From Eledone cirrhosa (taxonomy: Eukaryota): 64,000 nt of DNA. The notes under the pieces were generated by a model. The model searched no databases, had not been told where the DNA came from, and saw only the letters and a program-made list of their open reading frames with translations. Position numbers and translations under genes: made by a program. Every line of letters starts with the position of its first letter. The stretch's first letter is position 1. Shown here piece by piece: positions 1 through 64,000 of the stretch. The stretch spans positions 26,164,001 to 26,228,000 of the forward strand of contig OZ024752.1 of the NCBI GenBank assembly GCA_964016885.1, read 5' to 3'.

Positions 1-55
1 TAGACATATGTATTTCCTGTTGTACGCACACAAAGACATATGTATATAAATGTAA

Positions 56-184
<129 letters not shown>

Positions 185-479
185 ATACAATGTTGTAGTT
201 TGTCTAAAGCATTGTATATAACATATAATGTGGAAAGTCTTATAAGACTAAACAATCTAAAATGGACGATAAGATGAAGATAAGAGAAACGTGAGTTGGG
301 TAAATTTTGTTTTGTCTCTCTTTTGTGTTGTTATTGTTGCTCTTTCCTTAGTCCTAATATTCCGGGACTTAAATATCCCTTCTTCAGAATATAAGGGACT
401 CGTACAGAAAAAATGTTCCGGTTGCTCCTCTTTGGAATATATATATATCTGTGTGTGCATAGTATATTATATATATATA

Positions 480-785
480 TATAAAATTAGTCCTTCATCA
501 GTGATCTTCCAACTTTCATTGGTATTTCATCGCTTTAAAAATCATATACCTCTAGCTGGTGCGAGCAATAACAAATAAAGTTATAGGAACAAGTAAAATA
601 GGTGAAACGAGCGACATATGTAAAGAAACAACGATGGTATGGCAACGGAAAGATGGGAAGAGACAAGCACATGAAATCTGTAAGTAAGCTTAAGCTTGGT
701 GAATTCATGGGCGAGAGATACAGACCATCCGACATGGGTGAGATGTGAGCGAGAAAAGGATTTCACACAGGTCAAATAGGAGGAA
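480..785 (-). repeat. Dispersed repeat (probable PLE 3' segment), homologous to 18160-18461 (+)
   Basis: The reverse complement of 481-540 closely matches 18404-18461 (TTTAAAGCGATGAAATACCAATGA..GTTGGAAGATCACTGATGAAGGACTAATTTTAT). Both copies end at or beside (TA)n. Confidence 0.6.
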
Positions 786-986
786 GTGAGAGAGGAGGAG
801 AAGCAGAGAGTAAGTGAGTGGAAGTGTGAGGAAGAGACCAGCAGAGAGAGAGTGTGACTGGCAGAGGGGGTAAAAAGAGGAGAGAGAGTAAAAAAGAAAC
901 AGACAATCGCAGCTGAGGAAAAAATATAAATATATATATATCAATAATATTAATAAATGGAAACTATCTTTATAAAACCATATTTA

Positions 987-1044
987 TTTTATTATATATA
1001 TTTCAAGGGTACCAACATTTTTGGTACGCTCTCATCAGATAAAA
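987..1044 (-). ncRNA. Minimal type I hammerhead ribozyme motif in a PLE terminal fragment
   Basis: Minus strand reads TTTTAT-CTGATGA-(helix II GTACCA/TGGTAC)-GAAA-TATATA-TA-ATAAAA. Same family as 8711-9035 and related to 14372-14806. Confidence 0.65.
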
Positions 1045-2265
1045 TACAAAAGTTGTTTTATAGATAGTGTCATATCCAAAAGCTAGAACTTATCGTTTTA
1101 AGTTCTTATTGAATAGTGAAAGAAATTCAAATCTTAGGATGAATATGTTAATGAGGATATATATATATACCAGATAGAAAAATGCGTACAGCAAAAAAAA
1201 GTAATATTGTTGGAATATAAACCTTTAAAAATACAGGACAAGAAACTAAAATAAAACTTTAAAAGAATAGGACAAGAAACTAAGATAAAACTTTAAAGAA
1301 TTGGACAATGCAAGCAACAACTATCTAATAATTAAATGATCATAGTGAATTACTGACAAGTGATTGACATTTTAAAGTTCTTTTGAGTATAATTGCAATC
1401 TAGTTGAGGCAACTGGCTTAATGACAAAGCTAGTAAATCATGAATGCATTTGAGATAATTAGTGCATAATAGTGAATTGGTGAAACTTGTGCATTTCAAT
1501 GGTGTTACGGATAAAAACTGATACTGCTGTCTACGACCTTTATATAGGATTGTCATGTTTCTCTGTATCTGCAATGTGGGTATACAAAATAAGAATTATG
1601 ATATTAACTTTTATTTAAAATCCCAAAAAATGCTGTGCATGAAAACTTCAAAAAGTAATTCTATTTCTATTGATGACCTCTTAGTTGCTCATACTAATTT
1701 TGTAAAAGATTTCAAGCCAATAATCAGAATGATCTGGTATAATTTTTATGCAGATAAATGACTAATTAGTATAAAGGGCCATCCAGATATCATGTGGACA
1801 CCGCGAACCAAAAATGGTCACATGATATCTGGATGGCGCCTAAGCATCCCCTGCACATGGCGGGGACATGGGTCATCATCGTGGAGCACTCACCTATTTT
1901 TAAAATATTAGACTATGATAAATGAATTTAGTTAAAAATACAATTTGAAATATATTAGATAATAGAGAGAGACTCGTAATTACCTCCCCTTGTAATTACC
2001 TCGTAATTACCTCCCCTAGCGTCACGCTTACTACTCACTCACTTGAACACAAGATTTATCAGCAAACTTTGATTATAAACTTTTTCCCGCTGGACCAAAT
2101 TTCTAGATTTTTAAGCCAAAAGATGCGTAATGATCTACTGTTCATGCTCATATAAGTTTTATCTCAGTTAAATAAAGTAGAGCCGCGCTGTACTGTCGTA
2201 AACAGACGATTGCCAACGAAAACACGACCACAACAATATTACTAAACGGACTAACGTCCGTTTAG

Positions 2266-2941
<676 letters not shown>

Positions 2942-3264
2942 TTATGTGTGCGCGTGTTTATGTATAGACTGTAAATAAATCTACAAAAATAATGAGAATA
3001 TTGAATTAATACATAACTGATTATGCATATATTTGTATAGTAAAATAAGTGGAATACTTGTGATACTCAGAGTACCCCCTAAAGAATTGCGTATAGAAAA
3101 CATGTTTTCATTCAGCCCAAAGTATATTCTTCGTATAAGCATCATGTCGCCATTTTTATTATTAAGTAAACATCCTATACAGGCAGTAAGTATTATTAGT
3201 GCTATTATTTCCCTTGGGTCAGAAATCTGCTGTAATATTTCTTTAAATTTCTATATTTGCAAAT

Positions 3265-3321
<57 letters not shown>

Positions 3322-3342
3322 TGTGTGTGTGTGGGGAAAGAA

Positions 3343-3520
3343 TCAGGACCCCGACGGCTGAGCTCCGGCCGATTCGACAGCTAGATGCGAACTGTCAAAA
3401 CGGCCGGAGCTCGGCCGTCGGGGTCCTGACTCTTTTCCTATTACCCACTCTACTACTCTAAGTATTGAGTACTCTGGTGCGTTATGGTCAACCTGGTAAC
3501 TTACCACACCCTCATTGTTT
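3343..3520 (+). mobile_element. PLE-type fold-back fragment (GAAACGGC...GCCGTCGGGGTC family)
   Basis: Palindrome at 3343-3429 followed by a tail shared with 36240-36335, 32604-32680 (rc) and 43113-43200 (rc). Confidence 0.75.
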
Positions 3521-3524
3521 CTGA

Positions 3525-3779
3525 ATATAATATAATATAATATAATACAATATAGTATAAAACACAAGACAACACAACACAACACAACACAACACAACAC
3601 AACACTACACTACACTACATTACACTACATTACATTACATTACATTACATTACATTACATTACATTATATTATATTATATTATATTATATTATATTATAT
3701 TATATTATATTATATTATATTATATTATATTATATTATATTATATTAATTACATTATATTAATTACATTATATTATATT
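3525..3779. repeat. Graded pentanucleotide microsatellite (AATAT, ACAAC, ACACT, ACATT, ATATT)
   Basis: Directly visible stepwise change of the repeat unit. Confidence 0.9.
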
Positions 3780-3917
3780 GTGGATTGGCAGTATCGGTAG
3801 AGGGTCGAACCCCATGCTTTGCAGCATAGAGTTACGGCCCTTTTTGATCTGAGTTCAAATCCCGCCGAGGTTAACTTTGCCTTTCATCCTTATGGGGTCG
3901 ATAGAATAAAGTACCAC
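3780..3917 (+). mobile_element. tRNA-derived Nin-type SINE, 3' truncated
   Basis: A box TGGCAGTATCGG, B box GAGTTCAAATCCC, body GCCTTTCATCCTTATGGGGTCGATA..AAAGTACCA. Confidence 0.85.
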
Positions 3918-4331
3918 ATACAAGGAAGAAAAGCGTTACCCTAGATTTCAAGGTCCTATATTGACCATATTTTAGAGGAGTTTGAAGACACCGATAAAAG
4001 TATAGCGCGGCCATATCTTCTTTCTTGTCTTAATCTGTTTCTTCATCTTGGCACAAAAGAGAGATAGTTGGAAATTGGTTTTCCATGTTCTTTATTATGG
4101 ATAAGAGTTGAATCTTGTTATTCTAGAATTTCACCTGTGTACAAACAGTATGAGCTTCTTTGTCTGGTGATCTTGTGAGTACAATTAAAATTCTACACTT
4201 TTTTCTGGGACATCTTTTGGAAAACAGTGCGTAGCGTGACCTTGAGCTAACCCTCTGCGAAACGCACGTATCAGGACGATACACAATAAAAACTTCATAC
4301 ATATAAAGAGAGAAGAATAGTGTAATAATAT

Positions 4332-4518
4332 AATTGTTTCTACTTTTAGCACAAGGCCAGCAATTATTCCAGTGCATTACTGGTACTTTATTTTATCGAA
4401 CCCGTAAGGATGAAAGGCAAAGTTAACCTCGGCAGGATTTGAAATCAGAACGAAAAGGGACATAACTCTATGCTGCCAAGCACCGTGTTTGACACTCTAC
4501 CGATACTGCCAATCCACC
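4332..4518 (-). mobile_element. tRNA-derived Nin-type SINE
   Basis: Full-length copy of the same family, with tail GGCCTTGTGCTAAAAGTAGAAACAATT on the minus strand. Confidence 0.88.
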
Positions 4519-5224
4519 GTTGCTGAATAATGTAATAATATAATAATATCTATGTATTGATATGAGTGTGCGTGCATACATAAGGAGCAAAAGTCTTAGC
4601 TGCTAACTCAACCTAAATATTCAGAAACTATAGTTGTGAGAAGTGAAAGTGGAGAAAATTATCTCACAAGTGTTTAAATTGATTCCAATCAAAGCTACAG
4701 CCGTGTTCTGTCCAAATGTCTTTCCTCTCTGGTCTCTGGGGGACCTTATGTATTCCCACAAGAACTCTCTAAACATTTTTGCCATTCCTAGACGTCAACA
4801 AATGTAAGAGCTAATATTATTCGCCCCCCACCCCCACCCCGGTCACCGAGAACGATATAAAAATAGATAGACAGTTAGCTAGGTATAAATATTAACAAAA
4901 GTACTAACACAGTGTGGTTCATAATATTAGTGTATACATGAAGACATATACAATATGTTTGTCCATTATATATAAGAGTCTCACTATCAATATTTTAAGC
5001 TGTGATAATGTCGGTTTACGAATATTTCGGGTAACGATCGGCCTTCAGCAACGAATTAAGTTCGTCAATCGAGGTTCCAATATCCCGTAATAGGGTGAAA
5101 GCAGAAATTATTTGCTCAAATTTTAATCTGTACTAATAATAAATATTTGTATATACTTTTTGTATTATATATATATGCAATCCTTATCGAGCCCTATTCG
5201 GATTTCATTCTTTGTAATTATTAC

Positions 5225-5265
<41 letters not shown>

Positions 5266-6043
5266 ATGTGTGTGTTGGTATGTGTGTGTATATATATATA
5301 TATAGTGGTAGAACACTGGAAGGTAATATACGTAGTGGTAGAGCACTCAGTCCAAACCATGTCCATTACGAGGTGAGGATCCGCTAAGGTGAAACAATTG
5401 TTCTCGGTATGGTGAACTAACTGTTGTGTAACCACTTCTATATATATATGTATATATATTTATATATATACGAGACTCAGACTGAAATGTTACATAAAAA
5501 TCTTTAATCAATATTTAGCCCATATTGAAGGTACAAAAATACCTTTAAATCTAACCTCAGTATTAATACATACAGCAAAGTACACATTTGGGACGTAATC
5601 AAGCCCCAATCTCTCTCTTTTGCTTTCCTTCAAACTTCCCTGGGCTTTAGAACTAAATATAGAACACAGCTATGTAATTTATACATTTATGTACTACACA
5701 AATCTCTATACAATCACATGTACTACGCATACATCCATTCAGAAACACACAGGCATACACTAACGTACGCACATCCACACACAATCACACTTCCACACAC
5801 CCACACCCGCACACACAATCACACTTCCACACACATACATATATATATATATATACATTATATATATATATATATATATGTATATGTATATATGTATATA
5901 CACATATATAATTATATATATATATTATATATATTATATATATTATATATACATATATATATGTGTGTGTGTATATGTATATATACATATATAATTATAT
6001 ATATATATAATTATATATATGTAATTATATATATATATATATA

Positions 6044-6085
<42 letters not shown>

Positions 6086-6180
6086 TATTAATTAATATTT
6101 TAATTTCCTAAGATTTTTCCCAATTGGTTCATTTTTAAACTCCTAAAGTTTATAGTCGTTCAACTCCCTCATTGGCCAGT

Positions 6181-6229
<49 letters not shown>

Positions 6230-6490
6230 TTGACTCTCTCCCTCTCTCACTCCTCTGACTCTCTCTCTCGCTCTACCTCTCTCTCAGATGATGATGATAT
6301 TATTTTTGATCTTGTATCTGTTCATGCAAAGAAGTAGGGTTAATAATATATATATATATATACTTAGGGTAAATATTGATGCAATTCAAATCAAGCACTC
6401 AACGTACTTTTTCCACATAGGAGTGACGGAGTAAATATCGAATAAGTACAAGCGAAGTAGTTTCAGATGTTCAAGTCCTTTAATAATAAT

Positions 6491-6675
6491 AATTGTTTCT
6501 ACTTTTGGCACAAGGCCAGCAATTACCCAGTAAATTACTGGTACTTTATTTTATCGACCCCGTAAGGATGAAAGGCAAAGTTAACCTCGGCGGGATTTGA
6601 ACTCAGAATGGCAAGGGCCGTAACTCTATACGTCAAAGCATGGCGTCCGACCCTCTACCGATACTGCCAATTCAC
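6491..6675 (-). mobile_element. tRNA-derived Nin-type SINE inserted in an AAT run
   Basis: Full copy flanked by AATAAT on both sides. The empty site is visible in the sister arm (GCATTATTATTAAAGG near 7004-7019). Confidence 0.9.
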
Positions 6676-6931
6676 AATAATGCTGTGATATATATTTCAA
6701 TGACGACACTGGCCACACTGTTCTGTGTGCGAGTGTCGTGACATCATCAGACAACTTGTTACATAATAAGGTTATGTTTCCGAGGCAATCCAAGTTGAAT
6801 CGACATGGGAACGGACAAAGTGTGTGCTTTTGGGTTCTTCATCCGTTTCCCTGTGAGTACCAATTCACCCCCACCGGTTTGCGCAGGCGAATGTCCGAAT
6901 GCCTCGGAAACATAACCTTATTATGTAACAA

Positions 6932-7005
6932 GCTGTCTGATGATGTCACGACACTCACACACAGAACAGTGTGGCCAGTGTCGTCATTGAAATATATATC
7001 ACAGC
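6932..7005 (+). ncRNA. Minimal type I hammerhead ribozyme motif (mirror copy 6682-6755, minus)
   Basis: GCTGT-CTGATGA-helix II (ACGACACT/AGTGTCGT)-GAAA-TATATA-TC-ACAGC. Confidence 0.8.
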
Positions 7006-7061
7006 ATTATTATTAAAGGACTTGAACATCTGAAACTACTTCGCTTTTACTTATTCGTTAT

Positions 7062-7147
<86 letters not shown>

Positions 7148-7150
<3 letters not shown>

Positions 7151-7330
7151 TGATACCTCACAGTACGAGTTTAATTCGTTCCATGACCGAGCTCATTTTA
7201 CGATTTACTCGTTTCATAAATCTATTTTCCGCATTGAAATTTAATTAAAATATAATTAATCCGTTCTAGCCTCCCAAAACCACCCAAAAATCATTTCTAT
7301 GGGTTTTAAAACAGAAAAGGTGCAGTTATT
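7148..7330 (+). mobile_element. Tigger/pogo-like DNA transposon left-end fragment
   Basis: TA followed by CAGTGATACCTCACAGTACGAGTTTAATTCGTTCC resembles pogo/Tigger termini. No second TIR is seen. Confidence 0.45.
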
Positions 7331-7689
7331 ATAAGATAATAGCAAAAAACGCACAAAACTTTTTTTAAAACAGTAGAAAAACCCAATCAGGATGATTCCA
7401 CAAGCAAATATCATTAAAATAGTTTTATAGACATTTATATCAGAAGGAAAATACTCATATGCAAGTTCATTTCCAAGAAGAAATTCATACAACCACACAA
7501 CCACATACACACACATATATACCTGCATATATAGATATATAGATATAAGTATAATGCATACATGTTTATATTTATACACATACACACATATATCTACATG
7601 CATATATCTGTGTATGTATGTATGTATGTATGTATGTATGTATGTTTATATATATATGAATATATATATATGTGTGTGTGTGAGTATCA

Positions 7690-7881
7690 AAGTCTAAAGT
7701 CTGTCTTAAGCCAGAAGGCTTATTTGTCCAGTGCTTATCCCGGTTTCATGGCGTGAAGCGACTGCGAGTACAAGATTCCCCACTGGCCAGGACGCCAGTC
7801 CGTCGCAGGGTTAAACCCCCAACTATTGCTGGTACTCATTTTCAGCTGAGTCCAACACCCTTACCACTAGGCCACGTGCCT
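7690..7881 (-). mobile_element. tRNA-derived SINE (second family), internally deleted copy
   Basis: The reverse complement matches 31724-31992 but lacks the middle, roughly 31760-31850. Confidence 0.75.
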
Positions 7882-7905
7882 CTACACATGTATATATATA
7901 TATTT

Positions 7906-8143
7906 TTGAAACAAGACCCAAGAATGAAAAAGCCCTTGAAACACACAAAATAATCAAAAGCAAAAGAAAACCGAAATCACTAAAAACATTACTCACCAAT
8001 GCCAAATTACCTACCACAAACCCACAACCAACTGTCAAAAAATGCGGTCGTTCTAATTGTGGAACCTGCACTCACCTCATTGATGACAACACGTATACAT
8101 TTCAATCAGGACAAAATTTGGCTGTAAAAAATCACTTAACTTG
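7906..8143 (+). pseudogene. Neptune-type Penelope RT-endonuclease linker remnant
   Basis: Frameshifted translation LKQDPRMKK/ALETHKIIKSKRKPKSLKTLLTNAK...KKCGRSNCGTC...KNHLTC resembles the Cys-rich PLE linker that precedes the GIY-YIG domain. Confidence 0.7.
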
Positions 8144-8265
8144 CTCACACACACAAAATATATATATTCTCTCTATCTTAACATGCTAACCATACTCCCA
8201 CACACACATAATACCCATACACACACACACAACTCCCTCCCCATTTATACTAAATAATCATCTTC

Positions 8266-8347
<82 letters not shown>

Positions 8348-8710
8348 GCACACAAATAAACATACATATCTCTACTTTCTTTATTTCAATAGATAGTCTG
8401 AATTTTGACACCCCAGCGCACCAGCCATTTTCACTGAACCAGAACAATTCTCCCCATCCCATTTATCTTGACCATTATCTTTTGTTTCTCTAAAAGGCTA
8501 CAAAATAAATTCCCAAATACGGACACGGAATTTAATGTACTTGTTCACGTGACAGTCATAATATCATTTACAACCAATCAAATTACATTTCATCACATCA
8601 GTCATACTCAGAACAACTCTCTCCATCTTTTTTTCTTGACCATTATCTTTTGTTTGGCACAAAATTCTCTAAATGGCTATAAAACAATTCCAAAATGCGG
8701 GCGCGAAATA

Positions 8711-9035
8711 TATATCAATGATATTAATAAATGGAAACTATCTTTATAAAACCATATTTATATTATCATATATATTTCAAAGGTACCAACATTTTGGTAC
8801 GCCCTCATCAGATAAAATACAAAAGTTGTTTTATAAATATTGACATATCCAAAAAAACAAGAACTTAAAGCGATAAGTTCTTGTTTTTTAAAATGTCAAT
8901 ATGTCAATATTTATAAAACAACTTTTGTATTTTATCTGCTGAGATCGTATCAAAATGTTGGTATCCTTGAAATATATATAATAAAATAAATATGCTTTTA
9001 TAAATATAGTTTCCATTTATTAATATCATTGATAT
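8711..9035. mobile_element. PLE-type fold-back with HHR motifs
   Basis: 8711-8866 is the approximate reverse complement of 8873-9035. CTGATGA..GAAA lies on the minus strand near 8762-8817, with a mutated CTGCTGA copy on plus near 8936. Confidence 0.75.
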
Positions 9036-9145
9036 TATACTCCAGAAGAAAACTGTAGAGGGCTTCGAATCTGTTATAAATAAATTTGTTGAATAACCAA
9101 CAAATTAAATATCTCTTTGCTTATATATATATATATATATATTTA

Positions 9146-9375
9146 TTTATTAAAATAACAGATTAAAGTTTAAGCAAAGATTCGCTGCATTCACCCTTAA
9201 CGGGATCTTCTGAAACTCAGTTAAGATCCCGTTAAGGGTGAAAGCAGCGATTCTTTACTTAAACTTTAATCTGTTATTTTAATAAATATTTGCTCTACGG
9301 TTCTTATATATTTGATATATATTTATCCTTATGGAGCCCTCTTTGGATTTTAGTCTTCAAATTTATTATTATTAA
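9146..9375. mobile_element. PLE-type fold-back (GATCCCGTTAAGGGTGAAAGCAG family)
   Basis: Inverted arms centred near 9215 and flanked by (TA)n. Same family at 5080-5225, 17952-18012 and 63570-63787. Confidence 0.75.
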
Positions 9376-9508
9376 TATATATATATATAATTATTCTTTA
9401 TGACGTTGTCTCATTTCAAGAAGAGCCAGAGAGAAATGATGTACTCCAGCATACAGAAACAATGGTCTATAAATATGTATATATATATGTATGTACGGAG
9501 GTATGTGC

Positions 9509-9552
<44 letters not shown>

Positions 9553-9556
<4 letters not shown>

Positions 9557-9769
9557 TTAATATAGAAGAGATTCTACAGGACTAGAACTGTTTCATTCTT
9601 TAGAAATCATCAGGAATGATTCTTGATGATTTCTAAAGATTCCTGATGATTTCTAAAGAATGAAACAGTTCTAGTCCTGTAGAATCTCTTCTATATTAAA
9701 ACTTTTATACTCTGCAATGTATTGAGTACCTTACTTACTGTGGTTACCTCCGATTCAACCCGGAATAAC

Positions 9770-9775
<6 letters not shown>
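9553..9775. mobile_element. PLE-type fold-back with HHR, flanked by (TA)n
   Basis: 9553-9617 is the reverse complement of 9639-9703, followed by a 3' tail. A partial duplication lies at the pivot. Same family at 10717-10809. Confidence 0.8.
9638..9686 (+). ncRNA. Type I hammerhead ribozyme motif
   Basis: GATTC-CTGATGA-tTTCtaaaGAAt-GAAA-CAG(ttctagtc)CTG-TA-GAATC, giving a GUA cleavage triplet. Confidence 0.8.
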
Positions 9776-9808
<33 letters not shown>

Positions 9809-9982
9809 ACACACACACACATACACAAATTCATATATATGTTTATACACCTTTAAGAATATATATACATATGCGTGTATCCATATATACACTTACATGA
9901 GTAAGTCTGCGCATGTGTGAGTAATTTTATATTTAGGCTATATACACATGCATTTATTTTGCATGTGTATACAGATACACGC

Positions 9983-10058
<76 letters not shown>

Positions 10059-10128
10059 CATATATATATATATACATACATATATATATACATATATATA
10101 TACATATATATATTTATACATATATATA

Positions 10129-10347
10129 GTATAAAAGAGAAAACACAGGTAAGCATTAAGAGAAGGATTTAATCCAGGTATTTACGACCGTTTCATTGGT
10201 AAGTGCAACCTTATATTGCTATACTGCAAATAGCAGCCACTCAATTATAATTGTTGTTCACAGTCCAAATTTTCAAAATAGTGAGTTACTCTTGAAATAA
10301 TTCTTAAAAACTGGATCACAATAAGCAATTTTTTGCTTCTCTAACTA
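10129..10347 (-). repeat. Dispersed repeat in (TA)n; second copy at 29157-29338
   Basis: Very similar sequence at both sites. The minus strand has GAAACGGTCGTA, which resembles an HHR 3' half. Confidence 0.75.
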
Positions 10348-10360
10348 TATATATATATAT

Positions 10361-10411
<51 letters not shown>

Positions 10412-10465
10412 CATATATATACATATAAATATATATATATATACATATATATATATTTATTCATA

Positions 10466-10582
<117 letters not shown>

Positions 10583-10716
10583 ATATATATATATATATAT
10601 ACATACATACATTTATATATTTATACATATATATATACATATAAATATATATATACATATATATATACATATATACATACATATAAACATAGATATATAT
10701 ACATACATACATACAT

Positions 10717-10809
10717 ACAGGACTAGAACTGTTTCATTCGTGAGAAATCATCAGGTCCTGATGATTTCTCACGAATGAAACAATTCTAGTCCTGTAGAAG
10801 CTCTTCTAT
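10717..10809. mobile_element. Short PLE fold-back pivoting directly 5' of the HHR core
   Basis: ...AAATCATCAG-GTC-CTGATGATTT...; the arms are reverse complements. Confidence 0.8.
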
Positions 10810-10890
10810 GCATGCATGCATGCATACATACATACATACATACATACATACATACATACATACATACATACATACATACATACATACATA

Positions 10891-11795
10891 CAAGAACAGG
10901 AGATTAACACGAAATACCTGATTCAGAAAAGAGATAGGGATGCAGGCAAGACACCTAGATGTGATAACAAGTGCAGACTCTGCAGAACTAACATCGAGGA
11001 TATCACCCATGTCATCAGCAGCTGTCAAAAGATGTCATTACAGTACTATTTACCTATGAGGCATGATGTAGTGGCCAAAACACTGTACAATGCAATCCGT
11101 AAAAAAGATGGACCCGATAATAAACACATTAAAAGCTACAGCAATGTGGAAGACATCCACGTACATAATATGAATGAGTACTGGTGGAATGTTCCAGTAA
11201 AATCCCCAATAAAATGCAGGCATAACAGACTAAATATTATGATATGGGACAGGGAAAAGAAGGCATGCACAGTAGTGGAAATTGGCTGCCCAGCAGATGC
11301 CAATATAATATCAAAGATTAGTGAAAAGGAGAATATTTATGCAGAACTGATGAGAAATCTGCAGATACGCACCCTGATTATACCTTCAGATTTATGCCTG
11401 TGATTATTGGGGAACTGGGATATGTTAGTAACTGCCTCAAAACAAATCTTGAGAAGCTAGGCTTCACAGGAACAGAAAGAACACAACTAGTTAGGAAATT
11501 ACAAGTACAATCCATTAATGGAACAGTAAAAATATGTAAAACACTCCAAAAATGTTGCATCTAATAACTGCATATACACATGTACAGATGCAAAGCATAT
11601 ACACATGCACACATACAACTCAAAACATCCACATCCACACATACAATAACATCCATATCTACACATGCATACATACATATCTACCTAGTTGATGTTGTGT
11701 AAATTCCAATGAGAGAGTCTTGTGTCTATGTTAGAAACCGACTCTCTCTCTCTCTCTCTATTGGTAAAATTCTGTGAAATTATAAAACCAGAAGA
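10891..11795 (+). mobile_element. 5'-truncated R4/Dong-like (RLE-type) non-LTR retrotransposon
   Basis: QEQEINTK, CRLCx7HVISSC zinc knuckle, RHDVVAK, degenerate RPD (RLNI) and VVEIGCP. After a frameshift near 11370 it continues as PVIIGELG...GTVKICKT. Flanked by (CATA)n. Confidence 0.85.
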
Positions 11796-12373
11796 ACATA
11801 CATACATAACATACATACATGCATGCATACATAACATACATACATACATACATAGTTATGGACTCTATGGAAAAACAGAGGCAATCAGTTGGTATCGTTA
11901 AAATGCTAGGTCTACGTTCTCAGTTCAAATTATGCTGGGATCAACTTTGCCCACCATCCTTGTGGGGTCGATAAAATAAAGTGACAATCAGGATTGGGCG
12001 AATTCGTTAGTATATCCGGTTTAATTTTTGGATTTCTATTGGTTAAGTCAATAAAGGTAGCGCTACAGATCTGATTTTAATCACATTGTCGTCTTTTTTT
12101 TTTTTTATTTAATTGTATATTTATACTGTATTTCGCTTCACTTTCATTGGTTCATTAGCAGGTTAGACTTTTTTGTCAATTTAAATAGTTATGTTGTTGA
12201 TGTCGGAATTTCAACGTCTCTCTTGTCAACTCAGTCACTCTTAGGCAATCTGTTATTTACATAGTTTGCATTTCAGAAAGAAAAAAAAAACATTAAAAAA
12301 AATAAACAAAATAGGTTGACTTCCGAATCTAAAATTTGAAAAATATAGACGCTAAAATGCTGATAACTACAAT

Positions 12374-12558
12374 AATTGTTTCTACTTTTGGCACAAGGCC
12401 AGCAATTATCCCAGTGTATTACTGGTGCTTTCTTTTATCGACCCCGTACGGAGGAAGGGCAAAGTTAACCTCGGCGGGATTTGAATTCAGACCGTAAAGG
12501 GGCATAATTCTATACAACAGAGCACGGCGTCTGACTCTCTACCGATTCTGCCAATCCA
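12374..12558 (-). mobile_element. tRNA-derived Nin-type SINE
   Basis: Full copy of the family. Confidence 0.85.
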
Positions 12559-13039
12559 ATAGTTGATGACTATTGATACTAGTTGAATAAATCGGGTAAA
12601 GTACCCCTGGATATAGAAAAAAGAGAACGCAGATAGCTGAGGGAAATAGAACCCTGAATCTCTCGTAAGTCAAGTAACCATGTCCGTCTGTGTGGTTACA
12701 TACAGACTAGCTGACACTCACTGTAAAGTGTCTAGTGAAAAAACTGAGTACATGTACAGATGTATACATGTGTGTATTTATATGCATACTAATACTTCCG
12801 TATACATATGTAGATGTACACTTTAACTTAATTGTTTAAGCGTCAGTCATACAAAAGTGAGTTAGAAGCGAAACGAAATTTAATTTCGTTTCGTTATTTG
12901 TTTTTATCGTTTCCACTGAACCGGTGCGTACAATGACTCACGTTCTATGCAAATTAGTCTACCCACTACTAATTTTCATAGAAAAAGCATATAACGATAT
13001 GTGCTTTTACAATTCTCCAGAGAAGCCGGAAGATGGGTA

Positions 13040-13084
13040 AATATTGCTGATGAGATGTAATAACATCGAAACTAGTCCAATATT
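13040..13084 (+). ncRNA. Minimal type I hammerhead ribozyme, copy 1
   Basis: AATATTG-CTGATGA-GATGT(aata)ACATC-GAAA-CTAG-TC-CAATATT. Predicted GUC cleavage after 13077. Confidence 0.9.
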
Positions 13085-13509
13085 CCTGTCTGGCTCTCTG
13101 GAGGATAGAGGAAATGTGTTTCCTTGAAACCTCGTATGACTCTAAAACCCGGTCCGTCTGTGTGGTTACATACAGACTAGCTGACACTCACTGTAAAGTG
13201 TCTAGTGAAAAAACTGAGTACATGTACAGATGTATACATGTGTGTATTTATATGCATACTAATACTTCCGTATACATATGTAGATGTACACTTTAACTTA
13301 ATTGTTTAAGCGTCAGTCATACAAAAGTGAGTTAGAAGCGAAACGAAATTTAATTTCGTTTCGTTATTTGTTTTTATCGTTTCCGCTGAACCGGTGCGTA
13401 CAATGACTCACGTTCTATGCAAATTAGTCTACCCACTACTAATTTTCATAGAAAAAGCATATAACGATATGTGCTTTTACAATTCTCCAGAGAAGCCGGA
13501 AGATGGGTA

Positions 13510-13554
13510 AATATTGCTGATGAGATGTAATAACATCGAAACTAGTCCAATATT
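13510..13554 (+). ncRNA. Minimal type I hammerhead ribozyme, copy 2
   Basis: Identical to copy 1. Predicted cleavage after 13547. Confidence 0.9.
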
Positions 13555-13979
13555 CCTGTCTGGCCCTCTGGGGAATAGAGGAAATGTGTTTCCTTGAAAC
13601 CTCGTATGACTCTAAAACCCGGTCCGTCTGTGTGGTTACATACAGACTAGCTGACACTCACTGTAAAGTGTCTAGTGAAAAAACTGAGTACATGTACAGA
13701 TGTATACATGTGTGTATTTATATGCATACTAATACTTCCGTATACATATGTAGATGTACACTTTAACTTAATTGTTTAAGCGTCAGTCATACAAAAGTGA
13801 GTTAGAAGCGAAACGAAATTTAATTTCGTTTCGTTATTTGTTTTTATCGTTTCCGCTGAACCGGTGCGTACAATGACTCACGTTCTATGCAAATTAGTCT
13901 ACCCACTACTAATTTTCATAGAAAAAGCATATAACGATATGTGCTTTTACAATTCTCCAGAGAAGCCGGAAGATGGGTA

Positions 13980-14024
13980 AATATTGCTGATGAGATGTAA
14001 TAACATCGAAACTAGTCCAATATT
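13980..14024 (+). ncRNA. Minimal type I hammerhead ribozyme, copy 3
   Basis: Identical to copy 1. Predicted cleavage after 14017. Confidence 0.9.
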
Positions 14025-14310
14025 CCTGTCTGGCCCTCTGGAGAATAGAGGAAATGTGTTTCCTTGAAACCTCGTATGACTCTAAAACCCGGTCCGTCTG
14101 TGTGGTTACATACAGACTAGCTGACACTCACTGTAAAGTATCTAGTGAAAAAACTGAGTACATGTACAGATGTATACATGTGTGTATTTATATGCATACT
14201 AATACTTCCGTATACATATGTAGATGTACACTTTAACTTAATTGTTTAAGCGTCAGTCATACAAAAGTGAGTTAGAAGCGAAACGAAATTTAATTTCGTT
14301 TCGTTATTTG

Positions 14311-14371
<61 letters not shown>

Positions 14372-14373
<2 letters not shown>

Positions 14374-14806
14374 GTAGAAGTTCTATTTAAATTGTTGGTA
14401 TACAACAAGCAAATATTTTTATAACTGATATAAAGCATTCAACAAATTATTGGAGTAAAAATACGATATATTAACAAATGGAAACTATATTTATAAAACC
14501 ATATTTATTTCATTATACATATTTCAAGGACACCAAGTTAAATTATGGTGTGCTTTCATCAGATAAAATATAATATAGATCAGTTTTATAAATAAATATT
14601 GACATACCCTTAAAGAATGCGACCATTTCTGTTGGAAGCTAAATGGGCGCATTCTTTAAGGGTATGTCAATATTTATTTATAAAACTGATCTATATTATA
14701 TTTTATCTGATGAAAGCACACCATAATTTAACTTGGTGTCCTTGAAATATGTATAATGAAATAAATATGGTTTTATAAATACAGTTTCCATTTGTTAATA
14801 TATCGT
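14372..14806. mobile_element. PLE-type fold-back with an HHR in both arms
   Basis: 14461-14620 is the reverse complement of 14648-14807. HHR on plus at 14701-14761 (TTTTAT-CTGATGA...GAAA-TATGTA-TA-ATGAAA). (TA)n flanks. Confidence 0.85.
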
Positions 14807-14835
14807 ATATATATATATATATATTTGTATATATA

Positions 14836-14961
14836 CAGGGTATCCCGAAAAAAATGGATATACATATTTATTAGAATGCTGTTAAAAGTATGCATCAAAT
14901 ATTGAGTTATAAACTAGAAATATTCTTTTAAGGTATGTATACATTTTTTGGGGACACCCTG
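14836..14961. mobile_element. Tc1/mariner-type MITE
   Basis: Imperfect TIRs beginning CAGGGTATCCC and ending GGGACACCCTG, with TA on the left. Confidence 0.7.
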
Positions 14962-14984
14962 TGTAGATATATATATATTATAAA

Positions 14985-15278
14985 ATTAACGAAGATCGCT
15001 GGTATTAAGTCACTGATCTCCGGTCAACGTCTAGCTCACTCAATGAATCTGCCGAATTGCAGTAATGCTGTTGCAATCAACTGTTTGGAGTGCACATAGT
15101 TATTTAATAGCAGATACGGTGGCTGTTTCAACAGCTAGTTCCGTATTCAGCAGTTGAAACGGCAAGAGCTCAGCCGTCAGGTCCCGATTCTTTATAATAT
15201 AGCCATACTCTACTACCCCAAGTATCGAGTACTCTGATGAGTAATGGTCTAACTAGTTTTAAACTGGTTCTATCCTGA
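14985..15278 (+). mobile_element. Diverged PLE terminal fragment of the GAAACGGC..GCCGTC family
   Basis: GAAACGGCAAGAGCTCAGCCGTC at about 15156-15178. The tail matches the reverse complement of 44679-44760. Confidence 0.6.
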
Positions 15279-15290
15279 TATATATACATA

Positions 15291-15449
15291 CCGTATTTCC
15301 CGGCGCCGAAGACGCTTCGTCCTCGATGATGGACAATTTTGACAGTCAAAAATTTGAAAAAAAAAATAATAAACAACCTTCTGCCTCTAGGACGCATGGT
15401 AGATTTTTGAGACTCATTTTAGGATAAAAGTAGCGTCTTTCACGCCTGG

Positions 15450-15452
<3 letters not shown>
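15291..15452. mobile_element. pogo/Tc2-like MITE
   Basis: TA-CCGTATTTCCCGGCGCCGAAGACGC ... GCGTCTTTCACGCCTGGAAATA form imperfect TIRs. Confidence 0.6.
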
Positions 15453-16112
<660 letters not shown>

Positions 16113-16115
<3 letters not shown>

Positions 16116-16270
16116 CAAAAACAATAACAAAGTGTGCAGTACGAACAGTGTTGGTATTAGGTTCACGCTTGAGAGTGGGGTATGGGGGACGACGTTTCGG
16201 GCATAAGCCCTTCATCAGGAGAAAGGTGGGAAGGAAAAGAGTTCGAGGGGGTGTGAGGGGGAGTGGTGAA
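16113..16270 (-). mobile_element. PLE-like terminal fragment with a minimal HHR core; related copies at 54012-54190 and 36475-36580
   Basis: Minus strand CTGATGAAGGGCTTATGCCCGAAACGTC at about 16191-16218. GGTATTAGGTTCACG is shared with about 54059. Confidence 0.65.
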
Positions 16271-16354
16271 AGTCATTAAAATGGAGGTGGGGAATTAAAA
16301 TGAAGGAAAACAATTAAAATGAGGGAAAAAAAATTAAATTGAAAACAAGTGGTG

Positions 16355-16695
16355 AAAGGGTGTGGTATATATAAGTTCATTTCGCAATCATTAGGTCCCA
16401 GATTCGATCCCGCTGCGTGTAATCTTGAGAAAGTGTCATTTACCATAACCTTAGATCGACCCTAGTGAGTGAAATGGAGTAGGGGTAAATTGTTTGGAAT
16501 GTTGTTTTATGGACTGCACCTGTAATCTGAAGGACCTGCTTTGTCACATCCAGCGTTACGATGTACCTGTCTGGAAATTACGTATTGGACACAGATGTCT
16601 GAAGAATGCTCAGTCACTTACAGATTAATTTCATAGCAGGCTTTTCGATGGATAAAATAACTGGAATACTCATCGTCAAAACAGACAGAGGTCCA
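16355..16695 (+). mobile_element. Diverged tRNA-derived SINE (family of 41782-42020 and 46904-47150)
   Basis: B-box-like GATTCGATCCC. The 3' part resembles the reverse complement of 41785-41960. Confidence 0.55.
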
Positions 16696-16863
16696 GTCCA
16701 TTCCATTCCTTGTTTATATTAATATCATCGAACTTTTATTTCTGAGTCTTTTGTAACTGTTGTTTCTACTTTCGTATAATAACTATTACACCATCTACAT
16801 ATATTGGCCCTTGCAAACATATATACATATATGTGTGTGTGTGTGTCTGAGTGTGTATCTGTA

Positions 16864-16906
<43 letters not shown>

Positions 16907-17002
16907 ATCTATATGTGTGGGTGTGTTTGTGTATGTGCGTGTGTATGAATGAATATATACATATATATTTTTTTATATATATATACATATATACGTGCAT
17001 GT

Positions 17003-17043
<41 letters not shown>

Positions 17044-17415
17044 TCTAACACGTATCCCTTAGCCACCCGCCAAATGCTGGTATATTTTTTGTTTTCGCTA
17101 ATGCAAACTTTACTTGTGGGTGGTAGGAGGTTGGTGGGGGTCGTGGATAGCGAAATATGTCAGTGGAATTTATATTTTCATGAGAAAAAAATATCTTTGT
17201 AAAAATACATAAGCCTAGTTTGTTTGAGTGTGTGTGTGTTGGGGGGGAAGTGTGTGTGTGTGTGTTGGGGGGGGGGGGTGTACTCCAGCATCTCTGTACA
17301 CAAAATACTCGCGCTCATACACCCCAACCTCATTTGTAGATGTCTTGTGAACATATACAAACGCACACACATATACAATCATCCATACGTATATATATAT
17401 ATATGTGTGTGTGTT

Positions 17416-17618
17416 AGGTATTTCCGTAGAAAAGGTAACGGAAAGAAGGGTGCTCTATGAATAATAGTACAGAGCTATTTAATTACATAATAAACAACAC
17501 AATATAATTATTCCATTAACTATTTCGTCTGATGAACGAGCTGGACGTTTCTGTAAGTATCGTCTAGTTTCTTGAAACCTTTGGTAATGGAATAATTCTA
17601 TTGTGTTGTTTATTATGT
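17416..17618. mobile_element. PLE fold-back whose loop is a hammerhead (17523-17592, plus)
   Basis: TTTCGT-CTGATGA-GAGCTGGACG..CGTCTAGTTT-GAAA-CC(ttt)GG-TA-ATGGAA. The flanks are mutually complementary. Confidence 0.8.
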
Positions 17619-18555
17619 GATATATATATATATATGTTTAAATATATACTTTTACTATTTTAATAACCTCTGTCATTTTCGTTTAACAGCTTTATTTAAA
17701 CTCCGGAGCTGGAAATCATTCAGTTATTCTAAATAAAATATTAGTCTAACGACTACATTTATACCATAAATGTGTTTTTGTCTTTGCAAGAAATTGTTCT
17801 CCTCACTCCACATAACGATGTATTTATCCTTGCTTTTTTCCGTTCATTGCCAGGGAACGTCTTCATGAACCAAAGTATCGTCTTCCTGTTTTCCTTCGGT
17901 TGCAACGTTTTTCGAAATATTTACTTCTGCGTCCACAGATTGATTTTTTTCAGTTTCAGAAGATCCCGTTAAGAGTGAAAGCAGCGATTCTTTGCTTAAA
18001 CTTTAATCTGTTCTTCTTATATATATTCCTCCTTCTTCCCGTTTGACCTGTGCGTAATTCTTTTCTTTCGCACGCTTGGCCAGGCCGGTCGGTATTTTTT
18101 CTCTCTCGTCTACGATTTCACAGAACTTATGTTTACCGAATTCACAGACTAGACCCCTTCTTCTTCCCGTTAGACCTGTGCGAAATTCCTTTCTTGCTCA
18201 CATTTCAACCAGGTTTGATGGTCTTTATTCTCTCTCGTTCACGATTTCACCGAATTTAAATTCATGGAAATTTGGGACTTGACTCCTTCTTCCTCACTTT
18301 TCGTTGCTTCACCATTTTTGTTTGTTTACACTCATGTCCCCTTTATTTACGTGTCCCAACGACTTTTTTTAGCCGTTGCTCGCACCAACCGGAGGTATAT
18401 TGTCTTTAAAGCGATGAAATACCAATGATGGTTGGAAGATCACTGATGAAGGACTAATTTTATGCATATATATATATATATATAAACGACAACAGAAGGC
18501 CGGACAGGAAGATAAGCTTTAAATTTAAATTCCATGAAATCATTATACATATTTC

Positions 18556-18849
18556 CATGGTCCAGCTCCATCACCCAACTATGATACAAGACAGGACGGT
18601 CTCATCAGGCAACCTCGACAGAATTACATAACAGGGTTACATTGAAGAGAGGGCAAAGAGAATAGGAAATTGAAAAATGAAAATTCGGTCCGGGGACTGC
18701 CTGTAAAAGACTGTTGTATTGTCAGCCACCGAATTTTCATGTTTCAATTTCCTATTCCATTTTGGGTTCAACGTAACCCCGTTATGTAATTCTATCGAGG
18801 TTTCCTGATGCGGTCGTCCTGTCTTGTATGGTGATGGAGCTGGACCATG
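18556..18849. mobile_element. Fold-back with arms of about 90 bp and a spacer of about 115 bp
   Basis: CATGGTCCAGCTCCATCACC...GTTACATTGAA is the approximate reverse complement of TTCAACGTAAC...GGTGATGGAGCTGGACCATG. CTGATGA lies on minus near 18602-18608. Confidence 0.7.
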
Positions 18850-19602
18850 CGCCAACCACTAGATATCATATCTACGATGGATGACTTGCGTAATGTCCAG
18901 TGCTTTGCTATATTTCTTACATCACCAGAACCACCAGTTCGACGCTTTGGTGATCAAAATAACTTAAAAAGTATATATATGTGTGTGTGTTGTGTTTATA
19001 TATATATATTTTTTTTTTTTTCTGATGAGGACGTACTGGTGAAACAGCACAGTACCTCTGAAATATATAGAATGAAATATATTTGATCACATGAATGTCT
19101 ATATTTATTAATATATATATATATTAATAAAAGGAATTCCAACTTTGTCTGATTTACTCGTTTTATTTACAATCCTTTAAAATTTATAATGGTATTAGAA
19201 TGAAATAGTATGGTAGAATATTAAATGTTAAGTGTTAATTGAACAAGTACTTTCATGCTTTCGCAATCTTCAGGTTCATATTCTGTGGTGACAGTCAAGT
19301 ATGCAATTATATAATTAATCGTTTTTGATTTTACTAAACTCTGATGATTCCTATGGTTGTGCTAAATAATAACAAATTGTTGGATAAAATAAGTTGCTGT
19401 CTGAGGTATATTCTAATGGGAAGAAACAATTGTGAGTAATTAAATGTCTTAAACTTCTAATTTTGGTTTATATGTACATTAAAATTATATATTAGCTCTG
19501 CTTGATCCTATCACAGCATTGAGCTAAGATATACCGAGTAAATGAGTAAAACCTATTCTTTACTCTCATTATATATATATACATATTATATATAATGAAG
19601 AT

Positions 19603-19786
19603 GTGGATTGGCAGTATCGGTAGAGAGTCGGACACCATGCTTTGAAGCATAGAGTTACGTCGCTTTATGATCTGAGTTCAAATCCCGCCGAGGTTAACTT
19701 TGCCTTTCATCCTTATGGGGTCGATAAAATAAAGTACCAGTAATGTACTGAGTAATTGCTGGCCTTGTGCCTAAAATAGAAACAAT

Positions 19787-19787
<1 letters not shown>
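19603..19787 (+). mobile_element. tRNA-derived Nin-type SINE
   Basis: Full copy with A and B boxes and tail CCTTGTGCCTAAAATAGAAACAATT. Confidence 0.9.
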
Positions 19788-19820
<33 letters not shown>

Positions 19821-19937
19821 TATATATGTGTGTGTGTGTGTGTCTGTCTGTCTGTCTGTATATATATCTATGTAATATATGTGTGTCTGTGTATATATAT
19901 ATACATATGTATATATATATATATATATACATAAATG

Positions 19938-19997
<60 letters not shown>

Positions 19998-20028
19998 TAT
20001 ATATGTATATATACATATATATATATAT

Positions 20029-20079
<51 letters not shown>

Positions 20080-20096
20080 CATATATGTATATATAC

Positions 20097-20132
<36 letters not shown>

Positions 20133-20302
20133 TTACATATATTTATATATATATATATATGTACATATATATATATGCGCAAACATTTACTTTAAAGAGC
20201 AAATACCTTACATTCACATGTACATATGACTAAATAGCTATATAGTTCTTCACTCCACACATACTCACAAACACACACTTATGTACACATACACACGCAT
20301 AC

Positions 20303-20354
<52 letters not shown>

Positions 20355-20709
20355 ATATATGTGCGTGTGTGTGTATGCATATATACACACACACACATAT
20401 ACACATATATATATATGTATATATATATACACTACCTTTTCTTGCTAATAAAATATGTATATGTTAGTGCCTGAGTGTTTGTGTGTGTATGTGTATTTGC
20501 GTTAATGTGTGCGTTTGTGTATATTATTCTGTGTAGACAAACGTATATATAAACTGGTGTATATTCATACGCTCGGTAATACATGTGTGTACATACACAT
20601 ATACATACATAAATACATACGTGTATACATACATACATACATACATGATGGCTGCCCCCTCGTTATCGAGTATGGCCATTGCACAATTAAAAAAAAAAAA
20701 AAAAAAAAA

Positions 20710-20759
<50 letters not shown>

Positions 20760-21033
20760 TAATAATAATGATTTCTTTATTAACCACAAGGGTTTACATA
20801 AAGTAGACATTAAGGACAGTGCAGGACAATGCAGGACGGTACAAATGGGCATTTCTGCGTGTAAAAAAAACAAAAATAGAGGATGTAACAAAAATAACAA
20901 TGAAAATAACAATGAAAAATTCCCCAATAGGGGGGGAGACTTCGGAGGGACATTTGTGGAGAAAGCCCAGTAAAAAGCCACAATGACCCTGACCACCAAG
21001 GCAAGTGCCCTCTCCCAGTTTTCCACCTTTAGT

Positions 21034-24000
21034 TTACAGATATATACTCAGAGTCGGCCCATTCACTCGGGCCATTCTTGCTTCTCTCACCCATCTTTCA
21101 ACAAAATGCTGGGAAGAGAGCACTTCCTTCTCTACTCTGATTTTCCTTTTCAAATGAAATTTGAAAAAGTCAATCAGAGCATCACCGAAGAGGTAAGTGC
21201 TCGTCTTCAGCCCTTTCAAACGTGTCCACCATACTATCTCTTTCGCCATGGCCACCAGACAGATGAAAACTGCCTGCCCTTCCCGGCTAAAGGAGGAGGG
21301 CGGGGCAATCCTCACGATAGACTCAGATGATAGCTGGATCCGTCCTAAACGCGACAGCAGGTGTTCGACATAAACCCACAAGTCAGCAATTTTCGGACAC
21401 TGGACGAGTGCGTGCAGGACGGTTTCGTCGCCCTGCGCGCATCTCGGACATGCCCGGCTGACGGCACCTCCATGCCTGTAGAGTTTATCCCGAACTGGCA
21501 AGGCTCCTCGGTAGCACTGCCAGGCCAGAGATTTCTGGAAGTTGTCCATAGGCCCCGGCCCGAAGGTTCTTCCGAAGAGATTGGCTAGTTGATTTTCGTC
21601 GACGCCTAGAGTTTCCCCAAGTACGTCGTCGCTCTTCCCCTCCACTAATCCTCTATAGAACGCCGAGGTGGAGTTTCCACCGATCACATTGCCCGATTGG
21701 TCGAGGGCTGTGAGCGCCTGAAGACATTCCAGTCTCCAGGCGCTCCCTCTCGGTCTTCGCTTGACCCAGGACTGCAGCTCCGTCAAGGAAACGAGCTGGG
21801 GAAAAACGCGTCTAGCAAACGGCGACCACACCTGATCACCGTCGAGGAAGAGGTGGAGATGTCGTAGCCTGAGCGCGTGCCTGCGCATCATCAGCCACGG
21901 CATGCCCAGCCCTCCACGTAGCGGGTGTTGACAACAGATGGACCGCCTGACCATCGGAGCACGTCCCTTCCACAAAAAGCGAAAGAGCAAACGCTCCAGC
22001 GCAGTCAGGCGAGGCTTAGGACAAGGTACGACGGTTAGGCGGTAGCAGATGACAGACGCGATGTACGCGTTAGCCACCTCCGCTCGACCTTTCAGGGATA
22101 GCTTCCTCTCCGCCCATTTCTGGGTGAGAGAAGCCACCCTGCTCGTCACCTCGTCCCAGTTTTTGTCCGTCTGGAGGTCCGGACCGAACCAGACCCCTAG
22201 CAATTTAACCGGTCCGTCCGTCCAGCGCCCGACGACGCTGTTGGACGGCATGGACCTGCCTCTCCAGGTGCCGAGCTGCAGGCCCACTGACTTTTCCTGG
22301 TTGATCATTGCTCCTGTCACCGCTTCGTATTCTCTTAGTGTAGTGCCGATCGCCTCGATGTGTTTGGCGTTCGACACCACTACGGTGACATCGTCCGCAT
22401 ATGCTGACACGGATCTTCCGCATCCTAGTTCGCGCGGGACTCCCCTCAACGTCTCCAGTTTGTGCAGTAATGGCTCGAGAGTCAATACGTACAAGAGGGA
22501 CGAGAGGGGACATCCTTGGCGGACCGAGCGCATGATGTTGAACGGTTCCGACAGGTGACCGTTCACTCTCACCACAGAGCAGATGTCGCTGTGCATGGCA
22601 GCGATCCAGCCTCTGAAGACGGGCCCAAAGCCAGCCGCCCTCAGGACTGCCGCTAGGTAACGATGGTCGACCCTATCGAAAGCTTTCGACTGATCTAAAT
22701 TGATCAAGGACCCACCCGTGCCAGGTTCCCTAGCTACCCTCTCTACGATGTATCGCATGAGGTGGAGGTTGTCGTGGATGGATCTGTCGGGAATGGCGCA
22801 TGTCTGCGCCTCTCCCACCAGACCACCAACGACAAGCGCCAACCTCTTTGCTAGCACCTTGGCCAAAATCTTAAACTCTGTGTTTAGCAGAGTTATGGGC
22901 CGGAAATTGTCTATGTTATCCCCCTTGTTCGGATCCTTTCTCAGCAGTGCCACCGCTCCTCGGCTCACAGAACTGGGAATTCTCCCGTTCTGTTGCCAGT
23001 TGCAGTAGACGTCCGCCAAGAGGCCTCCGAACAAGTCTGGCATCTGTACGTAAAGTTCATAGGGCAGACCATCCAAACCAGGCGATTTACCCCTTGTGCA
23101 GCCAGTCATTGCCTCCCTTACTTCAGCGGCTGTTATCGGCTTTTCGCAACACTTCGCCTCAGTGGCCGAGAGCCGCGGCAGTCCGTCGAGGTAGACACTA
23201 AAGTCCATCCCTCTACCCGGCCCCCCGCTGCCCCCGAACAGCTGAGCGAAGTGTCGCTGAAAAGCTTCACACATTTGCCCGGGATCGAGTAGCATGCGCC
23301 CGTCGTGGTCCACCAAAGACCGGATCGTGGCTTTGTTGCCACGACGCGCCTCCGCCACTCGGGCCCATTGAACGGCTTTCGTCCCCTCGTGTCTGAGAGC
23401 ACGCACCCTAGCTCTGACAACGCAGCCTTCGTGCTTTGCATTGAAGAATTGGTCAAGGGCCAATTTCGCCGCAAGCACGTCGGTCGCAATGCCTTTGCTA
23501 AGCGCCTCGTCTAATTTTCTAACTAGTTCTCCCTCTGCTCTATTTTTCTCTATTGCTAAAGCCTTACTAAACCTAATCGATTCTATTCTAATCGCTCTTT
23601 TCAGAGCAAACCACCACTTGTTGTTGACGATGGCCCCCGTCAACGCCCGCTTAACTAGTTCGCTAATCCGGTCTCTGTAGGCCTTGCGCGCTGGTAAGGA
23701 CGCGTTTAGCTTCCAGTAGCCGGGTCCTCGTCTATGAAGCCTATCTAAGTCAAGCACACAGATCACGAATTTGTGGTCCGTGTAGCTGACTATCTTGAAT
23801 TGTGGACAGCCTATGCTAGACCTATCTATTTCCCTACAAAATACTCTATCTAGATATGATCTGGATGACCCTATGCGGTTTGTCCAAGTCCACATTGGCA
23901 CATTCGGGAAATCCAATCGGTACCTGTCAGACAGTTCAAAACGCCTGAGCAGGTTGGTGAGGCTCTTGCACCCTCCACCCCTATCCGCTAATCCCACACA

Positions 24001-24453
24001 GTCCCAGCGTGCATCTAAGATCCCGTTCCAGTCGCCCACTAACACTAAAGAGCGCGACGTTCCAAGAAAGGTCTCCAGACGCCGGAAGAAATCAGGCCGC
24101 CCTGCTCCTGTCGGGGCATAGACGGCCACTAGCCTGAAAGCTTGCCCGTCTCCGCTGGTCACGTCCAGCACCACCAGCTTACCCTCTGGGTCCAGGAAGA
24201 TGGCCCGTATGGCGAGATCCAAACCTCTCCGAAAAAGCACAGCAACTCCTCCACCCGATCCAGGACGGCTGGGAGATGCGTACACATCGTAGCCGCCGAA
24301 GATCGGTGCGAAGGCCCGTGCTTCGGAGATTCTGGTCTCGCTGATGGCCACTACATCTATGTTTAGTGACCTGAGGTCGTTGAGCAGGTGACCCTGCTTC
24401 CATGACGACCCCAAGCCACGCGCATTTATGCTGCCTATTCTGAGTGAGGTCAT
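21034..24453 (-). CDS. ORF2: APE endonuclease, reverse transcriptase and C-terminal Cys/His knuckle (L1-Tx1), 1139 aa
   Basis: APE motifs INARGL, ISET, VYAP, GDWN, SYLDR and YTDH. RT motifs KSPGLDG, RPITLLN, DQSKAFDRV, RQGCPLS and YADD. C-terminal CPRCx8HALVQC. Confidence 0.97.
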   Translation of the reverse strand: MTSLRIGSINARGLGSSWKQGHLLNDLRSLNIDVVAISETRISEARAFAPIFGGYDVYASPSRPGSGGGVAVLFRRGLDLAIRAIFLDPEGKLVVLDVTSGDGQAFRLVAVYAPTGAGRPDFFRRLETFLGTSRSLVLVGDWNGILDARWDCVGLADRGGGCKSLTNLLRRFELSDRYRLDFPNVPMWTWTNRIGSSRSYLDRVFCREIDRSSIGCPQFKIVSYTDHKFVICVLDLDRLHRRGPGYWKLNASLPARKAYRDRISELVKRALTGAIVNNKWWFALKRAIRIESIRFSKALAIEKNRAEGELVRKLDEALSKGIATDVLAAKLALDQFFNAKHEGCVVRARVRALRHEGTKAVQWARVAEARRGNKATIRSLVDHDGRMLLDPGQMCEAFQRHFAQLFGGSGGPGRGMDFSVYLDGLPRLSATEAKCCEKPITAAEVREAMTGCTRGKSPGLDGLPYELYVQMPDLFGGLLADVYCNWQQNGRIPSSVSRGAVALLRKDPNKGDNIDNFRPITLLNTEFKILAKVLAKRLALVVGGLVGEAQTCAIPDRSIHDNLHLMRYIVERVAREPGTGGSLINLDQSKAFDRVDHRYLAAVLRAAGFGPVFRGWIAAMHSDICSVVRVNGHLSEPFNIMRSVRQGCPLSSLLYVLTLEPLLHKLETLRGVPRELGCGRSVSAYADDVTVVVSNAKHIEAIGTTLREYEAVTGAMINQEKSVGLQLGTWRGRSMPSNSVVGRWTDGPVKLLGVWFGPDLQTDKNWDEVTSRVASLTQKWAERKLSLKGRAEVANAYIASVICYRLTVVPCPKPRLTALERLLFRFLWKGRAPMVRRSICCQHPLRGGLGMPWLMMRRHALRLRHLHLFLDGDQVWSPFARRVFPQLVSLTELQSWVKRRPRGSAWRLECLQALTALDQSGNVIGGNSTSAFYRGLVEGKSDDVLGETLGVDENQLANLFGRTFGPGPMDNFQKSLAWQCYRGALPVRDKLYRHGGAVSRACPRCAQGDETVLHALVQCPKIADLWVYVEHLLSRLGRIQLSSESIVRIAPPSSFSREGQAVFICLVAMAKEIVWWTRLKGLKTSTYLFGDALIDFFKFHLKRKIRVEKEVLSSQHFVERWVREARMARVNGPTLSIYL

Positions 24454-24488
24454 GTTTAAAATAGAGTGGAAAAGATGGGAAAGACCAC

Positions 24489-26588
24489 TTACCGTATTTT
24501 TGGTAGAGGAGGGATGGTTTTTACATCCCTTTTCACTTGATCGTCTGGTGAAGGGACCGTTGAATCGTCCCTTCGGCTGGTCGTCGGCTCTTCTAAGAGA
24601 ATGTCTGAATATACTCTTCGATTAATGGTTCCTCCTAGGTCCCTGAAATCACCAACTGCGTTGGGGAATTTCGTTTTAATGTTTGTGTATTGTTTCTGTG
24701 CTATTTTTAGCAGTCTTATGTTAGTTGGCGTTTTGATTGGTGCTGGTATTATGTAGTCCTGTTGTGAAATGTCTGTGTGTTCAATTATGTAAGTCATTAG
24801 TTTCTTGTTGTGTGTGTTTATTGCCGTGCATTTGTTTTTCTGGGGGTGGGGTGTGGTTCTGCTATTTTCTTGTCGTTGTTGCTGGGTGTGTGTGTTTTGT
24901 TGTTGTGTTTGCGATGTTGGTGCTTGTGGTGGTGGTGTTGAAGGTGTTGTTGGCGGTGGGGTTGTCGCCGGTGGTGATGGTGGTGCTGGTGTGGGTGGTG
25001 ATGGTGTTGGTGGTGTTGCTGCTGTGGGTCTCTTTGCAGTAGACTTTACCCTTTTCTCATTTCTTTCCTCCCTTTTCAAAGGCGACGATGCGCTGCTTCT
25101 GCGTTTGTGCCTTCTTGAGACCTTTTGCCATCCCTCTCCCACCTCACACTCCATGTCTGATTCTGTAAGGTCGGGGAGGGGTACCAGCTCCACTCTTTCA
25201 CTTGTTGTTGTTGGTGATGTTTGCACTGGAGTCTCTGTTGCAGCTGCATTTGGTATTGCTGTTGTTGTTGTTAATATTTCCACTGCTGCTGCTGTCTTTG
25301 ATTTCCGTGGAGTGGGTATGGGTGCCACGGACCTATCGTTCCTGGTTGCCGCTTGTCCTGTTGCTGGTAGCCGTGGAACCGGATTCGGGAGGAGGGGGGT
25401 TTTCTCCTTTCTCAGGGTCTTCTCGTTGCAGAAGGCCCTGAGGTGAGTCTTCGATCCACAGCGAAAGCATTTCGGGCGTTTGCCCTCAACACTTATGGGC
25501 AGTTGAGTGCCGTTATCGAAGTCTATCACATCCGGGATAGCTTCGATGCACTCCTGGTTGGTTTGGATTAGCATCTCAATGGAGGAGCCGACCCAATCTT
25601 CTCTTACTTTTTTCTGTACTTGCAGTACAGTTGTTTTGTCCTCGATTCCGACGAGGACAGACGCGGCCAGCCAAGAAGGGGTCATTCCGGGGGGGACGTG
25701 GGTCAGTTTGACCCTCACAATTTTTTGCCCGCAGTAGGAGGGCACCAACACCATTTCCTCGCTCCTTAGGGTCACTACTGATTGGGCCTTTGCCTCCTGG
25801 GGTGTGGCAAAAAGTACGTCTACGGTGGCGTATTTTTTGCCTCGGGTGATGTGCGTTTTCCTCTGCCACACAGACCCCAAGGCTTTTTGTATTTGGGCCT
25901 CTGTGGCTCTTTCCACCCTACGGGATTTTGTACTTACTGTACGGTACGTGACCGTACAGTGCTCTTGGGTTTCGAAAAAATTTTTCGCTGCCTTGCAGAT
26001 TGCTCGGTGTCCGTTCTTTGTCACCATCTTCTTCGCTTCCTCTAATTCCTCATTTGTTATGAGGATTGTTTCCAGGTTTTTCGCAATACCTGCAAATGAG
26101 ATTGGTTTTTCTCTGCTGTTGTTGTTGTCGTCAGAGCTGCTGGTACTTTTGTTGTTGCTGCAGGTACTACGACTACTGCCTCCGCCGCTGTTGCTGTGGT
26201 TGTTGTTGGTGTTGCTGCTGCTAATGCTGTTGTTGTTTATGCTGCTGGTGATGCTGTTGCGGCTGCTACTGTTGTTTTCATTGTCACTGTTGCTGTTGTT
26301 ATTACGGCTGCTACTGCTATTATTCCTGACGTCAGACGAATGAACTGGGTTTTCGTATTTCCCGCACACCTGTTTCGTCGCTGTCGTCGTCGTCGTGGAG
26401 AAACCTTGCACGCTTTGCACGAGACTTTTCTTTTCTTTCGTCGCTTGCGAAAGAGAAGGTAGGGAGAGAGACACATTTAAAGAAGGGAGGGAGAGAGACA
26501 ATCTTCTCTCTCCTGTAGTGATGATTGAGGAAGAAGAAGACGGAATGAGTGGGAGTGACGTGTGAAATTTTTTTTTTTTGGTAGCCAT
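24489..26588 (-). CDS. ORF1: gag-like nucleic-acid-binding protein with CCHC zinc knuckle
   Basis: First ATG at 26588 (MATKKKKF). CFRCGSKTHLRAFC knuckle. N/S-rich and P/T-rich low-complexity linkers. Lies upstream of ORF2. Confidence 0.88.
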   Translation of the reverse strand: MATKKKKFHTSLPLIPSSSSSIITTGERRLSLSLPSLNVSLSLPSLSQATKEKKSLVQSVQGFSTTTTTATKQVCGKYENPVHSSDVRNNSSSSRNNNSNSDNENNSSSRNSITSSINNNSISSSNTNNNHSNSGGGSSRSTCSNNKSTSSSDDNNNSREKPISFAGIAKNLETILITNEELEEAKKMVTKNGHRAICKAAKNFFETQEHCTVTYRTVSTKSRRVERATEAQIQKALGSVWQRKTHITRGKKYATVDVLFATPQEAKAQSVVTLRSEEMVLVPSYCGQKIVRVKLTHVPPGMTPSWLAASVLVGIEDKTTVLQVQKKVREDWVGSSIEMLIQTNQECIEAIPDVIDFDNGTQLPISVEGKRPKCFRCGSKTHLRAFCNEKTLRKEKTPLLPNPVPRLPATGQAATRNDRSVAPIPTPRKSKTAAAVEILTTTTAIPNAAATETPVQTSPTTTSERVELVPLPDLTESDMECEVGEGWQKVSRRHKRRSSASSPLKREERNEKRVKSTAKRPTAATPPTPSPPTPAPPSPPATTPPPTTPSTPPPQAPTSQTQQQNTHTQQQRQENSRTTPHPQKNKCTAINTHNKKLMTYIIEHTDISQQDYIIPAPIKTPTNIRLLKIAQKQYTNIKTKFPNAVGDFRDLGGTINRRVYSDILLEEPTTSRRDDSTVPSPDDQVKRDVKTIPPLPKIR

Positions 26589-26881
26589 GTTTTTTTTGTT
26601 TAAAATGAAATTTTGGGTACAAAACCCCAATAACTGGCTATTTAACCCCGAAGGGCCAAATAACGGACAGAAAGACCCCTCTCACGAGGAGGAGGGTGTC
26701 TTTATCAACAATTTGGTTCAAGTTTTAAACAATTTACAATTGTTTTAACGGTTAAAAATTACTATACCTTACAGAGCCGAGCCTCCGTCAACCATGGCAT
26801 TCAATAATAATAATAATAATAACGACAACAACAATAATAATATACACATTCATACACACACACACACGCACGCACATAAGC

Positions 26882-26919
<38 letters not shown>

Positions 26920-26927
26920 GATAGCAA

Positions 26928-27860
26928 CTAACAGTGCTGCGATCGAATGTGGCTTTTTAGCCCAGCCAATGATCCAAAATGTCTTGCACAGAGTCGGCAA
27001 CCAAAACATTTACTGGGAATAGTCGGCTGTGGTTGGAGTTCGTGTACTTTTGCATGTCGCTTGAGTCCTCCTGCTGATTTACATTCTCTACCACATGTTT
27101 GGCAAGCATGATGAGTAGCATCTCCAACAGCAGCCTGGTAGTCAACCACTGGTCTTACTTTATGACTGCGAAGATGACTTTCGAGTCCAGCTTTGCTTAG
27201 GCAGAGTCTCGCACAGACGCTGCATGTCAGAAACATAGGAGGACCCTCGCCGTCTGGAAGTGCAACAGCAATACCCTTCCTCACGTCCCGCTTTACTTTC
27301 TCGTGTGCGATTCGAGATGCCTCAAAGGCAACTTTTCCCTCATATACAGTCTTTCTCCATTTATTACGATCAGCAGCAATATTTTCCCATGTATCAGCAG
27401 AGATGTTAGCGTCTTTCAGAGAGGCCTTCAAGGAATCCTTATACCTCTTTTTTGGTTTATGTGGCGGTCGTTTTCCTTTAACCAACTCTCCATAGAAGAG
27501 TTGTTTTGGTATTCTAGAATCCTTCATCCTGGCAAGGTGACCACTCCAACGGAGTCGCTGCTTAAGCACAAGAGCTTCTATACTGTCACACATAGAGCTT
27601 TCCAAAATCTCGACATCACTGATGTGGTCCCTCCAGCGAACGCCATGTATCCGTCTGAGACACATCTGATGGAAACGCTCCAATTGCTTAAGGTGGCGTC
27701 GATATGTGACCCAGGTCTCGCAGGCATAAAGAAGACAAGAGAGTACACATGCCCTGTACACCCTTACCTTTGTCCTCCTGCATATGTCTCGCCGACCCCA
27801 GAGTCGCCTTTCTAGCTTTCCGAAAGCATCACTTGCTTTCCTAATCCTAAGTGAGATTTC
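26928..27860 (-). pseudogene. RTE ORF C-terminal part (RT thumb plus three C2H2 zinc fingers)
   Basis: EISLRIRKASDAFGKL, TKVRVYRACVLSCLLYACETW, RLRWSGHLARM and RIPKQLFYGEL, followed by three C2H2 motifs. Confidence 0.92.
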
Positions 27861-28124
27861 ACCTAAGTGAGATTTCATCATAAATACATACGTGTATACA
27901 TACATACATACATACATACATACATACATACATACATACATACATACATACATACATACATACATACATACATACATACATACATACATACATAGATATA
28001 CATACACACATAGATACATACATACCTGTATACATACATGTATACATACACACATTCATACATACACACATACACACATACATATACACACATACATATA
28101 TGCATACATACATACGCATACATA

Positions 28125-28510
28125 CGGCTTGATATTGTTGTTTGGGACCACTCATTGAAAATGTGATCTGTTGTGGACCTCAGCTGCCCAGATGTAAACG
28201 TTGTGAGAAAAATACAGGAAGACCATTGATGAGGAGTTTACAAATCCAGTATCCAAGATACACCTTTAGCTTTATACCCATCATTATTGGAGCTACGGGT
28301 TATATACCAACCCGCTTGGACCAAAGTATGACTGAACTTGGATTTGTGGACAAAGAGCGCAGCTCCCTAATTCATAGTCTACAAATGGGTGCGAAAGCTG
28401 GCACCTTCAAAGTTTGCAAAACATTCTTGCGATTCAAGGGATGACAATTTCTTTTCTTTTACAACCTTGCCACCAGGAAGGTGGCCATTCAAAAATATAC
28501 TCGTAATTGA
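28125..28510 (+). mobile_element. Degenerate R4/Dong-like 3' fragment
   Basis: LMRSLQIQYPRYTFSFIPIIIGATGY...GTFKVCKTF is homologous to the end of the 10891-11795 element. CATA/CA-rich flanks. Confidence 0.75.
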
Positions 28511-28882
28511 GAGAAAGAGGCATACACACATACATAAATACATACATACACACAGAGACACACACATACATACATACACACAGACACACATACATACACA
28601 CATACATACATATATATATATGCACGGCACGTATAAAACGCCTAAGATATGCCTAACATATAAAAGCGGTACCGTTTCCCCAAAGTGTAGGGCTTTAAGC
28701 CATTGTTAGAATTCTTGTCATTAGCCAACCAACCATATCAGGGAAACCATTTCTCAGAAATTTCATGAATAGTCAGAAAATTCTACATGTCGAAGCAGTG
28801 CCTTTACAAATGATTCTGAAAATCCATCTCAGTTACATATGTGTGTGTATATATGTTACAGTTACATACAATTACATATGTG

Positions 28883-28973
<91 letters not shown>

Positions 28974-29017
28974 ATATATATATATATATATAGAGAGAGA
29001 GATTTCTACATATATAT

Positions 29018-29062
<45 letters not shown>

Positions 29063-29081
29063 ATATATATATATGTATATA

Positions 29082-29119
<38 letters not shown>

Positions 29120-29332
29120 ATATATATATATGTATATATATATTTTATATATATATATAAAATAGAAAACACGGGCAAGCATTAAGAGAAGAATTTTATC
29201 CAGGTATTTACGACCGTTTCATTGGTAAGTGCAACCTATACTGCAAATGGCAGGCACTCAATTATAATTGTTGTTCACAGTCCAAATTTTCAAAATAGTG
29301 ACTGGATCACAATAAGCAATTTTCTGCTTCCA

Positions 29333-29373
<41 letters not shown>

Positions 29374-29924
29374 ATATATATGTATATATATATATATGCA
29401 TGTATATATACGCATATTATATTTTTGTTTTCAATTTTTAAAATATCTTGAATTTTTCGTTCCCTTTTTTATATTTTATGTATTTCTGTTATATTTTATT
29501 TATTATTATTATTATTATTTTTTTGCTTTATTTTAGAAAAGTATTTTCTTTGAATTTTATGTTTACTTCCTTTGGTTAATATTGGTTAAGATGTAATAAG
29601 AATGTTAGGGCGGCGTGGTTGATGAAGGAAATTGGAGGTAGGGTACAAGAGAAACTGAAGGGCTGAAAAGAGAGAGAGAGCTGATTGAGGAGAATTGGAA
29701 CGTAGATGTGTGTGTGTGTGTATGTGTCAGTGTGTGTGAGAGGGAGAGAGGGGATGGAGAGGAGGAGAAAGGGAGAGAGAGGGGGATAAAAGGAGGGGAG
29801 GGGGAAAAAAGGAGAGGGAGGGGGAGAAACGGAGAGAGAGAGAGAGAAAGAAGAGGAAAATGGGATGAGAGAGTGGAGTAGATAGGGTGACAACGAGAGG
29901 GGGAAGAAAAGGGTTGGAGAGCGA

Positions 29925-30350
29925 GAGGAGGGGAGAAAGGAGATGAGAGAGAGAAGAGGGGATAAAGGAGATGAGAGAGAGAGGAGGGGATAAAGGAGAT
30001 GAGAGAGAGAGGAGGGGATAAAGGAGATGAGAGAGAGAAGAGGGGAGAAAGGTGATGAGGGAGAGAGGAGGGGAGAAAGGAGATGAGGGAGAGAAGAGGG
30101 GAGAAAGGTGATGAAGGAGAGAGGAGGGGAGAAAGGTGATGAGGGAGAGAGGAGGGGAGAAAGGAGATGAGGGAGAGAAGAAGGCAGAAAGGTGATGAGG
30201 GAGAGAGGAGGGGAGAAAGGTGATGAGGGAGAGAGGAGGGGAGAAAGGAGATGAGGGAGAGAAGAGGGCAGAAAGGAGATGAGGGAGAGAGAGGAGAGAG
30301 CCACAGGGAGAAAGGAGATGAGAGAGAGGAGGAAGAAAGGAGATGAGAGA
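29925..30350. repeat. 28-bp polypurine minisatellite (AAAGGAGATGAGGGAGAGAGGAGGGGAG)
   Basis: Period of 28 (for example AAAGG at 30076 and 30104), within a larger GA-rich tract. Confidence 0.85.
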
Positions 30351-31093
30351 GATAGATTGCGTGAAATAGGGGTGGAGAGAGAACGCTTAATGGTGAATGT
30401 ATAATAAGAGCGTCGTCTCTCCGTCCGTCCGTCCGTCCGTCCCTCCGTCCGCCACGCGAGAGATATATACATAAACAGAGAAAGGGGAACGCCGTGTTTT
30501 CGAGGTGACAGAAAGAGGTAGATAGACAGAAAGTTATGATGTCACCCTCATCTATTAGAGAGGGGGAACGCCTAGCAGAAGAGATGTACAGAGATAGAGA
30601 GAAAGAGAAGGAGAGAGGAAGAGAGAGGGAGAGTGTGTGTGAAAGCCAACAAAGGAGAACAGGAGGAAAAATGATTGTGTTTGTGTTTGTGTGTATATAT
30701 GTGTGTATGTGTGTTTGTATGTGTGTGTGTATATATGTGTGTATGTGTGGTTGTATGTGTGTGTGTTGTGCGTGTTTATGTGTGTGTGTGTGCGTGTGTG
30801 TGTGTTTAGATGTGTGTGTGTATTTATGTGCGTGTGTGTGTTTAGGTGTGTGTTTATGTGTGTATGTGTGTGCGTGTGTGTGTACGTGTGTGTATGTATG
30901 TATGTGTGTGTGTATGAGTGTGCGTGTGTATGTATATGTGTGTGCTTGTGTGCGTATGTGTGTCTGTGTGTGTGCTTATGTGTGTGTTAAGAAATATGTA
31001 ATCACGACAGTGGCGATGGATAGAAGGATAGATATACAGACCGCTAGTATGTCTCCTCTCTCTATATATCTATCTATCTATCTCTCTCCCTCG

Positions 31094-31715
<622 letters not shown>

Positions 31716-31723
31716 GTGTGTGT

Positions 31724-31992
31724 AGGTGGAGTCACCTGGCCTAGTAGTAAGGATGTTGGACTTACGATCATAATGTTGTGGGTTCGATTCCTGAGTTTGC
31801 GTGTTGTGCTCTTGAGCAAAACACTTCATTTCACGTTGCTCCAGTATACTCGGCTGAAAATAAGTACCAGCAATAGTTGGGGGGTTTAACCCTGCAATGG
31901 ACTGGCGTCCTGTCCAGGGGGAGTCTTGTACTCTCAGTCGCATCACGCCACGAAACCGGGATAAGCACCTGCCAAATGAGCCTTTAGACTTT
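31724..31992 (+). mobile_element. tRNA-derived SINE with a CORE/V-like body
   Basis: A box TGGCCTAGTAG, B box GGTTCGATTCC, body motifs GTTGTGCTCTTGAGCAAAACACTT and CCCTGCAATGGACTGGCGTCCTGTCCAGGG. Confidence 0.8.
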
Positions 31993-32075
31993 GTATATAT
32001 ACATATAAAAGAAAGAAAATTTCGCTCTACACGGCTGAATACAATAAATGTAATGTGAGTTTTTCGAATATTAAT

Positions 32076-32248
32076 AATTGTTTCTACTTTTGGCACAAAG
32101 CCAGCAATTACCCAGTGTATTACTGGTACTTTATTTTATTGACGCCCTAAGAATGAAAGGCAAAGTTGACCCCGGCGGGATTTGAACTCAGAATGGCAAG
32201 GGCCGTAACTCTATGCTAGAAAGCATGGGATCCAACTCTCTACCGATT
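32076..32248 (-). mobile_element. tRNA-derived Nin-type SINE
   Basis: Family match. A further partial copy lies at 32965-33089 (minus). Confidence 0.85.
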
Positions 32249-32527
32249 CGTTTGCAATTTTGCAAACAAGCCTCAGTTTTGTAGCCATGTTAGTAGCGAA
32301 ATTTTCTTTCTTTTTTATTTGAATTTGGCAAAGCCGGCCATTTATCGTTCGTATACAGGAAACTGACTGGCCAGTCTGCTGATATGCAAATCTCGCTGAT
32401 CAGTGGATCTGCTACTATGCAGTTCTGACTGATCAGCCAGTCTGCTAATATGTAAATCAGGCCGATCAGTCACTGTGTGTTTTTGAAAATAGCATATATT
32501 TTCACTAGCTCTGACAGTTTGGGAGGT

Positions 32528-32589
32528 GAACAGTGAGCTGTACTGATGAAGGGTGATACCCAGAAACATTAGTGTCTGCAGTTCTGTTC
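32528..32589 (+). ncRNA. Type I hammerhead ribozyme motif
   Basis: GAACAG..CTGTA-CTGATGA-aGGGT(gat)ACCCa-GAAA-CA(ttag)TG-TC-TGCAG..CTGTTC, giving a GUC triplet. Confidence 0.8.
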
Positions 32590-32603
32590 GCATGCTAGGA
32601 ACT

Positions 32604-32776
32604 AGGTGGACCATAACGCACCAGAGTACTCAATACTTAAGGTAGTAGAGTGTGTAATAGGAAAATATTCAAGACCCCGACGGCAGAGCTCCAGCCATTT
32701 CGACGGCTATTTCTGGTCCAGAAATAGCCGTCGAAACGGCTTGAGCCATGCCGTCGGGGTCTTGAACATGTTCCTA
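32604..32776. mobile_element. PLE fold-back pivoting in HHR helix II
   Basis: TTTC-GACGGCTATTTCTGG-T-CCAGAAATAGCCGTC-GAAACGGC..GCCGTCGGGGTC. Confidence 0.8.
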
Positions 32777-33514
32777 TATATATATAGTATATATATATTC
32801 GTTCCCGTCGCAGAACTGGCTCTACCAAATTGGGTTGGGTGTGAAAGGGAGAGCTTGGTGCTATAAACGTTGCAATGATTGGATTAGACTATCCTAAATT
32901 GCATATATTTGGGGCAGGGCACCGTTTGTGAAACTAAAAACAACCCCAGCGCATTAATGTTGTTTTATTTTATCGACACCGTAAGGATGGAAGGCAAAGC
33001 TAACCTTGGCTGAACTCAGATCGTAAAGGGCCGTAACCCTATGCCACAATGCATGTTGTCCGACGCTCTACCAATACTGCCAATTCACTGCCCTTGTCCG
33101 ATTATTAAAACCACCAAGCCAGCACCACACTTATGGGGACGGAGCAAGTGGTGGTAATAGTATTACTAAATGCACCCCAGCATTACTACTACAACATCAC
33201 CACCACCGCCATCACTGACGACACTCCCTCGCCACCCCTCTCGTCATTAACAACATTACCACCTTCATATGACACCACACAACCACAATCATGGAACTGG
33301 TAGCCGACTTACTGTGCGGTTCACAGTTGACGCCGCTAATTACAAACAGACTGGCTGATTTCTGGCCTCGTTTTTTTTTATTCTTTGAGAAATCGCACAA
33401 ACTCACGGTCACAGACTAAAGGACACAGACAGGGATATAGAATCTTACACACACAAACACACAGACACACACGTACACAAAGCTATAGACATGCACACAC
33501 ACACGTACATACAC

Positions 33515-33558
<44 letters not shown>

Positions 33559-33725
33559 CTATTAGCTTTCTCCGATTATGTATTTATATATATATATATA
33601 TGATAATAATAAAAAGGACGATTTGTTATATCTTCATGACGTTTATTGAGTAGTGACGCGCGTTTCGCTATTGATAAGCTTAAGTTTCGATCTGTATCGA
33701 TCTGATCTAACCCGACTCTGGAATT

Positions 33726-33790
<65 letters not shown>

Positions 33791-33794
<4 letters not shown>

Positions 33795-36334
33795 AACCAG
33801 TAAGACCCCGACAGCTGAGCTCAAGCCGTTTCGACGGCTAATTCTGGACTAAATGAAAATTTATCCTGGTATTTAAATAGCCGATCTTCTCAAGGGGTAA
33901 TTCCATATATGGTCAAAGTGATTGTCAAAAATCAGTAGTAATTCTGTGGTTGCAAATTAGTAGGGGAGATGGTGGCTAAACCTGCCAGTAGGAGAAAGAG
34001 GGGAGGGGTGGAGTAGACCCAATCAAGCGTTGGTAGTGCCAGCTACAGCTGGGCATGAGGTCAAAGAAGATACAGGGGAGGGGAGGGGGAGGAAGTCGGA
34101 ACGGTAGGTAGAACAATGGGGGGTAGAAATATATAGGAAAGAAAAAATACTGAGAGTGAAGAAAAGCAAATAAGTGTAAAGAAAAAAGTAAAGTAAATTA
34201 AATTCTACGACCTAGGTCTCTAGCTATTGTTAGGCTAGAATAAATAAATAAAGAAAGAAAGAAGTAAAGTGGTTTCCGGGAGGAAATATCCTACTGTCCA
34301 GCTCCCATTAGCGGAACCAGCAGGAGACACCGCCGCTCACGCAATGTAACATGGTTCAATCCTCCCCACAACGCAGAGGTGACAACTCCCATCGGGAAAC
34401 TATTCTTTAGGCTCATTGAAAAACACTTCCCATTACAACACCGCTACCACAACATAATTAACAAAAATACCATCAAACTCTCTTACAGCACTACACCAAA
34501 CTTCGCACAAAACATCGTCTCCTCTAACAACAAAAAACTCAACCCCGATGGCAGAAATAACCTAAATAGCAGTGGAGAACCGACCAGGAGGTGTAACTGC
34601 CCGGATAGATCTATTTGCCCACTCGACAATAGATGCAGAGACCGTAATGTGATCTACCAGTGCAACGTGAGGACGGATACCTCCAACAAAGCCTATATAG
34701 GACTTACCGCATGTGACTTCAAGACCCGGCTATACCAACATAGACATACCTTCCGAAACCCGGCCCGGCGTCACGCCACTACACTTTCGGGCCACATATG
34801 GGACCTCAAGGACAAAAACATCACCTATGATCTCACTTGGAGATTACTGTCCAGAGCCAATTCTTACACGGGAGGACGCCGTCCGTGCAATTTATGCTCG
34901 GAGGAAACTTTACAAATGCTGTTTTCGACGGACCAACTCCTAAACAAGAAAGATGAACTGGTTACTGCATGTAAACATAGATTGCGTAGGACTTACCTCG
35001 CCCTCAAACCCCATAATGACCCGGGGGGGGGGGTAGACTAGGGCTATAACACCCCACTTGCCGATTTTGCAATGGGTAACCCCTGCTTGCCAAGGGAGAC
35101 GTAAGATCTTCTTTGTATTCTTTTATCGCTTCCTTTATTTCCTTCCCCCCTCTCTCCTTAGTCCTTCTACCCCAGCTCTTCTCCTTTGTCGGCGTCTTTT
35201 CTCGCCCACCCGAGGCTGCCCTTTGGCCCCTTGTAGCCTTAGTACCCCCACCCCCTCCCCTAGTCTATGATAGATTTGGCGGACTCCGCCCTTTATAGCA
35301 GTTGGTTTAGACCCCGGATACTTGTCCCCTTTTTCCGACCGCTCCCACTATTCTCTGTGCCCTCTATATTTCTTAGTGGCACTTATGCCTTATTTTTTCG
35401 TTTCAGTATTTCTTTCTTCGCTTTTCTTTTGGGCGGGGTGGATTCTGAATTTATTTTTCCGTATTCTACCTTTACTTCGTACGAACTTTCATGTAGCTTG
35501 TTTTAGATCTTTTAGAGTTAGCATTAGTATATATTTTTCTCGGGACTCAGAATTATTATCTCGTACAAGTTCACTTTGCTGCACTGGGTGGTTGCTGGCA
35601 TTGTGCCCGGGATGGAAGCCTTTATTGTTTATTTCGTGGTAGTCTCTTTAGTATTTTGGCCCCTTTTGTTGACCCGTCACCGTATCATTTACGTACTTAT
35701 ACCTCTTAAAAGGGTCCTTGCCTATTCCGTCCCACCTAGTTCTTTTACTTATTTCGTTATTTCTTTATTTCTTTCTTTACTTCTTTCTTTCTTTATTTAT
35801 TTATTCTAGCCTAACAATAGCTAGAGACCTAGGTCGTAGAATTTAATTTACTTTACTTTTTTCTTTACACTTATTTGCTTTTCTTCACTCTCAGTATTTT
35901 TTCTTTCCTATATATTTCTACCCCCCCATTGTTCTACCTACCGTTCCGACTTCCTCCCCCTCCCCCTCCCCTGTATCTTCTTTGACCTCATGCCTAGCTG
36001 TAGCTGGCACTACCAACGCTTGATTGGGTCTACTCCACCCCCTCCCCTCTTTCTCCTACTGGCAGGTTTAGCCACCATCTCCCCTACTAATTTGCAACCA
36101 CAGAATTACTACTGATTTTTGACAATCACTTTGACCATATATGGAATTACCCCTTGAGAAGATCGGCTATTTAAATACCAGGATAAATTTTCATTTAGTC
36201 CAGAATTAGCCGTCGAAACGGCTTGAGCTCAGCTGTCGGGGTCTTACTGGTTCCTATTACCCACTCTACTACCTCAAGTATTGAGTACTTTGGTGCGTTA
36301 TGGTCCACCTGGTTCCTTACCACATTTCCTTCGT

Positions 36335-36335
<1 letters not shown>
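33791..36335 (+). mobile_element. 5'-truncated Penelope-like element with inverted pseudo-LTRs, in (TA)n
   Basis: 33791-34269 is the near-perfect reverse complement of 35775-36257. A GIY-YIG ORF lies between them. The 3' copy has an extra tail of about 80 bp. (TA)n on both sides. Confidence 0.93.
34340..35041 (+). CDS. PLE C-terminal region: Cys-rich linker plus GIY-YIG endonuclease (5'-truncated; probably Naiad-type, inferred)
   Basis: TWFNPP, KLSYS, CNCx5CPLx3C, VIYQC..YIGLT, FKTRLYQH and CNLCSEE. Confidence 0.88.
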   Translation, partial: RNVTWFNPPHNAEVTTPIGKLFFRLIEKHFPLQHRYHNIINKNTIKLSYSTTPNFAQNIVSSNNKKLNPDGRNNLNSSGEPTRRCNCPDRSICPLDNRCRDRNVIYQCNVRTDTSNKAYIGLTACDFKTRLYQHRHTFRNPARRHATTLSGHIWDLKDKNITYDLTWRLLSRANSYTGGRRPCNLCSEETLQMLFSTDQLLNKKDELVTACKHRLRRTYLALKPHNDPGGGVD

Positions 36336-36365
<30 letters not shown>

Positions 36366-38155
36366 AATGTAACGTCCAGTTACTTTAGGTTCAACACCAG
36401 AGCTTTTGATTCCAGAGTCGGGTTAGATCAGATCGATACAGATCGAACCTTGAGCTTATCAATATATAATATAGTTCAAGGAGACAACAAACAGAGGTAC
36501 AAAATGTCTTATTAGTTTCACGCTTTATATTAGAAAGAGGAAAGAAAGTTCGACATGCCGGGCTTAAGCCCTTCTTCAGGGGTACAAAATAGAGACAGGA
36601 TCACAATGGAGAAACAGAAAAAGGTCGGAGTAACAAAAAAAAAATGAAGAGTGAAAACAAACATCCGAAAGGTAGTCTAAGTAACGAGTTGGAACGCAAG
36701 GTGGTGTGTGTGTATTAGTATCGTTATATGTATGTATGTATATATGTGTATATATGAAAACTGAATTAGAAGATTTCGCCATATTTTTCACTAAATAAAA
36801 TCATCTAATAATTGGGCCTATAAGACCAATGAACGAAAAGAAAAAGAAAATTGGCCATCAGCGCAAATGAAGGTCGAACATACACCCCTTGTTTGTCGAA
36901 CAAGTGCGCAACCATTTACACCAGTCCGGGAAATAAGATGAGTGGATTCGATCCCTATGTGCACTGATGCCCATCCTTTCTGGTCAGTGGGCTTATTCGT
37001 CAGTTATTAAACTATTTTACTTTATAATTCAATTTCTATTCAAAATATAACGAAACGTGATGAACGAACAAAATTCCTCATCAGCCACTCCCTGATCAAT
37101 GTAATTCCGTGCACATTCCGTGCAGAGTATTGAGCCCGAATTAAACGACGTCTTCGACAAGCCGCTGGAAAGATTGATAGAACACAACACAACACCACAG
37201 TGACGTAGGAAAACAACGGACTTTGTTTCGACAGGGACAGCAAAAGAATTACGTAAACAAGAATAAAAATGCTTACGACTGGAAACAGGATTTGACGCAG
37301 ACAATTTGTGTAAATGGTAACGCAAGAACGGGTGAATATAAATAAACTTTTGTCAAAAACGAGGAGAGAGAGAGATTTATCAAACTGGTAAGTAAACAGT
37401 TAGTTAATCGGAGAAAGAGTGGGTAGCATCACTGTAGCATTAAATATCGAAGTGGCACACGAAAAAAAAACGAAACACATGGAACGAACTAACAAAAGCA
37501 CTCGTCTTCTTGGTCAGCCACTTATTGGCTATGCATTTTCGTGCATAAAGGTGAGATTGTCAACTATTAAACCTAGGCTGCACGAAGGCTTGAACAAGCT
37601 GCCGCAAACATGCATGTGAGGCAACACAACAATATAAAGACAGGGGAAAAACGACGACACAAATCTGAAACATTTGTAATGGTTATTTTAAATATTTTTT
37701 TAGTATTCTAAGACTTTTATTCATTTTAGTGCATGTAGTATCTGACTAAATGTAAACTTACTGCAGAAAATTAAATTTAGAACTGTAGAAAATTAGATTT
37801 AGAACTACACAAGCATGGGTCAATTTCACGTTAAAATAATCACAGAAGAACAATAGGCTTAGATATAATTTGTAATATTGAATCTGAAAACTGTTTCTAA
37901 TTCTGAAATTACCACCCGTTACTTTCACTGACTCTTTGAAGGTGGTGTTTTTATATACCAAATGTAAATATAAATGTAAAACAGAATAAATGTTTGTTGC
38001 GTTTTAAAAACATTCCTTGTAACAACTCAGTTCTTCAATTAAAATTCAATAATGCTTTACACACATTTGCTTAATCATACACACACAGATATATATATAT
38101 AGTGAAAAATGGAACGTGAACAAAACAGAGAGGCAGTACGAACAAAGGTTTATTA

Positions 38156-38204
<49 letters not shown>

Positions 38205-38219
<15 letters not shown>

Positions 38220-38319
38220 ATACTTGGAGAGGGTCATATTGTTGTAATAATATTGCCAGAAATAATAACAGAACACACTCACTGTTTGGTTGGTTTTCGC
38301 TTCGGTATCTTTTATATCT

Positions 38320-38323
<4 letters not shown>
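38205..38323. repeat. Dispersed (TA)n-associated repeat; reverse-complement copy at 44512-44620
   Basis: Direct sequence match between the two sites. Confidence 0.75.
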
Positions 38324-38365
<42 letters not shown>

Positions 38366-38555
38366 TAAGTATAAATCGAAGTTGTAGCTACAGTGGGGCA
38401 GATACCAATTGAATTGTTTGAGGTGGTTACGAAGCACTCAATGATGTGAAAGGTTAATACTTTTTCGTTCAAAGTAAATACTTACTCGCACACACACAGA
38501 TATTAAACAATTTATTTCACTCACTTGCTCGTCACTATATATATAAATAATTTTG

Positions 38556-38603
<48 letters not shown>

Positions 38604-39103
38604 TGTGTGTGTGTGTGGCGAAATGATCGTACCGTTACATATATATATATTATAACGACGAATTGGCTAAGTCGTTAGAACATCGCAATAAATTCATTGG
38701 CATTAATTCCGAACCTCCGCGATCTAAGTTCAAAACCCATCGCATTCAACTTTGTCTTTCATCATTTTGTAGTCGATAAAACAAAGTTACCAACCGGGAG
38801 CTGTGGATTCACGGAGTTGTTTAAAATGTTGGACGAGCTGCTTTGTGTTATTTGTTCCGGTTCTGTGCGTTCAAATCCTACTTCTTCTCCAGCAGGTTGG
38901 TCTCTATTTGGGAAATAATTGATCTAAAAAAAGCTAAGATGTATATCCTCAAGTTCCAATAGAAATATTTTCATGACGTTTTATATTCTGCTATTGACTG
39001 AAATAACGATAAGAAGAATATCTGTTATTTCGGCTTTAAATACTGCATATGTAGGTATCATTGGGATATTCTTTGGCTTTTTGTTGTGTCTAAGCCCATC
39101 ATA

Positions 39104-39297
39104 TCATCATCATCATCATCATCATTTTACATCCGCTTTTCGCTGCTTGCAAGGGTGAGACGGGTCCTATTCAGCACAGCATCTCTCCACTTGCCACGGT
39201 CCTTCGTATCTTCTCCGTGAGTTTCAGCGATCTGAGGTCTGCTCTCACCACCTCCGACCATATTTTTCGTGGTCTTCCTCTACTGCGTTTTCCTTCA
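39104..39297 (-). mobile_element. RTE-like LINE 3' end with a (GAT)n tail; same terminus at 44264-44316
   Basis: Minus translation EGKRSRGRPRKIWSEVVRADL. The shared end is (CAT)n-TTTACRTCCG on plus. Confidence 0.7.
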
Positions 39298-39457
39298 TAT
39301 ATGGCAGCGAATTGGAAGAGTCGTTTGCATGTCGAATAGAATATTTTGAGGCGTTCGTTTCGGCTCTATGAGCTCTTTCAGTTCAAATAGCACCGAAGTC
39401 AATTTCGCTTTTCATCCTTTCAAGATCGCTGAAAAAAATGTATCAGTACCGAGTTAG

Positions 39458-39503
<46 letters not shown>

Positions 39504-39669
39504 TCTTTCCACCCCACCCCACCCCCTCTCTCCCTCTCTCTCATTTCTCTGGAAGAAATCTGGAGAGGAGATGGGTTTCGCCAGGTTTTAAATTCTCATG
39601 ACGAGTCGTATCTCAGTATGGCATCGTTACGACTCGATCAGGAATTACGGGTCCATCCACCCATCCATC

Positions 39670-39714
<45 letters not shown>

Positions 39715-39718
39715 CCAT

Positions 39719-39753
<35 letters not shown>

Positions 39754-41289
39754 TACATATATACATACATACATACATACATACATACATACATACATAC
39801 ATACATACATACATACATACATACATAGAGGCCTAACACGCCGACATATTAGCTTTTTTCATTCGTAGTGAAAATAAAAGATTTTCCTTTCAAATATGGT
39901 GTAAGTAGCATACGACTTCCTTTTCCAGGGGAGATAGATTATCATCGAGATCTCTCAACTGCCCTGGTGTTGAATTCCAGCAATAAAAAGAAAACAGCTG
40001 TTTCAACTCCCAGCTTCTATTCTTCTGTGTTTCTCAAAGAATTCTCAATTAGATGGTTCAAAACCTTCAAAGAAAATTTTCTGAATTCCTCAAAGAAAGC
40101 TCAGTGGAGTCGTCCCGCTCTACGATTCAATCCAAATATTCGGAATTTCTCTATTTGCTTCATTTAGTGGTTTAACTCTCAAGTTTAATTTGTTCTATAT
40201 TTCTTGAAGAATGTTCAAACGGCAGGATCATTCTACTCGCATTTCCCTAAAGAAAGTTCAGAGGAATGACTCAGCTGTCCTATTTTAATCAAATTTTCTT
40301 TACTGAAATACAGTCTGATTGAATACTACAACGTTCAGCATTCAATATAAATGATCTAAGTTTATATTGATTTCTAATTTAGGCACAACAAATTGGAAGA
40401 AAGGTAAAGTAGATTAAATCAACTTCCGTACATGGCTGCTACTCTATTTCATCGACCCAGTAAGGATTAAAGGCAAAATTTACCACGGCGAGGTTTAAAC
40501 ACAGAGAGTAGAGTGCTGAAATGAATATTGTAAAGCATTCTGTCTAGATAGGTTTGTGGTCGAGCCTGTGCCAATGGAGACATCCGGCGTTTTTTGGTCC
40601 CCGGACCACGTCCCTAATAACTGCTATCGGGGTGGAGTTGGTTAGCCTCAAGAGCGATCCTCCGCGAGTTGAAGTGGCTGTTCCAGCACGTCTACCTCGC
40701 CATCCTCCGGGTCAATGACTTCCTTATTTTGTCTGCTGATACCACCAGGCGAACTAACCCTTAAACAGTGAGTTACAAACAATGTGTGATTGTTTTTTGT
40801 CGTCAAAATATATTTATACAAATACTTCAATAGCATTTCAACCGACGGTCTACCGGTTATGCCAACCCACTATCCCTGATCTAATTATATAGTCATTAAT
40901 AGAAACGTAGCTGCGTGTTTTAAATCCAAGACAATGATCTCAACATTTTTTTCCCCAAAATCTCTTAGCTAACGTTTTCAACACGAAATAAATAATTTGA
41001 ATTGCTGACAGCAAGTTGGACCGAAACTGTCACAACAAAAGTGTTGTATGGAGGCTGGTGTGTTAATAAATGAAGTGAGCAACTAGAGTTTTAGGCGGGG
41101 AACTGATACGTCGGGGCAGAAGAAATACACCATCCTCCACACTTCCCAGGGCATTAATCTCTACTTCATATCACGTGACACCACCATACATCGTTTCCGT
41201 TCGTTTTATTTCCCCTTCATATCAGATTCAGACCGAGGCAGAACAATAATTACGTCTACCAATTCCAGAGACTACACATATCAGATAGT

Positions 41290-41309
41290 AAGAAGAAGAA
41301 GAAGAACAA

Positions 41310-41341
<32 letters not shown>

Positions 41342-41720
41342 ACAGCAATAACAACAGCAACAAACAAATAACAACAACTAATAACAACAGCAACAAACAA
41401 ACAACAACAGCAACAATAACAACAACAACAACAACAATAACCACAACTAACAACAACAACAACAGCATCAATAACAAAAACAACAACAGCAACAATAACA
41501 ACAGCAGCAGCAGCAACAATAATAACAACAACAGCAACATCAACAACGACAACAAAAAAAGTGTAGTTCTTTAGTTAGAAGAAGAACAACAACAATAAAA
41601 ATAACAACATACAAACAAGAGCAACAACAACAACAAAAACACGTTTGGGATTCTTTATTAAGAACAACAAACAACAATAACAATAAAAACAACAACGACA
41701 ACACTAACGACAACAAACAC
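41290..41720. repeat. (AAC/AGC/AAT)n trinucleotide tract
   Basis: Directly visible. Confidence 0.9.
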
Positions 41721-41751
41721 AAGTTTGGGTTCTTTATAAAATGAATAGATG

Positions 41752-41781
<30 letters not shown>

Positions 41782-41784
<3 letters not shown>

Positions 41785-42020
41785 CACTCCGTCGGTTACG
41801 ACTACGAGTGTTCCAGTTGATATGATCAACGGAACTGCCTGCTCGTGAAATTAACGTGCAAGTGGCTGAGCATTCCACAAACACGCATACATTTAAGGTA
41901 GTCCTCAGGGAGATTCAGCGTGAGGCAGAATGTGACAAAGTTGGTCCCTTCGAATTACAGGTACAACTCATTTTTTCCAACTAAGTCGACTGGAGCAATA
42001 TGAAATAAAGCATCTTGCAA
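41782..42020 (-). mobile_element. SINE body and 3' part (third family); another copy at 46904-47150
   Basis: Both copies share CTCCGTCGSTTACGAC..GAGTGTTCCARTTGAT..GATCAACGGAAC. Confidence 0.75.
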
Positions 42021-42098
42021 ATGAATATATATATATATAAATATATATATATTTAGAAGAAACCAAAGAACGCTTACATACTCAAACAGTTTTTATTT

Positions 42099-42143
42099 GC
42101 TTACAATGTTTCATCCATACCATTCAGTAGGAATCCTCAGAGC
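42099..42143 (-). ncRNA. Minimal type I hammerhead motif in a PLE-like terminus
   Basis: Minus strand GCT-CTGAGGA-tTCCTAC..GTAtGGAt-GAAA-CATTG-TA-AGC. Confidence 0.7.
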
Positions 42144-42687
42144 TTAATAAACACAGTGCTGAGTATAAGTTCTACAGAGCCTAGTCACGCGAACAATCGG
42201 AATGCAAAATAGGGTAAAGATAGGGAGATCTGAGATGGCGAACAAGGAGGGGTTCATGTTGGGGTTGTTAAACACCACAGCTAAATGCTAGGGCACAAGC
42301 GGATTCCACAAGGTGCAGATATAATTGATGGAACACAAAAGCAAAAGCAAAAGATATAGGCAATGGTTAAAACATAATAAAAAAATAAATAATAATAAAA
42401 TAATAAAATAATAAAATAATAAAATAATAAAATAAAATAATAAAAGATAATAAAAAGATAATATAAAGAGATAAAAAGTAAAAAGGTAAAAAGTTAAAAA
42501 AGTAAAAAATTTAATAAAAATGTTTTTTTTTTAAAAATAAAAACAGGAATAAGAAAAATGATTTAAGCACATAAAGAAGCCAGAGGAATTTAAGCGCTGG
42601 TCCCTACCACAACGAGTGGATAGGATCCCTGTAACTTATAATTATAAAAGCATTAGGAGGTCCTTGCGGTACATCCAGAAATAGAAA

Positions 42688-43065
42688 GTGAACAACACAA
42701 AATATAACTACTCCATTACCTGTGATCCAGAAACCTTTGGTAATGGGGTAGTTATATTTTGTGTTGTTCACATTCTAATATATATATATGTGTGTGTGTG
42801 TGTATGTGTGTGTGTGTGTGCGCGCGTGGGAGTGTGTGTGTGTGTATGTGTGTGTGTGTGTGTGTGTACATACATAATAAACAACACAATATAATTATTC
42901 AATTCCAAAGGTTTCAGGAGACTCGACTATCTTAACAGAAACGTTTCGTAATGGAATAATTATATTGGAATAATTAAGTAGGAATTGGAATTGGAATAAT
43001 TAAGTAGCTCTGTACTACACATAGAGCACTCTTCTTTCCTTTACCTTTTCTACGGAAATACTTAA
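42688..43065. mobile_element. Two fold-backs (42688-42771 and 42872-43065) of the 17416 family
   Basis: GAAACCTTTGGTAATGG and GAAACGTTTCGTAATGG lie at the pivots. The tail is the reverse complement of 17416-17485. Confidence 0.75.
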
Positions 43066-43112
43066 CACACACACACACACACGCGCGCATACACACACAC
43101 ATATATATATAT

Positions 43113-43888
<776 letters not shown>

Positions 43889-43897
43889 ATATATATA

Positions 43898-44021
<124 letters not shown>

Positions 44022-44044
44022 CACTGTATTACAAATTTGCTATA

Positions 44045-44240
44045 AATAGCATTAAGTATAATTAGTTACAAGCAAAATGTACTGGTACTAAGGTTTCGTT
44101 GGGTTATTCACCCAAACTCTTTCAGCCTGTCATACAATTGAAAATGGCCATTTTCAATTGTATGACAGGCTGAATGATTTGGGGTGAATAACCCAACGAA
44201 ACCTTAGTACCAGTACATTTTACTGTCGTAACTAATAATA
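44045..44240. mobile_element. PLE-type fold-back in (TA)n
   Basis: Palindrome centred on TGGCCA (about 44145-44150). The arms contain a CTGAAWGA..GAAA variant. Confidence 0.75.
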
Positions 44241-44614
44241 ATATATATATATATATATATATAATCATCATCATCATCATCATCATCATTTTACGTCCGA
44301 TTTTCCCTGCTTGCATATATATACACACATATAGTTGATAAATGAAACAAAATAAACGCAATACAATACAATAGGAGGGAACATAATACTACCACTGATG
44401 ATGTTGCAGATGTGCAACGAAAGAACTTTGATAGACTATATTTATATATATAAATCTGTAGTTTTAACCGTTGCTTAATCAATGATAAACGTTGATTACC
44501 AAATAAATTAACTATGGAGATATAAAAGATACAGAAGCGAAAACCAACCAAACAGTGAGTGTGTTCTGTTATTATTTTTGGCAATATTACAACAATATGA
44601 CCCTCCCCAAATAT

Positions 44615-44673
<59 letters not shown>

Positions 44674-45607
44674 TATATCAGGATTAAACCAGTTTTAAAC
44701 TAGTTACACCATTATTCATCGGAGTATTCAATACTTGGGATAGTAGAGTACGACTATATTAGAAAAATAGAACAACAAAAAATAAAATTAAACAAATATA
44801 CCTTAAACTCTTTTGTTTTTGTATTTTTGTATTTAATTTAATTGTTTTTATGTGGTTTTTTCTTTGTATTATTTATAACTTTTTATGAAATTGTTTACAA
44901 CTTTTCTCATTTTTTTCTATCTTTATTTAATGGTTTGTTTACATGTATGTGTATATGTATGTATATATGTATGTATGCATGTATGTATATATGTATATAA
45001 GCATGTATGTATGTATATATGAATGTATGTATATATATATATATATATATGTATGTATATATGTATAGTATGCATGTATATATATATGTATATATGTATG
45101 TAAACATGTAAGCATGTCTGTAGGTATGTGTATAAGTGTATATGTTTATATGTATGTATATATATATATATGTGTGTGTATGTAAGTATATATATATATA
45201 TATATGTTTGTGTGTGTGTGTGTATGTGTATGTATGTATATGTATATATATGTATGTATGTGTCTATGTGTGTATGTATGTATGTATATGTGTGCATGTG
45301 AGTGTGTATGTGTTTATGTGTCCGTGCGTATGTGTACGCGCGTGAGTGTGCGTGTGCATGTGTTTTATATATATATATATTTGTTTATTTTTAAGAGATT
45401 TTTTTTACTCACTGAAATATTTAAGATAAGACCTGGAGATTATCTTAATTGAATAATTTCAAGTGGTACCAGTCAGGAATTTTATAACGACAACAACTAC
45501 AACAACAACAACTACAACAACACCAAAAAAGACATCGTCGTCAATGGCAACAGTTAGAGGAAGAGTTAATCAACAGGGATAAAGGAACAGAGATTTGAGA
45601 AAGGTGC

Positions 45608-46570
45608 AGATACACAGGAGGGATCAACTGGGTACACATATGTACATAGGAGGGAACAACTGGGTACACATAGGTACATAGGAGGGAACAACTGGGTACA
45701 CATAGGTACATAGGAGGGATCAACTGGGTACACATAGGTACATAGGAGGGAACAACTGGGTACACATAGGTACACAGGAGGGAACAACTGGGTACATATA
45801 GATACATAGAAGGGAACAACTGGGTACACATAGGTACATAGAAGGGAACAACTGGGTACACATAGGTACATAGAAGGGAACAACTAGGTATACATAGATA
45901 TTCAGGAGGGAACAACTGGGTACACATAGATACACAGGAGGGAACAATTGGGTACACATAGATACATAGGAGGGAACAACTGGATACACATAGGTACATA
46001 GAAGGGAACAACTGGGTACACATAGATACTCAGGAGGGAACAACTGGGAACACATAGATACACAGGAGGGAACAACTGGGAACACATAGATACACAGGAG
46101 GGAACAATTGGGTACATATAGATACATAGGAGGGAACAACTGGATACACATAGGTACATAGAAGGGACCAACTAGGTACACATAGGTACATAGAAGGGAA
46201 CAACTGGGTACACATAGATACTCAGGAGGGAACAACTGGGAACACATAGATACTCAGGAGGGAACAACTGGGAACACATAGATACACAGGAGGGAACAAT
46301 TGGGTACACATAGATACACAGGAGGTAACAACTCGGTACACATAGATACACAGGAGGGAACAACTGGGAACACATAGGTACATAGAAGGGAACAACTGAG
46401 TACACATAGGTACATAGAAGGGAACAACTGGGTACACATAGGTACACAGGAGGGAACAACTGGGTACACATAGGTACATAGGAGGGGTCAACTGGGTACA
46501 CATAGGTACACAGAAGGGAACAATTGGGTACACATAGGTACACAGGAGGGAACAATTGGGTACACATAGG
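45608..46570. repeat. 32-bp minisatellite (GGGAACAACTGGGTACACATAGGTACATAGGA), about 30 copies
   Basis: Head-to-tail units with point variants and no spacers. Confidence 0.95.
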
Positions 46571-47188
46571 AACAGACGCGCATTTACACACACACAGAAA
46601 CATACTCACATACAGACAGACACATATTCACACACATATACAGACAAACACAGACTCACACACACACACTCATATACAGACCGACAGAAACACTCACACA
46701 TTTACACACACACATACAGACATATACACACACATACACACATATCGACACAAACAGATATAGGCATACACACATACAGACACATACAGACACATACAGA
46801 CTCACACAAACACATACTTATACACGCACACAGACTCTCATACAAGCACACACACATACACATACATACAGACGCACACAAACACATAGTTACACGTGTT
46901 GGATCTCCGTCGCTTACGACGCCGAGTGTTCCAATTGATTCGATCAACGGAACAGCCTGCGCGTGAATTTTACATACAACTGGCTCAGTATTCCACAGAT
47001 ACATGTACCCTTAATGCGATTCTCAGGGAGATTCATTGTGACCCAGTAAATGAAGTATAAGGTGAGGAATACCGGAGTATCTTGGAATAAAATGTCTTGC
47101 TCGAGGACACAGCACGACACCGGGAATAGAACACATGACTTTACAATCATAAGACTAACAACTAACCGCTAAACATTCTGTGAAAATA

Positions 47189-47388
47189 CGAAGGTTGGCT
47201 TGAAAGTTCATTAGCTGACTAAGATACTCTCATGGAATGACAAAATGAGATTTGTTTTCCAAAATAGTCCCTTGGAAATAAGCAGTGGAATTATTAATAG
47301 GAAAAGTTGAAATTTAATGCATGCAAGATTTCAAAGCTCTAGCATCACTCCATCATAGTAAGCCTATGAACTTTTCAGCCCACTCTCG
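47189..47388. mobile_element. Mariner-type MITE with TA TSD; partial copy at about 49880-50012
   Basis: TA-CGAAGGTTGGCTTGAAAGTTCATTAGCT ... AGCCTATGAACTTTTCAGCCCACTCTCG-TA. Confidence 0.8.
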
Positions 47389-47542
47389 TATACACAGATA
47401 CAAAACTCGCGTGCTCGCACACTAAAGAAAAAACAACTGAAACACACACGTGATATACACAAAGACATATACACACACATACATACACATATATGTACAC
47501 ACACACATATATATATATACACACACATACACATACATACAT

Positions 47543-47574
<32 letters not shown>

Positions 47575-47684
47575 GTGTGTGTGTGTATATTCACACACAC
47601 ATACATACAAACACAAATATATATATATACACACACACAGACACATATATATATTCACACACACACATACATACATACACAAAT

Positions 47685-47726
<42 letters not shown>

Positions 47727-47942
47727 GCACACACACACATGCTCACGTGCTCAAACATTGTCTAGAATGCTGCCATATGTTTTCTAACTAGCAATATCAA
47801 ACTAGACCACACCCATCACTACCACCACATCCACCATTAATTTCTGTTTTCACAACCACACCACATGCAACTGCATCAACTACATAGCCACCATTGACAC
47901 TGTCAGAAATAGCAGCCAAACATCCTTAAAGGTGTATATGTA

Positions 47943-48122
47943 TCGGCAATATCGGTAGAGAGTTGGACGCCATTCTTTGCAGCATAGAGTTACGGCCCTT
48001 TATGATATGAGTTCAAATCCCGCAGAGGTTAACTTTGCCTTTCAACCTTGCGGGATCGATAAAATAAAGTACCAGTAATACACTGGGTAATTGCTGGCCT
48101 TGTGCCAAAAGTAGAAACCATT
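47943..48122 (+). mobile_element. tRNA-derived Nin-type SINE
   Basis: Family match, including the tail CCTTGTGCCAAAAGTAGAAACCATT. Confidence 0.88.
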
Positions 48123-49343
48123 ATATAATGTATATATATGTTGAGACATCACTGTGCTAAGCTGTATCAGCCATTGCCTTTCCCTTGGACAATATATATA
48201 GTGTAATGTATATATGGTGTATAAAGTGTATATATAGTATTATATAATGTATATATATGTTGACACAATAACATAGCCACCATCAACACTATCAGAAATA
48301 GCAGCCAAACATCCACAAAATTTCATCTTGGATAAAATAGTTTTACACAGAATATGTCTGACGAAAGGCTGCGAATTGCCAGAGTGGTCGGAGTGAAAAT
48401 ATCTTGGAATATATTCCGGCTCATTGTGCTTTGTAGTAGAGGCGTGTGGCTGAGTGGTTAGAGAATTGTATTCGCAATCGTGAGGTTGTGAGTTCGATTC
48501 CGGGACCGGGCGATTGCCTTATGTCCTTCAGCAAGACACTTTATTTCACGTTACCCCTTCTACCTGGAGTTGCGACCGATAGATAGTATTAGCAACTGGA
48601 AAGACCAATGGAAAAATTGTTTTAGTCGGTCCGATTTGACGAAGGTCGATCGTTCCTTTACTGTGCTTTGGGTTCAAATCTCGCCGCAGTCAATTCCACC
48701 TTTCGGGGGTCGTTAATTGAAGTAAAAGTATTGGGGTTTGTTTTTCTTTATCACGCAAACACCCACAAACACACACACACACTCTCGCTTTCTCTATCTA
48801 TCTATCTATCTCCCACTCTCACTCTCTCGCTCTTTCTCTGTTTCTCTTTCTCGTTCTCTCTCTCTCTTTCTCTGGAAAAATGGGCTGTTTCGACTTGGAG
48901 AGAGATGGGTTCCACCAAGCTAAAAAATAGCTCAGGGGCACGTTGTCGTGTGTTATGACGGTTCCTCTACGACTCCATTAGGAGTTAAGGACCCTTTTCC
49001 TTTTTTATGTCTGACTAATAGACATGGCGACCAGATCACAACTGTAACGTTCTTGATCATAGGTCTACTCAATCGGGTTTGACCTGGGGTTAAAAAACAT
49101 CCCCATCACACCACAACACAATGTAACAAAGTCAGATAAGGGAGATAAAGAGTGATATGACTGAGTGGTAGCAAGGGGAGGTAAGAAACTAGAGAATCTA
49201 TTAACTTGTTAATATTTATTATACTCCGTATATTTCGTTCATTTTTACCCTTCTCTTTCTTCCTTATCCGGTTGTGTTTCCTTAATATATACAAACCAAA
49301 CACATCTGCATTGTAGCAGCTTCCAAAACATACCTATTTTTAG

Positions 49344-49403
<60 letters not shown>

Positions 49404-50495
49404 TACACATATACACACACTCACACAAACACACATAATATATGTATATACATATATATATATACACTCACACAAACACACATAATATATGTATGTATAT
49501 ACATATATATATATAGAGAGAGAGACAGAGAGAGGAGAAAGAGAGACAGAGAGGAAAAGATATATATATATATGTGTGTATATGTATATATGTGTGTGTG
49601 TATACATATATATATATATATACATGTACATATACATATATACATATACATATACAACATTTACATATATTTATATCTACTAGTTTTCCAAGTAGATATT
49701 TTTGAAAGAATTTTGTATTTGGTGCATCCTAGAAGCATAACACTATTAAGAACTGTGTATTTCTTTCATTAATTCAAAGGATGCCCTCAGAATCCTAGTG
49801 AATATTTGCTATCACGTCATTGGACGAGAGCAAGATTCTAACCATTGTTGGTCGGTTAGTAGCTATACTTGAATGACGACCATCTGAGGTTTATTTTTCA
49901 ACATATTCCCCGGAAAGAAACAATGCAGTTATTAATAAGAACTGAAATTAATGCATGCAAGATTTCATAGCTTTATTATAGACAGTCTATACACTTTTCA
50001 GCCGACCCTTGTATAAATAAATTAAAATCTAAAGAAAGGTCTCACGAAAAATAGTACTGTGAAGGAGAAGTAAGCAAAAACAAGTTAAAACAAAATAATG
50101 TCATTAAGGGGAACAGCTTTTCAGGGAAAGCTTGAAAAAGTTAAAAGGAAACCGTTTGCCTTCTTATGTGTCACAGTAAAAGACTGAGATTCGGAAGACA
50201 TCAAAGCGAAATAAAGATCTGGAATGTTAATCCTGTAGCCATCTTAAATGACTGCGGAATAACTAATCCATATACAAGAAGGCCCAGGACGGAGAAGGAA
50301 GCTATTCTTTCGTTCTTTTACTGCTTTACTTGGTCCAACATGTCTCTTACACGCTACGACGGGCAGAACAGCAGAACAGCAATCGTATTAAGCATAAATA
50401 AATACAATAAAAGTTAATAAAGAAGAGAAAAGAAAAGCCAGTACTAGATCATATAACATCTTTAGCATTATATACATGTATGTATATACATACAT

Positions 50496-50572
<77 letters not shown>

Positions 50573-50615
50573 TATATATATATATGTATATATGTATATA
50601 TATATATATATGTAC

Positions 50616-50708
<93 letters not shown>

Positions 50709-50793
50709 TACACACACAAATATATATATATATAAATATATACATGTATATATATATATATATATACACACAAATATATATATATATAAATAT

Positions 50794-50868
<75 letters not shown>

Positions 50869-51034
50869 AATAATAGGTATACATATATACACACACAATT
50901 TGATTAAATTTATATTTTCATAGATATGTGCTAAATATATATGCATATGTGTGTTTGAATGACTATACATATATATATACATACATATATACATGTATAT
51001 ATATACATATATATATATATACATAAAAATATAA

Positions 51035-51071
<37 letters not shown>

Positions 51072-51114
51072 AAAATATAAATGTATATATATATATATAC
51101 ATACATATATATAT

Positions 51115-51230
<116 letters not shown>

Positions 51231-51270
51231 ATATATATACATGTATATATATATATGTATATATATATAT

Positions 51271-51327
<57 letters not shown>

Positions 51328-51330
<3 letters not shown>

Positions 51331-51875
51331 TGGCTGCCTACTCGTTTTCGAGTACGGCCATTACTTTATACCCATGTAGGAGAACCCCTACCGATGCGCT
51401 GAACGAGTGTGACTTTTTAGTCCAGCCAGCGACTTGAAAACTCTGGTACAAACACTACACTTGTGACAATTATTGACACATAGTGCTGGGCCCATGGTAC
51501 CATAAGTGCAGAAAGATCTCCAGAAATATAGCAATGCCTATGCCGTGAAGCTTTTATAGTGAGCAAAGGTACTGCACAAAGCCAGTCCCACTCTCTTAAC
51601 CAAGATGATATTTACCAAAAAGAAGAACAAGTCGACATCATTGGATACCAACAGAGTTGCAGGTGCTATATCAGAGTTTTCCTTCTCCTAGAATTCTGCC
51701 TTGTCAAAGGCTAAGGGTCATCTCTCCCGGTGATTTTGGATGGTCATTGACTCTTAAGAGCTCCTTTGCCCTTTGACAGGTTTTGTTTTTAGTCCTGCAG
51801 GATATCCAAAGTCACCCTCCTCACCAAGAAACCTTGGTGGGGTTGCCAGTTTAGTCGCCAACGACCCGACCACAG
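51328..51875 (-). mobile_element. Non-autonomous bipartite RTE derivative (5' UTR-like part plus 3' terminus)
   Basis: The 3' end ATGGCCGTACTCGAAAACGAGTAGGCAGCCACC matches the RTE end at 20647. RTE 5'-UTR-like motif CTAGGAGAAGGAAAACTCTGA. No ORF. Confidence 0.65.
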
Positions 51876-52050
51876 TATGTATATATATATATACATACAT
51901 ATATATATATACATAAATGTATACATGTATATATATATATATTCATATATATATATATATACATGTGTATATATATATATATATATACATGTGTGTATAT
52001 ATATATATACATGTGTGTATATATATATATACATGTGTATATATATATAC

Positions 52051-52126
<76 letters not shown>

Positions 52127-52159
52127 ATACATATATATATATATATATATAATTTTTTA

Positions 52160-53795
52160 CTATCCTAGAGAAAAACTTCCCGCCAAACCATAAATACCAT
52201 CAAATTTTAAATAGATCAACGGTCAAATTCTCCTACTCAACAACCAAAAATATACAACAAAATATAAGTGCCTATAATGCATATAAATGTTAAAAAAAAA
52301 ACATAAATATACCACCAATACATCAAACTAACCATAATACTAAAATAAACCACAGCAAACCACCATCTCATTCACATACAAGAAGTCGAGAAAATTCCAC
52401 ACCTAATTTGACTATCTCCTCTGATACAACATTCACGAAAGGTTGTAACTGTAAAAACAAAGCAAATTGCCCGTTAAAAGGAAATTGCCTTATTAATAAC
52501 ATAGTATATAAATGTAAAATTAACACTAAGGACTCAACTTATTCATATATAGGAGCTACTTCTAACCAATTTAAAGTAAGATTTAATACCCACAAACACA
52601 GTTTTAAAAATGCCGCATTAGCTAATACAACATCCTTAGCTGAAATAATTAATAATTACAGAAAAAAGAATATCGATTATAATATGACCTGGAGTGTGCT
52701 CAAAAGGTCCACCCCTTATCATAATAATAGATATGAATGTAGATTATATACCCAGGAACGTTTTGAAATAATGAAATCTAAAGATATCCTATTAAATAAG
52801 CGACAAGAATTAATGATATCAGATAATCATAAAATTAGAAGAACTTTTAAATATTATAAACCTAATTAATATACACTTTACAAATTATTGTAATATTTTT
52901 TTTTTTTTTTAATTAGTTAACCTATAATTAATATTCTACTACTAATGAACTGCATAATTTTATTTCCCTTTTACAGCTATCTTTTCCTAAAATTTATACC
53001 AATAAGTATACATATAAACTATTTTAATTTCAGGTTATGAATCTATATTCCTTATAATCTATATAAATTTGTTATTTCTCACTACTACATTTATCCCCCC
53101 CCCCCCAATTATTATTTTTTTATTTTTATTTTCCCTTCGTTTTTAACAACATTCTTCAATTACATCTAACTCTTATTTATCATATCTATATGAATTAATA
53201 TAAATTTATCAATATAAATATACCTATCAATTTAATTTATTTATTTTCTTTTTATAGATGTAAATTCCTTATGTTTTAAATAAGATTGATATTTTTCACT
53301 AACACATTTATCGTAAAATTTTATTCTCCTTAGATTTTTACATTAGCATTATTCTTTTATAACATCAATTTTTCGTGTACCTTTTACCGACTTGACCTAT
53401 TTTCATCCCCAAAATATTCTTTTCATTCATTATACTCTTTCCATTCAATACTGAAGTCTGCTTTCCTCTACCCCTAAATTAAAGTTCCATTACTACTATT
53501 CTACCATCTTGACCACTTACTACCTTTCTATTGGTTAATTCAAAACCTGTTCCCAAACAGACCTATTATACTTTGTGGGTTTTTTTCAATAAACAAATAT
53601 CATTATTTCTGAAGACAGCATATATATATGTGTAGGTATGTATATTCCCTCTGATAGTTTGTAAAAATGTTTACATAGATCTATATGATATACATACCAA
53701 CACACACACATATATCCTAGAAACGATCGTAAAATGATGAATTTTTTAATATAAGGAACTGTTTCTTTGTTTTTATTCATTATTTTTATTAATTT
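52160..53795 (+). mobile_element. Degenerate PLE 3' part: GIY-YIG remnant, 3' UTR and HHR
   Basis: [23 protein letters not shown] and GCNCKNKANCPLKGNC..IVYKC..YIGAT..FKVRFNTH (ORF 52408-52869). (TA)n flanks. Confidence 0.85.
53600..53740 (+). ncRNA. Type I hammerhead motif with a very long helix II
   Basis: TCATTATTT-CTGAAGA-(104 nt)-GAAA-CGATCG-TA-AAATGATGA. Confidence 0.75.
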
Positions 53796-53825
53796 ATAAT
53801 ATATATATATATACATGTATATATT

Positions 53826-53872
<47 letters not shown>

Positions 53873-54187
53873 AACTTCTGCAATTTCCGTGTACCAAATT
53901 CCATCCAAAAGAAAAGGTTATAGTACCCAAACACTTGCCCTGGGTGTCGCGCTGCGTGACTGAACCCAGAACCACATGATTGCGATGCCATGCCTGATAT
54001 ATATATATATATAGGAAAGTACAAAAACAACAAGAACGCAGGAGTACAAGTTACAAAAGGTATTAGGTTCACGTTTACCGAGAGTGGGAGAGTGCGACAT
54101 TTCGGGCATACGCCCTTCATCAAGAGAGTGGGGGGGGGGCGAACTCCGAGAGGGAGTGAGGATGAGTTAGTGGAAAAAAAATTAAAC

Positions 54188-54229
<42 letters not shown>

Positions 54230-54644
54230 AGAGAGAGAGAGTGAGAGAGAGAGAGGGGGAGAGAGAGAGACCGGGAAAACCACTAAGTTCAATACATGAG
54301 GTGATGTAGAGGGGGTATAAAAATAGGTAATATACCGACCGCGGCGCCAAGCGAAACCGCTTGTGTGTGTGTTTGCACATACAAGCTCGCATATCAGACG
54401 AGATGTCGAAAAACAGTCGGGCCCAGCCACCTTCACTGTACCCTGAGCTGATCGATATCGAAACAATTGTAATATGCAAATAAAGTTTGTACATATGCTG
54501 CACCACTGACTTCGACTCTTTTAAATCTATATCTTATATATATAAATATATATATATATATATAAGTATGTAACAGCCGTACTAAGAGTGAGAAATGAAA
54601 TTTCGTTTCATTTTTTCCGTTTATATATATATATATATAATATA

Positions 54645-54830
54645 ATTGTTTCTACGTTAGGCACAAGGCCAGCAATTACCCAGTACATGACTGGTACTTT
54701 ATTTTATCGACCCCGTAAGGATGAAAGGCAAAGTTAACCTTGGCGGGATTTGAACTCAGAAAGGCAAGGGCCGTAACTCCATACGTCAAAGCATGGCGTC
54801 CGACCCTCTACCAATACTGCCAATCTACCG
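54645..54830 (-). mobile_element. tRNA-derived Nin-type SINE
   Basis: Full copy of the family. Confidence 0.9.
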
Positions 54831-54910
54831 CTCTATATATATATATAATATAATAAAATAACAGGAGGCTAAGACTTGTGTTTAATTTGTTGAAAGGTTA
54901 ATATTAAATC

Positions 54911-55079
54911 ACGGTAGAGAGTCGGACGCCATGCTTTCCAGCATAGTTACGTCGCTTTACGGTCTGAGTTCAAATCCCGCCGTGGTTTACTTTGCCTTTC
55001 ATCCTTACGGGGTCGATAAAATAAAGTACCAGTAATGCACTGGTTAATTGCTGGCCTTGTGCCTAAAGTAGAAACAATT
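54911..55079 (+). mobile_element. tRNA-derived Nin-type SINE, slightly 5' truncated
   Basis: Family match. It lies head-to-head with the previous copy. Confidence 0.88.
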
Positions 55080-55142
55080 AGTACATCAAGATTGACCACA
55101 CGGAATGACCAGCTCTATCCAGTGGTGAACCTTCAAACCTAA

Positions 55143-55208
<66 letters not shown>

Positions 55209-55400
55209 ATGCATATACACTCACACATACATTATATATATATATATATATGCAATATACATAATTAATACAAATTTATCTAGGCACGCATAAATCTATC
55301 TGTCAGTCAATTTCTCACTCACACACGGTCTCTGTTTCTCTCTCTCTCTCCTCCCCCTCTCTCTCTGTCTCTATTTCTCTTCTCTCTTTCTTTCTCTCTC

Positions 55401-55474
<74 letters not shown>

Positions 55475-55600
55475 ACGCAAATTCAATCATATTTCTTCTT
55501 TCTCTTTTTTAGTAAAATCGTGATGCAAACAGCTTAAAAGACTTTCTTAAGTTCGTTTCTTTCCTGGAGAGCTCGGCTCCACTATCCACCCCGACTCCGG

Positions 55601-55692
55601 CCCCACTAACTAACTATGCCCACCCCACTAACTAACTATGCCCACCCCACTAACTAACTATGCCCACCTCACTGACTAACTACGCCCACCCC
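55601..55692. repeat. 22-bp tandem repeat x4 (CCCCACTAACTAACTATGCCCA)
   Basis: Units at 55601, 55623, 55645 and 55667. Confidence 0.9.
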
Positions 55693-55879
55693 ATACATAC
55701 TGATGCAGAACTGACAAACAGACTTTGATGTACTTTTCTTTCTAAGAATGGTCTCTAATTGCTCTTTGAGTCTCGTAAGTTTCCCAGCGTGGTGGTTTAA
55801 AATGCCGGGAAATATCACCATCATCGTCATCATCTTTGTCATCATCACCCCCCCTCTCCATCACCATCTTTGTCATCAT

Positions 55880-58800
55880 CACCACCACAAGCACTACAAT
55901 CACCACCACCACTACAATCACCACCACCACTACTATCACCACCACCACTACTAACAGCACCACCACTACTATCACCACCACCACCACTACGATCACCACC
56001 ACCACTACAATCACCACCACCACCACTACAATCACCACCACCACTACTACTATCACCACCACCACTATTATCACCACCACCACTACAATCACCACTACCT
56101 CCACTACTATCACCACCACCACTACTAACAGCACCACCACTACAATCACCACCACCACCACTACTATCACCACCACCACTACAATCACCACCACCACTAC
56201 TACTATCACCACCACCACTACTATCACCACCACCACTACTATCACCACCACCACTACAATCACCGCCACCACCACTACAATCACCACCACCACTACTACT
56301 ATCACCACCACCACTACTATCGTCGCCACCACTACTATCACCACCACCACCACTATCACCACTACCTCTACTACTATCACCACCACCATCACTACTATCA
56401 CCACCACCACTACAATCACCACCACCACTACAATCACCACCACTACGATCACCACCACCACTACAATCCCCACCACCACTACTATCACCACCACCACTAC
56501 TATCACCACCACCACTACTATCACCACCACCACTTCAATCACCACTACCTCTACTACTATCACCACCACTACTACTATCACCACCAGCACCACTACAATC
56601 ACCACCACTACTATCACCACCACCACTACTATCACCACCACTACTATTACCACCACCACTACAATCACCACCACCACTACTATCACCACCACCACCACTA
56701 CTATCACCACCACCACTACGATCACCACCACCACTACTATCACCACCACCACTACTATCACCACCACCACTACAATCACCACCACCACTACAATCACCAC
56801 CAGCACTACTATCACCACCACCACTACGATCACCACCACCACTACTATCACCACCACCACTACTATCACCACCACCACCACTACTATCACCACCACCACT
56901 ACAATCACCACCACCACTACTATCACCACCACCACTACTATCACCACCACCACTACAATCACCACCACCACTACAATCACCACCAGCACTACTATCACCA
57001 CCACCACTACAATCACCACCACCACTACTATCACCACCACCACTACTATCACCACCACCACTACAATCACCACCACCACCACTACTATCACGACAACCAC
57101 TACAATCACCACCACCACTACTATCACCACCACCACTACGATCACCACCAGCACTACTATCACCACAACAATCACCACCACCACCACTACTATCACCACA
57201 ACAATCACCACCACCACTACAATCACCTCCACCACTACAATCACCACCACCACCACTACTATCACCACCACCACCACTACAATCAACACCACCACCACCA
57301 CCACTACTATCACCACCACCACTACAATCACCACCACCACCACTACTATCACCACCACCACCACTACAATCAACACCACCACTACTATCACCACCACCAC
57401 TACAATCACCACCACCACCACTACTATCACCACCACCACCACTACAATCAACACCACCACTACTATAACCACCACCACTACAATCACCACCACCACCACT
57501 ACTATCACCACCACCACTACAATCACCACCACCACTACTATCACCACCACCACTACAATCACCACCACCATCACTACTATCACCCCCACCACTACAATCA
57601 CCACCACCACTACTATCACCACCACCACTACTATCACCACCACCACTACAATCACCACCACCACTACAATCACCACCACTACTATCACCACCACCACTAC
57701 AATCACCACCACCACTACTATCACCACCACTACTATCACCACCACCACCACTACTATCACCACAACAATCACCACCACCACTACAATCACCACCACCATA
57801 ACAATCACCACCAGCACTACTATCACCACCACCACTACAATCACCACCACCACTACTATCACCACCACCACTACGATCACCACCACCACTACTATCACCA
57901 CAACAATCACCACCACCACCACTACTATCACCACCACCACTACAATCACCGCCACCACCACTACAATCACCACCACCACTACTACTATCACCACCACCAC
58001 TACTATCGTCGCCACCACTACTATCACCACCACCACCACTATCACCACTACCTCTACTACTATCACCACCACCACTACAATCACCACCACCACTACAATC
58101 ACCACCACTACGATCACCACCACCACTACAATCCCCACCACCACTACTATCACCACCACCACTACTATCACCACCACCACTACTATCACCACCACCACTT
58201 CAATCACCACTACCTCTACTACTATCACCACCACTACTACTATCACCACCAGCACCACTACAATCACCACCACTACTATCACCACCACCACTACTATCAC
58301 CACCACTACTATCACCACAACCACTACAATCACCACCACTACTATCACCACCACCACTACTATCACCACCACCACCACTACTATCACCACCACCACTACG
58401 ATCACCACCACCACTACTATCACCACCACCACTACTATCACCACCACCACTACAATCACCACCAGCACTACTATCACCACCACCACTACAATCACCACCA
58501 CCACTACTATCACCACCACCACTACTATCACCACCACCACTACAATCACCACCACCACTACAATCACCACCAGCACTACTATCACCACCACCACTACAAT
58601 CACCACCACCACTACAATCACCACCACCACTACTATCACCACCACCACTACTATCACCACCACCACTACAATCACCACCACCACTACAATCACCACCAGC
58701 ACTACTATCACCACCACCACTACAATCACCACCACCACTACAATCACCACCACCACTACTATCACCACCACCACTACAATCACCACCACCACTACTATCA

Positions 58801-60283
58801 CCACCACCACTACAATCACCACCACCACTACTATCACCACCACCACTACGATCACCACCAGCACTACTATCACCACAACAATCACCACCACCACCACTAC
58901 TATCACCACAACAATCACCACCACCACTACAATCACCTCCACCACTACAATCACCACCACCACCACTACTATCACCACCACCACCACTACAATCAACACC
59001 ACCACCACCACCACTACTATCACCACCACCACTACAATCACCACCACCACCACTACTATCACCACCACCACCACTACAATCAACACCACCACTACTATCA
59101 CCACCACCACTACAATCACCACCACCACCACTACAATCAACACCACCACTACTATCACCACCACCACTACAATCACCACCACCACCACTACTATCACCAC
59201 CACCACTACAATCACCACCACCACTACTATCACCACCACCACTACAATCACCACCACCATCACTACTATCACCCCCACCACTACAATCACCACCACCACT
59301 ACTATCACCACCACCACTACTATCACCACCACCACTACAATCACCACCACCACTACAATCACCACCACTACTATCACGACCACCACTACAATCACCACCA
59401 CCACTACTATCACCACCACTACTATCACCACCACCACCACTACTATCACCACAACAATCACCACCACCACTACAATCACCACCACCACTACAATCACCAC
59501 CAGCACTACTATCACCACCACCACTACAATCACCACCACCACTACTATCACCACCACCACTACGATCACCACCACCACTACTATCACCACAACAATCACC
59601 ACCACCACCACTACTATCACCACAACAATCACCACCACCACCACCACTACTATCACCACCACCACTACAATCACCACCACCACCACTACTATCACCACCA
59701 CCACCACTACAATCAACACCACCACTACTATCACCACCACCACTACAATCACCACCACCACCACTACTATCACCACCACCACTACAATCACCACCACCAC
59801 TATTATCACCACCACCACTACAATCACCACCACCACTACTATCACCACCACCACTACAATCACCACCACCACTACTATCACCACCACCACTACTATCACC
59901 ACCACCACTACTATCACCACCACCACCACTACAATCACCACCACCACCACTACTATCACCACCACCACTACAATCACCACCACCACTACAACCACGACCA
60001 CCGCCACCATCACCGCTACAACCACCACCACCATCACCACCACCGCCACTACAACCACCACCACCGCCACTACGACCACCACCACCACCACCACAACGAC
60101 CACCATCACCACCACCGCCACTAAAACCACCACCACCACTACAACCACCGCAACTACAACCACCACCACCACGACCGCCACTACAACCACCATCATCACC
60201 ACCACCACCGCAACCACAACCACCACCACCACCACCACTACCACCAACACCACTACTACTACAACCACCACCACACCACCACC
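55880..60283. repeat. Minisatellite of about 18 bp (ATCACCACCACCACTACW) built from trinucleotides
   Basis: Directly visible, with an internal higher-order duplication of about 1.7 kb. Confidence 0.95.
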
Positions 60284-60330
60284 ATAACTTCCAATAGATT
60301 TATTTATCGGAGAAAAGATCACAGAAATAC

Positions 60331-62870
60331 TTGTTCTGTTGTAGTTGTTGTTGTTACTGCCGTTGTTGTTGTTGTTGTTGTTGTTGTTGTTATTATTGCT
60401 GCTGCTGTTGTTATTGTTGTTATTGTTACTGCTGTTGTTGTTACTGCAGTTGCTGTTGTTGTTGTTATTGTTATTGTTGTTGTTGTTACTGTTGTTGTTG
60501 TTATTGCTTCTGTTGTTGCTATTGTTGTTGTTACTGCTGTTGTTGTTGTTTTTGTTGTTGCTGTTGTTGTTACTGCTGTTGTTTTTATTGTTGTTATTAT
60601 TGCTGCTGCTGCTGTTATTGCTGTTATTGTTGCTGCTGTTGTTGTTACTGCTATTGTTATTTTTATTGTTGTTATTATTGCTGCTGTTGTTGTTATTGCT
60701 GTTATTGTTGCTGTTGTTGTTGTTACTGCTGTTGTTATTATTATTGTTGTTGTTATTATTGCTGCTGTTGTTGTTATTGCTGTTATAGTTGCTGTTGTTA
60801 TTGCTGTTATTGTTGCTGCTGTCTCGTTCATTGCTCCAGTACGTAGAAATATTTTGGTCGTTCACATTGTCATACTGTTGTTGTTGTTGCTACTGCTGCT
60901 ATTGTTGTTACTGATTGTAATGGTGATGAAGACGATAGCGGTTGTAGTAGTGGTGGTGGGGATGTTTGTAGTTGTAACGTTGGGTGTTGTAGTGGTAGTG
61001 GTAGTAGGGAGGTGTTGTGGTGGTGGTAGTGGTAGGGAGGTGTTGTGGTGGTGGTAGTAGGGAGGTGTTGTGGTGGTGGTAGTGGTAGGGAGGTGTTGTG
61101 GTGGTGGTAGTATGGAGGTGTTGTGGCGGTGGTAGTGGTAGTAGGGAGGTGTTGTGGTGGAGGTAGTGGTAGTAGGGAGGTGTTGTGGTGGAGGTAGTGG
61201 TAGTAGGGAGGTGTTGTGGTGGTGGTAGTAGGGAGGTGTTGTGGCGGTGGTAGTGGTAGTAGGGAGGTGTTGTGGTGGTGGGAGTGGTAGTAGGGAGGTG
61301 TTGTGGTGGTGGTAGTGGTGGTGGTGGTAGTATGGAGGTGTTGTGGTGGTGGTAGTAGGGAGGTGTTGTGGCGGTGGTAGTGGTAGTAGGGAGGTGTTGT
61401 GGTGAAGGTAGTGGTAGTAGGGAGGTGTTGTGGTGGTAGTGGTAGTAGGGAGGTGTTGTGGTGGTAGTGGTAGTAGGGAGGTGTTGTGGCGGTGGTAGTG
61501 GTAGTAGGGAGGTGTTGTGGTGAAGGTAGTGGTAGTAGGGAGGTGTTGTGGTGGTAGTGGTAGTAGGGAGGTGTTGTGGCGGTGGTAGTGGTAGTAGGGA
61601 GGTGTTGTGGTGGAGGTAGTGGTAGTATGGAGGTGTTGTGGTGGTGGTAGTGGTGGTGGTGGTAGTATGGAGGTGTTGTGGTGGTGGTAATGGTGGTGGT
61701 GGTGGTATGGAGGTGTTGTGGTGGTGGTAGTGGTTACTGTAGTGTTGTGGTAGTAGTGGGGTGTTGTGATGGCAGTGTTGTAGTTGTAGTGGTAGTGGTG
61801 GTGGTGGTGGTGGCATCATCATCATGGTTGTGGTCGCCGTTGTCATCATTATCATCATTACACAACCACAACCACCATCATCACCATATGAACATTATCA
61901 CCATCATCATCATCCTCACCATCACCACCACCCACCATCATCACCACCATCATCATCACCATCAACATCATCATTACCATCATCCTCGTCCTCATCAGTA
62001 CCACCACCACCACCACCACCATCATCATCACCACCGCCATCACCCCCACCATCATATCACCACCATCATCATCGACAACAACATCAAAAAGATGTTTATT
62101 TCATTCTCTATTTCATCGCCTCTGAAGAGAATTTTCTCATTAAATCTCACTGGAGTCTCCTGCTGACATCCTGGTTATTGTGGTGGTGGTAGTGGTAGTG
62201 GTGGTGGTGGTGTGGTGGTGGTGTGGTGGTGGTGTGGTGGTGGTGTGGGGGGGTGCTGGTTGTGGTGGTGGTGTGGTGTGGTGGTGGTTGCGGTGGCGGC
62301 GGTGGTGGTGGTGTGGTGCTGGTTGTGGTGCTGGTGCTGGTGGTGGTACTGGTGCTGGTTGTGGTGGTGGTGGTTGTGGTGGCGGTGCTGATGCTGGTTG
62401 TGGTTGTGGTGTGGTGGTGGTTGTGGTGGTTGTGGTGGCGGTGGTGGTGGTGGTGGTGGTGGTGGTGGTGTGGTGCTGGCGGTGGTGTGGTGGTGGCGGT
62501 GTGGTGGTGGTGGTGGTGCTGGTGCTGATGGTGGTGCTGGTTGTGGTGGTGTTGGTTTTGGGTGGTGGCGTGGTGGTCGTTGTGGTGTTGGTTGTGTTGG
62601 TGGTGGTGATGCTGCTGCTGCTGCTGCTGCTGCTGCCGGTTGTGCTGATGCCAGTGCTAGTGCTGGTGTTGCTGACGGTGGTGTTGGGGGTGATTATAGT
62701 TATAGTTGACGTAGTTGTTGTTGTTGTTGGTGGTGGTGGTTGTGGTGCTGCTGCTGGTGGTAATAATGCTGCTGGCAGCGGCGATGGTGGTGGCGGTGTT
62801 GGTGGTGATGGCAGTGGTATTGGTTTTGTTATTCTTGACGTTGTTGTTGTTGGTGACAGTTGTGGTTTTG
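60331..62870. repeat. Compound low-complexity block: (GTT/GCT/ATT)n, GGTAGTAGGGAGGTGTTGTGGT minisatellite, (CAT/CAC)n, (GGT)n
   Basis: Directly visible. Confidence 0.92.
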
Positions 62871-63569
62871 GTTAAATGCGACAGACTAGGTGTTGTCTTT
62901 TCTTGTTGTAGGTGATTGGGTGGAGGTGTCATCTTTGTAAGAAAATATACTTATCTCAAGATGGTAAACATAGTTCCTAAAATTCCCTCTATAGAACTGT
63001 TTCAAGAAATCGGAGAAAATACGCCAACCATCGATCTTACTAATTAGTATCAATCACCAATTATCGATTTTAGTAATTAGCATTCCAAGACCAAGATTTC
63101 TATTATCAGTAGGTTGGTTGTCTAAACTACCTGCACAGGGTGTAATTTTAAAATGTTCCGCACATGGTTTTAAAGTCACGCTTTAAATAATCAGATATTA
63201 CAGTAAGGAATGCTAAAAATAGCTCCAAGCTCGACCAATTAATGCAACTCGAGTAATTAAAAAATATTAAAACCAGGAATATCCTAAATTTAGGTTTAAT
63301 GAATACTATTATTAATTTTCCAAAAACGCTTCTCTCACTTAATTCCCTCTTGTTTTTCCTTGGTGGGAGAGTAAGGTCCGATACATTGAATATAGTTCAT
63401 TTTCCATTGGATACAAGCTTATTGTTCTCCGTGTTTCATTTTTTACGTTATACTTACTATGTATGTACATCGAGTGCTTCTTTTGGTACCACCACCAGTA
63501 ATTCACTGAACCATAAACACTATATATATATGTATTTACATATATATGTATATATATATATATATAGTA

Positions 63570-63782
63570 ATAATAATAAATTTGAAGACTAAAATCCAAA
63601 GAGGGCTCGATAAGGATAAATATATATCAAATATATAAGAACCGTAGAGCAAATATTTATTAAAATAACAGATTAAAGTTTAAGCAAAGAATCGCTGCTT
63701 TCACCCTTAACGGGATCTTCTGAAGATCCCGTTAAGGGTGAAAGCAGCCATTTTTTGCTTAAACTTTAATCTGTTATTTTAT

Positions 63783-63787
<5 letters not shown>
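63570..63787. mobile_element. PLE fold-back pivoting on the HHR core
   Basis: ...ACGGGATCTT-CTG-AAGATCCCGT...; (TA)n flanks. Same family as 9146-9375. Confidence 0.85.
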
Positions 63788-63878
<91 letters not shown>

Positions 63879-64000
63879 CATGTATGTGCGTGTATCATAG
63901 GCTATTTGCCCGATATAGGCTTGTTATTTTTATTGATTTATTATGTTAAATCGAGTCAGGAAAACCGTATTGTTTTAAATTAGTATTTTTCAACCAATTG

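Follow-up and report, generated by a model that had tools for sequence, protein, structure and literature searches.

A shared predicted 3′ hairpin suggests a tailless Tx1-like LINE lineage as candidate partner of an abundant SINE in Eledone cirrhosa

Introduction

Several stringent LINEs are described that copy partner SINEs through a shared RNA structure. In the L2 elements ZfL2-1/2 and UnaL2, the last together with UnaSINE, the ORF2 protein reads a 3′ stem-loop in which the loop confers specificity and the stems can be swapped (PMC4176376). Pairs of the L1 clade have been reported for maize and sorghum (LINE1-1_ZM with ZmSINE2/3) and for Chlamydomonas (L1-1_CR with SINEX-3), in which a 3′ stem-loop is likewise common to LINE and SINE and the loop is kept while the stem varies (PMC3472496, PMC3747384). 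The shared stretch in these pairs spans 45-80 nt, and poly(A) is still present in the algal pair and in most plant L1s. These plant and algal pairs are the only strict L1-clade SINE pairs given in the consulted sections of the two sources, and Table 1 of PMC3747384 contains no Tx1 pair and no cephalopod pair. The same sections leave open whether the L1 group began strict at its 3′ end and then relaxed to poly(A), or the reverse.

Within the Tx1 clade, the closest described case is the crocodilian SINEU with Tx1-Mar (PMC4494074), for which a Tx1-driven SINE was inferred from target preference, duplications of about 10-16 bp and tandem insertions; microsatellite targeting by Tx1 elements and a 16-bp duplication for a Tx1-driven SINE are given in the same source. 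SINEU has poly(A), and the consulted part of that paper reports that no LINE with the 3′ terminus of SINEU-1 was found. Microsatellite targeting is also known for Kibi and Koshi (Tx1 clade; TC and TTC repeats) and for Dong (TAA repeats), and the relevant passages give no Tx1-type element that targets (ATT)n (PMC4494074, PMC3812793).

SINEs make up 11.6% of the Octopus vulgaris genome, in which 80 L1-Tx1 and 51 Dong-R4 consensus families have been defined. The open literature yielded no published 3′ match between a Tx1 element and a SINE, no animal L1-group pair and no partner for an octopus SINE, with repeat databases and some subscription papers outside this scope. The consulted parts of PMC4758252, PMC4824008, PMC5804259, PMC5786205, PMC8967140, PMC10294476, PMC9115989 and PMC3472496 name no partner for the SINE considered here.

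The present analysis concerns a 64-kb stretch of the E. cirrhosa genome, called the window, in which a first-pass annotation had noticed that a Tx1 LINE and an abundant SINE end alike. The SINE differs from SINEU in having a 3′ motif in common with a LINE, in lacking poly(A) and in carrying tRNA-type A and B boxes in its head. The core shared by LINE and SINE, about 11-22 nt, is short beside the 45-80 nt of the plant and algal L1 pairs and beside known stringent pairs generally, and a second LINE clade matches as well. By analogy, the pair might nevertheless work like the stringent L2 and plant/algal L1 pairs, and it is a candidate for the stringent class. The pattern of change in its hairpin, with the loop kept and the stem altered, resembles that of the L2 pairs (PMC4176376). 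The L2 elements differ in that they belong to another clade, end in templated repeats and have binding demonstrated by experiment, whereas binding is proposed here from sequence comparison.

Results

A full-length Tx1-like LINE and its public relatives

The minus strand of the window carries an intact LINE (Table 1). Its ORF2, with an N-terminal APE endonuclease, a reverse transcriptase and a C-terminal CCHC finger, has the anatomy of the L1/Tx1 group, and among solved structures it matches human L1 ORF2p best (E 3e-52; R2 1e-21). The CCHC knuckle of ORF1 is visible in the sequence, and Pfam zf-CCHC was detected in the ORF1 of a relative only. A separate ORF1 with such a knuckle, both of which this LINE has, is a feature that we take to be typical of Tx1 rather than of vertebrate L1. 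The element is accordingly called Tx1-like, a label that rests on ORF anatomy and this presumed ORF1 feature, named Tx1 references being absent from the database matches and the tree having unnamed rows only.

Some observations on this element stand apart from the question of the SINE. Its 5′ UTR contains a GC-rich hairpin (26670-26700, minus strand) with a CTCGT loop closed by C-G, like the 3′ hairpin described below, and the 5′ UTR of a relative has similar arms and a longer loop. DNA nearly identical to positions 20760-24600 is present in public runs under 17 organism labels, with at least half of the sampled words in 13 runs; this could reflect a family that is young or changes slowly across species, or else transfer from one species to another. 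A contig of run X16, under another organism label, has the same LINE 3′ end with one substitution and two gaps over 269 nt. Three reads of run X22 match only the last 41 nt of the LINE (20752-20792), with six differences and other sequence on the 5′ side, and represent either a very short LINE copy or a different element sharing that end. Directly upstream of the LINE lies a 5′-truncated RTE-like LINE (26928-27880, minus strand) in (TATG)n, with several C2H2 zinc fingers at the end of its ORF.

Table 1. Positions of retroelements and of their parts in the window
Feature	Position	Strand	Duplication or basis
Full-length L1/Tx1-type LINE, ~6.0 kb, ORF1 and ORF2 open	20770..26801	-	Ends fixed from target-site duplication
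LINE ORF1, 699 aa from ATG, CCHC knuckle	24489..26588	-	Homologous to relatives' ORF1 (E 6e-12)
LINE ORF2, 1139 aa: APE endonuclease, reverse transcriptase, zf-RVT	21034..24453	-	
LINE 3′ UTR, 264 nt	20770..21033	-	
Predicted hairpin HP1 of LINE: AACC stem, CTTGT loop, GGTT stem	20782..20794	-	Fold and pair counts
AATAAA immediately 3′ of HP1; gives part of the 8-nt spacer and first A of AGAAA	20776..20781	-	
3′ copy of 13-bp target-site duplication of LINE, (ATT)4G	20757..20769	-	Flanking sequence
5′ copy of 13-bp duplication of LINE, within (ATT)n-rich run	26802..26814	-	
SINE copy	4335..4525	-	14 bp exact (19 with one mismatch by eye), begins ATTAT
SINE copy in (ATT)3 site, one inverted-repeat arm	6494..6675	-	6 bp plus one extra ATT unit
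Empty (ATT)3 site, sister arm of the inverted repeat	7006..7014	+	
SINE copy	12377..12558	-	None found
SINE copy in (AT)n	19598..19784	+	19 bp, 1 mismatch, 8 nt from assumed boundary
SINE copy, 5′ end missing, one motif mismatch	32079..32247	-	
SINE copy	47939..48119	+	None found
SINE copy	54647..54830	-	Exact 21 bp, begins ATTAT
SINE copy, 5′ truncated, stops before ATTAG	54912..55076	+	
Old diverged SINE copy, longer body (pyrimidine tract before tail), ends AGAAATC as the LINE does	40369..40505	-	
5′-truncated, frameshifted restriction-like-endonuclease LINE (Dong/R4-like) in (ATAC)n	10891..11797	+	
CTTGTG-N8-AGAAAC in long predicted hairpin (z -2.8) of that fragment's 3′ UTR, 60 nt before its end	11718..11739	+	

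Relatives of the LINE were sought by alignment of the ORF2 protein alone, without use of the 3′ motif, which gave 43 loci among bacterial genome records. Thirty-eight of these are LINE copies at 40-44% ORF2 identity (about 41%) in animal-like DNA within one bacterial bin (G001). The 39 loci at which the match reaches the end of ORF2 were examined and the other four left out; GGCCTNGTGCC is present at 36 of those examined, 641-726 nt beyond ORF2, with GGCCT[T/C/A]GTGCC as the conserved word. The three misses are one sister copy without flank and two distant elements, so that the word is present in 36 of 36 sister copies with a 3′ flank, which are not independent copies but represent about seven close subfamilies and the family L035, 48% identical to L004, from one assembly. 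The 10 fixed letters of the word would be met by chance with a probability of about 4e-4 over the whole 750-nt UTR and of 3e-5 in its last 60 nt. In the relatives, a C-tract and an A- or T-run come before the word, and a second hairpin and AATAAA come after it. This second hairpin varies in sequence while 6-9 pairs are kept in 10 of 12 variants.

Both deep families of relatives form one clade with the ORF2 of the window (SH-aLRT 99) in a quick tree with 51 unnamed rows. As an outgroup, 23 of 73 distant L1/Tx1-like loci were kept, namely those whose ORF2 end is complete and followed by 150 nt or more of sequence. The hairpin is present at none of these 23 loci (16.5 kb of downstream DNA scanned), and an A-run of 10 or more is found at 6 of them. 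Conservation of the 3′ motif within the Tx1-like lineage, on which the first-pass annotation had staked its reading, was borne out by the 36 flanked copies.

The relatives occur on contigs of 13-94 kb (L004-L039, L044) in a bacterial bin with hundreds of kilobases of animal-like DNA, where intact Tx1-like LINEs stand head to tail in arrays. The array unit measures about 6.4-6.8 kb, the copies belong to several subfamilies and lack tails, and the spacers between them are short and variable. Of 243 genomes in the order to which G001 belongs, only G001 contains the LINE. A telomeric reading of these arrays was tried and dropped as unsupported, because G001 contains no TTAGGG run. The same host DNA includes a repeated 8.2-kb unit (L165, G001:C16) with two tRNA-Ser(TGA) genes and an LTR-type pol ORF. 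A GC-rich element without ORF, about 270-450 nt long, is also seen there (L162 17540-18092, plus strand; L165 about 3100-3450, plus strand; L166 13000-13400, minus strand). It may be another SINE-like client or a 3′ UTR remnant of another Tx1 family.

The SINE family

Nine close copies of the SINE occur in the 64 kb. In the alignment of copies, the head contains an A-box-like TGGCAGTATCGG and a B-box-like GTTCAAATC, the features of a tRNA-derived SINE (SINE2), where the Pol III box consensus used for the call is our assumption. The SINE gave no Rfam tRNA match, and an Rfam scan of the window and four loci returned nothing at gathering score. The SINE had been labelled Nin-type. This label found no support in a one-word test, in which the core word common to the Lottia and Littorina Nin sequences, taken from a paper supplement, had no match at three or fewer mismatches, and no Nin likeness of the SINE body was apparent by eye. 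The SINE was not found in the four genomes behind the relative loci; in 179 genomes of one host-associated family, there is one 25-nt match (E 9e-4).

The SINE copies are 5.5-11.5% diverged from their majority sequence, and contigs of one run that match the LINE end fall into every likeness class from under 90 to over 99%. By this crude comparison, the age ranges of SINE and LINE would allow co-activity.

Strength of the shared 3′ motif

On the minus strand, the LINE ends in CCTTGTG-GTTAATAA-AGAAA-TC-(ATT)n, just as the first-pass annotation had it, with the motif at 20791-20772. An exact pattern search also recovered the motif at all six SINE copies that had been claimed (6491, 12374, 19603, 47943, 54645 and 54911) and added a seventh exact copy at 4337 and an eighth with one mismatch at 32081. 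The pattern CCTTGTG-N{5,10}-AGAAA has eight exact matches in the 64-kb window, where 0.04 are expected (sd 0.20) and none of 100 shuffles reaches eight, but these matches are not independent, because seven belong to one SINE family. All motif matches in the window, LINE and SINE, have an 8-nt spacer and 2 nt before ATTA. In viral contigs, the pattern gave three matches in unrelated coding DNA, which are taken as chance, and searches of those contigs with the Tx1 alignment, the Dong alignment and the SINE word gave no match.

Since the SINE copies form one family, the fair test compares one LINE end with one SINE tail. In that comparison, 13-16 of 22 letters are identical, which gives a binomial p of about 1e-4 to 2e-3 without correction for how many LINE families a genome contains. 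This is suggestive, but the match alone would not withstand a search over many LINE families. Local alignment to the SINE tails scores 18-27 for the relatives (L004), 16-24 for the Dong-like fragment, 12-24 for the LINE of the window and 14-21 for an RTE control, the 3′ ends compared from this organism being one Tx1, one Dong-like and one RTE. Against the CCA-type SINE copies, the LINE of the window scores 16 for three of four and 12 for the fourth, no better than the 17-19 of the RTE control. The RTE fragment itself was considered as a partner of the SINE and rejected, as the motif is absent at its end.

The Tx1-like relatives share about 11-14 nt with the SINE tail, exact over 11-12 nt, and the SINE stem is closer to their stem than to that of the LINE in the window. 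The earlier proviso that the SINE might be driven through a relative of this exact family therefore agrees with the alignment scores.

The motif as part of a hairpin

When the LINE end is folded, a 4-bp stem AACC/GGTT is predicted around a CTTGT loop, and the SINE end is predicted to form a (T)GGC/GCC(A) stem around the identical loop, closed by C-G. The block CCTTGTG therefore corresponds to the CTTGT loop and its closing C-G pair. This hairpin is called HP1. Stem letters differ on both sides between the family of the window and all others while the loop is unchanged.

Covariation was assessed in an alignment of 19 rows: the LINE of the window, six SINE copies, eight relatives, three copies of the element without ORF and the Dong-like copy. 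The 4-pair stem is paired in 88% of cells, and 3 of 500 shuffles reach its covariation score, a test that is inflated by kinship among the rows. The named register outscores every slid register, and RNAalifold recovers the same three core pairs. The stem-loop thus carries compensatory changes from few independent events, because the LINE of the window is the one row that supplies every double-sided change in the core pairs. HP1 is weak on its own (z -1.3 for the LINE region), and the folds of three SINE 101-mers are no better than those of shuffles and lack HP1 in the best structures. The window contains eight HP1-type hairpins in total: six at SINE ends, one at the LINE 3′ end and one in the LINE 5′ UTR.

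The fixed spacing of 8 and 2 nt, which had been read as part of the conserved signal, is not kept in the relatives, where the second hairpin fills the 18-22 nt between HP1 and AATAAA. A two-block motif with this spacing was accordingly rejected as the conserved unit. Because AATAAA adjoins HP1 in the LINE of the window and lies 18-22 nt away in the relatives, the AGAAA of the LINE may lack homology to that of the SINE.

Junctions and target sites

The 5′ flank of the LINE ends in (ATT)4G, and the 3′ flank starts with the identical 13 letters, so that the first part of the (ATT)n "tail" is a target duplication within an ATT run; the G that anchors the duplication could instead be the first base of the element. 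Among the relatives, neither A6 nor (ATT)2 occurs in the 30 nt that follow AATAAA in 35 of the 36 sister copies. On these grounds, the proposal of a templated (ATT)n tail was rejected, and the long (ATT)n is mostly target plus duplication.

LINE and SINE both stop 2 nt after AGAAA. All eight SINE copies with a 3′ end have ATTA next, seven of them ATTAT (background 0.6% and 0.24%), and so does the LINE. Duplications from the SINE junction measure 14 bp (4337), 21 bp (54645), 19 bp with a mismatch and an offset (19603) and 6 bp (6491); that is, long duplications accompany three of eight copies and a 6-bp one a fourth, with none convincing in the remaining four. The 13-bp duplication of the LINE and those at 4337 and 54645 start with ATTAT. 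The SINE and the LINE of the window have a common insertion signature, supported by ATTAT after the last base and by long duplications (13 bp for the LINE, 14-21 bp for the SINE). The empty site of the copy at 6491 was confirmed: (ATT)3 stands at 7006-7014 in the sister arm of the inverted repeat, while in the filled arm two units precede the SINE and four follow it. A SINE tail of about one unit, or slippage, is possible there because one ATT unit extends beyond the 6-bp duplication.

The spacers between head-to-tail copies of the relatives do not start with ATTAT, so the junction is not common to the sister families. In run X1, joint rows show truncated LINE copies after the 3′ end of another copy, one with an ATT run on the 5′ side. 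The evidence for a target preference of the LINE consists of one full copy, with its 13-bp duplication in (ATT)n, and few such joint rows.

A Dong/R4-like fragment with the motif

A third type of element with the motif, missing from the first-pass annotation, is the restriction-like-endonuclease LINE fragment in Table 1. By alignment, it has a reverse transcriptase, a C-terminal CCHC and a restriction-like endonuclease with no APE domain; its full-length homologue (P0069) has RVT_1 and likewise no APE domain. Named Dong/R4 references are absent among its matches, and its placement in the Dong/R4 clade is our presumption. Against the SINE tails, it matches 14-17 of 22 letters with the 8-nt spacer kept, compared with 13-16 of 22 for the LINE of the window; over eight SINE copies, its local score is higher for six, tied for one and lower for one. 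The first-pass annotation had named a better and longer match to another LINE clade as the result that would tell against a Tx1 partner. The Dong/R4-like copy indeed matches equally or slightly better, but over the same 22 nt, not at the terminus and not over a longer stretch.

Discussion

The explanation that is favored by a modest lean is that a tailless Tx1 lineage, likely recognizing a stem-loop, mobilizes the SINE, not necessarily through the family in the window. Because LINE and SINE end in one predicted hairpin at ATT-rich sites with little or no tail, the lineage likely recognizes a structure at the 3′ end and not poly(A). The Tx1-type ORF2 of the lineage would bind the loop of HP1, in analogy to the L2 proteins. 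Its endonuclease would nick ATT-rich DNA, with a preference for the ATTAT junction, and reverse transcription would start a few bases downstream of the hairpin with no poly(A). The SINE might have captured its tail by template switch from a family with a GGC/GCC stem, after which a member of the lineage, not necessarily the family seen here, would copy the SINE in trans.

A SINE tail normally retains the terminus of its donor. This weighs on the rival idea that a Dong/R4-type LINE is the donor or present partner of the SINE and that the Tx1 match arose secondarily, for instance through acquisition of the same end by an ancestor of Tx1. The Dong-like copy does have CTTGTG-N8-AGAAAC with the SINE spacing and a small inner stem that CCT-type SINE copies can form, and it matches 16 of 22 letters for three young SINE copies and for the one at 47943, and 17 of 22 for the old copy. 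The consulted sources add that TAA repeats are the target of Dong elements, including one from a snail (PMC3812793), and that recent LINE insertions in O. vulgaris are most numerous for Dong-R4, at 1129 compared with 421 for L1-Tx1 (PMC13282606). However, its motif lies 60 nt before the end of the element, and the SINE has neither that terminus nor the outer stem, so that the donor terminus is kept for the Tx1 type and not for the Dong-like copy. HP1 is broken there by three G-U pairs and one A-C, the insertion is in (ATAC)n rather than at ATTAT, and the GGC arm of the SINE is matched by the Tx1 relatives instead. Moreover, this is a single decayed copy, and the related nuclease-domain fragments that were retrieved are remote (E 1e-11 or weaker) and lack the motif in the four that were read. 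A Dong/R4 origin is thus considered unlikely, and it is not placed lower because one decayed copy cannot represent some 50 Dong families.

The presence of the motif in two unrelated LINE types within one 64-kb window could also mean that it is a portable 3′ module, which LINE clades with common microsatellite targets have exchanged or which a host RNA-binding factor reads. In that case, several LINEs might be able to copy the SINE, and no single partner could be identified from the match. The element without ORF in the host of the relatives, which likewise ends in an A-run, the HP1 word, a second stem and AAATA, fits such a module, although it may be a truncated 3′ UTR of another Tx1 family. 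Given that one Dong-like copy is known, that no host factor has been named and that the motif is absent from the distant L1/Tx1-like elements, the RTE fragment of the window and those RTE-like ends of the other host that were read, this idea seems a little less probable still; it is in part compatible with recognition by a Tx1-like lineage. The least probable of the accounts, and one that we regard as improbable, holds that the tail of the SINE either derives from a partner now extinct or resembles the LINE end by chance, that the family in the window never touched the SINE and that the ATT context reflects repeat abundance. It draws on the mere 13-16 of 22 matching letters, the partial overlap of AGAAA with the AATAAA of the LINE, the differing stems and the commonness of ATT and AT repeats in the window. 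It is opposed by the exact 11-12-nt match at the 3′ end of relatives that were found without the motif, by an ATTA junction fixed in eight of eight SINE copies against a background of 0.6%, and by the overlapping ages of SINE and LINE.

If mobilization by a tailless Tx1-like lineage holds, the conserved loop, the naturally varying stems and the intact copy of an animal Tx1-type lineage would allow the question of the origin of L1 specificity to be tested with an 11-nt target, and a candidate motor would be named for a very abundant SINE. A wider conjecture, to which little probability is given, is that an animal L1-group lineage lacks poly(A) and that its tailless stem-loop module has crossed between APE-type Tx1 elements, restriction-like Dong/R4 elements and a dominant SINE, such that one RNA signal serves three kinds of microsatellite-targeting retroelement.

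Other features of the window

Long near-perfect inverted repeats lie at 8700-9300, 9550-9700, 10716-10796, 14460-14810, 43190-43640 and 63650-63790. In those at 9580-9680 and 10720-10795, the words CTGATGA and GAAAC are reminiscent of the hammerhead ribozymes of Penelope-like elements and mark putative candidates, for which Rfam gave nothing at gathering score. Two ORF fragments (34268-35041, plus strand, for which no Pfam match was obtained, and 52294-52869, minus strand) resemble what we take to be the GIY-YIG ends of Penelope-like elements, a putative assignment. Tandem units of 470 bp, about 99% identical, occupy positions 12676-14317.
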